Shown: positions 1 to 64,000 of the stretch, one piece after another
Layout: every line of letters starts with the position of its first letter
Numbering within the stretch: the first letter of the stretch is position 1
Virus record (IMG/VR): IMGVR_UViG_3300020172_006270
Span: 62,001 to 126,000 of that record
Strand: one strand, 5' to 3'
Length of the DNA: 64,000 nt
The notes under the pieces: generated by a model
Database searches by the model: none
Told to the model about the DNA's origin: nothing
Seen by the model: the letters and a program-made list of their open reading frames with translations, nothing else
Made by a program: the position numbers and the translations under genes

Positions 1-559
1 TATCGAATGGTTCGTAAACGTCAAAGGTCTTATTGAGTCTGACGGGCAGATCGGCCAACTTCCACATAGGGCTGTAGGATACAGAATAGTTGATATTTCC
101 ATCTGGTCGTGCGGCACTCTTCATGTCCTCTTTTGCAGGACCGATGCCGTGGAAGCCAACTGAAGTATCGAAGTCAACAGTGATGGTACGCTCACGCATA
201 CCGCCAGGGTGTTTCTTCTTCTCGGTCAACTTGTGAACTTCTGGATGATGATAGAGTTCCAGATATTCAAGAGGATCGGTATCGTCAGGATCGAATCGTT
301 GTGGCTCTTGAGCCTGTGCGTGAAACTCATCCAGTTGACGGCACCATGAATATTGGGAAATCACCAACTTCAATAGTTTGTATTTGTCCACCGCCTCGAA
401 GATTTGTTTCAGGGTGGTCCCTTCAGCAATCTCGCAGCGGGAGCGAAGATGGGTAATGATGCTCAGTTTTTTGGGACGCTTGCGAAGAAACATACGCTTC
501 TTGCCGTTCCACTTGTGAAGCACGAGTCCATTGGGAGTGAACTCAATATGCTCTGACAT
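1..559 (-). CDS. hypothetical protein, runs off the left window edge
   Basis: ATG at 559 (MSEHIEFTPNGLVLHKWNGKK...), open to position 1; abuts the 562..843 ORF. Confidence 0.75.
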   Translation of the reverse strand, partial: MSEHIEFTPNGLVLHKWNGKKRMFLRKRPKKLSIITHLRSRCEIAEGTTLKQIFEAVDKYKLLKLVISQYSWCRQLDEFHAQAQEPQRFDPDDTDPLEYLELYHHPEVHKLTEKKKHPGGMRERTITVDFDTSVGFHGIGPAKEDMKSAARPDGNINYSVSYSPMWKLADLPVRLNKTFDVYEPFD

Positions 560-561
560 GA

Positions 562-843
562 TTAGTCTCTTTCTATGAGTCGGGAACGGGTGCTGACAAC
601 GCCAGCTTTGTATTCTTCGGAAACCAACTCTGCGACGTTGATGTATCCTTCGCTTTCTAAGAAAGCGTTCAAGCCCCTAACGATTGAGTCGGGGCTTGAA
701 TTTTTGGACGTAGCACTAAAGGTGCGTAGGTCCGCTCGGAAATCGTCGTCATGCTTGAACCGATGAATCCAATACTGTGCAGTTCCATCTACTTCCAACA
801 AGTATATTCGGAAGGGTAAACTTTGAATAATGTCGTGCCTCAT
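562..843 (-). CDS. hypothetical protein
   Basis: 93-aa ORF in a tightly packed minus-strand run. Confidence 0.65.
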   Translation of the reverse strand: MRHDIIQSLPFRIYLLEVDGTAQYWIHRFKHDDDFRADLRTFSATSKNSSPDSIVRGLNAFLESEGYINVAELVSEEYKAGVVSTRSRLIERD

Positions 844-871
844 ACAACATTATGTACTGTTTGCCCACGGC

Positions 872-2095
872 TTACTCGTTTGTCATCATGCCCATCTTGG
901 GGAGGAATACTTCCAAAGGCAAGGTTTCCTGATCGCCCGAAGTTGATCTCATTTGCTTGAGAGTCACAGTCCTTGCGGTCTTTTCTTTTTCTCCCAAGAT
1001 GACCATATACGGTACTTTTTTCTCATACCCGATGGCAATCTTTTGTTGTAGCGTCCGATTCGAGTGATCGCATTCACACCGAATCCCTTGAGCGAGCAAG
1101 GCTTCTTTGACTTCGTTGGCGTAATCAGCAACCTTGTCGCTGATTGGTGCAATAGTAACACCGACCGGAGCCAACCACATTGGTAAATTCCCATCAGTGT
1201 GTTCTAACAGCACACCGATGAAACGCTCGAAGCTGCCATATATCGCTCGGTGAATAACAATCGGAGTTTGTTCTTTGTCTTCCTTGTCGGTGTAAGTGCA
1301 ACCGAATCGCTGCGGCAATTGGAAGTCTAACTGGATAGTAGCAGTTTGCCATTCACGACCCAGGGAGTCAGTTACAATGAAGTCGATTTTCGGTCCATAA
1401 AAAGCACCGTCTTTATGAGCCACGTCAAACTTCAAATTATTTTCACACAAGGCGTCTTCAAGGCTTGCTTCAGCATTATCCCAAGTCAATATATCGCCCA
1501 TGAAGTTATCGGGACGAGTGCTGAGTACGGATCGGAACTTCATTCCGAACCAGCCGTATACTCTGCCGATCATAATGAGAATTCGCTTGATCTCGCTTTG
1601 CAGGTTGTCCGGCGAAACGAAAATATGGGCATCATCTTGGCAGAACGCACGACAACGAGTAAGTCCACCCAAGGCACCGGAAACCTCGTTTCGATGCAAT
1701 GGGCCATACTCGGCGAACCGCACGGGCAAATCTCGATAGCTCCACTGCTTTGAGCGGAATATCTCCATATGCCCAGGGCAGTTCATTGGCTTCAAACAAC
1801 AATCTTCATGTTCTTCGTCTTGCTTCTCGCCAGTTGGCTTATCGCTGACGAAGAACATATTTTTCGCATAGTGGTCCAGATGCCCGCTGGTTGCATAAAG
1901 TTCGGACTTCCAGACGAGTGGGGTCCGAACTTCTTGGCAACCATTGGCTTCATTGAGTTGGCGAATGCGATTCAGCAATGATTGATAAAGGACAACTCCC
2001 TTCGGAAGCCAAATCGGACAGCCCGGAGATAGAGGGCTGAACATGAAGAGGTCTAGTTTCTGGCCGATTGCTCGGTGGTCCCGGTTGTTGTCCAT
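872..2095 (-). CDS. thrS: threonyl-tRNA synthetase, catalytic core plus anticodon-binding domain only
   Basis: DHRAIGQKLDLF, KPMNCPGH, HRNEVSGALGGLTR, QDDAH, GAFYGPKID, TIQLDF, IHRAIYGSFERF motifs; starts at the catalytic core. Confidence 0.97.
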   Translation of the reverse strand: MDNNRDHRAIGQKLDLFMFSPLSPGCPIWLPKGVVLYQSLLNRIRQLNEANGCQEVRTPLVWKSELYATSGHLDHYAKNMFFVSDKPTGEKQDEEHEDCCLKPMNCPGHMEIFRSKQWSYRDLPVRFAEYGPLHRNEVSGALGGLTRCRAFCQDDAHIFVSPDNLQSEIKRILIMIGRVYGWFGMKFRSVLSTRPDNFMGDILTWDNAEASLEDALCENNLKFDVAHKDGAFYGPKIDFIVTDSLGREWQTATIQLDFQLPQRFGCTYTDKEDKEQTPIVIHRAIYGSFERFIGVLLEHTDGNLPMWLAPVGVTIAPISDKVADYANEVKEALLAQGIRCECDHSNRTLQQKIAIGYEKKVPYMVILGEKEKTARTVTLKQMRSTSGDQETLPLEVFLPKMGMMTNE

Positions 2096-2771
2096 TTATT
2101 CCCTCGATTAAGCCACGCAGTTCTTTGTTTTCGGAGCGTAACTCTTTCAGTTCTCTAAGAATTTGCAGAAGCAGAGAACCGTAGTCGATATACCCTTCTT
2201 CTGATTTCTTTTTCTTTTGATATTCTTCATTCTGGCGATCTCGTTCTTCAACATATCGAGGTTTATTCTCGGTCAGTCGAGCTTCAATTTCGCCCCAAAT
2301 CTTCAGTAGCTCTTTGCGACTCGAAGATTTCTTTTGGGTTGTCGCTAGTTCACGTTCGAGTCGTCGCTTTTCGTCCGTGAGCCATTGCCGTTCTTCAACG
2401 AAAGTGTCGAAGCTGGGGATGTCAATTTCCATCTTTTGAGCTTCCGCATATTTTTGTCTCTTTCGAGGGTTGTTTGTTGTCTTGGGTGGTCGGGCGAGTC
2501 CCCGATATGTTGGTTCGTCAGCAATTACTGTGACGAGCCGATATTCATCAATTGTTACTGATTCGAGAATGAACAACACTCCGGCGTTGAAGCTGTAAAC
2601 CGATCCATCTAAACGAGGGAGCGGATAGGGCAAAGGTTCGTTTTTCTTGATGACCCTGGACGCTTTTACGGCTTGAACGATCTCCTGTACGTTGACTTCT
2701 CCTGTTTTTGACGCACGTTCTTTCCATCGCAGTAAAGCGTGGTCCGTGACGTGGACGGTTTCGGCACGCAT
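1950..2771 (-). CDS. hypothetical protein (N-terminal TDHALLRWKER motif, coiled-coil C-terminus)
   Basis: RBS GGGAG before ATG 2771; 3' end overlaps thrS by 146 nt. Confidence 0.7.
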   Translation of the reverse strand: MRAETVHVTDHALLRWKERASKTGEVNVQEIVQAVKASRVIKKNEPLPYPLPRLDGSVYSFNAGVLFILESVTIDEYRLVTVIADEPTYRGLARPPKTTNNPRKRQKYAEAQKMEIDIPSFDTFVEERQWLTDEKRRLERELATTQKKSSSRKELLKIWGEIEARLTENKPRYVEERDRQNEEYQKKKKSEEGYIDYGSLLLQILRELKELRSENKELRGLIEGINGQQPGPPSNRPETRPLHVQPSISGLSDLASEGSCPLSIIAESHSPTQ

Positions 2772-2796
2772 GTTATCTCCCTTGTAAGGTGAAAAA

Positions 2797-3063
2797 GGAG
2801 ATGCAACCGTCCGTAGCCTGGATTTTGTTCTATGTCGTCATTTATCTCGGAGTTACCTCCGGTCCTTGTGGACTGCACCGACCCGACCGTACAAACGCCC
2901 TGCTCACCGGCTCCGGTCTGTATGGCTTGCACCCTCGGTAGTTCAGACGCTAATCGCCCTTGCGGGTTTTCGCTCCTACCTTAAAAGCAGTGGTGTCCAG
3001 AACTTCCTCTATGATCTCCCCTTGCGAGGAATCACAGCGACGACTCGACCTTGTTGCATCCCC
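2797..3063 (-). ncRNA. rnpB: RNase P RNA, minimal form (about 267 nt)
   Basis: P1 GGGGAUGCAAC/GUUGCAUCUCC; P2 GUCGUC/GACGAC; P3 GCAA hairpin; CR-I GAGGAAGUUCUGGAC and CR-V GAACAAAAUCCAGGCUA forming P4; P5 CACC/GGUG followed by CAAG; P18 CGGAG-GUAA-CUCCG; CR-IV AGAUAAAUGAC. Confidence 0.92.
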
Positions 3064-3099
3064 TTATATCATACCAATGGAGCTTGACTGGTGCGATAG

Positions 3100-3128
3100 A
3101 TCATACCACGCATTGGCGAAACTGTAAA
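3100..3128 (-). promoter_or_regulatory. sigma70-type phage promoter upstream of the RNase P RNA
   Basis: TTTACA-17nt-TATGAT with CGTGG before the -10; a second TGGTATGAT lies at about 3068-3076. Confidence 0.7.
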
Positions 3129-3129
3129 A

Positions 3130-4005
3130 TCAGAAGTAGGCCCCCAGGCCGTCTGATCGGTGAAAGAAGAATTTTTCATCCATCGGGCGATCATCGACAA
3201 TCGGGCGAATCCAATTTTCGTTCATCAGTCCGTTGAAAAACGGAGTGTCATATCTCCCACCTTTAATGCCGAATATCATTTGTAACATGCCACCAAGAAT
3301 CATATGTGATTTGCGCATGTTCTTTAACTCGTGAGCAATTGGCATCGAATAAGCACCACATCCTAATAATGCTATATCGAAATCAATGCTTTTTATTTTT
3401 TCAATCAACAAATCAGCGGTTTCAAACATATTGCCATTAGGCAGAACGCAAGAAAATCTTTTGGAGTTAAATGTGATTGGCGATTTAACAATGTGCAATT
3501 GTTCAAATTTGGGATAATCAAAAGAGAACAGTCGCTTGCCATATTGCATTTTTATGGAATATTCAAACGGACTTACAGCCAATATCTTTTTGTTAGCCAA
3601 TAATGGAAGCCATTCTGACAATCTATACATTGCCTCGATCACAGAAAAATCATGCAGTCTCTTTAGTTGCAACCAACTTACAATTGGCTTCGTATCGCTG
3701 CCACCAGTTCTGAACCAGTTCAGGAATTCACCTGCCGCAAACAACATACTTGAATCTCGCACGTTGTTTTCATATAGGTCCATGAATTTTTCTAAGTTGC
3801 TTTGTTTGTTTTCCAGGTCGTAGTATCCAGAAAACTCCTTTAATTTGTCGATTGCTTTTTCGGGACTGATCTGGAAACGCCGAGAGGCGGCGAGATTATG
3901 CTCGCCGCCTCCAACACGAATAAAAGAAAAATAGTCGCTGGCTATCTGCCTCTGCATTTCCTCGACCGTTCGATCTATTGGAACTAATTTGTTAATCGGC
4001 TCCAT
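3130..4005 (-). CDS. glycosyltransferase-like protein (GT-D-fold-like)
   Basis: FDIALLGCGAYSMP..ILGGMLQMIFGIKGGRY motif; AT-rich; start uncertain. Confidence 0.6.
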   Translation of the reverse strand: MEPINKLVPIDRTVEEMQRQIASDYFSFIRVGGGEHNLAASRRFQISPEKAIDKLKEFSGYYDLENKQSNLEKFMDLYENNVRDSSMLFAAGEFLNWFRTGGSDTKPIVSWLQLKRLHDFSVIEAMYRLSEWLPLLANKKILAVSPFEYSIKMQYGKRLFSFDYPKFEQLHIVKSPITFNSKRFSCVLPNGNMFETADLLIEKIKSIDFDIALLGCGAYSMPIAHELKNMRKSHMILGGMLQMIFGIKGGRYDTPFFNGLMNENWIRPIVDDRPMDEKFFFHRSDGLGAYF

Positions 4006-4228
4006 CAACATTTTGAAATTCCTGGTTCTGAAAGCGTCTACACCCTTCTTCAAATTCTGAGCGGGTAGGCAATACTGGTGCAGTATTTAATTGCACGCCA
4101 ACAATATTTGCAATCCTTTCAAACAAATCTGGATAATACCAGCAACGGTCATGGCCTTGTTTACTATCCCATTCGAGAATAACTTCTCGAATATCTTTGA
4201 TTTGCTCCTCGCTAGATTTGTTTGACAT
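3992..4228 (-). CDS. hypothetical protein
   Basis: 78-aa ORF coupled to its neighbours. Confidence 0.65.
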   Translation of the reverse strand: MSNKSSEEQIKDIREVILEWDSKQGHDRCWYYPDLFERIANIVGVQLNTAPVLPTRSEFEEGCRRFQNQEFQNVDGAD

Positions 4229-4544
4229 ATTGTCTTATAAACCTCACTTCTGCCGGGAATAGTTCTTCAGGAATTTGGCGAGCATCACTTCCTAGAATCA
4301 ACCAAGCGACTTGGTTTGCGGTTTTTGAGCTTGCAGCAATTTGACCACTTTGAGAAATAGACAAATGCCACGCTTTGATGGTTTCGTATATCTCATAGGT
4401 CAACATGATGTCCAATTCAACTTCATCAAAAGATGCTTGCCACAAACACTCTTTAGGGGCGAAAGGCGATTTGATAGGATCGTGCGGTCGCTCTATTGCA
4501 ATGCGTTTCATTTCGTTGATTAAATCATCATCAAGTTTTTTCAT
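4212..4544 (-). CDS. hypothetical protein
   Basis: 110-aa ORF in the operon. Confidence 0.65.
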   Translation of the reverse strand: MKKLDDDLINEMKRIAIERPHDPIKSPFAPKECLWQASFDEVELDIMLTYEIYETIKAWHLSISQSGQIAASSKTANQVAWLILGSDARQIPEELFPAEVRFIRQYVKQI

Positions 4545-4553
4545 GTTGGGCTT

Positions 4554-5642
4554 CTAAAGATAATAGGGTCGGAATTCCTCAACAGCAATCCAAATCAGAC
4601 CGTTTTTTGCACGGCTGGCCGCTGTATAAGACCACCGCACGTTGTCCCACTTATCGCATCGCTGCTCATATACGATCACGTTGCCCCACTCGTCGCCCTG
4701 GGCTTTATGACAAGTAATCGCATACGCATAATCAAACGGGTTGGCAACCTGCGAGAAGTCAAACTGGTTGGAGTCCTTGCCGAATTGATCTGGGTCGTAA
4801 TGCACCTTCTCGAAGAAGTTGCCGTCCGAGATAAAGTCGAAGCGGTCGTTCTTGTGAATCTTCTGAACGACTCCCTGCATTCCGTTGAATAGACCCTGCT
4901 TCTTGTTGTTCCTCAAGCAGATAACCTTCTCGCCTTTTGCGATGAAGGTATATTGGATTTTCTTTTCAATACGCACTCGCTCGTTGAGTTGCACACGAGT
5001 CTTATTGAAGGCACAGATGATTTGATCGACCGAGGCAAGGTGTCGATCCTCGATCATCTTTTCTCGGACAATCTGAACTTGCTTCGCACCCTTAAATGAA
5101 TTCGCAGATTGGCCCTTGCGTAGATGCTCGGCAAAATATGCAATCTCGCCAGCATTACGGTGAACCGTCTCCAGCTTATACATTGGATTCTGCATAAGGT
5201 TGAATTTGGTTCCAATAGGCTCAAGCTGGCCGTGATCGCCGACATAGATAATCGGCAAGCCGAACGACATGAGATCGTCGTGTATTTCCTTGCTCACCAT
5301 CGACGCTTCATCAATGATGAAGCCATCCACACCTTTCGTCATCAGATCGGACTTATCTGTGAGGAACCATACAGTCTCTCCCTTTTCGTCTTTGTAGGGT
5401 TGATATATGGTGCTGTGGATCGTATTGGCATTCATTCCTTTTTTACGCAATACGTTAGTGGCTTTTCCGGTGAAAGCCGCTGCGCAAAAAGATCGCCCTT
5501 TGCGATGAAGGGCGTCGAGCATCACTCGAATAATTGTTGATTTTCCGGTCCCCGCATATCCACCAAGAGTTTGCATCTGGTGGTTGTCCATGTTGCCCAC
5601 CAGGAGCTTCAGAACATCTTTTTGTTCAGTTGTCAGGGACAT
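4554..5642 (-). CDS. SF1B helicase, Dda/RecD-like
   Basis: GYAGTGKST Walker A, IIDEASMV, VGDHGQLEP, YAYAITCHKAQG, YTAASRA. Confidence 0.92.
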   Translation of the reverse strand: MSLTTEQKDVLKLLVGNMDNHQMQTLGGYAGTGKSTIIRVMLDALHRKGRSFCAAAFTGKATNVLRKKGMNANTIHSTIYQPYKDEKGETVWFLTDKSDLMTKGVDGFIIDEASMVSKEIHDDLMSFGLPIIYVGDHGQLEPIGTKFNLMQNPMYKLETVHRNAGEIAYFAEHLRKGQSANSFKGAKQVQIVREKMIEDRHLASVDQIICAFNKTRVQLNERVRIEKKIQYTFIAKGEKVICLRNNKKQGLFNGMQGVVQKIHKNDRFDFISDGNFFEKVHYDPDQFGKDSNQFDFSQVANPFDYAYAITCHKAQGDEWGNVIVYEQRCDKWDNVRWSYTAASRAKNGLIWIAVEEFRPYYL

Positions 5643-6168
5643 ATCGACCTTTTCCGTAAGCCCTAATGAGGGGTTCCCACTCACTTAATTCATCACAAGT
5701 CAATTCCCACGTCTCCGGGCTGGTATTTTCACACAAGCGGAGACAGACCTCCAATTCTTCTTTGGAGATTACGTCGATGATGTGATTCATGGCGTCGGCT
5801 TTATTGGCCTCAATCTCTAGCTTGAGACTCTGCAAATAAGCCCATTTATAGGAAGACTTGATTCTAGCATAAAGGTCTGCGGGAGCATATCCCGGAATTC
5901 CAATTCCAGTGGCATGAAGCTGCTCTGCCTTCTGGTGGCAATCAAGAGACGAACCTAACCACGAGGGCTTCGTGCAGCGATCCGTACAAAGAGAAATGCC
6001 ATTGGCAGCACAATAGCCGCCGAATGGCATGTAATGGCGATCAGTGATGTGGTGAGCGTCTAATTGGTCAACGCTCTCAGGCTTATGCCCGCACATAGCA
6101 CAGGCATATCCGTCCCGTTTGAATACGGCGTTACGAAAATCGTCCCTTAGTGATTTTTTGCTGCTCAT
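5626..6168 (-). CDS. HNH endonuclease
   Basis: VFKRDGYACAMCG, DAHHI, NGISLC...CH. Confidence 0.85.
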   Translation of the reverse strand: MSSKKSLRDDFRNAVFKRDGYACAMCGHKPESVDQLDAHHITDRHYMPFGGYCAANGISLCTDRCTKPSWLGSSLDCHQKAEQLHATGIGIPGYAPADLYARIKSSYKWAYLQSLKLEIEANKADAMNHIIDVISKEELEVCLRLCENTSPETWELTCDELSEWEPLIRAYGKGRYVPDN

Positions 6169-6328
6169 TTTTGTAGCCTCGGAAGGTGAGTTTGTACCAC
6201 CACCATCGGACCCACGCTCGTAACTTTCGCCGCTTTTGTGACCGCTCGATATTGGCGAGCAGATTCATTGTGGAAGTATTCTTTTGCAGAATTTCCTGGT
6301 ATCGTTCTTCGTTTGGACTGTTGCTCAT
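6131..6328 (-). CDS. hypothetical small protein
   Basis: RBS GAGGA before MSNSPNEE. Confidence 0.55.
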   Translation of the reverse strand: MSNSPNEERYQEILQKNTSTMNLLANIERSQKRRKLRAWVRWWWYKLTFRGYKNEQQKITKGRFS

Positions 6329-6335
6329 ATTTTCC

Positions 6336-7112
6336 TCACAGGTCAATATCGAAGTCGAAATCAAACCCATCGAAAAATTCACCGCTGGCACCCATTGCGC
6401 CGCCGATGAATTGCAGTCCATAAATCAACACTGCTAGTGGGGCAAACAATATTGTCGCCACTGCAAACACGACTGGCCTGCGATGGCTCTTTGACTTCCC
6501 CTTCGCCACACGGCGATAACCAATTCCAGAAGAAAAAGCCAACGCCATTCCACCACACAATAGCCAAACGATCACGACCCAACCGACCGATGAAATGCCT
6601 TCGAGTATACCAGCCGGGTTCTTGGCTGTTCTAACTCTTGTCAAGTCGTCCTCACTTCCGAATAGTCCATCTGGACCGGCAGATTGAATGGTTGCAATTT
6701 CATTGAACCACTTTTGGTGATAGCTCACCTTGATCTGTTGACCCCAGGGGTCGGTTTCAGTCAAGCCTTCAGTCTTCTCAAATCCGAAGCCATCTTTGGT
6801 TGCTTTTTCCTGGACCATAGTGGCCCACTTAGCAACCATTTCGTCTCCGTCTTTAAGCTGTTGAGCCTGCTGTTCGTGCTGGGCCTTGATTTGCTCCTGC
6901 TGCTCCTGGCGTTGTTTGGCTTCTAATTCCTTTTGTGCTGCGATTTCTTCGGGCGTCGGGCCTCCAAACCCTAATCGCTGAAGCATTGTCTTCTTTGGCG
7001 GTTCTGCCGCTGCCACCTGTGTCGATCCCGCCACGGCAGCGTTTTCTTTTGGCTTGCCATTGCATCCAATCAACAATAGACAAGTTAAAAACACAACCTT
7101 CGTCTTCATCAT
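6336..7112 (-). CDS. lipoprotein/membrane protein with a GspG-like C-terminal motif
   Basis: lipobox LLIGC; DPWG...SAGPDGLFGSEDD; two C-terminal hydrophobic helices. Confidence 0.7.
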   Translation of the reverse strand: MMKTKVVFLTCLLLIGCNGKPKENAAVAGSTQVAAAEPPKKTMLQRLGFGGPTPEEIAAQKELEAKQRQEQQEQIKAQHEQQAQQLKDGDEMVAKWATMVQEKATKDGFGFEKTEGLTETDPWGQQIKVSYHQKWFNEIATIQSAGPDGLFGSEDDLTRVRTAKNPAGILEGISSVGWVVIVWLLCGGMALAFSSGIGYRRVAKGKSKSHRRPVVFAVATILFAPLAVLIYGLQFIGGAMGASGEFFDGFDFDFDIDL

Positions 7113-8401
7113 ACTTCCTCTGCTAGAGTTCGGAGCGAGTCTAGGGTGTCAGGAGTCTTGAGGATTTGCCCCAGGCTCACATAGCCGCCAGTCTTGTCGC
7201 TCAGATCAAAATTGGCGTCAATGAAGTCGATCACTTCTTGTGGATCAATCGAGCGATTGAACACAATATTCGGACCATGCTCTTGAAGATACACAGCACT
7301 CAAGTTGCCAAACTTTTTCAATCCCTTGCTGGTGTTCTCGCCACACTGATGCGAACCACACTCGTATTCTCTCTGCGACACCTGTGGCACGTCCGACCCA
7401 TCTTTGATCGGGCAATGGAAGTGAACGATACAATCGTATTCAGCGTGATCGTGGAATACGATTCGCTGGCTCTGGCCACCAACGCTAGGTTTTGCTCCAT
7501 AGGCAATCACACTGTCCGGGCCATCGGTTTCAATGCGAACCAAGCCTGTATTCGGCAGATCGTTGAAGTTCGACTTCCGAATGCTTGTAAGGAAAGTATG
7601 GTCATTTACCTTACAAGCAAAATGCCCTACAGTGGCTCCCCGGAAGGGCTTATAGGCCCCAGCACTGATACAGTGGTCAACCACCGTGCGAAGTGCTTCA
7701 GGCACCAATTCGGAATCCCACGGCACGGCCTCACCAGCCACCACAGTTGACCGAGTAAAGGTCAAATGGGAGCGGAGCAGTGTCATTTCGATCAGGCCCA
7801 TCAAGGCAGCTTCACGATCAGTCGTTTCGTGATACCGAGCCTCTTCCGGCGTGATGACCATGTTCAGTCGAGTCTTCACGTCGTTGGCAAGAACCAAATT
7901 GACGCTGGCCTCTTTCAGAAGGTTCAGTCCAGCGATGTATTGTTCTTCTGGCGTGGCACCCGAAGTCGTTTTGAAGGCAACTGCGAAAATATCCTTGCGG
8001 TGTTTTCGGATATTGCCAACGATCTTCTTTGAAGGCACGAAGTCCAAATGAAGTTTTGGATTCTCACGAGACTTCAATCGTTTGCCGTATTTATCGGCCT
8101 CGCCGTCCAACTCGAAGTCCACCAGAGCGGCAGTCAAGAATACGATCTTGGATGCTGGATCAGCCACGATCTCGTCAATCAGCTTGGCAATATCGGCATT
8201 GGTTTCCAGTTCGCTCCCGCCTGCCATCTTGGTCAGGTAAAGTTCGGAATTCAAATTGTGTGCTTTCACTGAACAAATACGATGAATCGTATTTGCCACC
8301 TTGCCATAGGCCGGAGCGCACAAAGCCAAATGTGGGCCAATGTGTGCGACCGTTCCACCGCCGATGATATGAATCTTTTTGTTTGCAGCCATGATATTCA
8401 C
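7109..8401 (-). CDS. CoaB(DFP)-like ligase domain fused to a class II aldolase/adducin-like domain
   Basis: IIGGGT..I, TAALVDF, AFKTT, NLVLANDV resemble CoaB; KPSV, VHFHC, QEHG resemble class II aldolase. Confidence 0.65.
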   Translation of the reverse strand: MNIMAANKKIHIIGGGTVAHIGPHLALCAPAYGKVANTIHRICSVKAHNLNSELYLTKMAGGSELETNADIAKLIDEIVADPASKIVFLTAALVDFELDGEADKYGKRLKSRENPKLHLDFVPSKKIVGNIRKHRKDIFAVAFKTTSGATPEEQYIAGLNLLKEASVNLVLANDVKTRLNMVITPEEARYHETTDREAALMGLIEMTLLRSHLTFTRSTVVAGEAVPWDSELVPEALRTVVDHCISAGAYKPFRGATVGHFACKVNDHTFLTSIRKSNFNDLPNTGLVRIETDGPDSVIAYGAKPSVGGQSQRIVFHDHAEYDCIVHFHCPIKDGSDVPQVSQREYECGSHQCGENTSKGLKKFGNLSAVYLQEHGPNIVFNRSIDPQEVIDFIDANFDLSDKTGGYVSLGQILKTPDTLDSLRTLAEEV

Positions 8402-8444
8402 CCTTCTTGCGACCTAGAGAGTTGGCAAGCCGTTCGGTTCAATG

Positions 8445-9590
8445 CTAATTCCCGTATTTTGGCCGAACACCGAAAATGTGCGGTATGAATCGACTCATGT
8501 TCCCCGTCACAAGGGTCTTGTCTTCTCGAATGCCGATTCCACATGCCCAGCCATTGACCATCCAACTCCCAATGCAGGCGTGGTTGCCGTCGAACTTGGG
8601 TAATTCCCAAAGATGCTGATATACACACGGGCCATCATAAGGACCATCAGTTTTGAGCAGCAATTCTCCATGCTCAAATATTTGCACATTAGCACCCTCA
8701 CGACTCAGAATAGGCTTCTGAACGTAAGGCTTATTGCGAAGCGGTTGGAATGATGCTTCCAACAGGTTCGGATGATCTGGAAACAACTCCCACAGCACAG
8801 GCAAGATTGCCTTATTGCTCAAGAGTGCCTTCCAAGGAGCCTCAAGCCATTTGCTTGTTTTGAGGAACAGCTTTTTGCCGAACTCATCAGTCTGCATCCA
8901 TTCCCACGGATACAGCTTGAAGCAGGTTTGAATGGGATTTTCATTCAGGTCGGTAAATGTACGGCGACCTTCGTTCCACCCAATGTTCTCAATGTCAATA
9001 TATTCCGTCTCCCAGCCAGCTTGGATGGCGGTATCACGGAGATAATTGACGTTCATGTAGTCTTCGAGATTGCCAGCAAGTGCTGTGAAGTACAACACTC
9101 CTGGCGTTACGGCTCTCAGTTCTTTCCACACTTCGATCAGTCGTTCGTGGATTGAGTTGAACTGGTTGCGATTCGGGAATTTGTCTTTGGCCCAATACCA
9201 TTGGGTTACAGCGGCTTCGATTAGGCCGGTTGGCGTATCAGCGTTATATTCCAACATTTTGGGTTGGGTTTTTCCGTCGTAGGAAAAATCAAACCGACCA
9301 TAAATGGTGTGTTCATCGTGTTCCCAACTGTCACGAATGAACTGATGGAATTCAGGCGGGATCAAGAAGGCATCGAAGAGATTATTGTCGATGACGTGTT
9401 GGACGGCCTCAAGACAACGATCATTCAGTTCGTAAGACGCCGCTTCGAGGGTGTTTATCTCGGCAGCATCAAATTCGTAGTATGCCGATTCATCCCAATA
9501 AATATCACCATCGAATGTATGAAACAACATGCCTTGACCTTCGACGGTCTTCTTCCAGTCGGGCCGAAGATCAGTTATATGGCGTTTCAT
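8445..9590 (-). CDS. glutathionylspermidine-synthase-family ATP-grasp ligase (YgiC/YjfC-like)
   Basis: YWDESAYY, YGRFDF, LEYNADTPT, FNSIHERLI, FKLYPWEWM, KPILSREGANV, GIGIRED. Confidence 0.93.
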   Translation of the reverse strand: MKRHITDLRPDWKKTVEGQGMLFHTFDGDIYWDESAYYEFDAAEINTLEAASYELNDRCLEAVQHVIDNNLFDAFLIPPEFHQFIRDSWEHDEHTIYGRFDFSYDGKTQPKMLEYNADTPTGLIEAAVTQWYWAKDKFPNRNQFNSIHERLIEVWKELRAVTPGVLYFTALAGNLEDYMNVNYLRDTAIQAGWETEYIDIENIGWNEGRRTFTDLNENPIQTCFKLYPWEWMQTDEFGKKLFLKTSKWLEAPWKALLSNKAILPVLWELFPDHPNLLEASFQPLRNKPYVQKPILSREGANVQIFEHGELLLKTDGPYDGPCVYQHLWELPKFDGNHACIGSWMVNGWACGIGIREDKTLVTGNMSRFIPHIFGVRPKYGN

Positions 9591-9811
9591 AATGCAACTC
9601 CTATTTCAGCATCTTCTGTGTTGAACATAATGTCCATTTCGTACATCAGATGTTCGCCATTGTCCCCATCGCCACCGGACTTCCAACAGAAGTAATCTCC
9701 CCCAAATTTGAAGTCGATTTCTGCTAATTTCTTAAACAGAGCGACACTTTTGGGATGATGGGGAATTCCTTGTTCCCATCGCTTTGTAATATCCGTTTCA
9801 ACTGCTGGCAT
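9587..9811 (-). CDS. hypothetical protein
   Basis: MPAVETD...WKSGGDGDNGEHLMY; sits between the lipoprotein and GSP genes. Confidence 0.65.
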   Translation of the reverse strand: MPAVETDITKRWEQGIPHHPKSVALFKKLAEIDFKFGGDYFCWKSGGDGDNGEHLMYEMDIMFNTEDAEIGVAL

Positions 9812-9812
9812 G

Positions 9813-10184
9813 TTATGCTCCCGAACCGCCAAAGGCATGACCAGAAGCGCCAAAGCCGCCACGAGCGCTGACTGATGGTGATGCTTTGAAACTTCCACCA
9901 CCGCTCCGAACGCCACTACTTGAAACTATGCCGCCACCATGCGAAGTTGTGCCGGGGTGAAACCCACCGCTATAGCCACCACCGCCGACATAACCGCCGC
10001 TGTGATGAAAATACCACCAAGGATGAATACCGCCACCAACCGGGGCCGCTTGCGGCTGACCTTCTTGGGCCGGGTCTTGCTGCGGCACATGATGCGAACA
10101 ACCATTGAGGATCAAAGAAGACGAGATCAGAACAAGTCCGACCTTCTTTGTCATCTTGTTATCCATGAATCGACTTATTGACAT
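9813..10184 (-). CDS. Gly/Ser-rich lipoprotein (YgiB/YjfM-like)
   Basis: lipobox LNGC; C-terminal SARGGFGASG motif typical of GSP-synthase partner proteins. Confidence 0.8.
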   Translation of the reverse strand: MSISRFMDNKMTKKVGLVLISSSLILNGCSHHVPQQDPAQEGQPQAAPVGGGIHPWWYFHHSGGYVGGGGYSGGFHPGTTSHGGGIVSSSGVRSGGGSFKASPSVSARGGFGASGHAFGGSGA

Positions 10185-10275
10185 GGCTCATATCCAAAAG
10201 AAAAAGTCCGACCAGACAAGCTGCAAATCGCTGCTCGCCTCTAGCCGGACCTGGGATCGGCAGCGTGTGTTTACG

Positions 10276-10494
10276 TTAGTGTACACACGAGGCGATGATG
10301 TGAGCCAGCGCCAAGAAGAATGATGCGACGACGATGGATGTTGCGAGTGGATTCCCCTTCATTTCGGCCTGGAAATCGACCTTGGGCAGAAGCCAGTCGA
10401 ACATCTTGAAGCCGCCGAGCAGCAGCACGATGCCCATGAAACCGAAAATCAACGAACCAAACACACCGATCCAAAAGTTCTCTGGCAGATTCAT
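10276..10494 (-). CDS. DUF350 (YjfL-like) small membrane protein
   Basis: two TM helices, FDWLLPKVDFQAEMKGN; context with ygiB/ygiC-like genes. Confidence 0.8.
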   Translation of the reverse strand: MNLPENFWIGVFGSLIFGFMGIVLLLGGFKMFDWLLPKVDFQAEMKGNPLATSIVVASFFLALAHIIASCVH

Positions 10495-10547
10495 CTCAAC
10501 TCCCCTGAATGTGGACTGTGGACTGAAGGTTTAGAAGCAACGAGAAG

Positions 10548-10576
10548 ATTATACCTCGATTTTGTCGGGTTGTAAA
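10548..10576 (-). promoter_or_regulatory. sigma70-type phage promoter
   Basis: TTTACA-17nt-TATAAT. Confidence 0.75.
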
Positions 10577-11184
10577 CTCGTTTTGATAAAGTCGCCCTGT
10601 CGAGGATCGTAGTAGGCAAAAAGTCTCAAATCCTTGATGGCATTCGGGTTCCATATGCACCCACTGGCACAGTCCCAGCCGTAATACCACATGGACTCAA
10701 GCCTTTTGTCCCATTGATACGGGGTAATTTCGATCCCGCCGAAAGTTTCAGCGACCTTTCCGTAGTTCATGCTGTCGAAATATCGAGTTCGACTTAGCAT
10801 TGGAGGAAGATGGAAATCGAATGTCGGAAGTCCTTCTGCCTCTCTTAGCTGCTTACGCCATTCTGGTATATCGTTGTGTGCGTCCTCGAACTTCTCGAAG
10901 TCGGGGATATTGTCGATTTTCAATATCCTGGTTTCATCCACGATCACTTCGTAGATGTATTGGTGGATTCCACCGAAATTCTCGCTGATGCACCAGTCGA
11001 TCCAGGAGTCGGCAATACCATACCAAATGCCTTTTGGTTTATGGTCGGTTACTTGTGGACGATCATAAATGTCTGCTAAAGACAACTCGGTTCTTGTCGT
11101 GTGCAAACGACGGGGCTTGCGTCGTCGAATGTATCGAGACACGAACCTTTTTGCTGCTTCATGTATGTCATCTTCACGATTCAT
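10549..11184 (-). CDS. hypothetical protein
   Basis: 211 aa; KPKGIWY and WYYGWDCASGCIW motifs. Confidence 0.75.
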   Translation of the reverse strand: MNREDDIHEAAKRFVSRYIRRRKPRRLHTTRTELSLADIYDRPQVTDHKPKGIWYGIADSWIDWCISENFGGIHQYIYEVIVDETRILKIDNIPDFEKFEDAHNDIPEWRKQLREAEGLPTFDFHLPPMLSRTRYFDSMNYGKVAETFGGIEITPYQWDKRLESMWYYGWDCASGCIWNPNAIKDLRLFAYYDPRQGDFIKTSLQPDKIEV

Positions 11185-11528
11185 CGACTTGTCCTGAAGT
11201 CTGGGGCCTCTTCAAATTCCAGAATCTCAAATCCACAATGGTAGTTGTCAACCTTATGTGGATATGTCATTTCTTTGATGACCCATCCTTTTTCTTTTAT
11301 CCACTCAATGTCACGGTCGGTCAGTTCGACACCACCGCATATCCAGTTTTTCGGAAGATTACGTTTTGCAAACTTCTTCGCAGTCAGTCCATCGTTAAAC
11401 AAAGGGACAATAGGATTCTCATCGGGGTTCGTTCTGTAAACGAATAGCGGCACCCATTTTCCTGGGACGCACTCGTTGCGAACTGCGTTGAGGTCCAATT
11501 CTCCATCCGTGCAAAGAACAGCCCACAT
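11181..11528 (-). CDS. hypothetical protein
   Basis: 115-aa ORF with ATGA overlap. Confidence 0.7.
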   Translation of the reverse strand: MWAVLCTDGELDLNAVRNECVPGKWVPLFVYRTNPDENPIVPLFNDGLTAKKFAKRNLPKNWICGGVELTDRDIEWIKEKGWVIKEMTYPHKVDNYHCGFEILEFEEAPDFRTSR

Positions 11529-11535
11529 AAATGCC

Positions 11536-11949
11536 TCACAAGGTTTTCCAATTCCCGTCCGATTCCCTTTTCAGGTAAATCACTTCCACGCCTAATGGTT
11601 TTTCTTCTTTTTTGTCGAGTTCCAACTCAGGCCAGATTCGCTTCATGATCTTAGCCCAAATGAAATACAACACCAAGGTCAGGATAACGAAGTCAATCAT
11701 GGTTCCAATAAGACGGCCCACTTCTAGGTTCATCCCAGGAAAAGGATGTGCCACCCATGTTCTCCAATCGCCGCCAGTGCCAACCACTAAGTAATTGACA
11801 AATGGCATGATGAGATAATCGGATATGCCAGATACAGCCTTTTGAAATGCTGTGGCAAGTATCAGGCCGATAGCGACTCCCAGCATATTGCGATTGAAGG
11901 CGAAGTTTTTGTATTCTTGGAACTCTTTGTTTGGATCAATAGGTATCAT
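11536..11949 (-). CDS. mscL: MscL-family mechanosensitive channel
   Basis: EYKNFAFNRNMLGVAIGLILATAFQKAVSGISDYLIMP matches the MscL S1/TM1 pattern; second TM helix present. Confidence 0.8.
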   Translation of the reverse strand: MIPIDPNKEFQEYKNFAFNRNMLGVAIGLILATAFQKAVSGISDYLIMPFVNYLVVGTGGDWRTWVAHPFPGMNLEVGRLIGTMIDFVILTLVLYFIWAKIMKRIWPELELDKKEEKPLGVEVIYLKRESDGNWKTL

Positions 11950-12555
11950 TTATTTGGGTGCTGCCTTACGAAATTTAGTTGCCAACTCATTGTATATTGG
12001 TTTGTATTTTTCTTCATAGTATGCCCACTCGTATTGTGGGTTGTGAAGAATATCAAACCAATAATGATTGGCGGCTGCGTAATCGTGGATTGCTCCCGTC
12101 TCGGCGATCTGAGCGCCAAAGTTTAGGATGCGAAGTGAGTGGAATAGGCTTTTCCAACCGATGTAGAAGTCCTTCTCTTTGTCGATCTTCTTTTTGGCTT
12201 TGACGAACGACTTAGAGGATTTCTCGCTGAGGGTGCTTCGCAATAACTTCAAGTTGATCTTGAGACGGAAGTGATTGCGACAGATTCCATCTGGAAGGAA
12301 GTAAGCCTCCAACGTATGAATCTTGTGGTCGTTTAGTTGATGTTGCCAATCTTTGTGATTGTATATGTGAATGTTCGTATCGCCGTGGCGATACTCTTCA
12401 CCAGTTTCAATTTTGCTTTGTTCGAGGATGACTGCCAAATAGTCGTGATCTGACTTTTCGCTGGCTGTCCCGTACACTCGACTCCCATAGGGGAATAGCA
12501 AAACGGCCTGATCTCTCAGGCCATAAGTTGCTTTGAATTGCTCAGTGCCGTTCAT
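11950..12555 (-). CDS. pol-beta-family nucleotidyltransferase
   Basis: YGSRVYGTASEKSDHD motif; helical C-terminus KSLFHSLRIL. Confidence 0.85.
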   Translation of the reverse strand: MNGTEQFKATYGLRDQAVLLFPYGSRVYGTASEKSDHDYLAVILEQSKIETGEEYRHGDTNIHIYNHKDWQHQLNDHKIHTLEAYFLPDGICRNHFRLKINLKLLRSTLSEKSSKSFVKAKKKIDKEKDFYIGWKSLFHSLRILNFGAQIAETGAIHDYAAANHYWFDILHNPQYEWAYYEEKYKPIYNELATKFRKAAPK

Positions 12556-13073
12556 GGGTCACTCGTTTCGTATAGCTTCAGCCAATATTCATCTGACGTG
12601 AACTCTTGTTGTTTGAGTTCATCATCTTCTTTGAAGCAATCGGGTGCCTTTAGAACTTTCTCAGTGAGATCAATACGTTCGGTGTGGCGACCGCCTAAGT
12701 GAGAGGCTTCGTAATAGACGCCCTTCTTGGTCACGTCTTCTACCAAGAGTGGTTCATCTTGGCCGACGTACATTTCATGGTCGTAATTATCGAACAACCA
12801 AAAACTGTCGCCTTCTTGAAGCTCGCTGGCGGGGATCAAAAATCGGCGTTGAGCCGCTTCGATTTTTTCCTTGGCCGATAAGACCTTTTCGCCTTTGTCG
12901 CTATATCCGTGGACTTCATATCCACCATTCGACATTTTGGCGTTCAGGTCCAACAGCTTACGCACGAGGGGTTCGGCTTCTGTTTTGATGCTTTCCCAAT
13001 GATCTGGCAAGTTCTTCTCGCCAACCATCATTTCAAACATCATGCGACCGTAATCGCCAACAGAAACTTCCAT
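12552..13073 (-). CDS. hypothetical protein
   Basis: MEVSVGDY..., starts just after the tRNA-Leu 3' end. Confidence 0.7.
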   Translation of the reverse strand: MEVSVGDYGRMMFEMMVGEKNLPDHWESIKTEAEPLVRKLLDLNAKMSNGGYEVHGYSDKGEKVLSAKEKIEAAQRRFLIPASELQEGDSFWLFDNYDHEMYVGQDEPLLVEDVTKKGVYYEASHLGGRHTERIDLTEKVLKAPDCFKEDDELKQQEFTSDEYWLKLYETSDP

Positions 13074-13075
13074 AG

Positions 13076-13159
13076 TGACCTCGGTGGGACTTGAACCCAC
13101 ACGTCCTTTCGGACACAAGTTCCTAAGACTTGAGCGTATGCCAATTTCGCCACGAGGCC
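13076..13159 (-). tRNA. tRNA-Leu(TAG), long variable arm
   Basis: cloverleaf, CAAGT-CTTAGGA-ACTTG, GGTTCAAGTCC, A73. Confidence 0.95.
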
Positions 13160-13203
13160 GTTATTTTGCGCATGAGTTCGCCAAATTTTCGTGTTCGCCA
13201 TAC

Positions 13204-13232
13204 ATTTTACCACGTTTTCGGCATCTTGTAAA
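13204..13232 (-). promoter_or_regulatory. sigma70-type phage promoter
   Basis: TTTACA-17nt-TAAAAT with CGTGG. Confidence 0.7.
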
Positions 13233-13235
13233 ACG

Positions 13236-13317
13236 TAGCCCTGGCGGGACTCGAACCCGCAATCCTTTCGGCGACAGATTTTAAGTCTGTTGTGTATACC
13301 AATTCCACCACAGGGCC
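13236..13317 (-). tRNA. tRNA-Leu(TAA), long variable arm
   Basis: ACAGA-CTTAAAA-TCTGT, GGTTCGAGTCC. Confidence 0.95.
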
Positions 13318-13319
13318 GC

Positions 13320-13508
13320 TCATTCGTCTTTATCGTCTTTGTGACAGTCGCAATGACAACCTTTGTGTTTGTTCTTGTATTCTATGTACTTCCTGTATCT
13401 GATTTTATTGTACCAGTTGGTGCCGGTCATTGTTCCTAAAATGGCAAGGATTGCTGTCACCAGGATATAACCAATTTCTAAAAAGCCACCACAAATACAA
13501 GCAATCAT
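13320..13508 (-). CDS. small membrane protein with a Cys/His tail
   Basis: RBS GAGGA, MIACICGG..., one TM helix. Confidence 0.6.
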   Translation of the reverse strand: MIACICGGFLEIGYILVTAILAILGTMTGTNWYNKIRYRKYIEYKNKHKGCHCDCHKDDKDE

Positions 13509-13533
13509 TTCACTGTTCTTTCCTCGGAGTATC

Positions 13534-13577
13534 AAAAAAATGAGCATATCACCTAAGCCTTCTTCGGTGATATGCTC
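13534..13577 (-). terminator. intrinsic terminator downstream of the rRNA-like RNA
   Basis: GAGCAUAUCACC...GGUGAUAUGCUC followed by AUUUUUUU. Confidence 0.85.
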
Positions 13578-13604
13578 CCAGGCACCAGCAATGCAATGCC
13601 GGTG

Positions 13605-13794
13605 TCGAGTGTCAGGTTGGCTCGGCCAGTGTGCTATTACGCCAAAAGGGATCGCAAACAAGGAAGGCCCAAGTTTTCTCCCTACTCTTTGAATGGACCG
13701 GATTGCTCCGGCGCTGTGGCTGCTTCTAAGCCAACATCCTGGCTGTCTTTGTTTCCCCGAAAGGCAGGTCGTACCTTACCTCTAAATCACTCGA
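13605..13794 (-). ncRNA. structured RNA containing a 23S rRNA H42-H44 (GTPase-associated centre) mimic
   Basis: AGACAGCCAGGAUGUUGGCUUAGAAGCAGCCA [20-nt insert] CCAUUCAAAGAGU [41-nt insert] GCGUAAUAGCACACUGGCCGAG, closed by UCGAGUG/CACUCGA. Confidence 0.88.
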
Positions 13795-13840
13795 TCTACC
13801 GTAGTCATTGTATTCACAATGCTTCCTACAGCGGTTTGGC

Positions 13841-14275
13841 TCACTTATCCAACTTGGCAGGCACAGTGCCTTCCTTATTGGACTTGTCGGCAGCGATCTT
13901 TGGCTCAGGAACGAGCCATCGGGTCATTGCCGTAGTCTTAGTATAGCCAAATTGCTGAATGGCAGCGTGATACCCGTCTGCATAATTGTTTTCAGCACCG
14001 CAGAGCTTCAGTGCGTCATCCCAGCCGTCTTGATACGCACCGGGGGTTTGTGGGCCACCGATGCGAATCAGGGCGGCTTTATATCCCTGATCGTAGGTGG
14101 GCTTGCCAGCAAGCTCGGAGATTTCATCCTTGAGAATACGATGCTCGGCATCGTAGATGGAGTTCACCAGCGAGAGTCGCTGATTCTCCTTCTGAATATT
14201 CCAGGTGTGCCACGTCATTGCGCCAATGCACAATGCAGAAATCCCGGCAATGGTCCATCCAGTTTTCGTACTCAT
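13841..14275 (-). CDS. hypothetical membrane-anchored protein
   Basis: N-terminal TM helix; YDQGY/YQDGW/YADGY repeats. Confidence 0.7.
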   Translation of the reverse strand: MSTKTGWTIAGISALCIGAMTWHTWNIQKENQRLSLVNSIYDAEHRILKDEISELAGKPTYDQGYKAALIRIGGPQTPGAYQDGWDDALKLCGAENNYADGYHAAIQQFGYTKTTAMTRWLVPEPKIAADKSNKEGTVPAKLDK

Positions 14276-14356
14276 TTGCAATCTTCCTTCGGGTCTTGGT
14301 TTGGAAATCAACACAAAGTCGGAGTATACAGTCATGGAAGATAAAATCAAGCCGAG

Positions 14357-14773
14357 TTAGCTTGTCTTTTTGTCGCCATCACCACGTTGACGGGCGGCGA
14401 CGTAGAAGACGTAAGAAGTCTTGCTCTGACCCATAGCCATCTTGCTGGGAGATTCGGTTTGTCGGTAGGTAACTGCAAGTTTGGTTGTCGGAGTCTCGTA
14501 GGCCAGCAGTTCTTTCATCCTGGCTAGAATTGATGCAATAAACTGAGGACTGCCTGTGAGTCGCATTCCGTCTTCGCCATATGTGGAACCCTTGTGGGTA
14601 TAGTCAATGGCTTGCATCTGAACGGGCGTATCGGGACGTAAGTTCTTCCAGTAAGCCACAATTTCGTCTTTTGTGGCTTTCCATTTGGTCGATTGCTGAG
14701 AAGGGGCCGCTTGAGGCTGTTGTGCCTGCGGCTGCATTTCTTGCGATCCCATGAATTCCTTGAACGTCATCAT
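14357..14773 (-). CDS. hypothetical protein, possible internal head protein
   Basis: MMTFKEFM..E N-terminus; TATATA-N4-ATG upstream. Confidence 0.75.
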   Translation of the reverse strand: MMTFKEFMGSQEMQPQAQQPQAAPSQQSTKWKATKDEIVAYWKNLRPDTPVQMQAIDYTHKGSTYGEDGMRLTGSPQFIASILARMKELLAYETPTTKLAVTYRQTESPSKMAMGQSKTSYVFYVAARQRGDGDKKTS

Positions 14774-14776
14774 ACC

Positions 14777-15001
14777 TTATATACCGACTTTTGATCTGAT
14801 CTTGTCGCTGTGCTTGTGGACTTTTTTGTGATCCACGCCACCTTTGCGGTATGCCTTGTTCTTTTCTTCGGAATTCTGGTCGCTACAAGCCCCAATTACC
14901 TGATAATCACTGGTATCCGTGCAGTTTCCGATATACGGACCACTGCCCATTTCCCGGAGTTTGGCTTCTCTTGTCTGCATCCAGTCTTTGAATTTAATCA
15001 T
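14777..15001 (-). CDS. hypothetical protein, possible internal head protein
   Basis: MIKFKDWM..E N-terminus; TATATA-N4-ATG upstream. Confidence 0.7.
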   Translation of the reverse strand: MIKFKDWMQTREAKLREMGSGPYIGNCTDTSDYQVIGACSDQNSEEKNKAYRKGGVDHKKVHKHSDKIRSKVGI

Positions 15002-15004
15002 GCC

Positions 15005-15724
15005 TTATATATCACTGGACAAATCTAATGCAATTCCCCACTCTCGGTTTTTATTGGCAACGTAATTTCTAGTAGTTTTCGCCTTATCCAATATTTCAGC
15101 GTTGATCCGCTGGGTTTCTTTGATGTTTTTGTTGCGAAAATTCCTTGCTCGTTCTTTTTCGTTGTGGTCAATTGCTCGGCAAAAACGGAGCGGCGTCTCT
15201 GCGTATTTCAATTTGTTGTGCATTGCTGCACGAAATTCAAAGTCTATATCATCCCAGCCCCAGCCTACGTTCATATCTTCGTTGTAGCCATTGACGCTAT
15301 AGAAGTGTTCTCGACGGACGGCGATTTTCCCACAACTGCCAGACATATTGAACATATCAAATACGGGAGCAGTCATGATGCGATCTTTATTCTGCATGAC
15401 TTCTTGGATCAACTGAACAAAGCCGTCGATCAAGAAATTGTCGGCGTCTAAATTGCAAAGAATATCGCCGGTCGCTTGGCGATGAGCAATGTTTTTGGCG
15501 TGAGATGCCTGAAAGTGTTCGGGAAGCTGAGTTCGATAGTATTTGACGGTTCCACGCTCGATCCAGGGCCGGATATTGTCACGGACCCATTCGTGCATTC
15601 CGTCTTTGCTGCCATAATTAAGCAGCACAAACTCGCAATCTGGTGCGACATGAAGGTTTATGGGCAGGGTTCTCATTAGATGATGAACCCTGCCCATGCA
15701 AGTTGTGCAAAATGATATTTTCAA
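15005..15724 (-). CDS. GT-A glycosyltransferase (GT2/GT7-like)
   Basis: NLDAD, VNGYNEDM..GWGWDD. Confidence 0.88.
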   Translation of the reverse strand: MKISFCTTCMGRVHHLMRTLPINLHVAPDCEFVLLNYGSKDGMHEWVRDNIRPWIERGTVKYYRTQLPEHFQASHAKNIAHRQATGDILCNLDADNFLIDGFVQLIQEVMQNKDRIMTAPVFDMFNMSGSCGKIAVRREHFYSVNGYNEDMNVGWGWDDIDFEFRAAMHNKLKYAETPLRFCRAIDHNEKERARNFRNKNIKETQRINAEILDKAKTTRNYVANKNREWGIALDLSSDI

Positions 15725-15725
15725 A

Positions 15726-16376
15726 TTAGCCCTTCAAGAACAAGGCCATGAATCCTCTTGATAGTGGCGAATCATAATATCCAGTACACCGAGGATGTTT
15801 GGCCAAAGCGAAAATCTTTTCTCTATATTCGCTTTGAGTTTGTGGGCTTGTCCAATCAGGAGCGGAGTCAGACCGATATGGCGAAGTATCGTGAAATACT
15901 GCAAGTTTACGCAGCGTTCCTTTGTTGAGCATAATCTCGCATTCGAGGGGTCTGATCTCAGTCAGACTATCGAAGAATCCAATATCGAATACCATATTGG
16001 ATTGTTGTAAGAATTCAAGAGAATCAACGCAATGTACTTCAGCCCATTTAAGCAAGTGTTCTTCTTCAAGAACGGTTTGCAATCGAACGCATTGGGGTGG
16101 CAGAACTTCGAGAGAATGAACCTTGCCGAAGCCATTGAGTTTGCACGCATGAGCCAGAGCAGTTGTACCGAAGCCTTCCCAGGCACCAGTTTCCAAAACC
16201 AAGTCGGGCTTCAATACTCGAATGGTTGAGTGCAGCCAATTGAGGACTTCATATTCTGTTGAGCCGCCATCGGCTACTTCAAATAAGTCTGCACGTTCCG
16301 CTGCGATGTGTGGGTGAACATCGCATTCTCTAAGAATGGGACTCCAAGCTGGTTTCCAAGTATAATCTCGTTCCAC
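15726..16376 (-). CDS. class I SAM-dependent methyltransferase
   Basis: VLETGAWEG, GFFDS, VFHDT; paralogue of the next gene. Confidence 0.85.
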   Translation of the reverse strand: MERDYTWKPAWSPILRECDVHPHIAAERADLFEVADGGSTEYEVLNWLHSTIRVLKPDLVLETGAWEGFGTTALAHACKLNGFGKVHSLEVLPPQCVRLQTVLEEEHLLKWAEVHCVDSLEFLQQSNMVFDIGFFDSLTEIRPLECEIMLNKGTLRKLAVFHDTSPYRSDSAPDWTSPQTQSEYREKIFALAKHPRCTGYYDSPLSRGFMALFLKG

Positions 16377-16377
16377 T

Positions 16378-17019
16378 TCAACCCCTTAAAAACAAAGCAA
16401 TAAATCCTCTGGATAAAGTCCACTCAAAGTAGCCAGTGCAAAGAGGATTTTTTGCCATGTCGAATATTTTGTTTCTGAATGTGTCTTGTTCTTCTTTGGT
16501 AGTATACACTGTGGTTCGAGTTGCGGCTGTGTCGTGAAACACTGCTATTTTTTTGATTATTCCACGACGCATACAAATCATGCCTTCGTCGGCTTTGATT
16601 TCAATCAAAGTATCGAAGAACCCAATATCAAATATTAGATCGGTTTCTTCTAAAAACTTCATTGAATCGCATTCGTGAACCTCAGCCCATTCACTTAACC
16701 CCTCGTCAGCAAGTCGTTGTCGAACTTGTGCGCAAGTCTCCGGGTTATGTTCAAGAGAGTGAACTTTGCCAAATCCATTTAGCTTGCAGGCGTGAGCCAA
16801 AGCAATTGTCCCCATGCCCTCCCAGGCACCAGTTTCCAAAACCACTTCAGGTTTCATGACCCTAACGGTTGCATGGAGCCAATTCAGAACTTCAAATTCG
16901 GTAGAGCTAGGATCAGCAACATCGAACAAATGTGCTTTTTCACAGGCATCATGCAGATGAATATCAGCTTCGATTTGCAATGGAGTCCATGCAGGCTTCC
17001 AAGTGTAGTCTTTTTCCAT
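16378..17019 (-). CDS. class I SAM-dependent methyltransferase
   Basis: VLETGAWEG, GFFDT, VFHDT; tandem duplicate. Confidence 0.85.
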   Translation of the reverse strand: MEKDYTWKPAWTPLQIEADIHLHDACEKAHLFDVADPSSTEFEVLNWLHATVRVMKPEVVLETGAWEGMGTIALAHACKLNGFGKVHSLEHNPETCAQVRQRLADEGLSEWAEVHECDSMKFLEETDLIFDIGFFDTLIEIKADEGMICMRRGIIKKIAVFHDTAATRTTVYTTKEEQDTFRNKIFDMAKNPLCTGYFEWTLSRGFIALFLRG

Positions 17020-17298
17020 TTAACCGCCTAAAGATATTACCGATGCTGTGACTTCTTCGCCCGCTTCTTTTTGCTTTTGGCATTCTTTGAAAACACAAAT
17101 CATGCACAAAGCCGGGACGTGAGGGTTATTGACTTTCATTGTGGTTTGGCGAGGTCCAATCCAACATCCAACTCCACAATTCTCACAGGGAATCCTACCT
17201 GAACCTGCATGTGGAACATATGGCACATCTTCCATTCCAAGTCGATCTTTGGCTTCGATTGGAATAAGTGCCAATACATTCATTCTTTGCTCGTCCAC
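17020..17298 (-). CDS. hypothetical Zn-binding protein
   Basis: CENC...CMIC. Confidence 0.65.
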   Translation of the reverse strand: MDEQRMNVLALIPIEAKDRLGMEDVPYVPHAGSGRIPCENCGVGCWIGPRQTTMKVNNPHVPALCMICVFKECQKQKEAGEEVTASVISLGG

Positions 17299-17316
17299 GA
17301 TTATTTCCTTCTTGGA

Positions 17317-17550
17317 TTATATATCGCCCCGGCGAATGATCCCGGATTTCATCAGCGATGGAACGTCATTGGGATTAAGACCATGTAATTCTTTGTAGTG
17401 CCTTTGCACCAAGTATCTTTCAACACCAATGCTGAAAGGCATCCATTCACCAAGTTCAGCGGACAGTTTGGTGATTTCCGCTTCTTTGTTTTTGTCCCGA
17501 TAGTGCAGGGGAAGGCCACAAGCACAGCGTTTGACTTGATTTCTACTCAT
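17317..17550 (-). CDS. hypothetical protein
   Basis: MSRNQVKRCACGLPLHY. Confidence 0.6.
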   Translation of the reverse strand: MSRNQVKRCACGLPLHYRDKNKEAEITKLSAELGEWMPFSIGVERYLVQRHYKELHGLNPNDVPSLMKSGIIRRGDI

Positions 17551-17914
17551 CGAACTGCCCTTTTGGAATTGGTCCATATTGTCTTGCCATGCACGCTCTG
17601 AGGTATCGTCTTGTAAGACGTTCAAGGCTTGGCAAATACATGGTGATGAAAGCCTGTCGCAGTTCGCTGATTTCTTTTTTGCCGGGGTTGAAGCCTTTGG
17701 GTCGAAGGTATCCTGATATGCTCACGCCTGTTGGCCGGTGTATCAGAAATACCGCTCGCAACTTTTTGTGTTTTTCGTTTTTGTCTGACCGGACGCAGAC
17801 TTCTCCTGGTCGTATTTTGAATTTTCCAAAAGAATAATCCGACACGCATCTTTGAAGCACGCTGTTGTCAATGTGCATTGATTCTCGAACTTGCGTGGCG
17901 TTAGGTTTTCGCAT
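17543..17914 (-). CDS. hypothetical protein
   Basis: overlap-coupled ORF; AVFLIHRPTGVSI weakly recalls the RF-1 domain but has no GGQ. Confidence 0.55.
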   Translation of the reverse strand: MRKPNATQVRESMHIDNSVLQRCVSDYSFGKFKIRPGEVCVRSDKNEKHKKLRAVFLIHRPTGVSISGYLRPKGFNPGKKEISELRQAFITMYLPSLERLTRRYLRACMARQYGPIPKGQFDE

Positions 17915-18086
17915 TGGCTTTTTGTTTCCAACAGACTGCGTGGTAAATGGCAGGCAATCCATCTATCGCTATGATTTCTGGATCGAGGACATATTTGCGG
18001 TTGATCTTGAGTGCATGGCCGCACTTACGACATTGCCGATTCTTATGCTTGCAATTTTTCGTGACTTTGTATTCGGGTCGCATCAT
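17901..18086 (-). CDS. hypothetical Cys-rich small protein
   Basis: CRKCG...YHAVC. Confidence 0.55.
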   Translation of the reverse strand: MMRPEYKVTKNCKHKNRQCRKCGHALKINRKYVLDPEIIAIDGLPAIYHAVCWKQKANAKT

Positions 18087-18361
18087 CGTTCCTCGATGTC
18101 GGTTCCCCAAAAACCAAATCGGAACCAGAAGGTCTTGCCGTCTTCGACTTGGACTTTATAGATGCGACAATTTTTGCTATGCCAGAACGGTCCAATATCG
18201 AAATGGTGTCGATCTATGCTGGAAACAACATGCTTGTTCGTCGCAGCCCAGGTATTTATTTCCTTTCGGTCGCTGGATTCCTGCGCAGGCAGAATTATGA
18301 GTGCCAATAGCAAAAACACAACAACGACGACAGCCAAAATCTTCTTTTCCATGATCTCCAT
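18083..18361 (-). CDS. hypothetical membrane-anchored protein
   Basis: N-terminal hydrophobic helix. Confidence 0.65.
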   Translation of the reverse strand: MEIMEKKILAVVVVVFLLLALIILPAQESSDRKEINTWAATNKHVVSSIDRHHFDIGPFWHSKNCRIYKVQVEDGKTFWFRFGFWGTDIEER

Positions 18362-18371
18362 CCATAAACGA

Positions 18372-18400
18372 CAAAAGCGTGGTGATTATACCACGCTTTT
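18372..18400 (-). terminator. terminator after tuf, overlapping a CGTGGTATAAT -10 element
   Basis: AAAAGCGTGGT-GATTAT-ACCACGCTTTT inverted repeat. Confidence 0.65.
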
Positions 18401-18408
18401 GCGTTTCT

Positions 18409-19581
18409 TTACAGCAGTTCCGTCACGACGCCTGAGCCAATCGTCATACCGCCCTCTCGGATAGCGAAATGACTGCCTTTTTCAATGGCAATCGGCTTAT
18501 CCAGGGTGATAAACAGGCAAGTGTTCTCGCCCGGCATAACCAATTCGATTCCTTCCGGCATTTCAACAAGGCCGGTGACGTTAGTGGTTCGGAAGAAGAA
18601 CTGCGGCTTATAACCGTTGAAGATCGGGGTGTGACGCCCGCCCTCATCCTTGCCCAAGACGTAAATTTCACTCTTGAACTTGGTGTGAGGTTTGATACTT
18701 CGTGGTTGTGCCACAACCTGTCCACGCTCCACCTGATCGGCTTTGATGCCTCTCAGCAGCAACCCGACGTTCTGACCAGCTTCGCCAAATTCCAATTGCT
18801 TGTTGAAGGCTTCGACGCTGGTGACAACCGATTCCAGAATGTCTCCCAGGCCCAAGATTTCAACTTTGGTTCCGACCGTGACGGTTCCTTGCTCGATCTT
18901 GCCCGTGACTACACAGCCACGACCTTCGATGTTGTGAACGCCCTCGATAGGCATCAAGAAAGGACGGTCAATAGAACGGCTGGGGTCAGGGATATAAGAA
19001 TCCAGAGCCGCCATCAGTTCTACGATGCACTTGCTTGCTGCGGGATCGGCAGGGTTATCCAGAGCGGGCTTTGCGGCCCCACGGATAAAGGGAGTCTTCT
19101 CACCATCGAAGCCATACTTCGTCAGCAAGTCTCTCGTTTCCATCTCGACCAGTTCGAGCAATTCCTTATCCTGAACCAGATCACACTTATTGAGGAACAC
19201 GACAATATCCGGCACGCCCACCTGACGAGCGAGCAGAATATGCTCTTTCGTCTGAGGCATAGGACCGTCTGCTGCATTGACGAGCAATACAGCGCCGTCC
19301 ATTTGAGCGGCCCCGGTAATCATGTTCTTCACATAGTCGGCGTGACCAGGGCAGTCGATGTGAGCATAGTGACGGGTATCCGTCTCATACTCAACGTGCG
19401 ACGTGGTGATCGTTACCGTTTTGGTAACGTCACGAACGGTGCCGCCCTTGGCGATGTCGCCGTATGCTTTCTTTTTTGCGAAACCCTTTTCGGCCTGAAC
19501 AGCGAGAATAGCTGCGGTCAGGGTCGTCTTCCCGTGGTCAATGTGACCAATCGTTCCGACATTGATGTGGACTTTCTTCAC
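18409..19581 (-). CDS. tuf: elongation factor Tu
   Basis: [54 protein letters not shown]; GTG start after AGGAG. Confidence 0.98.
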
Positions 19582-19705
19582 TTTACTTTCTCCTGTGATC
19601 TTTACGATAGATCACTGTTGGAGGTTTTGATCTCTATATCCCCACTACAGAATAGTGTTTCTACTCACAACGAGTAAGAGCCAAGGCATCCAGAAATCGA
19701 AACAG

Positions 19706-19789
19706 TGCCGCTCCCCGGACTTGAACCGGGACGCCGGTAAAGGCATCAGATTTTGAGTCTGACGTGTCTGCCAATTCCACCAGAGCGGC
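19706..19789 (-). tRNA. tRNA-Leu(CAA), long variable arm
   Basis: TCAGA-CTCAAAA-TCTGA. Confidence 0.95.
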
Positions 19790-19802
19790 ATAAACAAAAC
19801 AG

Positions 19803-19877
19803 TGACGGGTGTGGGACTCGAACCCACAAAACCATGATTTTAAGTCACGGATGTCTGCCTAGTTGCATCAACCCGCC
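19803..19877 (-). tRNA. tRNA-Leu(TAA), short variable loop
   Basis: CGTGA-CTTAAAA-TCATG, variable region GTTTT. Confidence 0.88.
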
Positions 19878-19883
19878 ATACAG

Positions 19884-19960
19884 TGCCAGCGGTGGGACTC
19901 GAACCCACAAAACCCCGGCTCTCGACCGGAGATGTCTACCATAGGTTGCATCACGCTGGC
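19884..19960 (-). tRNA. tRNA-Leu(GAG), short variable loop, C33
   Basis: TCCGG-TCGAGAG-CCGGG, variable region GTTTT. Confidence 0.82.
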
Positions 19961-19992
19961 ATATAGTGCCGGATCGCTCCAGCACTAATCTC

Positions 19993-20295
19993 TTAATCCT
20001 CACCACGCAACTCTTTGAGTTGTTCGTTGTAGTCCACGTCAGACTTCAATTCGTGATTGTGCTTTGACCGCTTTGGATACTTGTCGCTATGACAGATGCC
20101 GCACTGCGGATTGCCACAATCGAAAGCGTCTTTCTTACGGAATCGACCCTTCTGTTCATCACATTCACAGTCAACAACATATGCGCTGACGCCAATGCGA
20201 TTTCTTGTCCAGGTTTTGTTGCTCTCAACGTGAGAGCGCCGGTGTTTCTTCCACTCACGCAGAGTGATCTTGTAATCCTCGTGCCACCGCTTCAT
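19993..20295 (-). CDS. small basic Cys-containing hypothetical protein
   Basis: RBS GGAGG; CGNPQCGICH. Confidence 0.75.
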   Translation of the reverse strand: MKRWHEDYKITLREWKKHRRSHVESNKTWTRNRIGVSAYVVDCECDEQKGRFRKKDAFDCGNPQCGICHSDKYPKRSKHNHELKSDVDYNEQLKELRGED

Positions 20296-20376
20296 CGTTC
20301 CCTCCATAATGGGTTTGGGTAATAGGCTCGATGAAGCCGATGATTTGCGTGTGGTGAGTGTTCATGTTTATTCTCT

Positions 20377-20829
20377 CTAGTTAAGGAAGCAACAGTCCGG
20401 GTTGGGACACCAATCTCCGAACTCTTCGGATTGGGTGTCAGAAATCAATCGTGTGTAACAGCAACGGCAATGTCCTTTGACCCACCATGCTGGGCCGAAC
20501 CATCGAAAGCCGCCACGAGTTGTTTCGTAGTAGCATCCAATTCGTTCTAGCCAATCCATAATAGTGTGGGCGATCATTCGCCGTTCAGCATCACGCCATG
20601 AGTAAGGAAATTCATGCCACTCATAGCCATGACCACTTTCTCGGTATTGATGATCTCGACCGAGATACTTCCATGATTTTTGCTTGCGAACAAACTGATC
20701 GTCCCATGCCGTGGGAAGGTTTCGTCTCTTCCCACGGACATAGGGATCATTGCGGTCTTGGTTCGCTCTTATTTCTTGTGTTGTTCTCGGATACCGAAGG
20801 CACGTCGAGAACCATCTTTTCTTTGCCAT
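20377..20829 (-). CDS. basic hypothetical protein
   Basis: RBS AGGAG; RYPRTTQE..RGKRRNLPTAWDD; C-terminal Cys cluster. Confidence 0.75.
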   Translation of the reverse strand: MAKKRWFSTCLRYPRTTQEIRANQDRNDPYVRGKRRNLPTAWDDQFVRKQKSWKYLGRDHQYRESGHGYEWHEFPYSWRDAERRMIAHTIMDWLERIGCYYETTRGGFRWFGPAWWVKGHCRCCYTRLISDTQSEEFGDWCPNPDCCFLN

Positions 20830-20858
20830 GTAGCGTTTCTCCTAAGTGCGGAATGCAC

Positions 20859-20894
20859 TTAAAAGACGCTACCCAGCCTTTCGTGAATTTTCAT
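20859..20894 (-). CDS. putative 11-aa leader peptide MKIHERLGSVF
   Basis: AGGA RBS; stop codon lies in a hairpin that sequesters the RBS of the 20829 gene. Confidence 0.5.
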   Translation of the reverse strand: MKIHERLGSVF

Positions 20895-21028
20895 ACGAGT
20901 CCTTTTACTTTGTTCTTTCAAATATGTGGACTGTCGAATCCTTGACAGTTTTACTTACCGATCATAGGCGATCCTATCGCTACCGGGGTCAGCCTCATGT
21001 TCATCCTGAACATCAGCGTCCACTTCCA

Positions 21029-21541
21029 TCAACCCGTCCAAATTTCTTCTTTTCCAGTCGGCGGGTCATTCAATCTCTTCAAAAATTTACCTGTATATTT
21101 ATGGTCTTCGGGGTTCAAACCCTTCCGCAAATACCGCACATCTGGTGTTACTTCTCGTTCCGAATACTGATATTCAATGCCCAGCCGAGTGTGTTTGATG
21201 ATTTTCTTTTCTTTATCCACCCATTCGTATTCACGAGCCTGATCGACAACTACAGTGCCTTTCATGCCTTCGATGTCGATGTCATATTCGTGCATGTTCT
21301 GGATTTCAATTTCGTCTTCTTCAACCAACGCCCAACAAGGATAGCTGTACCGTTTAGGCGGTGGGTTTTCATGGATCGGTCCACCCATCAACATTCGTCG
21401 CAAGAGAGCCGAGTGGCCAACATCAGCCGAACTTGAACCTCGTTTATTGTCTTCGCAGATATTCATCCACTGGCAAACCATCTTGCAAGCGAACTCACAC
21501 TGCTCACGAGTCAACGATGTAACTTTTTCTTCGTCCATCAT
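21029..21541 (-). CDS. hypothetical protein
   Basis: RBS GGAG; lies between tRNA blocks. Confidence 0.75.
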   Translation of the reverse strand: MMDEEKVTSLTREQCEFACKMVCQWMNICEDNKRGSSSADVGHSALLRRMLMGGPIHENPPPKRYSYPCWALVEEDEIEIQNMHEYDIDIEGMKGTVVVDQAREYEWVDKEKKIIKHTRLGIEYQYSEREVTPDVRYLRKGLNPEDHKYTGKFLKRLNDPPTGKEEIWTG

Positions 21542-21555
21542 ATTCTCCAACAAAG

Positions 21556-21632
21556 TACCCAGGACGGGACTCGAACCCGTAAAACCGATATTTTGAGTAT
21601 CGGATGTCTACCGAAGGTTGCATCACCTGGGC
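21556..21632 (-). tRNA. tRNA-Leu(CAA), short variable loop
   Basis: CGATA-CTCAAAA-TATCG, variable region GTTTT. Confidence 0.88.
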
Positions 21633-21669
21633 ATATTCTACCAAATCTCGTCTTGGCTGTACAGCCAAG

Positions 21670-21757
21670 TGGACAGCGACGGAATCGAACCGCTCCGGCA
21701 CCCACCCTACTTTTTTAATGCCAACGGATTTACAGTCCGCCGTAAGGAACGCTATCC
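21670..21757 (-). tRNA. tRNA-Tyr(GTA)-like, no D-arm, enlarged variable arm
   Basis: acceptor GGATAGC/GCTGTCC-A, GCGGA-CTGTAAA-TCCGT, GGTTCGATTCC. Confidence 0.78.
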
Positions 21758-21814
21758 ATGTTTTCCTAAAAACAGGTGTTTTCCCACATAGGAAAACATG
21801 CGTTTTTAGGAAAG

Positions 21815-21888
21815 TCGCTCCGGTGGGACTCGAACCCACAGCATCCCTGGTTCTAAGCCAAGGTGGTCTGCCAATTGCCTACAGAGCG
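21815..21888 (-). tRNA. tRNA-Leu(TAG), short variable loop
   Basis: CTTGG-CTTAGAA-CCAGG, variable region GATGC. Confidence 0.88.
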
Positions 21889-21894
21889 TTCAAG

Positions 21895-21966
21895 TGGACT
21901 GTGAGGCGCTCGAATCCTCGTCTCAGCGTTTTCAGCGCTGCGCTACACCATCTCAGCTAACAGTCC
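21895..21966 (-). tRNA. tRNA-Phe(GAA), atypical T-arm
   Basis: CAGCG-CTGAAAA-CGCTG. Confidence 0.82.
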
Positions 21967-21974
21967 ATATACAG

Positions 21975-22058
21975 TGTCCGAGGGGAGAGTCGAACTCCCA
22001 CGCCTTTTACGGCACAAGGCCCTCAACCTTGCGTGTCTACCAATTTCACCACTCGGAC
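21975..22058 (-). tRNA. tRNA-Leu(GAG), long variable arm
   Basis: CAAGG-TTGAGGG-CCTTG. Confidence 0.95.
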
Positions 22059-22070
22059 AAAACAAATCAG

Positions 22071-22145
22071 TGGGCTGTCTCAGAGTCGAACTGAGTTCTC
22101 ATGTTCTTCAGACATGCGCTGAATGACCGCACTAGCTCACAGCCC
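22071..22145 (-). tRNA. tRNA-Phe(GAA)
   Basis: CATGT-CTGAAGA-ACATG. Confidence 0.88.
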
Positions 22146-22154
22146 AATATTCAA

Positions 22155-22334
22155 TTATTCTTTTGTTGCTTCTTCAAGTTCCCTGATGCAATCTCGCAAT
22201 GATATTGTTCGTCCATGCTGGACGCCCATTGCAGTCAATGGGTTCATATCTTTTGCGACATTAGGATTCTCTTGAAATCGCTTCAATCGTTCTTTCCATT
22301 TTTGAATCAATTCTTGTATATTTGTTTCTTGCAT
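22155..22334 (-). CDS. hypothetical small protein
   Basis: RBS AAGGA, MQETNIQELI. Confidence 0.65.
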   Translation of the reverse strand: MQETNIQELIQKWKERLKRFQENPNVAKDMNPLTAMGVQHGRTISLRDCIRELEEATKE

Positions 22335-22350
22335 ATTTAATCCTTCCAAG

Positions 22351-22434
22351 TCTCCGGGGGGAGAGTCGAACTCCCACGCCTTTTACGGCACAAGATTCTG
22401 AGTCTTGCGTGTCTACCAATTCCACCACCCGGAG
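22351..22434 (-). tRNA. tRNA-Leu(CAG), long variable arm
   Basis: CAAGA-CTCAGAA-TCTTG. Confidence 0.95.
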
Positions 22435-22441
22435 ATAAAAG

Positions 22442-22530
22442 CGGAAGTCAAGGGAATTGAACCCTTACCGGATATTTCACCGGGCCTGTTTTCAAGACAG
22501 GTGCAACAAACCAATATTTGCCTAACTTCC
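22442..22530 (-). tRNA. tRNA-Ser(TGA)
   Basis: CCTGT-CTTGAAA-ACAGG, long arm, G73. Confidence 0.92.
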
Positions 22531-22555
22531 ATATTGTGTCAACAACTTTGACATA

Positions 22556-22627
22556 GAGGATACACCGGCTTCGACACCGGATATGTCCCGTTTCTAGCAG
22601 GATGAGTTACATTTCTCCATGTACTCC
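22556..22627 (-). tRNA. degenerate tRNA-like element, anticodon AGA (Ser)
   Basis: GGAGTACA/TGTATCC bulged acceptor, GAG/CTC D-stem, TCCTG-CTAGAAA-CGGGA, aberrant T-loop. Confidence 0.5.
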
Positions 22628-22646
22628 ATATCGCATTTGACACAAG

Positions 22647-22733
22647 CGGAAGCCAAGGGAATTGAACCCTCACCGGGATTAACCGGGCCTGTTTTCGAGA
22701 CAGGTGCAACAAACCAGTATTTGCCTAGCTTCC
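22647..22733 (-). tRNA. tRNA-Ser(CGA)
   Basis: CCTGT-CTCGAAA-ACAGG. Confidence 0.92.
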
Positions 22734-22746
22734 ATAAAACAACAAG

Positions 22747-22836
22747 CGGAGGACAAGGGAATCGAACCCTCACCGGGTATTTCACCGGATCGGTTTAGCA
22801 AACCGACGTAGCAACACCACCATCTACCTATCCTCC
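22747..22836 (-). tRNA. tRNA-Ser(GCT)
   Basis: TCGGT-TTGCTAA-ACCGA. Confidence 0.92.
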
Positions 22837-22842
22837 ATTCAG

Positions 22843-22931
22843 CGGAAGCCAAGGGAATTGAACCCTCACCGGATATTTCACCGGACCCGCTTTCCAGGCG
22901 AGCGCAACAAACCAGTATTTGCCTAGCTTCC
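22843..22931 (-). tRNA. tRNA-Ser(GGA)
   Basis: CTCGC-CTGGAAA-GCGGG. Confidence 0.92.
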
Positions 22932-22987
22932 GTGTAATGCACTATACTTTGAACATTAACCAGGGCTAATGTTCATTCTATCGTACA

Positions 22988-23287
22988 TTATGCTTCAACC
23001 TTCACCAACTTGCCAAAGATACAGTTCCGGCCAACCCAGCCATTGATATGGCCTTTGTTGTTGCCGATCTGGAATCGGTCGCCTTGTATTGCTTTGATTA
23101 AGTGCAGGTATTGTTTGCCTGCAACTTTGCACAATACAATGTCGCCCGTATCCAAAACGCCAGTCACCGGCTCGACAGTGCATAACTGTCCTGATTCGAT
23201 CTTCCCGACCATTGAGTTGCCTCGTGGTCGAAACGAAACCGTCTCACCTGTTTGGAGTTTCGCTATGTAACCAGTCGCCCATCCCAT
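22988..23287 (-). CDS. S24/S26 peptidase-like protein
   Basis: RPRGNSM, GDIVLC, YLHLIK. Confidence 0.75.
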   Translation of the reverse strand: MGWATGYIAKLQTGETVSFRPRGNSMVGKIESGQLCTVEPVTGVLDTGDIVLCKVAGKQYLHLIKAIQGDRFQIGNNKGHINGWVGRNCIFGKLVKVEA

Positions 23288-23301
23288 AGTAATTCTCCAA
23301 G

Positions 23302-23385
23302 TGCATCCGGCAGGAATCGAACCTGCATGTCCCGAAGGAGGCTGGGTTACAGCCAGCTAGACCCACCACACTGTCTAACGGATGC
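23302..23385 (-). tRNA. tRNA-Tyr(GTA)
   Basis: GCTGG-CTGTAAC-CCAGC, long arm, atypical D-arm. Confidence 0.9.
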
Positions 23386-23395
23386 GTATGCCAAT

Positions 23396-23448
23396 AAAAA
23401 AACCCCCGGCAACTTTTTCCATCTTCTGGAGAAAGCTGCCGGGGGTTT
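23396..23448 (-). terminator. attenuator terminator directly upstream of the tRNA array
   Basis: CCCCCGGCAGC...GUUGCCGGGGG followed by U7. Confidence 0.9.
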
Positions 23449-23471
23449 GTATTTCCCCACAATTGTCCCGT

Positions 23472-23555
23472 TTAAGTCAGGACGCAGCCTTCCCCGTCGC
23501 TAAACAAATATAGCGATGAGTAAGAGAGCGACAGACTGAGGGATAAAGTGTTCAC
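23472..23555 (-). CDS. leader peptide MNTLSLSLSLSYSSLYLFSDGEGCVLT
   Basis: GGAG-N8-GTG; codons 4-19 are all Leu/Ser/Tyr/Phe; overlaps the protector and antiterminator segments. Confidence 0.85.
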   Translation of the reverse strand: MNTLSLSLSLSYSSLYLFSDGEGCVLT

Positions 23556-23611
23556 GATGAAAACTCCAATTGTGCGTGCCAATTAAAGGCACATTTATTG
23601 TGTTGTTTCTT

Positions 23612-23640
23612 ATAGTAGTTGTGTCGAAACAAAATTTCAA
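23612..23640 (-). promoter_or_regulatory. sigma70 promoter of the leader/tRNA/tuf operon
   Basis: TTGAAA-17nt-TACTAT. Confidence 0.8.
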
Positions 23641-23841
23641 GACGGAATCCGAAATTTTTCTCAACTCGCAGGCGGGTGGTCTGATTACGGCACAGACAAC
23701 CCATAGAAGCCGACGCTTGCTTATGCTTTGGTGCAAAACATTAAAACCCGGTCGTTAGGTTGACTCCCACCCTCGTCTGATAATGAGGCAAGCCTCACAC
23801 GCTCAGACTTACAAGAAGCGTTGTCCGATCAGGACGCAGGT

Positions 23842-23870
23842 ATCATACCACGGCTTTTGCCGGTTGTAAA
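23842..23870 (-). promoter_or_regulatory. sigma70-type phage promoter
   Basis: TTTACA-17nt-TATGAT with CGTGG. Confidence 0.7.
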
Positions 23871-24178
23871 GCTGCGTCCTCAATTTTCAAAATTTGCATT
23901 CGATATTCCTCTGCCAAGAATTCGTTGTATTCAGGGCAGAAGTCATCTTCCTGATACGAGGCCCAACCAAATTCTTTGACTGCCAATTCGACAATCGTTC
24001 CGGCTGGACGAATCACCTTTCTGCCTTGCTTGAGGTCTTTTTCTGACCTTATCACAAACAGGGTCACAGTTTTTGGTTCGCCCCAATCAGGGGCGCATCC
24101 ATCTTCTGTGTCTCGTCTGGCAAATCGAGCCGAAACTTTCACGCCGTCGTATAAATCTTGAAGGTTGATCGGGTTCAT
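23843..24178 (-). CDS. hypothetical protein
   Basis: MNPINLQDL... Confidence 0.65.
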   Translation of the reverse strand: MNPINLQDLYDGVKVSARFARRDTEDGCAPDWGEPKTVTLFVIRSEKDLKQGRKVIRPAGTIVELAVKEFGWASYQEDDFCPEYNEFLAEEYRMQILKIEDAALQPAKAVV

Positions 24179-24325
24179 GGGACGATCTCTTTGTCGGTCC
24201 AGAAAACCAAGCCGTTTTTGTTGTAAAGCGTGTCCATTTTGTTTCCTCAACTACCTAGAGAGCCAAAACTGATCTAGGTTCATGGTGATTTGGAAAATTT
24301 CCGATTTCCACCACTACATAAGAGG

Positions 24326-24634
24326 ATGAATACCTTCAAGAAATTTCTCGAAACCAAATTGCATGAAGCCGCACCGCCTGCTGCTCCACCGCCACCGGGC
24401 GGGGGTGGAATCGGTGGTCCTGGCGCTTTGCCTCCCGCTGGCGGCGCTCCACCAATGGGAATGCCACCGATGGGCGGCGGTATGGGCGCACCCCCAATGG
24501 GCGGCGGTATGCCTGGCGCTCCAACAGGTGGAACGGCACCCCAGAAACTCAAAGCATACAACGTCTGGGACGTTTTGGAAAGAGTTCTCAGCGGCGACGG
24601 GCAGGAACAAGAAAAGCCCGATAAGCAAAGCTGA
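24326..24634 (+). CDS. Pro/Gly/Met-rich protein, possible internal head protein
   Basis: MNTFKKFLE..LHE N-terminus; PPMGG repeats. Confidence 0.75.
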   Translation: MNTFKKFLETKLHEAAPPAAPPPPGGGGIGGPGALPPAGGAPPMGMPPMGGGMGAPPMGGGMPGAPTGGTAPQKLKAYNVWDVLERVLSGDGQEQEKPDKQS

Positions 24635-24763
24635 TCTCTCCTCTCTTTCTCGTCAATTTACTTTTATGTGTATCAAGTTTGCTTTATAGACGACTCTTTA
24701 ACGAGTCGTCTATTTTTTTATCTTGTCTTGATTGAATGCACTGGTTTATGCACAATACGCCCC

Positions 24764-25045
24764 ATGAAAACCAGTATCGTACACTGTGTTCGTGATGAGT
24801 ACGACGTTTATATCGGGCGACCTTCAATCTGGGGCAATCCTTTCAGTCACAAGCCAAGTTGCTTGGCCGAGATAAAAGTTGCAACCCGCTATGAAGCCAT
24901 CGACAAATATCGGGAATGGATAAAGACCCAACCGGATTTGATGGCTGCTCTTGAAGACCTGCGTGGCAAACGTCTGGGCTGCTGGTGTCGGCCTAAACTC
25001 TGTCATGGTGATGTCCTACTCGAACTGCTTGGAGAATCGGCATGA
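24764..25045 (+). CDS. DUF4326-like protein
   Basis: YDVYIGRPSIWGNPF, LRGKRLGCWCRP..CHGDVL. Confidence 0.88.
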   Translation: MKTSIVHCVRDEYDVYIGRPSIWGNPFSHKPSCLAEIKVATRYEAIDKYREWIKTQPDLMAALEDLRGKRLGCWCRPKLCHGDVLLELLGESA

Positions 25046-26100
25046 GCGATGAAGTCTTGATCTTTAGTGACATTCACATTCACCCGCACAAGCGGAGCAA
25101 TGACCGATTAGAGCATTGCCTGAAGGCACTCGATTGGGTATTCGATGTTGCTGAACAACGGGGTATCACTCAAATCTTATTCGGCGGCGACCTATATCAC
25201 GACCGCCAAAAGATCGAGGTTTATACCTACCAGAGAACATTTGAAACTCTGGAGAAGCGTCTTCGTGGCGGCAAATTCAAACTATATTTGCTGCTGGGAA
25301 ATCACGACCTGTGGTATAACGATAAAACCTCGGTCAGTAGCGTGATCCCATTGTCGGCCTTGCCCGGCGTGCAGATTATATCGCAGCCTGAACGACTCAA
25401 TATCGCTGGATCGAATTGGGACTTTATCCCATTCACTCACAATCCGATAACCACTCTGGAAGAACTCAAGAAAAAGTCGGGCAACCCAGAATACGCTCTG
25501 GGACATATTGCCATCGACGGTGCCATTCTTCATGGCACTCAATATTCTGATGTTGCGATTGAACACGACGGCGACATGGTGAGTGTTGGCGTTAGCTTAT
25601 TCGATCACTATAAGCACACCTTCCTTGGTCACTATCACGCCGAACAGAGGGTCAATGAGAAGGTTGAATATGTTGGATCGCCATTGGAACTATCCTTTGG
25701 CGAAGCCTTCCAGAAAAAGCACATTATCGCTTTCAATGGCAAGACTGGCAAAAGGACGTATATCCCGAACGATTTCAGTCCGGTCCATTTGGTCATTGGC
25801 ATCAAGGATAAAGACAAATACGATCTGACCAATAATTTCGTTCGTATTAAAGTGGATGACATCGGAGCAACCGATTTGGTTGCCATGCGTAAAGAGATGC
25901 TGGAATCCAACAATATGGGCAGCTTGGAAATCAAGCAGCAAAAAAAGATATTGGACCAGCATGTAATCCAAGACGCCAAAGCTATCTTATACACGGGCGA
26001 TGAAATGCTCGCCAAGTATGTTGATGAGATTGGTCCCAAGAATCTTGACCGAGATGAACTTCTCCGTATCGGTCGCAAAATATGTCAAAAAGTGGAATGA
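25042..26100 (+). CDS. gp47/SbcD-like recombination nuclease subunit
   Basis: FSDIH, GGDLY, LGNHD, GHYH, YVGSP. Confidence 0.92.
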   Translation: MSDEVLIFSDIHIHPHKRSNDRLEHCLKALDWVFDVAEQRGITQILFGGDLYHDRQKIEVYTYQRTFETLEKRLRGGKFKLYLLLGNHDLWYNDKTSVSSVIPLSALPGVQIISQPERLNIAGSNWDFIPFTHNPITTLEELKKKSGNPEYALGHIAIDGAILHGTQYSDVAIEHDGDMVSVGVSLFDHYKHTFLGHYHAEQRVNEKVEYVGSPLELSFGEAFQKKHIIAFNGKTGKRTYIPNDFSPVHLVIGIKDKDKYDLTNNFVRIKVDDIGATDLVAMRKEMLESNNMGSLEIKQQKKILDQHVIQDAKAILYTGDEMLAKYVDEIGPKNLDRDELLRIGRKICQKVE

Positions 26101-26101
26101 T

Positions 26102-26848
26102 ATGAAAAACTATGTGGTAACTGGTTTTGATGAAGAATATTGGCACTTGTGGGGTGCATCCTGGTTGGTTTCTCTTCGAGAACTCGCCAAGTTCGATCCA
26201 GAACACATAGTCATTGTTGGCTTTAATCTCTCTGACAACACAAAAGCCAAAATTCAAGAAACCGGGGCAATGCTTTTCCCCGGTGTTTCTTCTGGCGATA
26301 TACGATCCGATACGCTGCGGGCCATCACTGACTTCGCAAAAAAAGAAGCGGCCATATTTGCGTATTGGGATGCTGATGTTTATTTTCAAGAAGACATCGG
26401 TGAGGTATTCAAGATCGCCAAAGACGATTTAGTTGTATCGTCTAATCGTAGCCCTGGTTTTTTAGCTGGACCATCGTACCAGTGGATGTGCGTCCAAGAT
26501 GTTTTGAACATTATGTCGTTCATGAACGACAAGGGGAATGTTCACGAATGTCTGACAACTCACTTCAGCAAGTTCATCACAAAGATCGACAGCACTTGGA
26601 ACTTCACGGATATTCCTCATCTTAAAGATGTCGGTGGCAAGTTGGCTTATAAAGGAAAAATCCAGAAGGTTGTTCACCCAACTGGACAGATCAAACGAAC
26701 GCTCAACAATAGAAACATTTTCTTCTGGGAGCGACACAAAGAGCTATATCAGTCAGTGGACCGCAAAAAGACAGTCGTTCGTAAATTGATGCCAAAGAGT
26801 GGGCTTAATCGTATTGCAGCAATAGACTCGGATTTGCTAACTGATTGA
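26102..26848 (+). CDS. glycosyltransferase-like hypothetical protein
   Basis: YWDADVYFQ (DxD), STWNF. Confidence 0.55.
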   Translation: MKNYVVTGFDEEYWHLWGASWLVSLRELAKFDPEHIVIVGFNLSDNTKAKIQETGAMLFPGVSSGDIRSDTLRAITDFAKKEAAIFAYWDADVYFQEDIGEVFKIAKDDLVVSSNRSPGFLAGPSYQWMCVQDVLNIMSFMNDKGNVHECLTTHFSKFITKIDSTWNFTDIPHLKDVGGKLAYKGKIQKVVHPTGQIKRTLNNRNIFFWERHKELYQSVDRKKTVVRKLMPKSGLNRIAAIDSDLLTD

Positions 26849-26860
26849 ATAAAACCAAAT

Positions 26861-27211
26861 TTAAGGCGTAACAAATTTACAGATTTCAGCGTCATGGATT
26901 TCAGATGTGATAATTAGTTGTTGGGTTTGATCCACGATAAATTCAAAATTCATACCAATTCCAATCCAATTTTCTTTTCCAATTAGACTTCCAGTCTTTG
27001 TCGAACCCACTGGGCTGATTAAAGTGGGTATAGAAAAGCGCAGACTTTGATTTGGCAATCTTCCTCCAACAATCATGGCCTTTTGATTTTCAATCAATTC
27101 TAATTCGTAGCTAGAATTTTTGGTTTTTAATATGATTTTGGTTCTTGGGGGCAACTTTCCAAAATCGAATCCTTTATCTTCGCAAACATTTTTTTTCATT
27201 AAGTTAAACAT
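26861..27211 (-). CDS. hypothetical protein (AT-rich, opposite orientation)
   Basis: RBS GGGAG; KTKNSSYEL...IGIGMNFEF. Confidence 0.7.
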   Translation of the reverse strand: MFNLMKKNVCEDKGFDFGKLPPRTKIILKTKNSSYELELIENQKAMIVGGRLPNQSLRFSIPTLISPVGSTKTGSLIGKENWIGIGMNFEFIVDQTQQLIITSEIHDAEICKFVTP

Positions 27212-27374
27212 AGACTCCCTTATTGCATAACAATCACAATTTATTTACCATAAATCACTCAATTTCATTTCTAAAGTTGAGAACAATTCATGGAAGCAAT
27301 CAAACGACCAGAATTCTTAAATTGTCAAAGAGTGGGCTTAACAGCAATATAAATAACAATAAATAACAATCGTA

Positions 27375-27403
27375 TTGCAGCACATTGCGAGAAGTTCTAT
27401 ACT
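27375..27403 (+). promoter_or_regulatory. sigma70 promoter, probably giving a leaderless gp46 mRNA
   Basis: TTGCAG-17nt-TATACT, 6 nt before ATG 27410. Confidence 0.6.
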
Positions 27404-27409
27404 GTCCGC

Positions 27410-29458
27410 ATGAGAAACCTAACCTTCAAACACATTGCAGCTTGGAATTTCTTGCCCTTCGGTCCCGAAGGCATTCAGTTCCCGTTAAATAAATATGGGA
27501 ACATCATTTTGATTCGTGGAGAGAATCGAGATGCCAGGGCAATTGAGAATCAATTGCCTGATGGACAATCTGAAGAATGCAAGACGAGCAGTAATGGTTC
27601 TGGCAAAAGCTCGCTTCAAGAAATCATTGTTTACGGTCTGTTTGGCAAGACCGTAAAACAAAAATTAGGTGTCAACGATGTCGTTCATAATATTGAACGC
27701 AAAGACTGCAAGATCGAACTTATCTTTGGTGATTATCGCATCATCAGAACACGTTCTGAAGGTGGCGTTAAAACAAAAAACAGCCTGAGACTGTGGGAAA
27801 GTGCCGATGGCATTTGGGACAAAACCACAGAGATCACTCAAGGCACAATGCCGACCACTCAGAAGCAGATCGAAAGCATCATTGGCTTGTCCTATGATGC
27901 CTTTGTGAATATGTGCATATTCACGGACGATCAACGCTTGTGCTTCTTGGAGTGCGATAATCCCCACAAGAAAGAGATCGTAGAAAATCTGCTTTCATTG
28001 GGTGAATATCGAGAGTGGCATGAGAACGCCAAAGAGTTGCGTAAGGCCATCAAGCAGAATATCGACTCGAAGGCCAAAGAATATAACTTGCTATTGTCCA
28101 ACAAGGATGATGCGAATCGTCGTCTTTTGTTGACTGAGAAAAAGCATACTGATTGGCAACTCGCAAAGACGACGGAGATTGCTACACTTGAGAAGTCGAT
28201 CCTGACAAAGAAGCAAGCTCTTGCATCTACAGACAACGGAGCGGCACTTCTGGCCTATCAAGAGGCTCAGGCCAAGATTACCTCAATCAATGATGCCTTG
28301 CCTCCTTTGGAGGTTTCTAAGGCTGACTTTGAGAAGAAGCTCCAATTGGTAAAGGAAAAGGAAGCCGAGATTAAAGTCGAGGCCCAAGAACTCACCAAGC
28401 AATTCGGAGAGTTCTCCACGACTGCCAAAACCAAGTTGGCCGACCGCAAAAAGAAAGAAGCTGAGATTGCTGACTTGGAAAGCAATACGCCCGGCACCCG
28501 TTGCAATAAGTGCCGAAGTGTTGTTGAAGAGGAAAATATCGTTGAATATGTTAATGGTCTGAAATTAGAGATCAACGACATCAATCTTGATATTCAAACT
28601 GCTATGACTGGCGGTAAAGATGTCGCTGCCAAAACCGAAGAACTGAAGCGGCGACAAGACAAAGCTGCGACGATGGTAAAGGCCGTCGAAGCGAAAATTG
28701 CTTCTATCGACAATGAGCTTAGATCATTGCGAAACGATTTGGTCATCGCATCTAAAGTGCGTGAGCCAAAGGCTGACAGTTCTGAAGCTCTCCTGGAACA
28801 AGAGATTGCTCAGATCAAGAATTCAGTCGAAAGTAAGAAGACTGAATTAGCGGGTCGTTCGCCATATCAGGATATTATCGACAACGATAAAGTCGAACTT
28901 GATAGGGTTACGCTTAATGTGGCCGATAAAGAACTTGAGGTAAAAACCCTCGAAACAGAATTGCCATATCTTGATTATTGGATTGCCGGGTTCGGAGAGC
29001 AGGGCATTCGCAAATGGGTTGTGGAAGGCATTATTCCAGAACTCAATACTCGCATCAATTATTGGCTTCAGTTCCTTATCGACAATAAGATCACTCTGAA
29101 ATTCGATAATGAGTTGAACGAAAAAATTGAGCGTAATCCTGTGGATGGTGATCCGTATGTATATCACGCCATGTCCACGGGCCAACGGCGTCGGCTTAAT
29201 CTCGCCGTGAGCCAATCGTTCGCACACGTCATGACCATTAGCTCCGGGTCCATTCCGTCTATTGTGTTTCTTGATGAAGTAAGCACCAACGTCGATCCTC
29301 TGGGCGTCCAGGGCATTTACAATATGATCTGTGAATTGGCCGAGGATAAACAAGTATTTGTAACCACTCACGACCCAGACCTCCTTCGTATGCTCGAAGG
29401 AGCAGACGTTATTAAGCTGGTTCACGAGAATGGGTATACAAAATTGGTTCAAGAATGA
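27410..29458 (+). CDS. gp46/SbcC/Rad50-like ATPase
   Basis: NGSGKSS, Zn-hook CNKC, MSTGQ signature, FLDE, TTH. Confidence 0.95.
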   Translation: MRNLTFKHIAAWNFLPFGPEGIQFPLNKYGNIILIRGENRDARAIENQLPDGQSEECKTSSNGSGKSSLQEIIVYGLFGKTVKQKLGVNDVVHNIERKDCKIELIFGDYRIIRTRSEGGVKTKNSLRLWESADGIWDKTTEITQGTMPTTQKQIESIIGLSYDAFVNMCIFTDDQRLCFLECDNPHKKEIVENLLSLGEYREWHENAKELRKAIKQNIDSKAKEYNLLLSNKDDANRRLLLTEKKHTDWQLAKTTEIATLEKSILTKKQALASTDNGAALLAYQEAQAKITSINDALPPLEVSKADFEKKLQLVKEKEAEIKVEAQELTKQFGEFSTTAKTKLADRKKKEAEIADLESNTPGTRCNKCRSVVEEENIVEYVNGLKLEINDINLDIQTAMTGGKDVAAKTEELKRRQDKAATMVKAVEAKIASIDNELRSLRNDLVIASKVREPKADSSEALLEQEIAQIKNSVESKKTELAGRSPYQDIIDNDKVELDRVTLNVADKELEVKTLETELPYLDYWIAGFGEQGIRKWVVEGIIPELNTRINYWLQFLIDNKITLKFDNELNEKIERNPVDGDPYVYHAMSTGQRRRLNLAVSQSFAHVMTISSGSIPSIVFLDEVSTNVDPLGVQGIYNMICELAEDKQVFVTTHDPDLLRMLEGADVIKLVHENGYTKLVQE

Positions 29459-29499
29459 AGTTCATGCCATACTTGAAGCCAGTCAATTCGGTAGCTCTT

Positions 29500-29538
29500 G
29501 CAAGACATAAGTTACATTTAGAATAACTTATGTCTTGC
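29500..29538. repeat. perfect 15-bp inverted repeat
   Basis: GCAAGACATAAGTTA-N9-TAACTTATGTCTTGC. Confidence 0.8.
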
Positions 29539-29667
29539 CTTAAAAGACCCTAAAAGCTATTATTGTGACCCCCGACAATAATAGTCAAAAATTTCGTCTC
29601 ATAACGACTAGCTACCTTCCCAGCAAACAAGACCAACCAAGAATTTGGAAGAAGGAAAGAGGAAAAA

Positions 29668-31926
29668 ATGTCTATAAAGGCTTTACAGGAATACACTTAC
29701 GTCAGCAGATATGCTCGATTTAACGAAAAAGAAAAACGAAGAGAGACATGGAACGAAGCGGTCGAGCGAGTGATGCAGATGCACATTCGCAAGTTCCCGC
29801 ATATGGCTGAAGTGATTAAATCAGCATTTGAAAAAGTTGAGCATAAATTAGTTTTAGGCTCACAAAGAGCGCTCCAATTTGGCGGCAAGCCAATTGAACA
29901 AAAAAATGCCCGCATGTACAACTGCTGCGTGTCATTCTGTGACAGAGTTCGGTTCTTCCAGGAAACATTCTGGCTTCTATTGTGCGGTTGCGGCACAGGT
30001 TTTTCTGTGCAACATCATCATATTGCGAAACTGCCTGATTTCCACGAAAGCCGTACAAATGGACAGGCTCACAAAAAGCGAAAGCATATCATTCCCGACT
30101 CAATCGAGGGCTGGTCTGATGCTTTGGGCATTTTGTTGGCAACATACATGCCTCACGAAGAATTTTCAGAATGGTATGGTTGCGATGTAACATTTGACTT
30201 TTCAGAAATTCGACCAGCCGGTGCTGTATTGGCATCTGGCGTTGGTAAGGCCCCAGGGCCAGAGCCACTGCGACGTTCACTAGAGATTATTCGTAAGCTC
30301 CTGGATGATCGCTGCCAACACTTCAATCGTCTGCGGTCTATTGACGCATACGATATTGTCATGCACGCCAGCGATGCTGTGTTGAGTGGTGGCGTGCGTC
30401 GTTCAGCTACCATCTGCTTGTTCTCGGCAGACGACATGGAAATGCGTAAAGCCAAGACTGGTAATTGGTTTACGGACAATCCTCAACGTGCAAGGTCCAA
30501 CAACTCTATGTTGCTCATTCGTGGTGAAACCACCAAAGAGCAATTTGAAGAGGCAATGAAGGACGTAAAAGAATTCGGCGAGCCTGGATTCGTATTCGCT
30601 GACCATCGTGATTTTCTTGTCAACCCATGTGTTGAAATCGGCATGTGGCCGGTTCACTGGAAGACTGGTGTTTCTGGTTGGCAAATGTGCAATCTTTGCG
30701 AAATCAATGGTCGCAAGATTAAGACTAAAGAAGATTTTGCCATTGCCGCCAAAGCTGCTGCTATTATTGGAACGCTTCAGGCTTCATATACAAACTTTGA
30801 ATATCTTGGTCAAACATCCAAGGAGATTGTCGAACGAGAAGCGTTGTTGGGCGTCAGCATTACGGGCATGATGGATAATCCTGATATTATCTTCGATGAG
30901 AAGACTCAGCAGGAAATGGCAAAGCTCATTCTGGATACGAACGAGTGGATGGCCAAGCAGATCGGCATCAATCCAGCCGCTCGTGCAACATGCGTAAAGC
31001 CAGCCGGTACGACTAGCTGCATTCTTGGTAGCGCCAGTGGCATTCACCCGCATCACGCCAAGCGATATTTCCGTCGTATTCAGGGCAACTATATGGAAGC
31101 CCCGCTGCAATACTTCAAGGAACGCAATGGCATTGCTGTTGAAAAGTCTGTATGGAGTGCCAACAAGACCGACGAGGTTATTACGTTCTGCGTCGAAGTT
31201 CCCGATGGAGCGAAGACCAAGAATCAGTTGTCTGCATTGAAGCTCCTGGAACACGTTAAGAGTACACAGGCAAATTGGGTCATGGCTGGAACACGTCCTG
31301 AGCTTTGCACCCAGCCTTGGCTTACTCACAACGTCTCCAATACGATCAACGTGCGTCTCGACGAATGGGAAGGCATCACAGATTACATCTACGACAATAG
31401 GAATTTCTTTGCAGGCATTGCATTGCTTCCTCAGTCGGGCGACCTGGATTATCCCCAGGCTCCAATGTGTACGGTACACACCGCCCGTGAAATTGTTCAG
31501 ATGTATGGCGAAGGCAGCTTGTTCGCCAGCGGACTTATTGTCGATGGCCTGCGTGCCTTTGATGATAATCTATGGGCAGCGTGCGTAACCGTTCTTGGTC
31601 ATGGCGAGCCTTTGGTTGAACCCAAAATGCCCGAATCGCCACGCTTGCCTGAAAACTATGAAGAGTGGAGCCAATGGGAAGCTCTGCATTGTGTTTGGGA
31701 GGCGAAGAAGGATTTTGTCCGTCGTGCCGTTCAATTCGCCAACCGATATTTTGAAGGCGATGCTCGACATATGACGCATTGTCTCAAGGAAGTTCACAAT
31801 TGGAAGCTCTGGCAAGATTTGAACAGAGAATATAAAGATGTGGATTATTCGACGATGATCGAGGAAACCGACGAAACTAAGCCGATGGACACGATTGCGT
31901 GTGCCGGTGGAGCTTGTGCAATCTGA
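29668..31926 (+). CDS. nrdJ: ribonucleotide reductase large subunit, class II (NrdJ-like)
   Basis: YNCC, GVRRSA, NPCVEI, CNLCE, TCVKPAGT, C-terminal ACAGGAC. Confidence 0.88.
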   Translation: MSIKALQEYTYVSRYARFNEKEKRRETWNEAVERVMQMHIRKFPHMAEVIKSAFEKVEHKLVLGSQRALQFGGKPIEQKNARMYNCCVSFCDRVRFFQETFWLLLCGCGTGFSVQHHHIAKLPDFHESRTNGQAHKKRKHIIPDSIEGWSDALGILLATYMPHEEFSEWYGCDVTFDFSEIRPAGAVLASGVGKAPGPEPLRRSLEIIRKLLDDRCQHFNRLRSIDAYDIVMHASDAVLSGGVRRSATICLFSADDMEMRKAKTGNWFTDNPQRARSNNSMLLIRGETTKEQFEEAMKDVKEFGEPGFVFADHRDFLVNPCVEIGMWPVHWKTGVSGWQMCNLCEINGRKIKTKEDFAIAAKAAAIIGTLQASYTNFEYLGQTSKEIVEREALLGVSITGMMDNPDIIFDEKTQQEMAKLILDTNEWMAKQIGINPAARATCVKPAGTTSCILGSASGIHPHHAKRYFRRIQGNYMEAPLQYFKERNGIAVEKSVWSANKTDEVITFCVEVPDGAKTKNQLSALKLLEHVKSTQANWVMAGTRPELCTQPWLTHNVSNTINVRLDEWEGITDYIYDNRNFFAGIALLPQSGDLDYPQAPMCTVHTAREIVQMYGEGSLFASGLIVDGLRAFDDNLWAACVTVLGHGEPLVEPKMPESPRLPENYEEWSQWEALHCVWEAKKDFVRRAVQFANRYFEGDARHMTHCLKEVHNWKLWQDLNREYKDVDYSTMIEETDETKPMDTIACAGGACAI

Positions 31927-32052
31927 TTTGTTGCCGCATGGTTGTATAGTCCATGCGGCGTAGAGATCGCTTGCTTATTTTCTCGGATTGCATTATGCTT
32001 TACTCCCATATGTAAGCAACTGGAAAAAGGCCAACTATATGTGGGAGCGAGC

Positions 32053-33702
32053 ATGTGCAAGTATTTAATTGTCGTCGGTGGTGTGATCTCAGGAACGGGG
32101 AAGGGCGTCTCAGCAGCGAGTGTTGGCCTTTTGTTGAAGTTTCGTGGCCATAATATCACCCTTGTAAAATTTGACCCGTATCTGAACACCAATGCCGGAA
32201 TTCTGGCTCCCCGTGAACACGGGGAGTGTTTTCTCTGCGATGATGGCACGGAAACTGACCTCGATCTCGGCCACTATGAGCGTATTGCTGGCATCAATGT
32301 CAACAAGATGAATATTTGCACGTCCGGGACGTTGCACAAGGAGTTGATCGAGGAGCAGGAATCAGGCAAATACCTCGGCCAAACCATTCAGCTTATTCCC
32401 CATTTGACGGATAAAATCCAACAACGTCTGGTGGATTTGGGCAAAGATAAAGATGTCGTTATTGTTGAGATTGGTGGCACTGTTGGCGATAGCGAGAGTT
32501 TCGCCTTCTTTGAAGCCATGCGACAATTCAAACAGAAGTTCAAAGACGACGTATTGATCGCTATGGTCGCTCCCATTCTGTGGGTGAATACGATCAAGGA
32601 ATTCAAGACAAAGCCCCTCCAAAACAGCGTGAAAGAGCTTCAGCGGCATGGCTTGCAGCCCGATGTGATTTTCTGCCGTGTAGATCGAGCCATCCCAGAG
32701 AAGTTGTTGGCCAAAGTCTCAATGCTCACCAACGTAAAGCGTGAGTGCATTTTCGACGCTCCAGACGTTCAGAGCATTTATCAAGTTCCGCTGGAGTTCT
32801 ATGATCGGCACGTTGACGATCTTTTCGTTGACCTTTTCCGATTGAATCGGAGCGCTTGCCGCATTCACAAATATCGTGAAGTTGTAGAAAAATACGTTGC
32901 TAACCATATGCCAGCTATCGAGATCGGTGTATTTGGCAAGTACGACAATTGCGACGAAGCGTATATGTCCCTGAAGGAATCTTTGATTCACGCCGGTATT
33001 GCCAATGATGTTCGTGTAAACATCAAATGGATCAGGGCTGATGAATTGGAGAAATATAAAGACCTTCGAGGTATTCATAAGCATTTTGAGGGCTTGGATG
33101 GCATCGTTGTCCCCGGTGGCTTCGACAATCGAGGTACTGAGGGCAAGATTAAAGCTATTCAATACGTTCGTGAGAAGAAGATTCCGTTCTTGGGTATTTG
33201 CCTGGGCCTCCAGTGTGCAGTTATTGAATTCGCCCGAAATGAGTGCGATTTAGACGGAGCCAATAGCCTTGAATTTAACAAGGAAACTCCGTATCCGGTC
33301 ATTCACTTCGTTGAAGGGCAAGAAAAGCTGAACAAAAAATCAGCCAATATGCGATTGGGGTCGTATGAGTGTGAATTGACCAAGGATAGTATTGCCGCCG
33401 AAGTTTATGGCAAGCCTCTTATTAGCGAACGCCATCGCCACCGATATGAAGTCAATCCAGAGTTTGCCGATCAATATGCCAAGCGTGGATTGAAGATTAG
33501 CGGTCGAAATCCTGATTCTGGACTCATTGAAATGATGGAATTGGATCGCAATATCCATCCTTATTTCATTGGCACCCAAGCTCACCCGGAATTCAAAAGC
33601 AGGCTAATGAACGCCGCTCCGTTGTTCCGTGGGCTGATTGCGGCAGCAGTTCAGCACCGAGGATTGAAACTTCAGCCAGAGATTCCCGTAGAGTCTCAGT
33701 GA
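32053..33702 (+). CDS. pyrG: CTP synthase
   Basis: GGVISGTGKG, KFDPYLN, DLDLGHYER, GICLGLQ, ERHRHRYE, QAHPEF. Confidence 0.97.
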   Translation: MCKYLIVVGGVISGTGKGVSAASVGLLLKFRGHNITLVKFDPYLNTNAGILAPREHGECFLCDDGTETDLDLGHYERIAGINVNKMNICTSGTLHKELIEEQESGKYLGQTIQLIPHLTDKIQQRLVDLGKDKDVVIVEIGGTVGDSESFAFFEAMRQFKQKFKDDVLIAMVAPILWVNTIKEFKTKPLQNSVKELQRHGLQPDVIFCRVDRAIPEKLLAKVSMLTNVKRECIFDAPDVQSIYQVPLEFYDRHVDDLFVDLFRLNRSACRIHKYREVVEKYVANHMPAIEIGVFGKYDNCDEAYMSLKESLIHAGIANDVRVNIKWIRADELEKYKDLRGIHKHFEGLDGIVVPGGFDNRGTEGKIKAIQYVREKKIPFLGICLGLQCAVIEFARNECDLDGANSLEFNKETPYPVIHFVEGQEKLNKKSANMRLGSYECELTKDSIAAEVYGKPLISERHRHRYEVNPEFADQYAKRGLKISGRNPDSGLIEMMELDRNIHPYFIGTQAHPEFKSRLMNAAPLFRGLIAAAVQHRGLKLQPEIPVESQ

Positions 33703-33740
33703 TTTGGAGAAATTATGTGAATCCGTTCTCTAAATAGAGC

Positions 33741-34268
33741 ATGAGGTTCAAACAGTTTCTACTTAACGAGTCACAAGCCTATCTCGGTCAGAAGGTCGGC
33801 GATATATTGACCGCTGCGCAAGAATTGCGTGACGATGCTAACAATATGGGAACCAGGGACTTAACCCGATTCTCAGAGCGTATTGTCAATCAAATTCGCC
33901 GAATATTGCACAGTAATTGGCCCAGGGAAGAAAAGAAGCATTTATTGACGCTTCAAAAGGTCGGCGTTGCCTTAATGAAATCCATTGAGGAAAAAGACGA
34001 TCTACCTGGGACCGTTGCTGGTTGTGCTGCATCTCTTGAAAAGCTAGTCGGCGATCTTGGCGTGCCAATTCACAAATTGGCTACTACGGATTCGGCTCCA
34101 GAAGAAGACAATAAAGGCACAGATAAGCCACAAGACCAGTCCACTCCACCACCACAATCGACTACAATTGATAAAGCTGGCCCTGTCGCACCGCCAGCAG
34201 GTGGCACCGGCCAAGATTTGGCGGCACCGCCATTGGGTGGTAGCTCTGGTCCTATGGATGGCTTTTAA
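33741..34268 (+). CDS. hypothetical protein, possible internal head protein
   Basis: MRFKQFLLNE; TAAATA-N4-ATG upstream. Confidence 0.75.
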   Translation: MRFKQFLLNESQAYLGQKVGDILTAAQELRDDANNMGTRDLTRFSERIVNQIRRILHSNWPREEKKHLLTLQKVGVALMKSIEEKDDLPGTVAGCAASLEKLVGDLGVPIHKLATTDSAPEEDNKGTDKPQDQSTPPPQSTTIDKAGPVAPPAGGTGQDLAAPPLGGSSGPMDGF

Positions 34269-34720
34269 TGTACGATATAGAAAAAGAAAAACGTAAACTT
34301 GAACATATCAGGGATCGTTACTTTCGCCCTGTGATTGCATATCCTGCTGGTCATTTATGTCATCATGGGGATTGCAGTGTTCACAGAGCAATTGACGTTT
34401 ACGGCACAGCGGCTTGCACTTGTGGTTTCCTTCATGATTTAAGGATTGTGACTGAAAGCCTTAAATCAAAGTTGCATCCCGCCTTTTATGAAGAATTGTG
34501 TTTGGAAGATGGTCCTCCAAGAACTCCAACTCCAGAAGACAAAGAAGAAATGGAAAAGCTATTGGATAAGTTGGGGTTCAAACCTGCGGTCGGGCCATCA
34601 CCACAAGAATGGGAAGCTACTTGCATTCAAGATTGGGCGCTAGTCGAAGATGTCTTTGGAGAAGACTTCCGCAAACGAAAAGAAATTGAATGGCTGGCGC
34701 TAGATGACGAGGGGTACTAA
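34268..34720 (+). CDS. hypothetical protein
   Basis: CHHGDC..CTCG..HDL. Confidence 0.7.
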   Translation: MYDIEKEKRKLEHIRDRYFRPVIAYPAGHLCHHGDCSVHRAIDVYGTAACTCGFLHDLRIVTESLKSKLHPAFYEELCLEDGPPRTPTPEDKEEMEKLLDKLGFKPAVGPSPQEWEATCIQDWALVEDVFGEDFRKRKEIEWLALDDEGY

Positions 34721-35907
34721 TGTGTGGAATTGCTGGGTATATTGGCGAATCAAAAAAGCCCGTTCTTACCTACCAACTTATAACGAAGCTATTTGAGAAA
34801 AGTGAATGCCGAGGCATTGATGCTGCTGGTTATTGGGGAACAGAAAGTGGCGTCAACGGCAATGTCCTTTATCACAAAGAACCGGGCAAATCGAGTGCCT
34901 TCGTCAAGAAGGATGTTTGGAAGTTAGTGTCCAAGCATAATCCAAATCTCTTATTGGTTCATGCCCGTGGTGCATCCAAGGGTGTTGGCGAGCCAAGTAA
35001 CAATCACAATAATCATCCATTTACCAGCTTGGACAAATCAATAGGTTTGATTCACAATGGTCGTGTTGATGATTGTGAATATCATTCTCTGAAACAGAAA
35101 TACGGACTGCAAACTCAATGCGATTCAGAAATCCTACTCAGGATATTTGAATCTGGCGAGAGCTATTCATCTAAAGAATTAAAAGACTTCTTTGGTGATG
35201 CTGACCATCCTCAAAGGTTGGCTGGCATTCGTGATGTTTTCGGCCTCATCAATGAAGGACACATGGCCGTTGCTGTGGGTGAGCGAGGGCTGAATGGTAG
35301 TCGTATGCTATGGCTCTTTCGCAATCGTCACCGTCCCTTGTGGATTGTTGATATGCGAGAACCATTAGGTCAGGTCTTCTTTGTCTCCGAGCCGACCATA
35401 TGGGAAGAAGCCATTCATGAATGCTCAGGCATAAAAAGCCTAGCTCGCACACAGAAACTCATTGAGTTACCAACTGAAGAGATTTGGCAGTTCAAAGTTA
35501 CGCCTGAAGAAGCGTGTCCTAAGAATGTGCAGCGATTTGAAGTTTGCAAAGAAGGCTCAACGCCCTGGCAGTTTGATGGCAAGAAACACGATCCAGTTCA
35601 TCGCAATGGTTCGTTTGAAGTCATCACTGGCCTCGATGATAATGATCGTGTCCTTCATCCAGGCCAAAAGCCACAACCGGCTAAAGAGCGACCACTTCCT
35701 AAGATCGTTGAATGGGAAGAGTTCCCTTTATCCGAAGTGGAGAAGAAGTGCGATGAGATGATTGATGTGATTAACAATATACGCACATATACAGAACAAC
35801 TGGTTCAGGAACAATCAATACAGCGGCACGATTTCGATCAATTATTGCAAGACCTTGAACAGCAACGTCAAGACCTGGAGCAATTGAGTTCCATTATAGC
35901 TCGGTGA
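34720..35907 (+). CDS. class II (Ntn) glutamine amidotransferase domain protein
   Basis: MCGIAG, RGIDAAG, HAR, NNHPF, HNG, CDSE. Confidence 0.9.
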   Translation: MCGIAGYIGESKKPVLTYQLITKLFEKSECRGIDAAGYWGTESGVNGNVLYHKEPGKSSAFVKKDVWKLVSKHNPNLLLVHARGASKGVGEPSNNHNNHPFTSLDKSIGLIHNGRVDDCEYHSLKQKYGLQTQCDSEILLRIFESGESYSSKELKDFFGDADHPQRLAGIRDVFGLINEGHMAVAVGERGLNGSRMLWLFRNRHRPLWIVDMREPLGQVFFVSEPTIWEEAIHECSGIKSLARTQKLIELPTEEIWQFKVTPEEACPKNVQRFEVCKEGSTPWQFDGKKHDPVHRNGSFEVITGLDDNDRVLHPGQKPQPAKERPLPKIVEWEEFPLSEVEKKCDEMIDVINNIRTYTEQLVQEQSIQRHDFDQLLQDLEQQRQDLEQLSSIIAR

Positions 35908-35935
35908 TCCCTATATAATAAGTAGGAGATACACC

Positions 35936-36505
35936 ATGCAAAATGATTTCGAGGATATGGATGATTTCGTCACCGATGACATCCTCAGCAAGAAGAAGGC
36001 CAAAAAAGTAGATGGCAAAAAGAAAGGCAATCGCACAGAGCTTGATCTCACGAAAGTTCTAAACACCAGATTTGGTGAGGGCTTTAGTCGTTCTGTTGGC
36101 TCCGGCAACCGCTGGGGTCAGGTCAATCATCTGCCCAAACACGCCAGGGAAGTCTTCTCTGGTGATCTAATCGTTCCCCAGGGCTTCCGCTTCGTCATAG
36201 AGAGCAAAGGCGGCTACGATGCCATCGACATGAGTTCTGTCTTCGTGCGTGGCAACAGCGAGCTAGATGGCTTTTTGGATCAAGTCACCAAAGACAGCAA
36301 ACGATGCGGACGCAAGCCGATGTTGTGTTGGAAGAAGACTCGCAAGCCGTGGTTGGCTTTTGTGCATACCAAAGATTTGGTCGGTCGCACATTCAAATAC
36401 AAACTTCAATACGGAAAATGGTCAGTTGTTGCCCTAGAGCATCTACTCAAACTTGAGGATGACTTCTTTATTGAACCTGGAATATCACCAGAAGTAAAAG
36501 AATAA
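35936..36505 (+). CDS. PD-(D/E)XK nuclease, Holliday-junction-resolvase-like
   Basis: KGNRTE, SG, GDL, IESK. Confidence 0.75.
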   Translation: MQNDFEDMDDFVTDDILSKKKAKKVDGKKKGNRTELDLTKVLNTRFGEGFSRSVGSGNRWGQVNHLPKHAREVFSGDLIVPQGFRFVIESKGGYDAIDMSSVFVRGNSELDGFLDQVTKDSKRCGRKPMLCWKKTRKPWLAFVHTKDLVGRTFKYKLQYGKWSVVALEHLLKLEDDFFIEPGISPEVKE

Positions 36506-36507
36506 AC

Positions 36508-36538
36508 AAAAAGCACCGAAGACCTCGGTGCTTTTTTC
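36508..36538. terminator. bidirectional terminator
   Basis: AAAAGCACCGA-AGACC-TCGGTGCTTTTTT between convergent genes. Confidence 0.75.
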
Positions 36539-36588
36539 TTTTTGATATACTCTTGAGATGTTCCCACCTTTTAGTGGAACATCTTTAC

Positions 36589-37092
36589 TCAAGAGACTGG
36601 TCGATCCGAATCTGCTTTCGGAAGATCATCCGGGGTCCAGTTGTTAAGAAGATTGTCCGGGACGGTCCATCCTTCATCCCAGGCAAATACATCTTCTTTC
36701 AACGGCCTGAGAGAATTGAGTGTTCTTCCCTCCATATAAGCCTTTGCAGCACAGACCGTTCGTTGATATACCGAAACGGTTTCATGTCCTGGCTTTTGCA
36801 AAAACTTCCATAGTAGAAATGCAGGATCGTTTTGGCCTTCAAAAAAGCCATTACGCAAAGCCTTACAAAACTCCGACACACGACTGTCGTTGTACTTGAT
36901 AAGACACTTGACGACAACGGCAGGCACCGCAGCACTACTTCGAGGAAGATTGTCAATAGCCCAGGAAATATGCTTCTCGTGCCGCAACTGAAAGTTCTCT
37001 TTCTGCTTATCCGTAGCAACAAGCCGTCCCGGACGACCGGCTTTCATCATTTGGCTCGCCACTTGTTCGACTAGCGCTGGTTTCGACGGCAT
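36589..37092 (-). CDS. hypothetical protein, paralogue of the C-terminal half of 44560..45783
   Basis: shared WxxxNLP, DPA..L, EDxFxWxEGW motifs. Confidence 0.75.
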   Translation of the reverse strand: MPSKPALVEQVASQMMKAGRPGRLVATDKQKENFQLRHEKHISWAIDNLPRSSAAVPAVVVKCLIKYNDSRVSEFCKALRNGFFEGQNDPAFLLWKFLQKPGHETVSVYQRTVCAAKAYMEGRTLNSLRPLKEDVFAWDEGWTVPDNLLNNWTPDDLPKADSDRPVS

Positions 37093-37158
37093 AGTAAACC
37101 TCCCTTCTGGCTGGTTTGTTGGGGAGCGACCCTCATGCGATCATGAGGGTCGCTCTTT

Positions 37159-37647
37159 TTATTGACCATCATGGAACTCCTTGGGAATAAACTCACGTTC
37201 CCATTGAAGCAATTGCGATTTTAAGTTTGGGTCTTTGACGTGATCCCACGACAGATTCAAATAGTCAGTGAAATTATTGAACTTGTTAGGTTCACCTTTC
37301 CATTTGTCGCTGATTCCATCATCCCCAATAGTTCCATTGAATCGAACAGCAACCTCATTGAGAATTGTCGCATCAATCCACCATGCGAATTGTGAACCGC
37401 CGCCGTGTCTCATTTCAAAGTGACGGCCAGTCTCAAGCCAACAAACCCTGGTTGCCCATTCTTGGCCTTCTGACTGATAGCTCAGAAGCCAAGTGTGTGG
37501 CCCCCAACCAGGGCTTTCCGGTGTAGACAAATGATATTCAATCTGAAGGTTTCCCTTGAAGAGAGAAGCATTCAGTTCATCCAACATGGCCGTGATTTGC
37601 TCAGGCTTCATTGGCTTTCGAGTTTTTGTCCAACCGTGGTTAGCCAT
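37159..37647 (-). CDS. hypothetical protein
   Basis: 162-aa ORF followed by an inverted repeat at about 37124-37155. Confidence 0.7.
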   Translation of the reverse strand: MANHGWTKTRKPMKPEQITAMLDELNASLFKGNLQIEYHLSTPESPGWGPHTWLLSYQSEGQEWATRVCWLETGRHFEMRHGGGSQFAWWIDATILNEVAVRFNGTIGDDGISDKWKGEPNKFNNFTDYLNLSWDHVKDPNLKSQLLQWEREFIPKEFHDGQ

Positions 37648-38074
37648 TTCTCAATATCCCATCTTCATCGGGACCGAATACAGTTTTGGAACCAAACATT
37701 TCGGCCACGGCATTTACAGTAGTTTTGTTGATGTTTTCCAGCTTTTTTCCGACCTGTCTTGTCTCCAGGGCATCTACTGCCCAAGGAGAATCAGGAAGTG
37801 GTTGCATTCCTTTGTTAATATCTGCCAATAACATATCGGAAGTCATTGGCGATAAAAACAATGCCGTTTTGCCCTGTGCGGTAATGATGTTGTGCATGTC
37901 ACGCTGCATCATCATTACATCGAACGGCAGGCGTGTAAGAGCCTCACGGAATGGAATCTCGACGATTACTCCGTCGATGCAAAACACCGTCACCTGAGCG
38001 TCATCTGGAGCCTCAGCTAAGATTGATTCGATCTCTTTCGGCGTCAAAGGTCGCTCAGTTGTTGACGGCATCAC
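37640..38074 (-). CDS. hypothetical protein
   Basis: coupled ORF. Confidence 0.7.
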   Translation of the reverse strand: MMPSTTERPLTPKEIESILAEAPDDAQVTVFCIDGVIVEIPFREALTRLPFDVMMMQRDMHNIITAQGKTALFLSPMTSDMLLADINKGMQPLPDSPWAVDALETRQVGKKLENINKTTVNAVAEMFGSKTVFGPDEDGILRNG

Positions 38075-38622
38075 ACTTCCTCGAAATACAGGTTGATTTT
38101 GGAAAGATGCAACCGATAAAAAGCACGAGGGTCAAGCCAATCTCGTTCACGTCCATCGTCGGGCTTCAACCCAACAACATCGTAAACTTCCGGTTCTGGT
38201 TCTGCTCGTTCATCGGCCCGTCCTGATCGACTGATGCGAACATTGCTGCCAGCCATTTGAGCGAACATTTGCTCCAAGGCTTGGAACATCTTTTCATCTT
38301 GTCGCTCATGTTCGGCTCTTTCGTGAATGGCTCGGCCACGGTGTTCGATGAACAATGAACCTTCGCCTAAGACAACGACTTCGCCTTTGTCTGGTGTGGA
38401 TGGCTTAAAGCCACGAGCGAGATCGCCCATGTGTGGAGAACGAACAGGAATCAGGACTTCGGCGACGAGTCGGCCCTGCTTGCCCTCCAGAACGTCTAAG
38501 GCTGGGTCCAGGAGAACATCCTTGTCCTTGTCGTCATTAAGACGAACCGATCCGTAGCGGTCGCTACGTCGCTCTACAGCGTCCCAGGTGAAGTAACCAG
38601 TTGCCAGCAGTGTACGGTTCAT
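38071..38622 (-). CDS. hypothetical protein
   Basis: ERRSDRYG, SPHMGDLARG, WLDPRAFYRLH. Confidence 0.7.
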   Translation of the reverse strand: MNRTLLATGYFTWDAVERRSDRYGSVRLNDDKDKDVLLDPALDVLEGKQGRLVAEVLIPVRSPHMGDLARGFKPSTPDKGEVVVLGEGSLFIEHRGRAIHERAEHERQDEKMFQALEQMFAQMAGSNVRISRSGRADERAEPEPEVYDVVGLKPDDGRERDWLDPRAFYRLHLSKINLYFEEV

Positions 38623-39798
38623 CTAAATACTCCAAAGAAGTTCTTTTCCGGCCTGCGTGGAAAGCAATTCCGGGTTCGGGATAATACCAACTCTCGTCAG
38701 GTCCAAACGATCTGCATCCCAGCAAACCCCAATAGTAGGGTCGTCAGTGATCTGTCCATCGTTGTGAAACTTGCAGGCTTCCATCAACACAGCGAGTTGG
38801 CTTTCAGTAATATCCAACTTTCCCTGTTTGAAAAGTTCTTCGGCGTATACCGCTGAACGATGACCATGTTCCGGGTCTTCATCTTCGTTTTGTCGTTTTG
38901 TATCGTGGATCAAAGCAAACAACTGTGCCACCAGTTTGTCGGCACCAGGAGTTTTCTTCGCTAGGATCAAAGCGTTCTTTTCAACCTTCTCCCAATGCCA
39001 CGGTCCATGAACCGACATATGCCCATTACGTCGGCCTAGACCCAAGGAAAAAGTGTTCTCGAATTCTTCCTTGGCAGCTTCAAGCCAACGTGGTCGCTTC
39101 ATGGTCTTGCGTACCGTTTCAATTTTCAGGTGTTTGGGCGAGGCGACAATCTCAAATTCGTTACGGCCCAACAGTGCGGCAACGACGTGTTCCTTTTTGA
39201 TTTTTGCTTTTACGACGCCTTGGCCTTTTTGATCGAAGCGTTTAGCAAACCACTTGGCTCGCCAATAGCTTAATGTCCAAGAATATCCAAGGCGATTTTT
39301 AGTTTGATGCCCACGATAGATTGTGAATTCGTCCGGCAGCTTTGCCAAGAACTCTTTCTCGTGTTCATCCATCATGGCTTCACGGCCAGGACGATCCTTG
39401 TTGATAAACCAGCCCAGGATCGAGCCGTACTGCCATAGGTTTTCACTATCTGACCAAATGCTTCCTAGCAGTTCCCAATATTCTTGGTCTGATAGTTCGC
39501 CTTCAATCTCCGAGAACTTTTCCAGTCGATAAGGACGCTCGTGAATCCAAATATAACTGGACCAGTTCTTTTGTGTTTTTGCCCGTTCAATATATTCGAG
39601 TTTGGCTTTATATTGAGCGTTGTACATGGCGTTCATACCTTCGTGGTAGAACAAGCCAATGATTAGTGGGTGCTTGAGACATTGCCCAAAGGAAGTGTTT
39701 TCAATCCAAGGCACGAGATCAGGGTGGAGGTCTTCCTTCCGAGTCATCATGTCTACGAAGTCGGGCGGCAAAGTCCCAATTTGTTTTTCATCGTCCAC
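38623..39798 (-). CDS. ADP-ribosyltransferase-like domain fused to an HD-domain phosphohydrolase
   Basis: IYRG..SWT..NEFE; HGPWH..IHD..HG..CWDADRLDL. Confidence 0.72.
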   Translation of the reverse strand: MDDEKQIGTLPPDFVDMMTRKEDLHPDLVPWIENTSFGQCLKHPLIIGLFYHEGMNAMYNAQYKAKLEYIERAKTQKNWSSYIWIHERPYRLEKFSEIEGELSDQEYWELLGSIWSDSENLWQYGSILGWFINKDRPGREAMMDEHEKEFLAKLPDEFTIYRGHQTKNRLGYSWTLSYWRAKWFAKRFDQKGQGVVKAKIKKEHVVAALLGRNEFEIVASPKHLKIETVRKTMKRPRWLEAAKEEFENTFSLGLGRRNGHMSVHGPWHWEKVEKNALILAKKTPGADKLVAQLFALIHDTKRQNEDEDPEHGHRSAVYAEELFKQGKLDITESQLAVLMEACKFHNDGQITDDPTIGVCWDADRLDLTRVGIIPNPELLSTQAGKELLWSI

Positions 39799-39840
39799 AG
39801 ATCACCTTTGCCTATGCAAATACAAAAATCTCCGTGGTAG

Positions 39841-39869
39841 ATTGTACCACGGAGATTTCTAGTTGTACA
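39841..39869 (-). promoter_or_regulatory. sigma70-type phage promoter inside an inverted repeat
   Basis: TGTACA-17nt-TACAAT with CGTGG. Confidence 0.65.
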
Positions 39870-39876
39870 GCAAAAA

Positions 39877-41295
39877 TTAAACCGTCTTGAATTCATCAGG
39901 CGGTGCAATCAGCGAGAACTTTTGCCCATCGTCAGTCAGGGCGTCGATCTGGATCATATTCGATCCAAGATCGACTACCTTTACTATTTTGCCTTGAGTT
40001 CCAGGACCAACAGGACATTCTTCTGCTTGAACAATCTCAATCCTTTGCCCTGCTTTCAATCCTGGTTCTGGCGGCGGCAATTGCGTCGGTGTATTGGCTA
40101 ACATTTCTGGTGGCGGCGCTGGTTGAGGATTCGCCCGACCTGGATGGATCGTATAAGTAACGCTGGCGTCCTTAATATCCCCCAGAAAGTATTTGGCTCG
40201 AATCAATACCGGCTTACGGAAGATCATCCGTCGTTCACGGCGACCAATGCCACAAGGTTGCATTGCAAAATGCCCACGTCGCCAGTGAGATCGAGGCGAC
40301 TTATGCAGCTTTTCAATATCGACGCCTTGTGCCACTTCGATTTGTTCTTCAACCTCATCATAGAATTCAACCTTCTGGTCAAATTGAATGAGTTGCATAG
40401 CAGCAGCCAGTTTTTGCTGTGCTTCTACTGCCCTATTGGTTGGAACACCGCCACGTCGAACCGCTCTTGCTTCTTGTTGCCAAATCTTGTAGTTTTTAGC
40501 ATCCAAGGGTCCGGCCACTTTTACAGTGTATAGCGACATCATCATGGCGAAGTTAATGCCAAGTCGCTGCACGTTCTCAGCAGCATCGAATTCACCTTCG
40601 GTACTGCCTTGAATGGCTGGATTGCCGGGCATCAAAAATCGTCCAGCCTCAACTTCTTGTACGTCGTCTTGGCGGCGATCACGGTTCCGAACTAGGCTTT
40701 CTTCAATCGTTGCATATTCAGCCCGGTCAGGCGTAATATGCGTGATGATATTTCCTTTGTTATAAAAGGCACTTACGGTAATGAATCTGTTCTTGTCATC
40801 GTGATTGACTAGAACATATCGAGGCGATTCATCAATGCCGTATTTTTGTTGAAGCTGCTGCCGATATTCCTCCGGTATTTCCAGAGTGATGACCGGGAAC
40901 GGCTGTTTGTAATCCTTAAAGGCATACCGTGCTTCAGCGTGTTGCAACGCTTCGCACTGAAGCGGCGTAGGACGAAAAATCTTCGGCCCGCCCGCCAATG
41001 CTTTGGCGAGCGTGTTGTACCAAAGAGTTCCCACTACATCGAACTCAAGGACGTTCATGATCTCCCGCAACACCTTCCACATATCTGCGGGGTAGCGGTT
41101 GAATTCTTTTTCACCCACAGTAATTGGAGACTCAGGCCCAGGAGCAGGAAATTGCTTGGGCTTGAGTACCAATTTGCGTGGCTTGGCGCTGATGGCTCGT
41201 TGGGCTGGAATGTCTTGGTAGAGCATCCAGTCTTTACGACCCAACCATGTGAGCGCCGTCATATGCTCACGATGGTCGAATACTGTGAAGTCCAT
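39877..41295 (-). CDS. hypothetical protein (SPRSHWRRGH motif, C-terminal DUF4314-like domain)
   Basis: motifs recognised by eye. Confidence 0.75.
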   Translation of the reverse strand: MDFTVFDHREHMTALTWLGRKDWMLYQDIPAQRAISAKPRKLVLKPKQFPAPGPESPITVGEKEFNRYPADMWKVLREIMNVLEFDVVGTLWYNTLAKALAGGPKIFRPTPLQCEALQHAEARYAFKDYKQPFPVITLEIPEEYRQQLQQKYGIDESPRYVLVNHDDKNRFITVSAFYNKGNIITHITPDRAEYATIEESLVRNRDRRQDDVQEVEAGRFLMPGNPAIQGSTEGEFDAAENVQRLGINFAMMMSLYTVKVAGPLDAKNYKIWQQEARAVRRGGVPTNRAVEAQQKLAAAMQLIQFDQKVEFYDEVEEQIEVAQGVDIEKLHKSPRSHWRRGHFAMQPCGIGRRERRMIFRKPVLIRAKYFLGDIKDASVTYTIHPGRANPQPAPPPEMLANTPTQLPPPEPGLKAGQRIEIVQAEECPVGPGTQGKIVKVVDLGSNMIQIDALTDDGQKFSLIAPPDEFKTV

Positions 41296-41304
41296 TGTTG
41301 CCCT

Positions 41305-42747
41305 CTATTCAAAGTCACCCAGGTTATAGAAGTTACATGCCCGGTCGATGTAACTTTTCACACCACCCTCAGTGATAAACCAATACCAGTTATCCGGCTT
41401 ATCGGGCTTGATGGCATTGCCATATCCGTCAGTGATAACGAATACAGCTTCGGGATACTTCGTAATCATCGGCACTTCTTTGCCATCAAGGGTTTTCTTG
41501 GTGCCGCCGCCTTTGCGGAGTTCGTTCTGAATTTCGGATTCGAGAATATCGAATGCCGTTCCACCACCACCGTATACCTTTCGGCTTTCGAGGGTGGTTT
41601 CTTCGACCTTCGTATCGAAGCAGAAAAGACGGACGTTGAACCGTTCCGTAGGCAGGCTAAGTGCCGCCTCGAAGAAGCGATCCTTCAATCCCCAACACGA
41701 TCCTGACGTGTCGAGATAGAACCATACGTCTATCTTCGTCTTTTCCTTTTCGTTATCTTCGACTTCCATTTCAGTTGGCAGGAACATATTCCTCGGCAGC
41801 ATAGCCATGCGCCGCTGAAGTCTGGCCCACTGTTCAACGTCTTTGTCTTTGTCAATCAGGTACTTCCTGCTCCATTTCTTGATGACGGTTTCCCACTTGG
41901 CCTTTTTCTTTACCTTTCCGACGTTGGAAAATACCCACTGACCGCCCGTGCCGACGCCTGCGGGTTGGTTTTTCTTGGACTTCGGTTCCGACTTCTGAAA
42001 GTGCTTGTTGACGGTAGCCTTGAGAGATTCCTTCTCTTCTTCCGACATGCCTTCGTTCAGTTGGTCGATAACCTTGTCCCAATTGTCGGAACCTTCGCCC
42101 ATCATTTCGTGGTCATCAACAAGACCTGGGCCACCACCTTCTCCGTCGCCCATGCCGCCGTCGCCATAGACCTTATCGAAGAGGTTGTAGTAATACTCGT
42201 ACATTTCGTTTTCAGGCGGCAACGGTTTCTTGTCTTTGAATACCGTATCCACCCAACAATAATCTTGCCACCCTTCGATATTGTTCCGGTCAAATCCGAA
42301 GTTGTTGGCGAGGGTGTGATTCACTACAACGTCGAGAGCGACATTGGTGGCCCGACGATTCGAGCCGCAATCTCTTGTGCGAAGTCCGTGGTTCAAGACA
42401 ATGTGCAATGCTTCGTGACAGATCACGAATAGTTTGTCTTTGAACTGGAGTCGCTTCCAGAAATGGGGATTGAAATGGAACCAAATGAAGTTTCCATTTT
42501 CATCGAACTGCACAGCAGCAGTTTCGATTTCATCGTTGAAAATCGGCTTTCCCATCTGCCACACTTTGTAGAAGACAGCGTGGTGAGGTTCGAGCGCCCG
42601 GCTGATCTCAAACCATTCTTCGTTTGAGATTTTTACTTTGTACTTATTGGACGAAGCAACATCCAACGTGCCGTCTGCGGCTACGCTAGGAACATTGTCC
42701 AATTCGCCTTCGGCGTCGTCGTTTGCTTCGATATGGATCATGCTCAT
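41305..42747 (-). CDS. HEXXH metallopeptidase-like plus VWA domain protein (DUF2201-type)
   Basis: CHEALH, NVALD, LDTSGS, GGGGT, ITDG. Confidence 0.88.
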   Translation of the reverse strand: MSMIHIEANDDAEGELDNVPSVAADGTLDVASSNKYKVKISNEEWFEISRALEPHHAVFYKVWQMGKPIFNDEIETAAVQFDENGNFIWFHFNPHFWKRLQFKDKLFVICHEALHIVLNHGLRTRDCGSNRRATNVALDVVVNHTLANNFGFDRNNIEGWQDYCWVDTVFKDKKPLPPENEMYEYYYNLFDKVYGDGGMGDGEGGGPGLVDDHEMMGEGSDNWDKVIDQLNEGMSEEEKESLKATVNKHFQKSEPKSKKNQPAGVGTGGQWVFSNVGKVKKKAKWETVIKKWSRKYLIDKDKDVEQWARLQRRMAMLPRNMFLPTEMEVEDNEKEKTKIDVWFYLDTSGSCWGLKDRFFEAALSLPTERFNVRLFCFDTKVEETTLESRKVYGGGGTAFDILESEIQNELRKGGGTKKTLDGKEVPMITKYPEAVFVITDGYGNAIKPDKPDNWYWFITEGGVKSYIDRACNFYNLGDFE

Positions 42748-42793
42748 GTGTGTATCCTAAAAAAACAGGAGGCTGGGTTGTCCCAGCCTCCCG

Positions 42794-42822
42794 ATTATAC
42801 CACGATTTGTGCCGCTTGTATA
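42794..42822 (-). promoter_or_regulatory. sigma70-type phage promoter
   Basis: TATACA-17nt-TATAAT with CGTGG. Confidence 0.7.
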
Positions 42823-42826
42823 TCGT

Positions 42827-44428
42827 TTATGGCGTATACAACCGGGAAGACAACCCGCCGATTTTGATCTTCTCCAGCAACGTCTTGAAGTGAACGCCAT
42901 GCTTGCTGAGAATCGTAGTCCAGTCCGATCCGGTATTCCGGTGGATTTCTGCGATGCAGTGGTTCACAACTCCCATCAGCTTTTCAAAAGGCTTGGCAGT
43001 GATGCTAGAGGCAAACTGGTTGCCGCTAAACACTACGTTGAGAAGTTCCAACGTCGCCAATGCCTCATCTGCCGTTTGCTTCTCCGGTACATTGGATGCA
43101 ATCTTGTCGTAAATCTGGATGCGTTGTTGCGACGTATCCTGCGGAGCGGTCTTCAATTCGGCCAAGGTAGCACTCCAACTTTTCGACCCTACCTTGGCCT
43201 TGTTAAAATGCGATTCAGCCGGAGGCACTGAAGCATCAGATTCAGATGCGAATGCCGTTGCCAAATCCTGATTCTCCGTCAACGCCCGGCGAATCTTCTT
43301 GTTGAGACGAACATTGGTGTTGGCGTTGAGAATTTCCTTACACACCGCTTTGAACACCGGCACCTTGTCGGTATTGGCGATGATGTAATTGCACGTCTTG
43401 TCGTCGTCGTTCATCAACGCTGCCATCTTTTCCTTCGGCAGCAGCGGAATGAAGTATGCCGTCAATGTTTCCGACTTCGGGATAAACTTCATCGCCGCCG
43501 TGTAGTTGTTTTCGTTGTTGAGGAAAGTCCGTGCCTCGGCAACGTCCTTTGATTTCATCAACGCTTCCAACTTCTCGGTAATCGGTCCAGTATTCAACGC
43601 CGTAGTCAACTTGCTGACGTTGATATTGGCAGGCAGAACGTCTCTCATATCGCCACGCTCACGATATACATCGAGAGCATATTGAAGCCGACGAGGACTG
43701 ACCCGGTTCTTGTCTTCTTCGCCCAAGTCATCCCACCACTGGATTGCAGCGTCACCCACTCGCTGACCATATTCCCCACGGAACCAGTCGGCATTCGGAC
43801 GATACGGAACCTCTACGGTGACGTGGTATCGGTCGGCCTGGGCAGGGTCGAGACGTTCAACGTCGTAGGTTTCGTTTTCGTCTTCGTCCGGGTTGATTGC
43901 CGCCCATACGATACGAAGGTTTGGAAACTTCATGCCGTTGATGGATTTGAACTGAATCAGTTCCATCACAGCGTTACGAACCTTCTTCGGCGAACGATTG
44001 TATTCGTCAAAGAACAGTGCCTCTACTTCGCCAGCAGCGAAGGTTTGAGGACGAACCAGATCGAGGTAGGTCAATCCTTGCTCACGGTTCATGGCATGAT
44101 CGACCACACGTTTAGCCGAGTCCTGGCCGAGCTTCCAGTTGTTCTGGACCCACTCGTAGGCAAGAGCGAAATCAAGAGTGGCGAGTTCCTTGATGATCTC
44201 GAATTGTTCGGGAACCTTGTTATCGGTTTTTTCTCGTGGCACACCGATGAAGTCAACCCACGGGTCCATCGTGGAAGCAGAAAAGTAGCGCCAGTTCAGA
44301 CCGTGACGGTCAAATGTGTCTTTGACCATAGCTGTTTTGCCGACGCCGTGTTTTCCGATGAAAAGCACGTTCTTGTTGTGCTTCACCCAGAAGTCTAACT
44401 TCGTCGTCAATACGCTGTTGTTCGCCAT
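42827..44428 (-). CDS. MoxR-like AAA+ ATPase
   Basis: GKHGVGKT, FFDEYNR, AAINP, LDPAQADR, SPR. Confidence 0.9.
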   Translation of the reverse strand: MANNSVLTTKLDFWVKHNKNVLFIGKHGVGKTAMVKDTFDRHGLNWRYFSASTMDPWVDFIGVPREKTDNKVPEQFEIIKELATLDFALAYEWVQNNWKLGQDSAKRVVDHAMNREQGLTYLDLVRPQTFAAGEVEALFFDEYNRSPKKVRNAVMELIQFKSINGMKFPNLRIVWAAINPDEDENETYDVERLDPAQADRYHVTVEVPYRPNADWFRGEYGQRVGDAAIQWWDDLGEEDKNRVSPRRLQYALDVYRERGDMRDVLPANINVSKLTTALNTGPITEKLEALMKSKDVAEARTFLNNENNYTAAMKFIPKSETLTAYFIPLLPKEKMAALMNDDDKTCNYIIANTDKVPVFKAVCKEILNANTNVRLNKKIRRALTENQDLATAFASESDASVPPAESHFNKAKVGSKSWSATLAELKTAPQDTSQQRIQIYDKIASNVPEKQTADEALATLELLNVVFSGNQFASSITAKPFEKLMGVVNHCIAEIHRNTGSDWTTILSKHGVHFKTLLEKIKIGGLSSRLYTP

Positions 44429-44484
44429 TTTTCTTGCTCCCTTTATATTCCTGGGGATATTCGAGTGCCACGATTGATGGGAAT

Positions 44485-44513
44485 ATTCTACCACGGAAAT
44501 TCAGGAGTGTAAA
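44485..44513 (-). promoter_or_regulatory. sigma70-type phage promoter
   Basis: TTTACA-17nt-TAGAAT with CGTGG. Confidence 0.75.
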
Positions 44514-44559
44514 CCCGAAACAAAACTGGCCCGGATATTTCCGGGCCAGCCTTTGGAAT

Positions 44560-45783
44560 TTACTCGTGGTTGTTCGCCCACCACGACCCATGCGGGAGTT
44601 CCCATCCCTCTTGCCACTGGAAAATATCCTCATCCCGTTCATACAGTCGAGAAAGAGGCTTATTGGTCATTGTGGCTTCGACACTTGCCAACGTCTTCTT
44701 GTATGCGACCAGAGCGACGTTGATGCGATTGATTTTGGCTTTGGTCAGAGCCAAATACAACGCTCGTGCCGGATCGCCATCTTCCGTGAACTTCACTTCT
44801 CGAAGACGCTCGGCGAACGGTTCGATCTTCTCCGGGCCATACCAGAGGTATGCCTTTGCGACTGCCGCCTGAACTTCTGCTCGTGCGCCGGGCAGATTGG
44901 TGCTGATCCAGGCAACCAAATCCTGCCACTTGTGGGCGAATTCGGCGATCTCCGTCTCTGTATATCGAACCTTGTTCTGAAGACCTTTCATGATGGCCTT
45001 GCAGAAGCCAGTGGTTCGATTCCCTAGCTTCGTGTCGATCACGAGTCGCAACTTCTCTGCGGAGTTGCGCTTTGCCCCGGAATCGACCGTGAACTTGGCC
45101 TCTTCCAAGCAATTGAACGTGACGTAGAACGGCCACTCTTTGCCCGATTCCATCAGAGCGGTCAGGCGGTGTCGCCCGTTGTACACCACTCCATTGAAGT
45201 CGATGCCGATGGCCTCGTCTGAGGGAATCCAGCGATCCCCATCAATGTCACGCTTGTAGGCATCCTTCAGCCAGACCTTCAGCTTCCGGTTGCCTTCCGT
45301 TTCGGTCCAGATGCTTTCAAGCAAAGCCTTGGCCATATCCGTCGTGAGCATCACGAATTCAGAATACTGGCTCTCTTTGCGAACATAGCGGAACCACGGC
45401 AATTTTTCGCCGTCTTCCAATTGCTTCATGAGGTAGAAGTCACGGTTCTCGGCAGCTTCCCGAAAGATCATCTCTTTGTGTCGAGCGCTGGCAATGATGG
45501 GGTCGGGTGTGGCCACGACCGGCTTTTCGAGTGCTGGTGATGCAACGCTGGGCTTGTCACCCGGAGTCTTCGTCAGAGGGGGCGCAGGTGGTGCCTGAAC
45601 TACCTGTACAGAGGGTTTTTCGGGATGAAGGAACCTAGTTCGGGCCAGGATCAGATCAGCTACCGAAGTGCGGCCCACGTTTCCGGTTAGCTTGTTGGAC
45701 TCAGCCATTTCTCTCTCCTGATGTTCAAGTTTCTGACGTGCGATACGCTCGTTCCGTCTGCGAAGACCTCGCTTTGATGCCAT
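44560..45783 (-). CDS. ParB/Srx-like domain protein
   Basis: NRKL..YKRDI..W..NGRHRLTA..VDSGAKR; promoter TTTACA-17-TACTAT at 45824-45852. Confidence 0.7.
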   Translation of the reverse strand: MASKRGLRRRNERIARQKLEHQEREMAESNKLTGNVGRTSVADLILARTRFLHPEKPSVQVVQAPPAPPLTKTPGDKPSVASPALEKPVVATPDPIIASARHKEMIFREAAENRDFYLMKQLEDGEKLPWFRYVRKESQYSEFVMLTTDMAKALLESIWTETEGNRKLKVWLKDAYKRDIDGDRWIPSDEAIGIDFNGVVYNGRHRLTALMESGKEWPFYVTFNCLEEAKFTVDSGAKRNSAEKLRLVIDTKLGNRTTGFCKAIMKGLQNKVRYTETEIAEFAHKWQDLVAWISTNLPGARAEVQAAVAKAYLWYGPEKIEPFAERLREVKFTEDGDPARALYLALTKAKINRINVALVAYKKTLASVEATMTNKPLSRLYERDEDIFQWQEGWELPHGSWWANNHE

Positions 45784-46023
45784 TGCACCCTCCTTTCGTG
45801 AAGAAGGTCGATTGCTCCCACAGATAGTACGTCAAAAATGTTGGGTTGTAAATGCCGAAGAGAAAAATTCTTTGATGGGAGACTCTTCTCTCCCATCAAG
45901 TTTTCCAGCCTAAGTTCCTTTGGCAGCAAAGAGTTACGGAAAATTGGCGTCGAGTGATTTTACACGAAAAAAGGCTCGCCAATTGGCGAGCCTTCTGATT
46001 GAACTTCGGGAGGATTCTTCGAT

Positions 46024-46539
46024 TTAACTGTTTTCTGTGTCGTCTTTGGGCTTTCTGGCTACTCGTTTCACGCTTTTGCCCTTATGCCCTTCTGGATGGA
46101 CTCTTTCGATGTGGGTGAACTGGACGGTGACTTTGTGTTCGAGATTATCTGGCGAATCAATCCCGTAGGCATTCTGTGAATTGCTCATATTGCAGGTGTG
46201 TTCAAAAACATAAAGTCCTTCCATGACCAATATGCACCTGTGTTTATTGTCTTCGTCTAAGAAGAATAGCGTAACGACTTCATCTTCAGGCACTTCTAAA
46301 AGCCAGTCAATCCAATTGTATTGACCGTTCTCAATGGTATTGAAGATCAGTTCCTTACGGCCCAGGTCAAGCAATAGTCCATGTACGCTGTCGCCCAAAT
46401 ACGGGTCGGACTTAAAGACCAATTGAAACTTGTTTGGCATAACTTTCGATGCCATTTGTTCTGCTGAGGGGGCCTGTGCAGTTTGTATTGCTTTTCCTGC
46501 TGGCGAATCCGGCTCATCGGGCAGATTAAAAATTGCCAT
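46024..46539 (-). CDS. hypothetical protein
   Basis: coupled to the upstream structural gene. Confidence 0.7.
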   Translation of the reverse strand: MAIFNLPDEPDSPAGKAIQTAQAPSAEQMASKVMPNKFQLVFKSDPYLGDSVHGLLLDLGRKELIFNTIENGQYNWIDWLLEVPEDEVVTLFFLDEDNKHRCILVMEGLYVFEHTCNMSNSQNAYGIDSPDNLEHKVTVQFTHIERVHPEGHKGKSVKRVARKPKDDTENS

Positions 46540-47282
46540 TAGCTGTATACCTGGAAAGAGTTTTTGTCGGATACGAACACGTTTTCACCAAAGGCAAGTT
46601 CAAACCAAATATTGTAAATGCCTTCATCATATTCTTCCGTATCGAGGAAGAAATATGCGTAACCTTTTTCACGATAGTCCACGAGAGTCCGATCTTCTAT
46701 CAGGCGCAAGTCTTGCTCTGCCGGGACACACTCCCCACATGCAAGCTCTATAGATACCCGTAAATCTGAGACTATGGCGAGATTTTCGTAGTAGGGAAGA
46801 ATCTCGGACCCTCGTGGAACATTCGGGACGACCTGGATCAGCAGATAACGCTTTGATCCTTTTCGTATTTTGTTAGGACGGAAGTTGAAATTAAAGTCGT
46901 ATATTGGCGGGATTGGCGTTGTGAACCACAAATCAGAATAAATCTGAAAGTTGTTCGCAACCTGGGCAGTTTCACATTCGCCGTCCTCGAAGACAACAGA
47001 CCAAACATCTCTATAAGAGCCGATTGTATACAGTGGGTCTGAAACCGCTAACTGTATAAGATATTGACCTGTTGCTTCTTGCACGACATCATCGCCAAGA
47101 ACAGTTTGAACTAATCGCAATCCTTGCGGGTTGTCAGCCGACTTGAAGGTATCGTCGTAAGTGTAAATGTCCACTTTCTCGATAGACTGCACATCTCTCC
47201 GGTTGTTGCTGTTGTAAGTAAACAACCGGAGATTTACTGAATCGCCGCAGGAAGGATTTTGGTATCGTTCTTTTGTTGCCAT
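46539..47282 (-). CDS. hypothetical, probable virion structural protein
   Basis: beta-rich Ig-like pattern; tail-gene context. Confidence 0.7.
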   Translation of the reverse strand: MATKERYQNPSCGDSVNLRLFTYNSNNRRDVQSIEKVDIYTYDDTFKSADNPQGLRLVQTVLGDDVVQEATGQYLIQLAVSDPLYTIGSYRDVWSVVFEDGECETAQVANNFQIYSDLWFTTPIPPIYDFNFNFRPNKIRKGSKRYLLIQVVPNVPRGSEILPYYENLAIVSDLRVSIELACGECVPAEQDLRLIEDRTLVDYREKGYAYFFLDTEEYDEGIYNIWFELAFGENVFVSDKNSFQVYS

Positions 47283-47285
47283 TTT

Positions 47286-47525
47286 TTATCGCCTTGACTT
47301 TGATTGAGACTGCGCTTTTCTGCGTGAGGCTTCCATTGCCTCGTTTTCTTTTTCTTTTTGCTCGATAAAACGCTCGATCATCCATTTCCGCAGATTGATC
47401 GGCAGACTCATTGATCCTGACATAGCTAAGTGTAAGTGATATTGGAAGAAGAATATTTCTTCCGCTAGTCCCTTCCAGAGTTCTATGCTTGGGTCTTGGT
47501 TTTCTTCCGTCGAGGGAAGAAAAAA
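47286..47525 (-). CDS. -1 frame extension of the hub/chaperone gene (gp51-like)
   Basis: open -1 frame after T TTT TTC: ...EEIFFFQYHL..SLPINLRKWMIERFIEQKEKENE. Confidence 0.65.
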   Translation of the reverse strand, partial: FFLPSTEENQDPSIELWKGLAEEIFFFQYHLHLAMSGSMSLPINLRKWMIERFIEQKEKENEAMEASRRKAQSQSKSRR

Positions 47526-48667
47526 TTTGCCTCCAGTGGGAGATCAACCTCAAAGTCCTGAAGACAGCTAGGGCAAGTAATTTCTACGTTTGTATCAACA
47601 CCGAATGGCGGCTCGTTGATGCAATTGCGGATATACGACACGTCGCTGATTGGCAGATTTTTCAAGAGGATTTGCAGTTCTCCCTTGTTGGTCAAGCCGT
47701 CGATATTATCGAGCAGCATAGACGTTCTGTAAATCAGAGTATCGTCAGCCGAAGCGTCACCGAAAGCCTTGATGCGACGATCACGGTATTCCGTGATCTC
47801 TTGCTCATCTCGGCCAGTTGAAAGCCGATATGAGAAAGGCAACTTGGTTGTCGGCAATACATCCTGCAATACTGGACCATAATCGGCAGGGCATGGTTCA
47901 ACATATAGCGTGTTGAGGTCAATGGTTGTTCCGAACTTCTTTTCACATTCAGGACACTTTACCTCAACGTCGTAATTCGGGGAATACGAAATACCACGCA
48001 GGTAAATAAGCATGTAAGTTCGGTCGATGGTGAGAAGCTGCTCTGGACGGAACTGCTCCTTCAGACATCGTTGGAAAATCATGTTGATGGCCTGACCCTT
48101 ACGAACGAATCGAGGGGTAGCAAGAATTTGTTCTTCTTCGCCCGTCATTGGACGAATAGAAACAACACCATTAGCAGGACCATCGGTGTCGTCATAGAAA
48201 CGACCCTTGGAAGGCAATTCAATCTCTTCATAAATTGTGGTTGAACCTTTCAGTCCTTCCAACAATTCCTTCAAGTGACCAGAGCTTGATGAAACAGCAT
48301 CTCGCTTCTTTGCAGGTGCGGCAGGAGTCGAACCAGGGCCTTCGCCACCACCAGACATCTGACCGAAGCCACGTCTTGGTTCGTTTCCAGATGTTTCACG
48401 CTGAACTTTTTGCTGCGGGCCACCCTGAGCGGCCTTTAGTGCTTGCATGAATTCAGGCGGGGCGTTTTCCATGCCCTTGATGTTGAAGTTGCCAGATAGC
48501 TTAGGACCGTCATCTGAGTGACCTTCCTCGCCAGCGGCCTGTTGTCGCATCTTCTCTGCCATATTCAAAGCGGCCATGCCGCCTTCATTCTCTTCGCCAG
48601 CACCAACTTGATCGTCATCGTCTTGCGGTGCTTGTGGCCGTCTTGGACGGAAAGTATCATCAGCCAT
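47483..48667 (-). CDS. baseplate hub/tail assembly chaperone (T4 gp26-like)
   Basis: EIELPSKG, RPMTGEEEQIL, LRGISY, CPEC, CPSC, NFFFP. Confidence 0.78.
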   Translation of the reverse strand: MADDTFRPRRPQAPQDDDDQVGAGEENEGGMAALNMAEKMRQQAAGEEGHSDDGPKLSGNFNIKGMENAPPEFMQALKAAQGGPQQKVQRETSGNEPRRGFGQMSGGGEGPGSTPAAPAKKRDAVSSSSGHLKELLEGLKGSTTIYEEIELPSKGRFYDDTDGPANGVVSIRPMTGEEEQILATPRFVRKGQAINMIFQRCLKEQFRPEQLLTIDRTYMLIYLRGISYSPNYDVEVKCPECEKKFGTTIDLNTLYVEPCPADYGPVLQDVLPTTKLPFSYRLSTGRDEQEITEYRDRRIKAFGDASADDTLIYRTSMLLDNIDGLTNKGELQILLKNLPISDVSYIRNCINEPPFGVDTNVEITCPSCLQDFEVDLPLEANFFFPRRKKTKTQA

Positions 48668-48727
48668 ATTTGTCTCCTTAGATTACTAGCTTATTGCAAG
48701 TCATCATCTTGGGGTTAACATAGTGTC

Positions 48728-49087
48728 ATGGAAATAAATCTGCAAAATATCGAGGAGCTAATTTTCTTCGACAAAAAGGCACACGCCTTGTTCCCCGAAT
48801 TTCGCCACCTTTTCGACCAGTGGCAGTTGGGCCAACGTATTCCAGGAATGAAAACCCTTGGTCAACGCAGTGTATTGGAATTCCTCAACTCGCTTGACGA
48901 AATTCGTATTCGCAAATTAGAAGAGTATTTCTCCGATACAATTCTAGTGGATAAAATAGATCATCGGCTGGCAGCTTGTTATAACTGGCAAATCGGTGAA
49001 GCTGACGAACTCTGCGAGTTCACTGGCTACAGGGATTTTTGTATCCACAGAGATAAGGATAGAATCTACGCTACATTTTGGCGGTGA
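48728..49087 (+). CDS. hypothetical protein
   Basis: 119-aa ORF. Confidence 0.7.
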   Translation: MEINLQNIEELIFFDKKAHALFPEFRHLFDQWQLGQRIPGMKTLGQRSVLEFLNSLDEIRIRKLEEYFSDTILVDKIDHRLAACYNWQIGEADELCEFTGYRDFCIHRDKDRIYATFWR

Positions 49088-49119
49088 TTTTTCCTCCAAA
49101 ACCTAAATAAAGGAAAGCT

Positions 49120-49458
49120 ATGAGCATTGAAACTTTGATTTTGTTTGCCTTGAGTACCATTGGAATGGCCCACATCATTGTAGATGGGTCCATAATGGAA
49201 TGGTTTCGCACACTCGTTAAGTCCCTTACCGCTAAGATTGGCGTGCCTAGTCTGGGTGGCGTAGTGGACTGTTACCTATGTTGCGGTACTTGGTGTGGAT
49301 TTTTAATGGGTGCAATATGGATTTCATATAGCCCACTTCAAATCTTTGCCTGTGGCTGCGCAGGTGGGTTTTTGGCAAACTTAGCTGCCGTTGTCCTCAA
49401 TTGGCTTGAGGCGGCAACTATTGTCAACTTACCAAATGATGAGAAACATGAGTCTTAA
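49120..49458 (+). CDS. membrane protein with CxxC (DUF1360-like)
   Basis: CYLCCGTWCG, several TM helices. Confidence 0.65.
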   Translation: MSIETLILFALSTIGMAHIIVDGSIMEWFRTLVKSLTAKIGVPSLGGVVDCYLCCGTWCGFLMGAIWISYSPLQIFACGCAGGFLANLAAVVLNWLEAATIVNLPNDEKHES

Positions 49459-49768
49459 AACATATCAGTTCTTTTGTGACAATTGCGGCTACAAAAGATT
49501 CACCAAGGGCGACGACATTCAGGATTTAGTCCAAGTTAAACAAGCGGCTGTGCCTCGTGGATCGCCCTTTGTTGACCCCTTTACAAAAAAAGTAGTCATT
49601 CCTCCATCCATGAATCGGGCAAAATCATTCAAATGTCCTGGTTGTGGATATGTGATTAAAGCGACAAAATTGACCTTAGTGGAGACAACACCAGATGAGC
49701 AGACCAATCGGATTGATGGACGTGAAGCAGGCCCTACGGGACAAGCGCTTCCGGGAGAGCTTGTCTAG
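49448..49768 (+). CDS. Zn-ribbon hypothetical protein
   Basis: CDNC...CPGC. Confidence 0.7.
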   Translation: MSLKTYQFFCDNCGYKRFTKGDDIQDLVQVKQAAVPRGSPFVDPFTKKVVIPPSMNRAKSFKCPGCGYVIKATKLTLVETTPDEQTNRIDGREAGPTGQALPGELV

Positions 49769-50075
49769 TGACTTTATAGACGACATACAGAAATATTTGC
49801 AAAATCCTGGCTGTGCTTGTAATGTGCCGATTTACAAAAAGATAATGATTCATGCAAAGGAGCAACTTCAAGCATATTACCCAAGCAGATCAGTGGCAAA
49901 CTTAGATGAAGAAGCTAAAAAGTTAGCCGACAACAACTTTAGCGTCATCAACTGTCATGTTGATGAATTAGAGGCACGCCTCAGAAAGTTGCCACCTGGA
50001 CGTAAACAGCTTGCTGTGGCACGGTTTGAAGACACAGTTACGGTAGTCGTAAATGAATTAGATGTTGTTTATTGA
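49695..50075 (+). CDS. hypothetical protein
   Basis: RBS GGAG; NPGCAC. Confidence 0.7.
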   Translation: MSRPIGLMDVKQALRDKRFRESLSSDFIDDIQKYLQNPGCACNVPIYKKIMIHAKEQLQAYYPSRSVANLDEEAKKLADNNFSVINCHVDELEARLRKLPPGRKQLAVARFEDTVTVVVNELDVVY

Positions 50076-50100
50076 GGATATATAATTTGGGAGGTAGATT

Positions 50101-50580
50101 ATGATGAACGATCAAGAAGAATACAAAGACTTGTATGAGATGGCACCAGTGGGTCTATGGCGAACCCACATTGACAATGGACATTTTATTCATGCCAATG
50201 AAGCCGCCATAAGCATACTTGGTTTTTCTGATTTTGATGATCTTTCAACGCACTCTGCCACTGATTTTTATGACGAAAAAGAACGAGAGGAATTGATTAA
50301 AGAGCTTCGTAGACATGGGGCAATATCTGATTTTCAAGTGGCCATGAAACGCAAAGATGGCAAAGAAATCACTGTCAGTCTGACTGCCAAGCTCAATGAA
50401 GAAAAAGGTTATATTGAAGGAACGATTCGTGATGTGACCGGCATCATAAGCATAAAAGCATCAGCCATAATTCCTCATTTGGAAAAGATGTCCGAACTCA
50501 AGAGACATATTCTTGAGAAGATCAAGGGCGATTGTTGTGACTCTGATTCTTTGACCCATAGAATCGCAAAGACTGCTTGA
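50101..50580 (+). CDS. stand-alone PAS-domain protein
   Basis: YKDLYEMAPVGLW..ANEA..LGF..RKDG..GTIRDVT. Confidence 0.88.
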   Translation: MMNDQEEYKDLYEMAPVGLWRTHIDNGHFIHANEAAISILGFSDFDDLSTHSATDFYDEKEREELIKELRRHGAISDFQVAMKRKDGKEITVSLTAKLNEEKGYIEGTIRDVTGIISIKASAIIPHLEKMSELKRHILEKIKGDCCDSDSLTHRIAKTA

Positions 50581-51508
50581 TCTTTTTGCAGCCTTCAATC
50601 ATTTTCTGAGGGTATTCTTTGTATTTGGATATTTCTAGCGGCCAACCATCATCCTTGAGCCGCCTACTTCCCAAAAGTATGGCGTTTTCATAAAACGTAT
50701 TTGCTCTGTCATAATCTTTGATTGCATAATACGCATCTCCCAATAAACACCAAAATTCTGCCATTGTTGGCTTTTTAGCCAAGCATGGAAGCAATGACTG
50801 TATTGCGTGTTGGTAATCTTTTTTAATGTAGCAGTTTACCATCGAGCAATAATAGTGCGTCATATACACAGACATTGCATCGGATTTTTCTTGATGCAAA
50901 TACAGTCCAGCCCAATTCAAAAACGTATCCCAATTCTTGCCATTCAGGTGAGAGCAAGCGGTGTAATAGATTGGCTCAGTTGCCAACGGACAACGATCTC
51001 GCCACTTCTCGACAAGTTCTAAATATAGGCTTGAGTTGTTGTTTGGCCCCACGGCGATATATGCTGGAAGGTCTTTGGCGTCTTCATTTGTCAATGTTTC
51101 AAACACTGGATTCTTAAATCTCAGACCTGTGTTTTTGTGCCAAAGCCTGATCTGTTTGGTTATCACATCTCCCTGAATAATGCTCATTTTGTAGGCTATT
51201 TGTGGTCCTAGTAGAGCCTGTTGGATGACTTCATGCCCGGTCAGAATTGTCTCCCAAGGTTCAATGTGCAAATTCCATTTGGAGTCTGAGGACTTCAACA
51301 AATGGTTTCTTGCCTGGGATAGATCATCGTTTAGAGAAAGCCGAACAATAGTCGCTCCGTATTGGCGACATTTGCTTACAGTTTCGTCTTTACACCCAAG
51401 ATCACCGACCAAGATATTGGCGTTTAATGGCAACAAGGACTCAAGGGTGTGTTCAATCGTCTCTTCGTTGTTCTTGATTATCAGGTAGATCGTTAGGGGT
51501 ACTGACAT
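50522..51508 (-). CDS. GT2-like glycosyltransferase with a TPR region
   Basis: LIIKNNEETI, DLSQARN, AEFWCLLGDAY; DxD motif degenerate. Confidence 0.75.
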   Translation of the reverse strand: MSVPLTIYLIIKNNEETIEHTLESLLPLNANILVGDLGCKDETVSKCRQYGATIVRLSLNDDLSQARNHLLKSSDSKWNLHIEPWETILTGHEVIQQALLGPQIAYKMSIIQGDVITKQIRLWHKNTGLRFKNPVFETLTNEDAKDLPAYIAVGPNNNSSLYLELVEKWRDRCPLATEPIYYTACSHLNGKNWDTFLNWAGLYLHQEKSDAMSVYMTHYYCSMVNCYIKKDYQHAIQSLLPCLAKKPTMAEFWCLLGDAYYAIKDYDRANTFYENAILLGSRRLKDDGWPLEISKYKEYPQKMIEGCKKIKQSLRFYGSKNQSHNNRP

Positions 51509-51659
51509 CTTTTTTCTCGAACTTCTTCTCTATTAAGTGACTGATGGCAGATGCCTCATGCTCCATACCAATGGTTTGGTAGTGTTGTCGAAGCTCACGA
51601 TAGAACTTCGGCACATCGGGCTTGTCCAATATGGCAAGTAGTATCTGATAGATTTCCAT
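51453..51659 (-). CDS. hypothetical protein
   Basis: MEIYQILL... Confidence 0.6.
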   Translation of the reverse strand: MEIYQILLAILDKPDVPKFYRELRQHYQTIGMEHEASAISHLIEKKFEKKDVSTPNDLPDNQEQRRDD

Positions 51660-51680
51660 AAATGAAATAGAGCGACACAA

Positions 51681-52529
51681 GTGAAAAAGGATTTGGCCCC
51701 GATTAGAAATGTCCCCCAATGGCAACAACCTTGGGAGGGTAATTGCACTAAGAAGCCTTGGCAGTATCGTGTAACGGCAGTAGTGCCGGTTCTTGATACC
51801 TATGACCAGCTAGAAATATGCGTTCGCTTATTGCAAATGCAGACAGAGCGACCATATGTATTGATTATCGACACAGGAAGCTCTCCAGAGCAATACGCTC
51901 AAATTGAGACTCTTCGTGACGAAGATGTGGAAGTACATGCCATCCGACTAAATGGTGTGTTGCACCCTTCTGACTTCCCAGCTATGGCAATGGATATGGC
52001 CTTTAGCTTGTGCCGCACCGAACTTTTATTTGCCACTCACGCCGATGTGTTTTTACGTCGGCGTGATTTCGTAGAACATCTCACAACCTTATGCCCAAGC
52101 AAATCACCTGTTGTTGGATACGAAATCAGTCCCCGCTGTCATGCAGATTGGCACGGCATGGTTTCTCACACGGCCAGCATGTATCACATGCCAACTATGG
52201 ACCGAATTGGATTTGGCTGGAGCATGAGAAGATTATGTAACTATTACAACATTCAAGATTACAGGCCCAATGTCTCTCGCCCTCAATGGCCGGACACAGA
52301 GATATTGGGCAATTACATTTTGAGATCGTTCAAGATCAAACCTCATTTGATCGGCAGTGAACAAAACTTTGAAAGAAAGAAAGACGAGAACATTGACCAT
52401 CTTCGTAGTTTCACTTCGGGCAAGTTATACAGCCCGGATTACTACGAAAGGGTTAACAAATGGTACGAGGATGCCAAGATTGAAGCTCTTGAAAGACTGA
52501 GAAGTTGGGAGCAAGCGAGCGAGAAATGA
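51681..52529 (+). CDS. GT2 glycosyltransferase
   Basis: AVVPV, IIDTGS, THADVF. Confidence 0.8.
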   Translation: MKKDLAPIRNVPQWQQPWEGNCTKKPWQYRVTAVVPVLDTYDQLEICVRLLQMQTERPYVLIIDTGSSPEQYAQIETLRDEDVEVHAIRLNGVLHPSDFPAMAMDMAFSLCRTELLFATHADVFLRRRDFVEHLTTLCPSKSPVVGYEISPRCHADWHGMVSHTASMYHMPTMDRIGFGWSMRRLCNYYNIQDYRPNVSRPQWPDTEILGNYILRSFKIKPHLIGSEQNFERKKDENIDHLRSFTSGKLYSPDYYERVNKWYEDAKIEALERLRSWEQASEK

Positions 52530-52598
52530 CTATAGGCGCAGTATATAGATACCCCAATTTCTTTATCACGGACCCCTTGCGGGGCCTCAAGGAGCTTG

Positions 52599-53147
52599 AT
52601 GGCAACAACAGAATATCTAAACAATAAGACGTTCGAGAGTCTGATTGTGAAATTCCAGCAAGCCAAGAAAGAACGTACCAAATACCAGATGTTTATGGAT
52701 GACATCGCTGCAACTGAACAAAGGACGTTGAAGCGGGGTAAGTACCAGAAGCCTGCCGCATGGGTCACTATTGAAAAGACCTATCATGTCGTAGCTTTTG
52801 AGTTCTCACAGGTACAAGACGAATTGGCATTAGCTTTTTACACTCTGTCGCAGAATATTGTACGCTACGCAAAGTTCAATCTCATTGACCAGGATGACGC
52901 AGTACAAGAAGGCGTCATGATTTGCTTTGAGAAGATTGATCGTTTTGACCCAAAAAAGGGCAAGGCGTTCAACTACATGACTACCTGCATACTAAACCAC
53001 TTTCGACAACTATATCGTACCGCCAGAAACTACAATGAACTAAAGCGTAAGTATCTCGATTTCTTGCAGATTCAGATGGACCAACAACTACCAGCATCGA
53101 AGGCAAAAAGCATATACAAAAAGCACAATATTGCTAATGACTCTTGA
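52599..53147 (+). CDS. late-transcription sigma factor (T4 gp55-like)
   Basis: YLNNK, DAVQEG, RFDPKKG, AFNYMT. Confidence 0.82.
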   Translation: MATTEYLNNKTFESLIVKFQQAKKERTKYQMFMDDIAATEQRTLKRGKYQKPAAWVTIEKTYHVVAFEFSQVQDELALAFYTLSQNIVRYAKFNLIDQDDAVQEGVMICFEKIDRFDPKKGKAFNYMTTCILNHFRQLYRTARNYNELKRKYLDFLQIQMDQQLPASKAKSIYKKHNIANDS

Positions 53148-53229
53148 TTCGTGGTTGTAAAGACCTAGAATTCTTTAGGCAGACCAGGGTAGATAGTTGC
53201 CCTGGTCTTTTTTCTTGGTTGTGAGGAAT

Positions 53230-53508
53230 ATGGCAAATTATATCAGTAATTCATTCGATCAGCTTGAGAATCAGGAGTTGATTCAAAAATTGATTGATAG
53301 TGGGTATGGCAATCTTGTTGATGCTTTTCTACTAAATGACGGCAAAGTGTACACAAAAAAAGGCAGACTCAACAAAAGTGGAGCCTGCCGTGTTCTTAAA
53401 TGTAAACCTAAAGAACTTGAAGATGCAATAAAAGCATGTCAAGAACTTTTGAAAAGAGAAATGAGCGAAGAAGACGAAGAAGAGGAAGAAGAAAACAGCG
53501 AAGATTAA
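53230..53508 (+). CDS. hypothetical protein
   Basis: RBS GAGG; YTKKGRLNKSG; acidic tail. Confidence 0.7.
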   Translation: MANYISNSFDQLENQELIQKLIDSGYGNLVDAFLLNDGKVYTKKGRLNKSGACRVLKCKPKELEDAIKACQELLKREMSEEDEEEEEENSED

Positions 53509-54140
53509 GCAATAATCAAATTCCTGTTTCTCTCTCTTTGCAATCTTAGGAAGTCTTGGTAGCTCAACGAGGCACCAGTGCCGCCGCCGCCGCCACCGCC
53601 ACCGCCACCGCCACCATTTTCGATGTAAGCTCGGTCATATCTGAGGGTCAAGTCGCAAGTGATTAGCTCGCTGGTGGACATATCTAAGTCGCCAAATTCT
53701 ACAGCCTGTGGCCAAACAGTCTCGAAAATCCAAGTTTCAATCTTTGAACCACATCCATCGTAAAGTTCTAGTGTGGCTTGTGGTTTTTTGAATCCATCAC
53801 AAGATGGGCCGTATTGACTATTGGATCGAGGATCGTAAAGTTCTGACAGCCATTCAAATACGGGATTGAGAGAATTCTTCTTTAGATCATAAAGTGTCAG
53901 TGTTATCGGCTTCCATTCAGGTTTGCCAGGATAAAATACTGTTTCGGTTAAGTGTTGAACTTCAATTTCTCTGAAGGACACCGAAGGACGTGCAGCTTTA
54001 GATGGAGGTAAAGAACTTACTCCGTCTGCGCTCACGTCTTGAATTTTGAATAACCAGCGGTTTTTTCTCTTAAAGCAAGCATTTGGGTCTTCTAGCCCAA
54101 AGTCAAAGCCCATACTTCTACCGCTACCACTTCTTGCCAT
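53505..54140 (-). CDS. tail tube protein (gp19-like), copy 3
   Basis: ARP..E, PGKPEW, WPQAVEFGDLD, LTLRYD. Confidence 0.88.
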   Translation of the reverse strand: MARSGSGRSMGFDFGLEDPNACFKRKNRWLFKIQDVSADGVSSLPPSKAARPSVSFREIEVQHLTETVFYPGKPEWKPITLTLYDLKKNSLNPVFEWLSELYDPRSNSQYGPSCDGFKKPQATLELYDGCGSKIETWIFETVWPQAVEFGDLDMSTSELITCDLTLRYDRAYIENGGGGGGGGGGGGTGASLSYQDFLRLQRERNRNLIIA

Positions 54141-54148
54141 GATTTACC

Positions 54149-54931
54149 TCAAAAGTTTGTTCCAGGTACTCTTAATTGAACATTCAAGGCAGAAGAATTC
54201 AGCGGAATTCCACCAACACCAGCATATAAAAAGTTCAAGTTTCCACCAACCAATCCTGGATTGTTTGATCCTTGACCACTGCCAATTCCTGCTCCCAACG
54301 GGAGCGTTTCTGGTGGTATCAAAGGGAAATTGCTGAAGCTATTATTGCCACCAACGGAAATGCCTAAGCAACCACCACAAGCAGGATTGATTGGCGCACC
54401 ACAATTTTGCAATACTTCAACGGCACTGTATCGCAAGGTCAGTTCAATATTCACTTCTTCTGATGACGAATAATCTAATTCGCCGAAGTTGATTGCTTGC
54501 GGCCACATATTGTAGAGATTCCACGTTTCCATAGTCGTTCCGCAACCATCAAAGAGCTTCAATACGCCTACTCCGGCATATGATCTTCTTGTTGACGCTT
54601 GGTGTAATCCGACTGTATCCGTGAAATTGTAAACTGAAGCGAGCCAGTCCCAGAGGGGTTTCATGGCTACCGCATTGGTGTCGTAGTAGGTAACAGAAAT
54701 AGTTTCCCACTTACCTTTACCTGGAATCCAATCGGTTCCATGTAGGTAATTGATTTCTGTTTCTTCGACATTGAGGTTGGGTCGAGCGGCCAGTTTTACA
54801 TAATGAGATGGTACATCCCCACGGACAAGACCTTGTACTTCAAACGCCCATCGAAATTTGCGCTTGAATACAAGGTCTGAGTCCGCAAGATGCCCAAGGC
54901 CCATATCCTGACCATTACCTGATCTTGGCAT
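54149..54931 (-). CDS. tail tube protein (gp19-like), copy 2
   Basis: same motifs as the other copies. Confidence 0.88.
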   Translation of the reverse strand: MPRSGNGQDMGLGHLADSDLVFKRKFRWAFEVQGLVRGDVPSHYVKLAARPNLNVEETEINYLHGTDWIPGKGKWETISVTYYDTNAVAMKPLWDWLASVYNFTDTVGLHQASTRRSYAGVGVLKLFDGCGTTMETWNLYNMWPQAINFGELDYSSSEEVNIELTLRYSAVEVLQNCGAPINPACGGCLGISVGGNNSFSNFPLIPPETLPLGAGIGSGQGSNNPGLVGGNLNFLYAGVGGIPLNSSALNVQLRVPGTNF

Positions 54932-54955
54932 GGGTATATCCTATCTGTAGGGTGA

Positions 54956-55546
54956 TTAGCAACCTGCACAGCAAGGATTGATTTGACCACCGCAAAGCGG
55001 GATGTACTGTACTTCGCTATAACGAAGCGTCAATTCAACCGTTACTTCTTCCGAAGAAGAATAGTCCAGTTCACCAAAGTTAATGGCCTGTGGCCACATA
55101 TGACTTAGGTTCCACTGTTCCATTGCAACACCGCAACCATCAAACAGCAACAGTGTGCCGTCTGCGGAATATCCGCTCGAACCTGGACCGGCTCCTCTCT
55201 TCGAGGACTGGTGCAGACCGATTGGATCGGTGAAGTTGTAAACTGTTGCGAGCCAACTGAACAAACCTGTGATACCATTACCGCCGTTACCAATGTCATA
55301 GTAGGTAACAGTAATAGTTTCCCAAGAACCCTTTCCTGGAATCCACATCTTGCCGTGCAAGAAGTTGATTTCTGTTTCTTCTACCGTTAAGTTAGGCCGT
55401 GAAGCCAACTTTACGAAGTGAGCAGGAATCAACTGGCCGCAGTACGGCTGGACTTCAAATGTCCATCTATATTTTCTTTTGAAGACTAGATCGGGACCGG
55501 CCAATTGGCCCAATCCCATATCACGTCCCCCACCTGATCTTGCCAT
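54956..55546 (-). CDS. tail tube protein (gp19-like), copy 1
   Basis: same motifs; directly after the sheath gene. Confidence 0.9.
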   Translation of the reverse strand: MARSGGGRDMGLGQLAGPDLVFKRKYRWTFEVQPYCGQLIPAHFVKLASRPNLTVEETEINFLHGKMWIPGKGSWETITVTYYDIGNGGNGITGLFSWLATVYNFTDPIGLHQSSKRGAGPGSSGYSADGTLLLFDGCGVAMEQWNLSHMWPQAINFGELDYSSSEEVTVELTLRYSEVQYIPLCGGQINPCCAGC

Positions 55547-55587
55547 AATTATCTCCTTGTGGTCTACTCTCTATCTGAGCCAGTTTG

Positions 55588-57954
55588 TTAGAAGGCATCT
55601 GCGTTCTCTGTGAAGCTACCTGTTCTGTGAATCGAGAACTCGATGAAGATGAATTCAGCGGCTCTCGTTGGCTGAACGCCAATCTGCGCACGGAACTCAT
55701 TACGGTCGATTACATCAGGAGTGTTCAATTCAGCATCGGCCTTGATGATGAAGTCGGTAACGCCCCGACCCACCTGAACCTCACGCAAAATCTGCGAAGC
55801 AATGCTTACAAACTTGCGCTGGAACGTCTCGTCGTTTGGATCGAATAGAAGCTGACGGCTCGCAGAGCGGATTCGCTTCTCTAGGTAGAACATCAATCGA
55901 CGCACGTTTACACGGTCCAAAGCTGTTGGGCGGCGTTGCAGAGTCTTTTGACCCCAAACCAAGAAGCCGTCAACATCATTGAAGTGAACGATTGGGTTGA
56001 TGCAGTTACGATTTCCATACATCAAGTCACGCTCGGCAAGCGTCGGACGGTTGTAAACGTCGGTGATCGCCGGAACGATACCACGAGTCATACCAGCCGG
56101 AGCAAACCAAGGAGCAGACAAGAAATCGCTTCGAGCGATAACTGCCATGATTGAGCCGCTAGGTGGAACCCAAACGTCAACCCGGTTGAAATTGTCACGA
56201 ATCTTAACCCAAGGCCAGTACAATGCACCGAAGTCCGAGTCAAAACGTGTGAGGTTCAATGGGTGAGTACCGTTCTGCCACGCTACGATTTCACCAACCG
56301 TTAGACCGAATGGAGGATCAATGATCGCCAAGCAGTCCATACGGGTGTTCTGGCAGAAGTCCAACAGGGCTGTTACTACGCTGGTGCTGGAGTGACCAGG
56401 AACAGCGATGAGGTCGATGTCGATCTGCTCTGGCTCGGACATCGTGTAGATGCCGGTGTAGCCGATCTGACTTCCGATAATCAAAGCGTCCTGTGCGTCT
56501 GGGTCAGCCGGAATACCGTCTGATCCACCAGACAAGCTGTAAGTACCGTCCAAAGGACCAGCACCTTCAGCAGTGTTGTCACTGATTCGGATGAAATCCG
56601 AAACCAGAGCCATGTAGGTTTCAACATAGAACCGACTTGTCTGGTTCTTTGTCAAGTTGCCCCATGCTTCTACCGATACGCCGTTATTGAAGACTTCGAT
56701 AACGAAGTGGTCTTCACGAACGTCGTTTGTAATTCTGATCTGTGTCTGATTGCCTTCGATACCAGGGCTGTCAGCATTGACGGTGAATGCGATGCTGCCG
56801 GTGTTGTTAGAGGCACCAGTTACAATACCGTAAGATGCAGTGCTACCACCAGTTATACCCTCTGGGCTATCGCCAGCGTGCGTCACTGTGTCTAATCCGA
56901 ACACAAGTTCTGCTGTGCTATCTGGCTTAATGCGAAGACGAGCATCATTTCCAGTGTGGTTAGTGTTAAACTGTACGTTGTTTCCAACAGCCACAGCCGT
57001 CCACCCACCTGGAAGCGTTCCACCGTTTTCAACCTTTTCAGCATTGATTGCGATGATAACATCAGCGATGACATTAGATGTGCCTTCGAGAGCCGACAAG
57101 TCAATTGTTTGAACAATACCGTCGATCAACACATTATCTGTGCCGTCTACGACGATCTGTAGATTCAAGCCTGTTAAGCCTGTGAAGTCAAAAACACCAG
57201 GAGTCTGATATGCCACGTTCGGATACATGCCCATTGAGCCAGTAACCGATGCTTGAGTCATACCCGTGCCAAGGCCAGTTGGGTTTCCACCGATAACTGT
57301 ATTGCCATAAATGGAACTCTGTACAGAAACCAATTCCAGCGAAGCGTCAGGACCATATGCCCAAGTGGTTTTAACACCAATTGAACCGATTCCTGTCTTG
57401 TAGAATTGAATGCCGTCGTTTTCAAAGTCAAGCTGTGCGTTCAAGTCATCAACGACTTCTTGAACTAGGTAAGTTCCTTCCAAGACAACCAGTGTCTTAG
57501 CGGACAGATTACCATTCAGTCTCCAGCGGAAGAACGAGTCTGCGTCGAACGTGTAATATCCGTTACTTCCTGGTCCTGTGTAAGCTGATTCAATCTTTAC
57601 CAATGTGCCAGCAGCAGGTACATCAACCGTAGCGGATAATGCCTGTTCATCACTGACCGGATCGGTATCCGCAACTCGAACGACGAATAGCTCATTAGCA
57701 ACAAGCAAATACTGCTCGGCTGCATAAATGAGGAACGGATCGCCAACGTCCGGGTGTGGATTGCCAAATGTAACGTGCAATTGACGGTTCGTCGCAATAA
57801 GAGTCGGCAGATTGACTGGACCCTTGGAAGCGAAGCCGACCAAGCCCGCACGGTGGAAGGACTGGTCAGGAGCAATGTAGCTCAAGTCTTTCTCAGTGAT
57901 TCTAACACTTGGGCTAATGGTGTTAGAAGGCGGGAACCCCTGTAGAATCGCCAT
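55588..57954 (-). CDS. contractile tail sheath protein (gp18-like)
   Basis: SPSVRITEKD, WFAPAG..RG, INPI, WGQKTL, DRVNVRRL, EFI. Confidence 0.96.
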   Translation of the reverse strand: MAILQGFPPSNTISPSVRITEKDLSYIAPDQSFHRAGLVGFASKGPVNLPTLIATNRQLHVTFGNPHPDVGDPFLIYAAEQYLLVANELFVVRVADTDPVSDEQALSATVDVPAAGTLVKIESAYTGPGSNGYYTFDADSFFRWRLNGNLSAKTLVVLEGTYLVQEVVDDLNAQLDFENDGIQFYKTGIGSIGVKTTWAYGPDASLELVSVQSSIYGNTVIGGNPTGLGTGMTQASVTGSMGMYPNVAYQTPGVFDFTGLTGLNLQIVVDGTDNVLIDGIVQTIDLSALEGTSNVIADVIIAINAEKVENGGTLPGGWTAVAVGNNVQFNTNHTGNDARLRIKPDSTAELVFGLDTVTHAGDSPEGITGGSTASYGIVTGASNNTGSIAFTVNADSPGIEGNQTQIRITNDVREDHFVIEVFNNGVSVEAWGNLTKNQTSRFYVETYMALVSDFIRISDNTAEGAGPLDGTYSLSGGSDGIPADPDAQDALIIGSQIGYTGIYTMSEPEQIDIDLIAVPGHSSTSVVTALLDFCQNTRMDCLAIIDPPFGLTVGEIVAWQNGTHPLNLTRFDSDFGALYWPWVKIRDNFNRVDVWVPPSGSIMAVIARSDFLSAPWFAPAGMTRGIVPAITDVYNRPTLAERDLMYGNRNCINPIVHFNDVDGFLVWGQKTLQRRPTALDRVNVRRLMFYLEKRIRSASRQLLFDPNDETFQRKFVSIASQILREVQVGRGVTDFIIKADAELNTPDVIDRNEFRAQIGVQPTRAAEFIFIEFSIHRTGSFTENADAF

Positions 57955-57958
57955 AGTC

Positions 57959-58180
57959 TTATTCTCCCTTTCTTAACTTGTTTGGTATGTGCCTTGTGGA
58001 AATCAATCCATCCTTTTCTGCTCTATCTATGTATTCAGTTGCTCTTTCATCTTCGAGAAGATAAATATTTTTTCCGCAACCTATTCCTGGCACATTCAGT
58101 ACCGTGAAAGAGCGTGGGGCCGTCCTCGACCTTATGACTAATTGAACCGGAAATTTCTGTTTGTTTTTGATTTCTAGCAT
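57959..58180 (-). CDS. hypothetical protein
   Basis: coupled ORF. Confidence 0.65.
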   Translation of the reverse strand: MLEIKNKQKFPVQLVIRSRTAPRSFTVLNVPGIGCGKNIYLLEDERATEYIDRAEKDGLISTRHIPNKLRKGE

Positions 58181-59175
58181 TCTAATTCCTTGACAGATTC
58201 TTCTATTCTCGCCATAACCTCAGTTATTTCTTCCTCGGTCATACCGTCAACAAAGTCAATCTTCATTTTTAGGACTGCCTTCTTGCGTTCAATCGGTTGA
58301 GGTATATAGGTCTGAGCCGTCATATTAAATTCGTATTTAATTACTCGAATTGCTTGATCGCCCGGTTCAACTTCCAGGTTATTAGCAATAGAGTCCAGCT
58401 TGACCATGACCTCCCAAGGGACACCTGTTACTCGTATGTATGCCGCATGGCTGAATTTTGTTAGAATTTGTTCCACTATCTGATTCATATCTTCACGGTA
58501 CATGGTCCATGCCGTGATTGAATAACCAATATTTACTGGAACGCCTCTTGCCAAACCGAATACTGTGTCTTTGTTATATTTTTCGCTAATCGCTAAACCT
58601 GGACGGTCATTGCTGCCGTTGCGAAATAGATTGATTGCTTTGTGGTATGTATAGCGATCAAGATCATAATCAATTTGAGTTTGTGTTAATGCCAGCAACG
58701 GCAACTTGAGTCGATCAACAACCAACGTCTCGTCTTTGTGAACATTATCTTGAACAATCGCAGCAACCGCTTTCTCTGGCGGTCCCAACATCACCGGAAT
58801 GGGCCAAGCCTTGCCATCCTCGTCAATGACAACAATGTTGTTAAACATATCCAACATGGCTTCATCTGTACCACGAATTGATTTAGAATAACGATAGAGG
58901 ACATTCCGCTCAGGATTCTCCAGGTCGTTAATAATGAAACCACGCTGCATCGGGTCGCAGTCAACTCTGGCCCCGAAGCCGGTCTTTTTCATTGTTTCGT
59001 CTTTGAGGAAATTCAAACTGTCGTCATTGATTCCTCTTCGATTGTCTGCGTCTCGTTCTGGGTCTTTACCACAGTACGGAGGAGAAGGATCGAGATTTAC
59101 GTCCGCAGGAATTCCTGGAACAGCGCAATTGTCCAGATTTCTTTGCTGATGATTTGGGTTATTGGTGCTGCTCAT
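58174..59175 (-). CDS. tail sheath stabiliser/completion protein (gp15-like)
   Basis: IPV..GPPEK, LPL, YDLDR, PVNIGY, DMNQIVEQIL. Confidence 0.75.
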   Translation of the reverse strand: MSSTNNPNHQQRNLDNCAVPGIPADVNLDPSPPYCGKDPERDADNRRGINDDSLNFLKDETMKKTGFGARVDCDPMQRGFIINDLENPERNVLYRYSKSIRGTDEAMLDMFNNIVVIDEDGKAWPIPVMLGPPEKAVAAIVQDNVHKDETLVVDRLKLPLLALTQTQIDYDLDRYTYHKAINLFRNGSNDRPGLAISEKYNKDTVFGLARGVPVNIGYSITAWTMYREDMNQIVEQILTKFSHAAYIRVTGVPWEVMVKLDSIANNLEVEPGDQAIRVIKYEFNMTAQTYIPQPIERKKAVLKMKIDFVDGMTEEEITEVMARIEESVKELEC

Positions 59176-59214
59176 TGTTTCTCCTACAATTAGGTATTCA
59201 GGTGAAAGTCAAAT

Positions 59215-60063
59215 ATGAATAAGCTCGAAATCAAATATCGGTCTTGGTACAAGGGCATTCCTCCTCGACCAATCAAACTTCAAATTCCTGGCTGGGCTGG
59301 CGAGCCTAACGATCATACTACTGGCGACAAACCGCAGCCGTGGCATTGTCCACCATTTGTTGATGGTGCCACTTATGGGTTGGAACTCTGCTACCCATTT
59401 GAAACAGAGTGTCGAGTTAGTATGGTTAATGACCAAGTTGTATTTGACGGTGATTTCACTGAAGAACAAAAAGAATGCACTGATGTTTCTTTGCCGCCTT
59501 TCATGTGCTTTGCACCCGGACACTTTGGTATGACTTCGGCTCTCGATATTAAAGTGCCAACAGGATACGTTCTCAGAACAGAATGTCACCCAAGGTACTA
59601 CACTGATACCACATACACAGTTCCTTGTTGCTTGCCGGGCCATATTCAGACCGAATGGTGGCCCAAAATCTTCTTTGTGGTATTCAAAAATCCAATGCCA
59701 GGGCAAACTCTAATCTTTAGGAAGGGCGAGCCATATGGACAGGCTCTCGTGCTTCCCAAGAAAGTCAGCTATGACATTAAAGAAATGACTATTGCTGAAG
59801 CAACCCAGCGTGTAACAACTGATGACAAGCTAGGTAAATATTGCAAGAGATTTGTCAAAAATGATTGGTATGACCATTTGGGCCATAATTTCGATGACAA
59901 ATACAAGGTGCTAAGTGCTGTTTTCAATAAAAATGGCGCAAAAGGCGTTCAAGAGTTTATTGATGCCGTGGCAAACAAAATTGAAAACAAAAAGAAATTC
60001 CGTGGCAAATTGGTCATGAAGAGGAAAGATGAAGGCATTCAAGATAAAGAAGAGAAGTCATAG
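59215..60063 (+). CDS. hypothetical protein (DUF6065/dUTPase-fold-like)
   Basis: HCPPFVDG..YG, GHIQTEWW, KGEPYGQ. Confidence 0.7.
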   Translation: MNKLEIKYRSWYKGIPPRPIKLQIPGWAGEPNDHTTGDKPQPWHCPPFVDGATYGLELCYPFETECRVSMVNDQVVFDGDFTEEQKECTDVSLPPFMCFAPGHFGMTSALDIKVPTGYVLRTECHPRYYTDTTYTVPCCLPGHIQTEWWPKIFFVVFKNPMPGQTLIFRKGEPYGQALVLPKKVSYDIKEMTIAEATQRVTTDDKLGKYCKRFVKNDWYDHLGHNFDDKYKVLSAVFNKNGAKGVQEFIDAVANKIENKKKFRGKLVMKRKDEGIQDKEEKS

Positions 60064-60358
60064 GCAACCAGTGTTTATCATTGGCCCGCCTATAACTTCT
60101 TTCTCGAAACCTAAATTACCACAAATGTTCTTTGGTCGTGTTCACCAACCAGCTTTGTTCAAACCTCAGCCTACTTTTGAGGTTATTGAGGTTGACCCGG
60201 TTGACCCGGTTGACCCGGTGGTTGAGCCTGCGTCTGTCCTGGACCTGGAGAAGCCTGAGCTTGCGGCGATGCTGGACTTTGTTGCGGGGAACCTCCAGGC
60301 TGGATTCCAGCGGCTTTCTGGAATTGTTGAAACGCCTGCTGAATTTTCGGGTCTTTAA
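60029..60358 (+). CDS. hypothetical protein (3' half antisense to the next gene)
   Basis: RBS GAGG; overlaps the upstream gene end. Confidence 0.45.
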   Translation: MKAFKIKKRSHRQPVFIIGPPITSFSKPKLPQMFFGRVHQPALFKPQPTFEVIEVDPVDPVDPVVEPASVLDLEKPELAAMLDFVAGNLQAGFQRLSGIVETPAEFSGL

Positions 60359-60602
60359 TGCCGGAGATTGTCTGGAACGCCTGAGCAACTTTAGGGTCAG
60401 ACATTGGATTTGGTGGTACAGGCGGGGAAGTTTGCCCACCCTGTATTGGTGCAGCCGGTGCATTGGGCTGACCTGGGGCCGGTTGGCCAGGAGCAGCACC
60501 AGGAGCCGGAGCGCCAGGAGCCGCACCTGGGGCTGGTGGCTGACCAGGAACCGGAGCGGCTTCCTTCAACATTTTCTGATAGAACTGATAAAACGATTGC
60601 AT
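60183..60602 (-). CDS. Pro/Gln/Ala-rich protein, possible internal head protein
   Basis: RBS GAGGA; MQSFYQFYQKMLKE; PGQ repeats. Confidence 0.72.
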   Translation of the reverse strand: MQSFYQFYQKMLKEAAPVPGQPPAPGAAPGAPAPGAAPGQPAPGQPNAPAAPIQGGQTSPPVPPNPMSDPKVAQAFQTISGIKDPKIQQAFQQFQKAAGIQPGGSPQQSPASPQAQASPGPGQTQAQPPGQPGQPGQPQ

Positions 60603-60616
60603 TGTGGTGTCCTCGA

Positions 60617-61159
60617 TTAAACGATTTTGATTTTCAAATCTGGTTGTTTTTGTGTAACTTTGCCTTCGCCTGTTACCACGTCTTCCTGGAATCGTTGGCA
60701 AATCAGTTCAATACGGAGTGCGCCCCATAGTTTGAACTCGCCCAGGTTTCTTTGAACAATGACCCAATTTTCTCTAAGGTGTGGGGTAAACAGCCTTGAT
60801 CCAATTTTGGGTGGATGCCCGACGCTCTGTAGTACAGATCGGTAGTTAAGCTCGAATTTCATTTCGTCGGGGGCATCAATGCCAAACTGATTGACTAGGT
60901 TTTGTGAAGGAATTGGCTCGTAGTTGCACCATAATTGAACAGGGTTGTTTGAAAACAATTTACCACGAGCTTCCAAATACACCGGATCAATCATGTTAGG
61001 GGTGATAACCACTTCATAGTAGTAAAGCGGCGATCCACCCCGTAAGATCGCTTCTTGATCCCACAGATTGAAAAGATCGTGCGTTCGATCATTTGGATCA
61101 AACATTTGCACGCTTCCACGCAATTGATACGGTGTCCCGTCTAAGTTCTTCAGTCCCAT
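60617..61159 (-). CDS. neck/head-closure protein (gp14-like)
   Basis: DPVYLE, QFGI..DE, PKIG; TATATA-N4-ATG upstream. Confidence 0.7.
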   Translation of the reverse strand: MGLKNLDGTPYQLRGSVQMFDPNDRTHDLFNLWDQEAILRGGSPLYYYEVVITPNMIDPVYLEARGKLFSNNPVQLWCNYEPIPSQNLVNQFGIDAPDEMKFELNYRSVLQSVGHPPKIGSRLFTPHLRENWVIVQRNLGEFKLWGALRIELICQRFQEDVVTGEGKVTQKQPDLKIKIV

Positions 61160-61240
61160 ACCTTATATAGAACCATCAAAAGAAAAAGCTCGCCCCTTTC
61201 GGGACGAGCCATTCAATAGTCAAAATGTCAAAGCTGAAAA

Positions 61241-61672
61241 TCAATTAAGTGTAAAGCGTGGGGATATTGCGATCTCGCCACCGCCTGCTGGCAAAGTGTA
61301 CGGAGCCGTGGAAAATCTTTCCACCCACAATAATCTAGGTGTAGCTTCAATTGTAGTAACGTAGTAACCGTAAATGGTCACACCTGTTGTAAATGAAAAA
61401 GTATGTTCGCTGTATACTGCGGAGTTTACACCGAGCGAAGAAGTCGTTGTCCAACCGCTTCCTAGCATTGTATAAGGAGCGTAACCAGTTGGTGCCGTTG
61501 CCTCAGTAATATTTGCTGCCAAATCGGTTGTTTTACCGGGCGTCAAATTATTTGTGAAAAGGCGAAGCAGGCGTTGACCACCCGAAGGGGCAGCACCGCC
61601 ATCTTGTCCAATCATGTTTACAATGTATTGAAGCATGAGAACATCGGACATATTTGGAACCACTAGCGACAT
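61241..61672 (-). CDS. probable virion structural protein
   Basis: LRLFTNN..P, IYGYYV, LLWVERF. Confidence 0.7.
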   Translation of the reverse strand: MSLVVPNMSDVLMLQYIVNMIGQDGGAAPSGGQRLLRLFTNNLTPGKTTDLAANITEATAPTGYAPYTMLGSGWTTTSSLGVNSAVYSEHTFSFTTGVTIYGYYVTTIEATPRLLWVERFSTAPYTLPAGGGEIAISPRFTLN

Positions 61673-61718
61673 AATTCATTCTTCCTTTTTTCTAATCACC
61701 AATCGACGTATATAGTGC

Positions 61719-62345
61719 ATGACACTACGCAATAAAGATGGCACTGTATATAAGCTCGCTGGACCAAATCCGGTTATGAAGACCCAAGAAATATGGGAAG
61801 GCTTCAAAGTCCATAATATGCAGTGGGATGGCGAAACCGCCAAAGACACTAATCAAGTTACCCCTTTAGCATCCGATTTTGATGTTCGGGATACCTTTTT
61901 GTCTGCATTAGACAAAGCTAAGGCCGATATTAAGGTGTCTGAGGCTAAGACAGAATCCACTCCTCAACCTCAAATTGAAAGAAAGCCTGTCGTTCAGCCC
62001 GATCTACAAAGAGAAGAACTCAGAGCATCTACAGACAGCGGAATTGAAAAGACGTTTATTCACTGTCTACCTGCCGTTCTAAGAACCAGAAAAGATTCTC
62101 TTTATGGTGATTCGTACACCACTGTCCAATATGGAAGGCCAACTTCTTTTGAAGGAGTGATTCTTAATCAGCAAGATTTGTTCATTGAAGTTTGGACTGA
62201 CACCGATGCAATCAACGCTGGGTCGATCCTCTTTCCGAAGCAAGGTTACAAACGATGGTGGCGAGTCCAGGGAAAAGAGCAAAAAGGAGGGGGCTGGGTC
62301 TTATCGGCAACGCCTTCAGATCACCAGCCCTCTTTCGATCTATGA
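61719..62345 (+). CDS. hypothetical protein
   Basis: TATATA-N4-ATG; N-terminus NKDGTVYKL resembles that of the 61159 gene. Confidence 0.7.
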   Translation: MTLRNKDGTVYKLAGPNPVMKTQEIWEGFKVHNMQWDGETAKDTNQVTPLASDFDVRDTFLSALDKAKADIKVSEAKTESTPQPQIERKPVVQPDLQREELRASTDSGIEKTFIHCLPAVLRTRKDSLYGDSYTTVQYGRPTSFEGVILNQQDLFIEVWTDTDAINAGSILFPKQGYKRWWRVQGKEQKGGGWVLSATPSDHQPSFDL

Positions 62346-62609
62346 CTTTCCTGGCGGTACGATCCGTGCAACCAGTCCTGCCTTTTGAAGTTGTTCTCTA
62401 TGGTCGTTGACAGCTTTCAAATAAGCCATCTCGTAAATGTCACCGACCATTTTCAAAAATGCAGTAAGGTCGTTCTCTGTAAGGAGGGTGACTCCCATTC
62501 TTTCAATTATCTGCTCATTCTGTGCGTATCTTTCTTGCAATACTTCAAACATTGTCTTCTTTAAGTAATGCCCACGGGGGTTACTCATGTAATCCATCCA
62601 ACTTGCCAT
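62340..62609 (-). CDS. hypothetical protein
   Basis: 89-aa coupled ORF. Confidence 0.7.
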   Translation of the reverse strand: MASWMDYMSNPRGHYLKKTMFEVLQERYAQNEQIIERMGVTLLTENDLTAFLKMVGDIYEMAYLKAVNDHREQLQKAGLVARIVPPGKS

Positions 62610-64000
62610 TAGGCTTCTCCCCTTATTGATTTTTCAAGATTAGCAACAGCCGAAGCATATTCGTGCGGTTGGTATTTGTCCTTGTTTGTATGGAAGTGAT
62701 TGAGTAACTTCTTCTTCTGTTCTATCAAAGCTGGCGAGTGAGTTCCCAAATAATGTGGGTGGTGAGCAACACCAAGCCAATTCTTTTTAGCAAATAACTC
62801 ACTGACGCTTTCTGTAGGCGCAGGCACTTGCTGTCCGGCTGGTGCCGTAGCCGGGGCTGGTGCTGGTGCTGCTGTAGCTGTAGCCGCTGCCGGTGTAGGA
62901 GCAGGAGCTACCGGATTTGCTTCTGGCGCAGCGGTTTGTCCCAGCTTTCGTTTGGCAATAGTATCCCTCAAACGAGTGCCTTGAGCTTTTGTATCTACAT
63001 CTGCCGTTGGCTTTGTCGGAGGCGTAATTTCTCTAGCCGCTTGTGATGCCGCTGGTGCTGGCAAATTAAAGCGTCGATTGATTTCAGCCTGAACTCGATC
63101 CATTACATTGGTGTTGTCCTTACCGACAATTTTTTTGGATACAAGTTCTTGTATAAAGTTGCCATATTTTGCGCCCCGCTTTGCCAGCAAGTTGAATTTC
63201 ATTTCATCTTTTTCTTCAAAATCAGCTTCTTCCATATTGTCGAATGCCAATTGCAAGTAATGCAAAGCACTCTTTAACTCTTTGTCTGATTCTTGACCGT
63301 TATCAACGGGACGAATTTTTCCAGGATCGCCTGATCCAACTTCGATTGCTTGTTTTACCAAGGGGTGATTTTGGAACGCAGACATCAATTGTTCGGATGT
63401 TCTAAGTCCATCTTCATCAATCCAACCCTTAACTAACCTCTCTGCGGTTTCTTTGGCCTCTTCTTGCGACATTCCGGTGTTTCTATACAGAGTGCCAAGT
63501 GTGTTGCCTAAGAATAACTTGAAGTCAATTTGCGAGTTGATGCCATCACGAATCATTTTAATGATGTGAACACCAGTTTCATGATTGCTTAGTTCTTTTG
63601 CTGTATGAGTAAGTTCATCGGCCTTTGCTGCATCTTGTTGCATTTTCAGTATGGCGTCACGCATAACGGAAATGTTGTATGGAGTTTGCAACCCACTTGT
63701 GTCCCACGCCCGTTCGCCTTTGCCACGCTTTTTTTTGCCAATACCGCCGCCAGATTTAACTCGACTCATTAGATCGTCTTCAATGTTGGCATCTCCACCA
63801 TCACTAAAGCTGACTGTGTGAGCATCCTCTCCACCACCTAGCATTCTCATGCGACGACTGCCACCACCTTTGCCTTGGTCTTTTTGCATGAGGTTTGATA
63901 ATTTACCTTTCGCAAACTTCCTGCGACCCTCTGGCGTGAGTAGCTCAGGGTCGTCCATAGATTGAATCATTTTTGAATAGATGTATGAGTGCAATCCTTC
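62609..64000 (-). CDS. large hypothetical protein, start beyond the right window edge
   Basis: open frame to the edge; Ala/Pro-rich linker. Confidence 0.75.
   Translation of the reverse strand, partial: EGLHSYIYSKMIQSMDDPELLTPEGRRKFAKGKLSNLMQKDQGKGGGSRRMRMLGGGEDAHTVSFSDGGDANIEDDLMSRVKSGGGIGKKKRGKGERAWDTSGLQTPYNISVMRDAILKMQQDAAKADELTHTAKELSNHETGVHIIKMIRDGINSQIDFKLFLGNTLGTLYRNTGMSQEEAKETAERLVKGWIDEDGLRTSEQLMSAFQNHPLVKQAIEVGSGDPGKIRPVDNGQESDKELKSALHYLQLAFDNMEEADFEEKDEMKFNLLAKRGAKYGNFIQELVSKKIVGKDNTNVMDRVQAEINRRFNLPAPAASQAAREITPPTKPTADVDTKAQGTRLRDTIAKRKLGQTAAPEANPVAPAPTPAAATATAAPAPAPATAPAGQQVPAPTESVSELFAKKNWLGVAHHPHYLGTHSPALIEQKKKLLNHFHTNKDKYQPHEYASAVANLEKSIRGEA

What the first reader, a model, noticed from the sequence alone, without database searches (positions are those of the whole stretch)
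23396..23640. Leader-peptide attenuator that appears to sense Leu/Ser/Tyr/Phe tRNA supply and gate a matching tRNA array plus EF-Tu
Seen on the minus strand: promoter TTGAAA-17-TACTAT (23640-23612), RBS GGAG, then GTG AAC ACT TTA TCC CTC AGT CTG TCG CTC TCT TAC TCA TCG CTA TAT TTG TTT AGC ... TAA (23555-23472). Sixteen consecutive codons are Leu/Ser/Tyr/Phe. They sample all 6 Ser codons, 5 of 6 Leu codons, both Tyr codons and one Phe codon. The 16 downstream tRNAs have only these four identities. Three mutually exclusive helices are present: a protector CUGUCGCU/AGCGACGG (23534-27/23501-494), a 12-bp antiterminator GGGGAAGGCUGC/GCAGCUUUCUCC (23495-84/23439-28), and a GC-rich terminator plus U7 ending about 10 nt before the first tRNA. 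Established: this is the trp/his-type attenuator geometry. Inference: ribosome stalling when any of these isoacceptors is depleted, for example by an anti-phage tRNase, switches on replacement tRNAs and EF-Tu. That would be an inducible counter-defence in which the sensor lists the codons the operon rescues. I know of no described phage example.
Basis: partly seen in the sequence, partly recalled or inferred. Interest (0 to 1): 0.95.

Follow-up and report, generated by a model that had tools for sequence, protein, structure and literature searches.

The report
Leader-peptide attenuator gating phage tRNA genes
A jumbo phage places a short, translated "test strip" of leucine, serine, tyrosine and phenylalanine codons plus a switchable terminator in front of its own Leu/Ser/Tyr/Phe tRNA genes, so the tRNA genes are probably switched on when those codons are read slowly; relatives have it too, and no such control of tRNA genes was found in the literature.

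Summary
On the minus strand there is a sigma-70-type promoter, a GGAG site, and a GTG ORF (23555-23472). Sixteen consecutive codons are Leu/Ser/Tyr/Phe (LSYF); chance expects about 7e-5 such runs in the window. A -35 kcal/mol terminator with U7 ends 10 nt before tRNA-Tyr. At least 17 tRNA or tRNA-like genes lie downstream, all LSYF, plus EF-Tu.

Thirteen distinct homologous leaders were found in related jumbo/huge-phage contigs (EF-Tu identity down to 68%).
- All keep the promoter and the frame-specific LSYF run; 12 of 13 keep a canonical start codon.
- All keep a strong terminator; 13 of its 14 pairs show compensatory changes.
- All keep a long hairpin pairing the run with "region 2".
- Region 2 can alternatively pair with the terminator's 5' arm. 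This is significant against shuffles in 8 of 13.

This is classic trp/his/ilv-type attenuation, applied to tRNA genes. The leaders sample 9-11 of the 11 LSYF anticodon classes; the window's leader samples 11 of 11 and its array carries all 11.

Not shown:
- translation of the ORF or a response to tRNA supply;
- co-transcription of EF-Tu;
- any link to anti-phage tRNases.

Some relatives lack tRNA-Ser nearby yet keep Ser codons. A related non-LSYF array has no leader.

Verdict: new variant of a known kind; high interest.

The parts
23612..23640 (-). Sigma-70-type promoter, TTGAAA-17-TACTAT
   Evidence: Consensus scan gives 9 of 12 matches. The same TTGNNN-N15-20-TACYATA motif precedes the leader in 10 of the 11 viral-contig leader loci searched (L012 gave no match). 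It is nearly unique within each locus.
23564..23567 (-). Shine-Dalgarno GGAG, 8 nt before the GTG start
   Evidence: Read from the sequence. Purine-rich sites sit 5-12 nt before the start codon in the leaders inspected.
23472..23555 (-). Leader ORF: 27 codons plus TAA
   Evidence: Translation. Short ORFs of 18-27 codons are conserved in 13 distinct leaders.
23499..23546 (-). Control-codon run: 16 consecutive Leu/Ser/Tyr/Phe codons. Together with the one later CTG, the ORF's LSYF codons comprise 14 of the 16 possible codons and all 11 anticodon classes.
23466..23543 (-). Region 1:2 anti-antiterminator. A long imperfect hairpin pairs the codon run with region 2 and the stop-codon region. Its apex is UCGCUA (23516-23511) with UAGCGA (23502-23497).
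   Evidence: Nascent-RNA folds. MFE is -28.2 against -17.8 for shuffles, z = -3.6, and p <= 0.05 in 13 of 13 homologues. The apex shows a compensatory change in L003, UUGCUA/UAGCAA.
23427..23495 (-). Antiterminator (2:3), a three-way structure. P1 is 23495-23484 with 23439-23428. P2 is 23483-23478 with 23470-23465 and holds the stop codon in its loop. P3 is UGGGG 23459-23455 with CCCCG 23444-23440.
   Evidence: Constrained folds with the ribosome stalled in the run give -35.0 kcal/mol and sequester 17 of 19 nt of the terminator's 5' arm. The structure is lost when the ribosome sits on the stop codon. Against shuffles z = -4.6, p = 0.001. Coordinates.
23396..23445 (-). Intrinsic terminator (3:4): arms 23445-23427 and 23421-23403, then U7 at 23402-23396
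   Evidence: -35.4 kcal/mol. It forms in the MFE of the whole leader, z = -7.4. RNAalifold finds compensatory changes in 13 of 14 stem pairs across 13 leaders.
21556..23385 (-). First tRNA block: Tyr, Ser(GGA), Ser(GCU), Ser(CGA), Ser(UGA), Leu(CAG), Phe, Leu(GAG), Phe, short Leu(UAG), a Tyr-like gene (GUA) and short Leu(CAA). A 99-aa LexA/UmuD-like ORF (22988-23287) lies after tRNA-Tyr.
   Evidence: ARAGORN, Rfam, loops read by eye, Pfam and fold search for the ORF.
19705..19960 (-). Second tRNA block just upstream of EF-Tu: a short Leu-like gene (loop UCGAGAG), short Leu(UAA) and Leu(CAA)
18409..19581 (-). Phage-encoded EF-Tu, followed by a palindromic hairpin at 18372-18401
   Evidence: All three EF-Tu Pfam domains match. 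Hairpin. The order leader, tRNAs, EF-Tu on one strand is conserved in relatives.
13075..13317 (-). Two distal tRNA-Leu genes (UAA, UAG), 5 kb beyond EF-Tu. They are probably outside the attenuated unit.
   Evidence: Methyltransferase and glycosyltransferase ORFs lie between them and EF-Tu.

Best explanation
This is a ribosome-mediated (leader-peptide) transcription attenuator placed in front of a phage tRNA operon.

Proposed sequence of events:
1. Transcription starts at a host-type promoter.
2. A ribosome translates a 27-codon leader whose middle is a run of Leu, Ser, Tyr and Phe codons. The run samples every anticodon class supplied by the downstream array.
3. If those codons are decoded quickly, the ribosome reaches the stop codon and covers region 2. 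The 19-bp terminator with U7 forms, and transcription stops 10 nt before the first tRNA.
4. If any of these codons is decoded slowly because its tRNA is scarce, damaged or uncharged, the ribosome stalls on region 1. The 1:2 hairpin cannot form.
5. Region 2 then pairs with the terminator's 5' arm as a three-way antiterminator. RNA polymerase reads into the tRNA genes and probably on towards EF-Tu.

Because the products are the very tRNAs that read the test codons, the circuit is a negative-feedback homeostat on decoding capacity for these four amino acids.

Shown: the sequence anatomy, its conservation, and the predicted alternative folds.
Inferred: translation of the leader, ribosome stalling, the response to tRNA supply, and the extent of the transcription unit.
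For: Anatomy in the window.

Frame-specific, non-chance LSYF run.

Conservation:
- 13 distinct leaders were found beside LSYF-only tRNA arrays. The contigs are 49-533 kb jumbo/huge-phage contigs, with EF-Tu identity down to 68%.
- Peptide order and length differ between leaders, but composition stays LSYF. Dinucleotide shuffles give P <= 0.0024 in all 13 and 0 of 20000 in 8.
- The promoter motif was found at the leader in 10 of the 11 viral-contig leader loci searched.

The three alternative structures:
- Terminators of -20 to -36 kcal/mol with T runs in all 13, and compensatory changes in 13 of 14 pairs.
- A ribosome modelled in the run gives an antiterminator that sequesters the 5' arm. A ribosome on the stop codon abolishes it.
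- Before region 3 is made, region 2 pairs with the run in 12 of 13 leaders. The 1:2 hairpin beats shuffles in 13 of 13.
- The antiterminator beats shuffles in 8 of 13. Cognate region 2 / terminator pairs outperform non-cognate pairs in 7 of 13, including L010 and L046, whose terminators have unrelated sequences.

Codon sampling and boundaries:
- Leaders cover 9-11 of 11 anticodon classes, above expectation in 13 of 13. Codon diversity is at or above expectation in 13 of 13.
- The leader marks the 5' edge of the array. A tRNA-Val in L008 lies just outside it.

Controls:
- The same terminator sequence in 18 unrelated contigs has no LSYF run upstream.
- No Rfam leader or T-box family matches.
Against: - There is no experimental or transcript evidence for translation, stalling or a 3' end at the U tract.
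- For the window's own sequence (and L003), the equilibrium fold of the untranslated pre-terminator RNA is the antiterminator, not 1:2. Default termination therefore depends on co-transcriptional order.
- Formal covariation of the antiterminator on a MAFFT alignment is weak. In L006, L007, L009, L010 and L046 it is not better than shuffles.
- One metagenomic variant (L103) has GAG in place of the start codon.
- L003/L004 and L035 keep Ser codons but have no tRNA-Ser in the stretch fetched.
- In five lineages the first gene after the terminator is a LexA-like protein, not a tRNA.
- Promoter-like and terminator-like sites inside the array could uncouple distal tRNAs and EF-Tu.
- Part of the run is also constrained by RNA pairing, for example the UCG CUA ... 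AGC GA apex.
Confidence: 0.75

Rival explanations
1. Same switch, but its purpose is inducible counter-defence. A host anti-phage tRNase, or phage-driven loss of host tRNA, depletes the type II tRNAs (Leu, Ser, Tyr) and Phe. The stalled leader then induces replacement, possibly nuclease-resistant, phage tRNAs and EF-Tu.
For: - Leu, Ser and Tyr are exactly the bacterial tRNAs with a long variable arm (established knowledge).
- Defence nucleases that hit such tRNAs are known. Septu/PtuAB and Retron-Eco7 act on tRNA-Tyr, Septu at the variable loop (abstracts of PMC13096335 and PMC12673091). Human SLFN11 cleaves type II tRNAs (reference list of PMC13056530).
- Phage tRNAs can evade such systems (abstract of PMC11555353).
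- These phages also carry tRNA-Leu genes that lack the long arm.
Against: - No tRNase, trigger or host is identified.
- Phe is not a type II tRNA.
- The one bacterial Schlafen read here prefers tRNA-Lys.
- A plain supply homeostat explains the same anatomy.
Confidence: 0.2
2. The leader reports general translation elongation or aminoacylation status, such as amino-acid starvation, EF-Tu inactivation or ribosome shortage, rather than the supply of these particular tRNAs. The LSYF composition is ancestral or structural.
For: - Arrays without tRNA-Ser keep Ser codons in the leader.
- EF-Tu lies downstream on the same strand.
- Part of the run is fixed by pairing.
Against: - Composition is held to four amino acids in one frame only, while order, length and codons drift.
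- Leaders cover more anticodon classes than expected in 13 of 13 cases.
- The element was found only beside LSYF arrays.
Confidence: 0.12
3. The ORF is not translated. The element is a purely RNA-level or factor-dependent terminator/antiterminator, for example bound by a protein or an uncharged tRNA.
For: - L103 lacks a canonical start codon.
- The RNA structures alone are highly significant.
Against: - The Shine-Dalgarno site and an ATG or GTG start are conserved in 12 of 13 leaders.
- Amino-acid restriction is frame-specific and survives dinucleotide shuffling.
- The stop codon lies 10 nt or less after region 2, or inside it, in 11 of the 12 leaders where the fold defines a region 2 (coordinates).
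- No T-box or other Rfam family matches.
Confidence: 0.05
4. The ORF encodes a small functional Leu/Ser-rich peptide, and the hairpin is simply its terminator.
For: Short conserved ORFs followed by terminators are common for small proteins.
Against: - Peptide sequence is not conserved; only composition is.
- The terminator abuts same-strand tRNA genes.
- Mutually exclusive folds are conserved.
Confidence: 0.03

Closest known systems
Multivalent leader-peptide attenuators of enterobacterial ilvGMEDA / ilvBN and thr operons (established knowledge)
   Same: Promoter, short ORF with a run of control codons for several different amino acids, 1:2 / 2:3 / 3:4 alternative helices, and an intrinsic terminator before the first regulated gene.
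   Different: Those control amino-acid biosynthesis enzymes in bacterial chromosomes. This one sits in a phage, controls tRNA genes, and its control codons sample essentially all synonymous codons and anticodon classes of four amino acids. No sequence or Rfam similarity.
pheST (pheM leader) attenuator of E. coli (established knowledge; pheL is discussed in PMC3082878)
   Same: A leader-peptide attenuator that controls a component of the translation apparatus in response to decoding of cognate codons.
   Different: pheM controls a synthetase and senses one amino acid. Here the regulated products are the tRNAs themselves, which gives a direct product-feedback loop.
trp and his operon attenuators
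   Same: Geometry. The control codons lie in region 1. The stop codon is placed so that a terminating ribosome occludes region 2. The terminator is strong and U-rich.
   Different: Those use a single amino acid. Here the antiterminator is a three-way junction with the stop codon in a hairpin loop. In the window's version, equilibrium folding of untranslated RNA favours antitermination.
E. coli thrU-tyrU-glyT-thrT-tufB operon (established knowledge)
   Same: tRNA genes co-transcribed with an EF-Tu gene downstream.
   Different: That operon is under growth-rate and stringent control at the promoter. No leader peptide or attenuator is known for it.
T-box riboswitches
   Same: A transcription terminator/antiterminator switch that reports tRNA status to translation-related genes.
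   Different: T-boxes bind uncharged tRNA directly and have no ORF. No T-box match here, and a translated leader is indicated.
Phage tRNAs as counter-defence, e.g. T5 tRNA-Tyr against Retron-Eco7/PtuAB (abstracts of PMC11555353 and PMC10264068)
   Same: Phage-encoded tRNAs that can replace host tRNAs lost during infection.
   Different: No inducible, codon-sensing control of such tRNAs turned up in the literature searches run here. A defence link for this element is untested.

Membership tests
Ribosome-mediated (leader-peptide) transcription attenuator | Own promoter, ribosome-binding site and short ORF upstream of the regulated genes on the same strand | tested here: met
   The promoter motif was found at the leader in 10 of 11 viral-contig loci searched. 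The short ORF is conserved in 13 leaders. One of them, L103, lacks a canonical start codon.
Ribosome-mediated (leader-peptide) transcription attenuator | Run of regulatory codons, enriched beyond chance and specific to the ORF frame | tested here: met
   16 consecutive LSYF codons. Expectation is about 7e-5 per window. Shuffles give P <= 0.0024 in 13 of 13 leaders, and the other frames give runs of 4 or fewer.
Ribosome-mediated (leader-peptide) transcription attenuator | Intrinsic terminator between the leader and the first regulated gene | tested here: met
   -35.4 kcal/mol hairpin plus U7, ending 10 nt before tRNA-Tyr. 13 of 14 pairs show compensatory changes.
Ribosome-mediated (leader-peptide) transcription attenuator | Antiterminator (2:3) mutually exclusive with the terminator | tested here: met
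   Predicted in all 13 leaders by constrained folding. Significant against shuffles in 8 of 13. Cognate pairing is best in 7 of 13. Alignment-based covariation is weak.
Ribosome-mediated (leader-peptide) transcription attenuator | Anti-antiterminator (1:2) that includes the control codons, so that a stalled ribosome frees region 2 | tested here: met
   12 of 13 and 13 of 13 leaders. For the window itself 1:2 is kinetically plausible but is not the equilibrium fold once region 3 is present.
Ribosome-mediated (leader-peptide) transcription attenuator | Stop codon placed so that a terminating ribosome occludes region 2 | tested here: met
   The stop codon lies 10 nt after region 2 in the window. 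It lies 10 nt or less after region 2, or inside it, in 11 of the 12 leaders where the fold defines a region 2; L006 is 23 nt away and L009 has none defined (coordinates). The modelled ribosome at the stop codon removes the antiterminator.
Ribosome-mediated (leader-peptide) transcription attenuator | Regulated genes functionally tied to the amino acids of the control codons | tested here: met
   The downstream array is only Leu, Ser, Tyr and Phe in the window, and its 11 anticodon classes are all sampled by the leader. Arrays in relatives are also LSYF. Exceptions: one tRNA-Thr in L048 and a CUA-anticodon tRNA in L007, and no tRNA-Ser near L003/L004 or L035.
Ribosome-mediated (leader-peptide) transcription attenuator | Read-through responds to the supply of cognate charged tRNA and needs leader translation | not testable with these tools
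   Needs reporter, Term-seq or Ribo-seq experiments.
T-box riboswitch | Specifier loop and conserved T-box antiterminator motif (Rfam model) | tested here: not met
   No T-box hit at E <= 1 in window 12800-23700.
Described Rfam leader families (Leu, His, Thr, Trp, Phe leaders) | Match to the family covariance model | tested here: not met
   No such hit at gathering score or at E <= 1.
Phage tRNA-based counter-defence | Phage tRNAs replace host tRNAs cleaved by a defence nuclease and resist it | not tested
   The host and any nuclease are unknown. Only circumstantial hints exist: the type II tRNA set, and short-arm tRNA-Leu variants.

The most novel reading that the evidence does not exclude
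The leader is a decoding-capacity sensor of a phage immune-evasion circuit. Suppose a host tRNase, or phage-induced turnover of host tRNA, removes the long-variable-arm tRNAs (Leu, Ser, Tyr) and tRNA-Phe. Ribosomes would stall on the leader, and the phage would induce a complete replacement set: 11 anticodon classes, including variable-arm-less tRNA-Leu, plus its own EF-Tu. It would shut the set off again once decoding recovers. That would be the first inducible, self-limiting tRNA counter-defence, and the first case of tRNA genes regulated by translation of their own cognate codons.
Probability: 0.2. Interest if true: 0.95.

Novelty: new variant of a known kind. Interest (0 to 1): 0.82.

Why it matters
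Leader-peptide attenuation is a textbook mechanism, but it is known for amino-acid biosynthesis and a few synthetase genes in bacteria.

Here the same logic appears to regulate tRNA genes themselves, and probably EF-Tu. The element sits in uncultivated jumbo and huge phages. Its control region samples every anticodon class that the operon supplies.

If confirmed, three things would follow:
- It would show that phages measure the host's decoding capacity in real time and dose their own tRNAs accordingly. That would give a concrete, testable mechanism for the long-debated role of phage tRNA arrays: codon supply, replacement of degraded host tRNA, or counter-defence.
- It would be a compact, portable genetic sensor of isoacceptor availability.
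- It would pose a new question: why are Leu, Ser, Tyr and Phe singled out in this clade?

Tried and rejected
**Searches that found nothing useful**
- Close or distant DNA matches among deposited phages: only generic tRNA similarity.
- A terminator-sequence scan of viral contigs found no new family members. It served only as a negative control.
- A metagenome scan with the LexA-like protein found more than 558 relatives. Only 3 carried a leader, so this protein is not a good marker.

**Leaders matched to other tRNA sets**
- I looked beside L005, L025, L028, L062-L064 and others.
- None was convincing. One Thr/Arg-rich sORF in L005 does not match its array.
- In L005 the promoter abuts the first tRNA directly.
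- The generic low-diversity codon scan was too noisy to use.

**Codon-anticodon co-variation across family members**
- Inconclusive, because loci are truncated and tRNA detection is incomplete.

**Covariation of the antiterminator**
- MAFFT/RNAalifold recovered only the 6-bp core, with weak statistics.
- I relied instead on per-sequence constrained folds, shuffles and a cognate versus non-cognate pairing test.

- It is not in any predicted optimum. A longer 1:2 hairpin replaces it.

**Rejected ideas**
- MiaA-type (UNN-codon) logic is rejected. CUN and AGY isoacceptors are included, while Cys and Trp are absent.
- Origin of the short tRNA-Leu genes from tRNA-Phe is rejected. Their D-arms are Leu-like.

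**Neighbouring genes and literature**
- No aminoacyl-tRNA synthetase or tRNA-repair gene was found in the ORFs scanned.
- Literature searches found no prior description.
- The bacterial Schlafen and DARNA papers gave no matching target set.
Full report
**1. What is in the window**

On the minus strand the described features are all present at the stated coordinates.
- Promoter: TTGAAA (23640-23635), 17-nt spacer, TACTAT (23617-23612).
- GGAG at 23567-23564 and a GTG start at 23555.
- A 27-codon ORF ending in TAA at 23474-23472.
- Codons 4-19 (23546-23499) are all Leu, Ser, Tyr or Phe (LSYF). They use all six Ser codons, five of six Leu codons, both Tyr codons and TTT.
- A hairpin with a 19-nt 5' arm (-35.4 kcal/mol) and U7 (23445-23396) ends 10 nt before tRNA-Tyr at 23385.

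The run is not a chance event.
- From base composition, about 7e-5 runs of 16 or more LSYF codons are expected in the whole window. The only other long run is a simple repeat.
- Dinucleotide-preserving shuffles of the ORF never reach 16 (0 of 20000). The other two frames of the same bases give runs of 3 or fewer.

**2. What lies downstream**

- ARAGORN finds 14 tRNAs, all on the minus strand and all Leu, Ser, Tyr or Phe.
- Rfam adds three more: 19884-19960, 21670-21758 and 21556-21632.
- By eye these are a short Leu-like gene with an irregular loop, a Tyr-like gene (GUA) and a short Leu(CAA). The count is therefore at least 17, not 16.
- The array carries all 11 anticodon classes needed to read the 16 LSYF codons. 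The leader samples all 11.
- EF-Tu is confirmed at 18409-19581.
- The window belongs to a 223-kb IMG/VR contig. It encodes a tail sheath, a baseplate hub, Mre11/Rad50-like proteins, a class II ribonucleotide reductase and a CTP synthase. This is a jumbo myovirus-like phage with no close deposited relative.

**3. Comparative test**

Searches with the EF-Tu and with the 99-aa ORF that follows tRNA-Tyr recovered related jumbo and huge phage contigs of 49-533 kb.

Every EF-Tu relative flanked by an LSYF-only tRNA array has a run of LSYF codons on the same strand, just upstream of the array. This holds down to 68% EF-Tu identity. In all, 13 distinct leaders were collected.

Features they share:
- the TTGNNN-N15-20-TACYATA promoter motif, found at the leader in 10 of the 11 viral-contig leader loci searched and almost unique within each locus;
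- a purine-rich ribosome-binding site;
- an ATG or GTG start, except L103, which has GAG;
- an 18-27 codon ORF;
- a terminator of -20 to -36 kcal/mol with a T run.

Peptide order, length and codons differ between leaders. The composition stays LSYF in one frame only, with shuffle P <= 0.0024 in all 13.

The same terminator sequence in 18 unrelated viral contigs is not preceded by such a run.

**4. Alternative structures**

| Modelled state | Predicted structure |
|---|---|
| Ribosome stalled in the run | Three-way antiterminator. P1 pairs the ORF's 3' end with the inner 5' arm of the terminator. P2 is a hairpin with the stop codon in its loop. P3 pairs GGGG with the outer CCCC. |
| Ribosome on the stop codon | Antiterminator lost |
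| RNA made before region 3 exists | In 12 of 13 leaders, region 2 is paired with the codon run in a long imperfect hairpin |

- The long 1:2 hairpin is more stable than shuffles in 13 of 13 leaders, z = -1.8 to -7.6.
- The terminator stem shows compensatory changes in 13 of 14 pairs.
- The antiterminator beats shuffles in 8 of 13.
- In 7 of 13, a leader's own region 2 pairs better with its own terminator than any region 2 from another group. These include L010 and L046, whose terminators are unrelated in sequence.
- Alignment-based covariation of the antiterminator is weak, because MAFFT cannot align the divergent members.

So all three helices of a trp-type attenuator are present.

Its apex, UCGCUA/UAGCGA in the window, is conserved and shows compensatory change: UUGCUA/UAGCAA in L003.

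One caveat applies to the window and L003. The equilibrium fold of untranslated RNA, once region 3 is present, is the antiterminator. Default termination would therefore rest on the order of folding.

**5. Mechanism**

The best explanation is ribosome-mediated attenuation of a tRNA operon.
- Fast decoding of the LSYF run takes the ribosome to the stop codon. It then covers region 2 and the terminator forms.
- Slow decoding of any sampled codon stalls the ribosome on region 1. Region 2 is freed, the antiterminator forms, and polymerase reads into the tRNA genes.
- Because the products decode the test codons, the loop is self-limiting.
- Leaders cover 9-11 of the 11 anticodon classes, above expectation from phage codon usage in 13 of 13. 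Codon diversity is at or above expectation in 13 of 13. This fits a sensor of all isoacceptors.

Translation, stalling, the response to tRNA supply and the reach of the transcript are all inferred.

**6.

- Control of EF-Tu rests on conserved same-strand order (leader, tRNAs, EF-Tu) at distances of 1.1-7.4 kb. Promoter-like and terminator-like sites occur inside the window's array.
- The idea that the sensor lists what the operon supplies holds for the window and most relatives, but not strictly. L003/L004 and L035 have no tRNA-Ser in the fetched stretch yet keep Ser codons.
- L048 has one tRNA-Thr and L007 has a CUA-anticodon tRNA within the array.
- In five lineages the first gene after the terminator is the LexA-like protein.
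- A related phage (L005, EF-Tu 74% identical) has an array without any LSYF tRNA next to its EF-Tu. The same promoter type abuts the first tRNA there, with no leader. The attenuator is thus specific to LSYF arrays in the data at hand.
- Nothing here bears on an anti-phage tRNase. Leu, Ser and Tyr are the long-variable-arm tRNAs of bacteria, and defence nucleases that hit tRNA-Tyr or type II tRNAs are known. Phe does not fit, however, and no nuclease or host is identified.

**7. Comparison with what is known**

- It works like the multivalent ilv and thr attenuators and like the pheST (pheM) attenuator.
- It meets every sequence-level defining feature of the leader-peptide attenuator class that could be tested.
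- It matches no Rfam leader or T-box family.
- Full-text searches found no description of a leader peptide or attenuator in front of tRNA genes or phage tRNA arrays.
- I therefore rate it a new variant of a known kind: a known mechanism with a new class of regulated genes, a new host (phage) and a new all-isoacceptor control run.

**8. Verdict**

- The attenuator interpretation is supported.
- The counter-defence purpose and the EF-Tu gating remain open.
- Confidence in the mechanism is 0.75; interest is 0.82.

Noticed in passing
window 19802-19877, 21814-21888, 21556-21632, 19884-19960 (minus strand); also L006, L009, L012: A parallel set of short (74-77 nt) tRNA-Leu genes lacks the long variable arm but has Leu-like D-arms. 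They sit beside normal 82-88 nt tRNA-Leu genes with the same anticodons. Bacterial tRNA-Leu is normally type II, so the charging and purpose of these variants are open. One of them (19884-19960) has an irregular anticodon loop, UCGAGAG.
   Followed up: partly
window 21556-21632 and 21670-21758 (minus strand): ARAGORN and the whole-window Rfam run both missed two tRNA-like genes. One is a short Leu(CAA) scoring 40.1 bits, seen only when a small region was searched. The other is a Tyr-like gene (loop CUGUAAA) with an odd D-arm, scoring below the tRNA-Sec cut-off.
   Followed up: partly
window 22988-23287 (minus strand); L007, L008, L035, L046, L048, L091: A 99-aa stand-alone LexA/UmuD'-like (peptidase S24 fold) protein has an invariant Ser-Met but no invariant Lys. 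The model has pLDDT 92.9 and its best PDB matches are LexA C-domains. In five lineages it is the first gene after the attenuator. It has more than 558 relatives in metagenomes, mostly without a leader or tRNAs nearby. Its role in a tRNA operon is unexplained.
   Followed up: partly
L007:9218-9308: A 91-nt tRNA with anticodon CUA (ARAGORN labels it 'Pyl') lies inside the Leu/Ser/Tyr/Phe array of a 533-kb phage contig. It may be an amber suppressor derived from a type II tRNA, and so a hint of stop-codon recoding.
   Followed up: no
L005:6380-6445 and the whole locus: A phage with 74%-identical EF-Tu has 27 tRNAs around it and none for Leu, Ser, Tyr or Phe. The set complements the array studied here. 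The same promoter type directly abuts the first tRNA, with no leader. These phages appear to sort their tRNA genes into amino-acid-specific blocks.
   Followed up: partly
L103:426-593: This metagenomic variant of the L048-type leader has GAG where relatives have GTG or ATG. All structures are intact. It could be a decayed copy, a sequencing error or a non-canonical start (an in-frame ATC lies just upstream).
   Followed up: no
L003/L004 6796-10000; L035 2200-10000: Close (96-97% EF-Tu) and more distant relatives lack tRNA-Ser genes in the array, and L003/L004 also lack the LexA-like ORF. Their leaders keep 7-8 Ser codons. This suggests recent loss of the block or Ser tRNAs encoded elsewhere.
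   Followed up: partly
window 18372-18401: A perfect 13-bp palindromic hairpin immediately follows the EF-Tu stop codon. It is a likely end of the transcription unit, but on the minus strand it has only a weak T tract.
   Followed up: no
window 53463-53504 (minus-strand frame): The window's second-longest LSYF run (14 codons) is a simple TCT/TCG-type repeat with no leader features. It serves as an internal example of how low complexity can mimic such runs.
   Followed up: no
window 8445-9590, 24668-26100, 27410-33702: Auxiliary genes in the window: glutathionylspermidine synthase (E 5e-146), DUF4326, an Mre11-like phosphoesterase, a Rad50/SbcC-like ATPase, a class II ribonucleotide reductase and a CTP synthase.
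   Followed up: no
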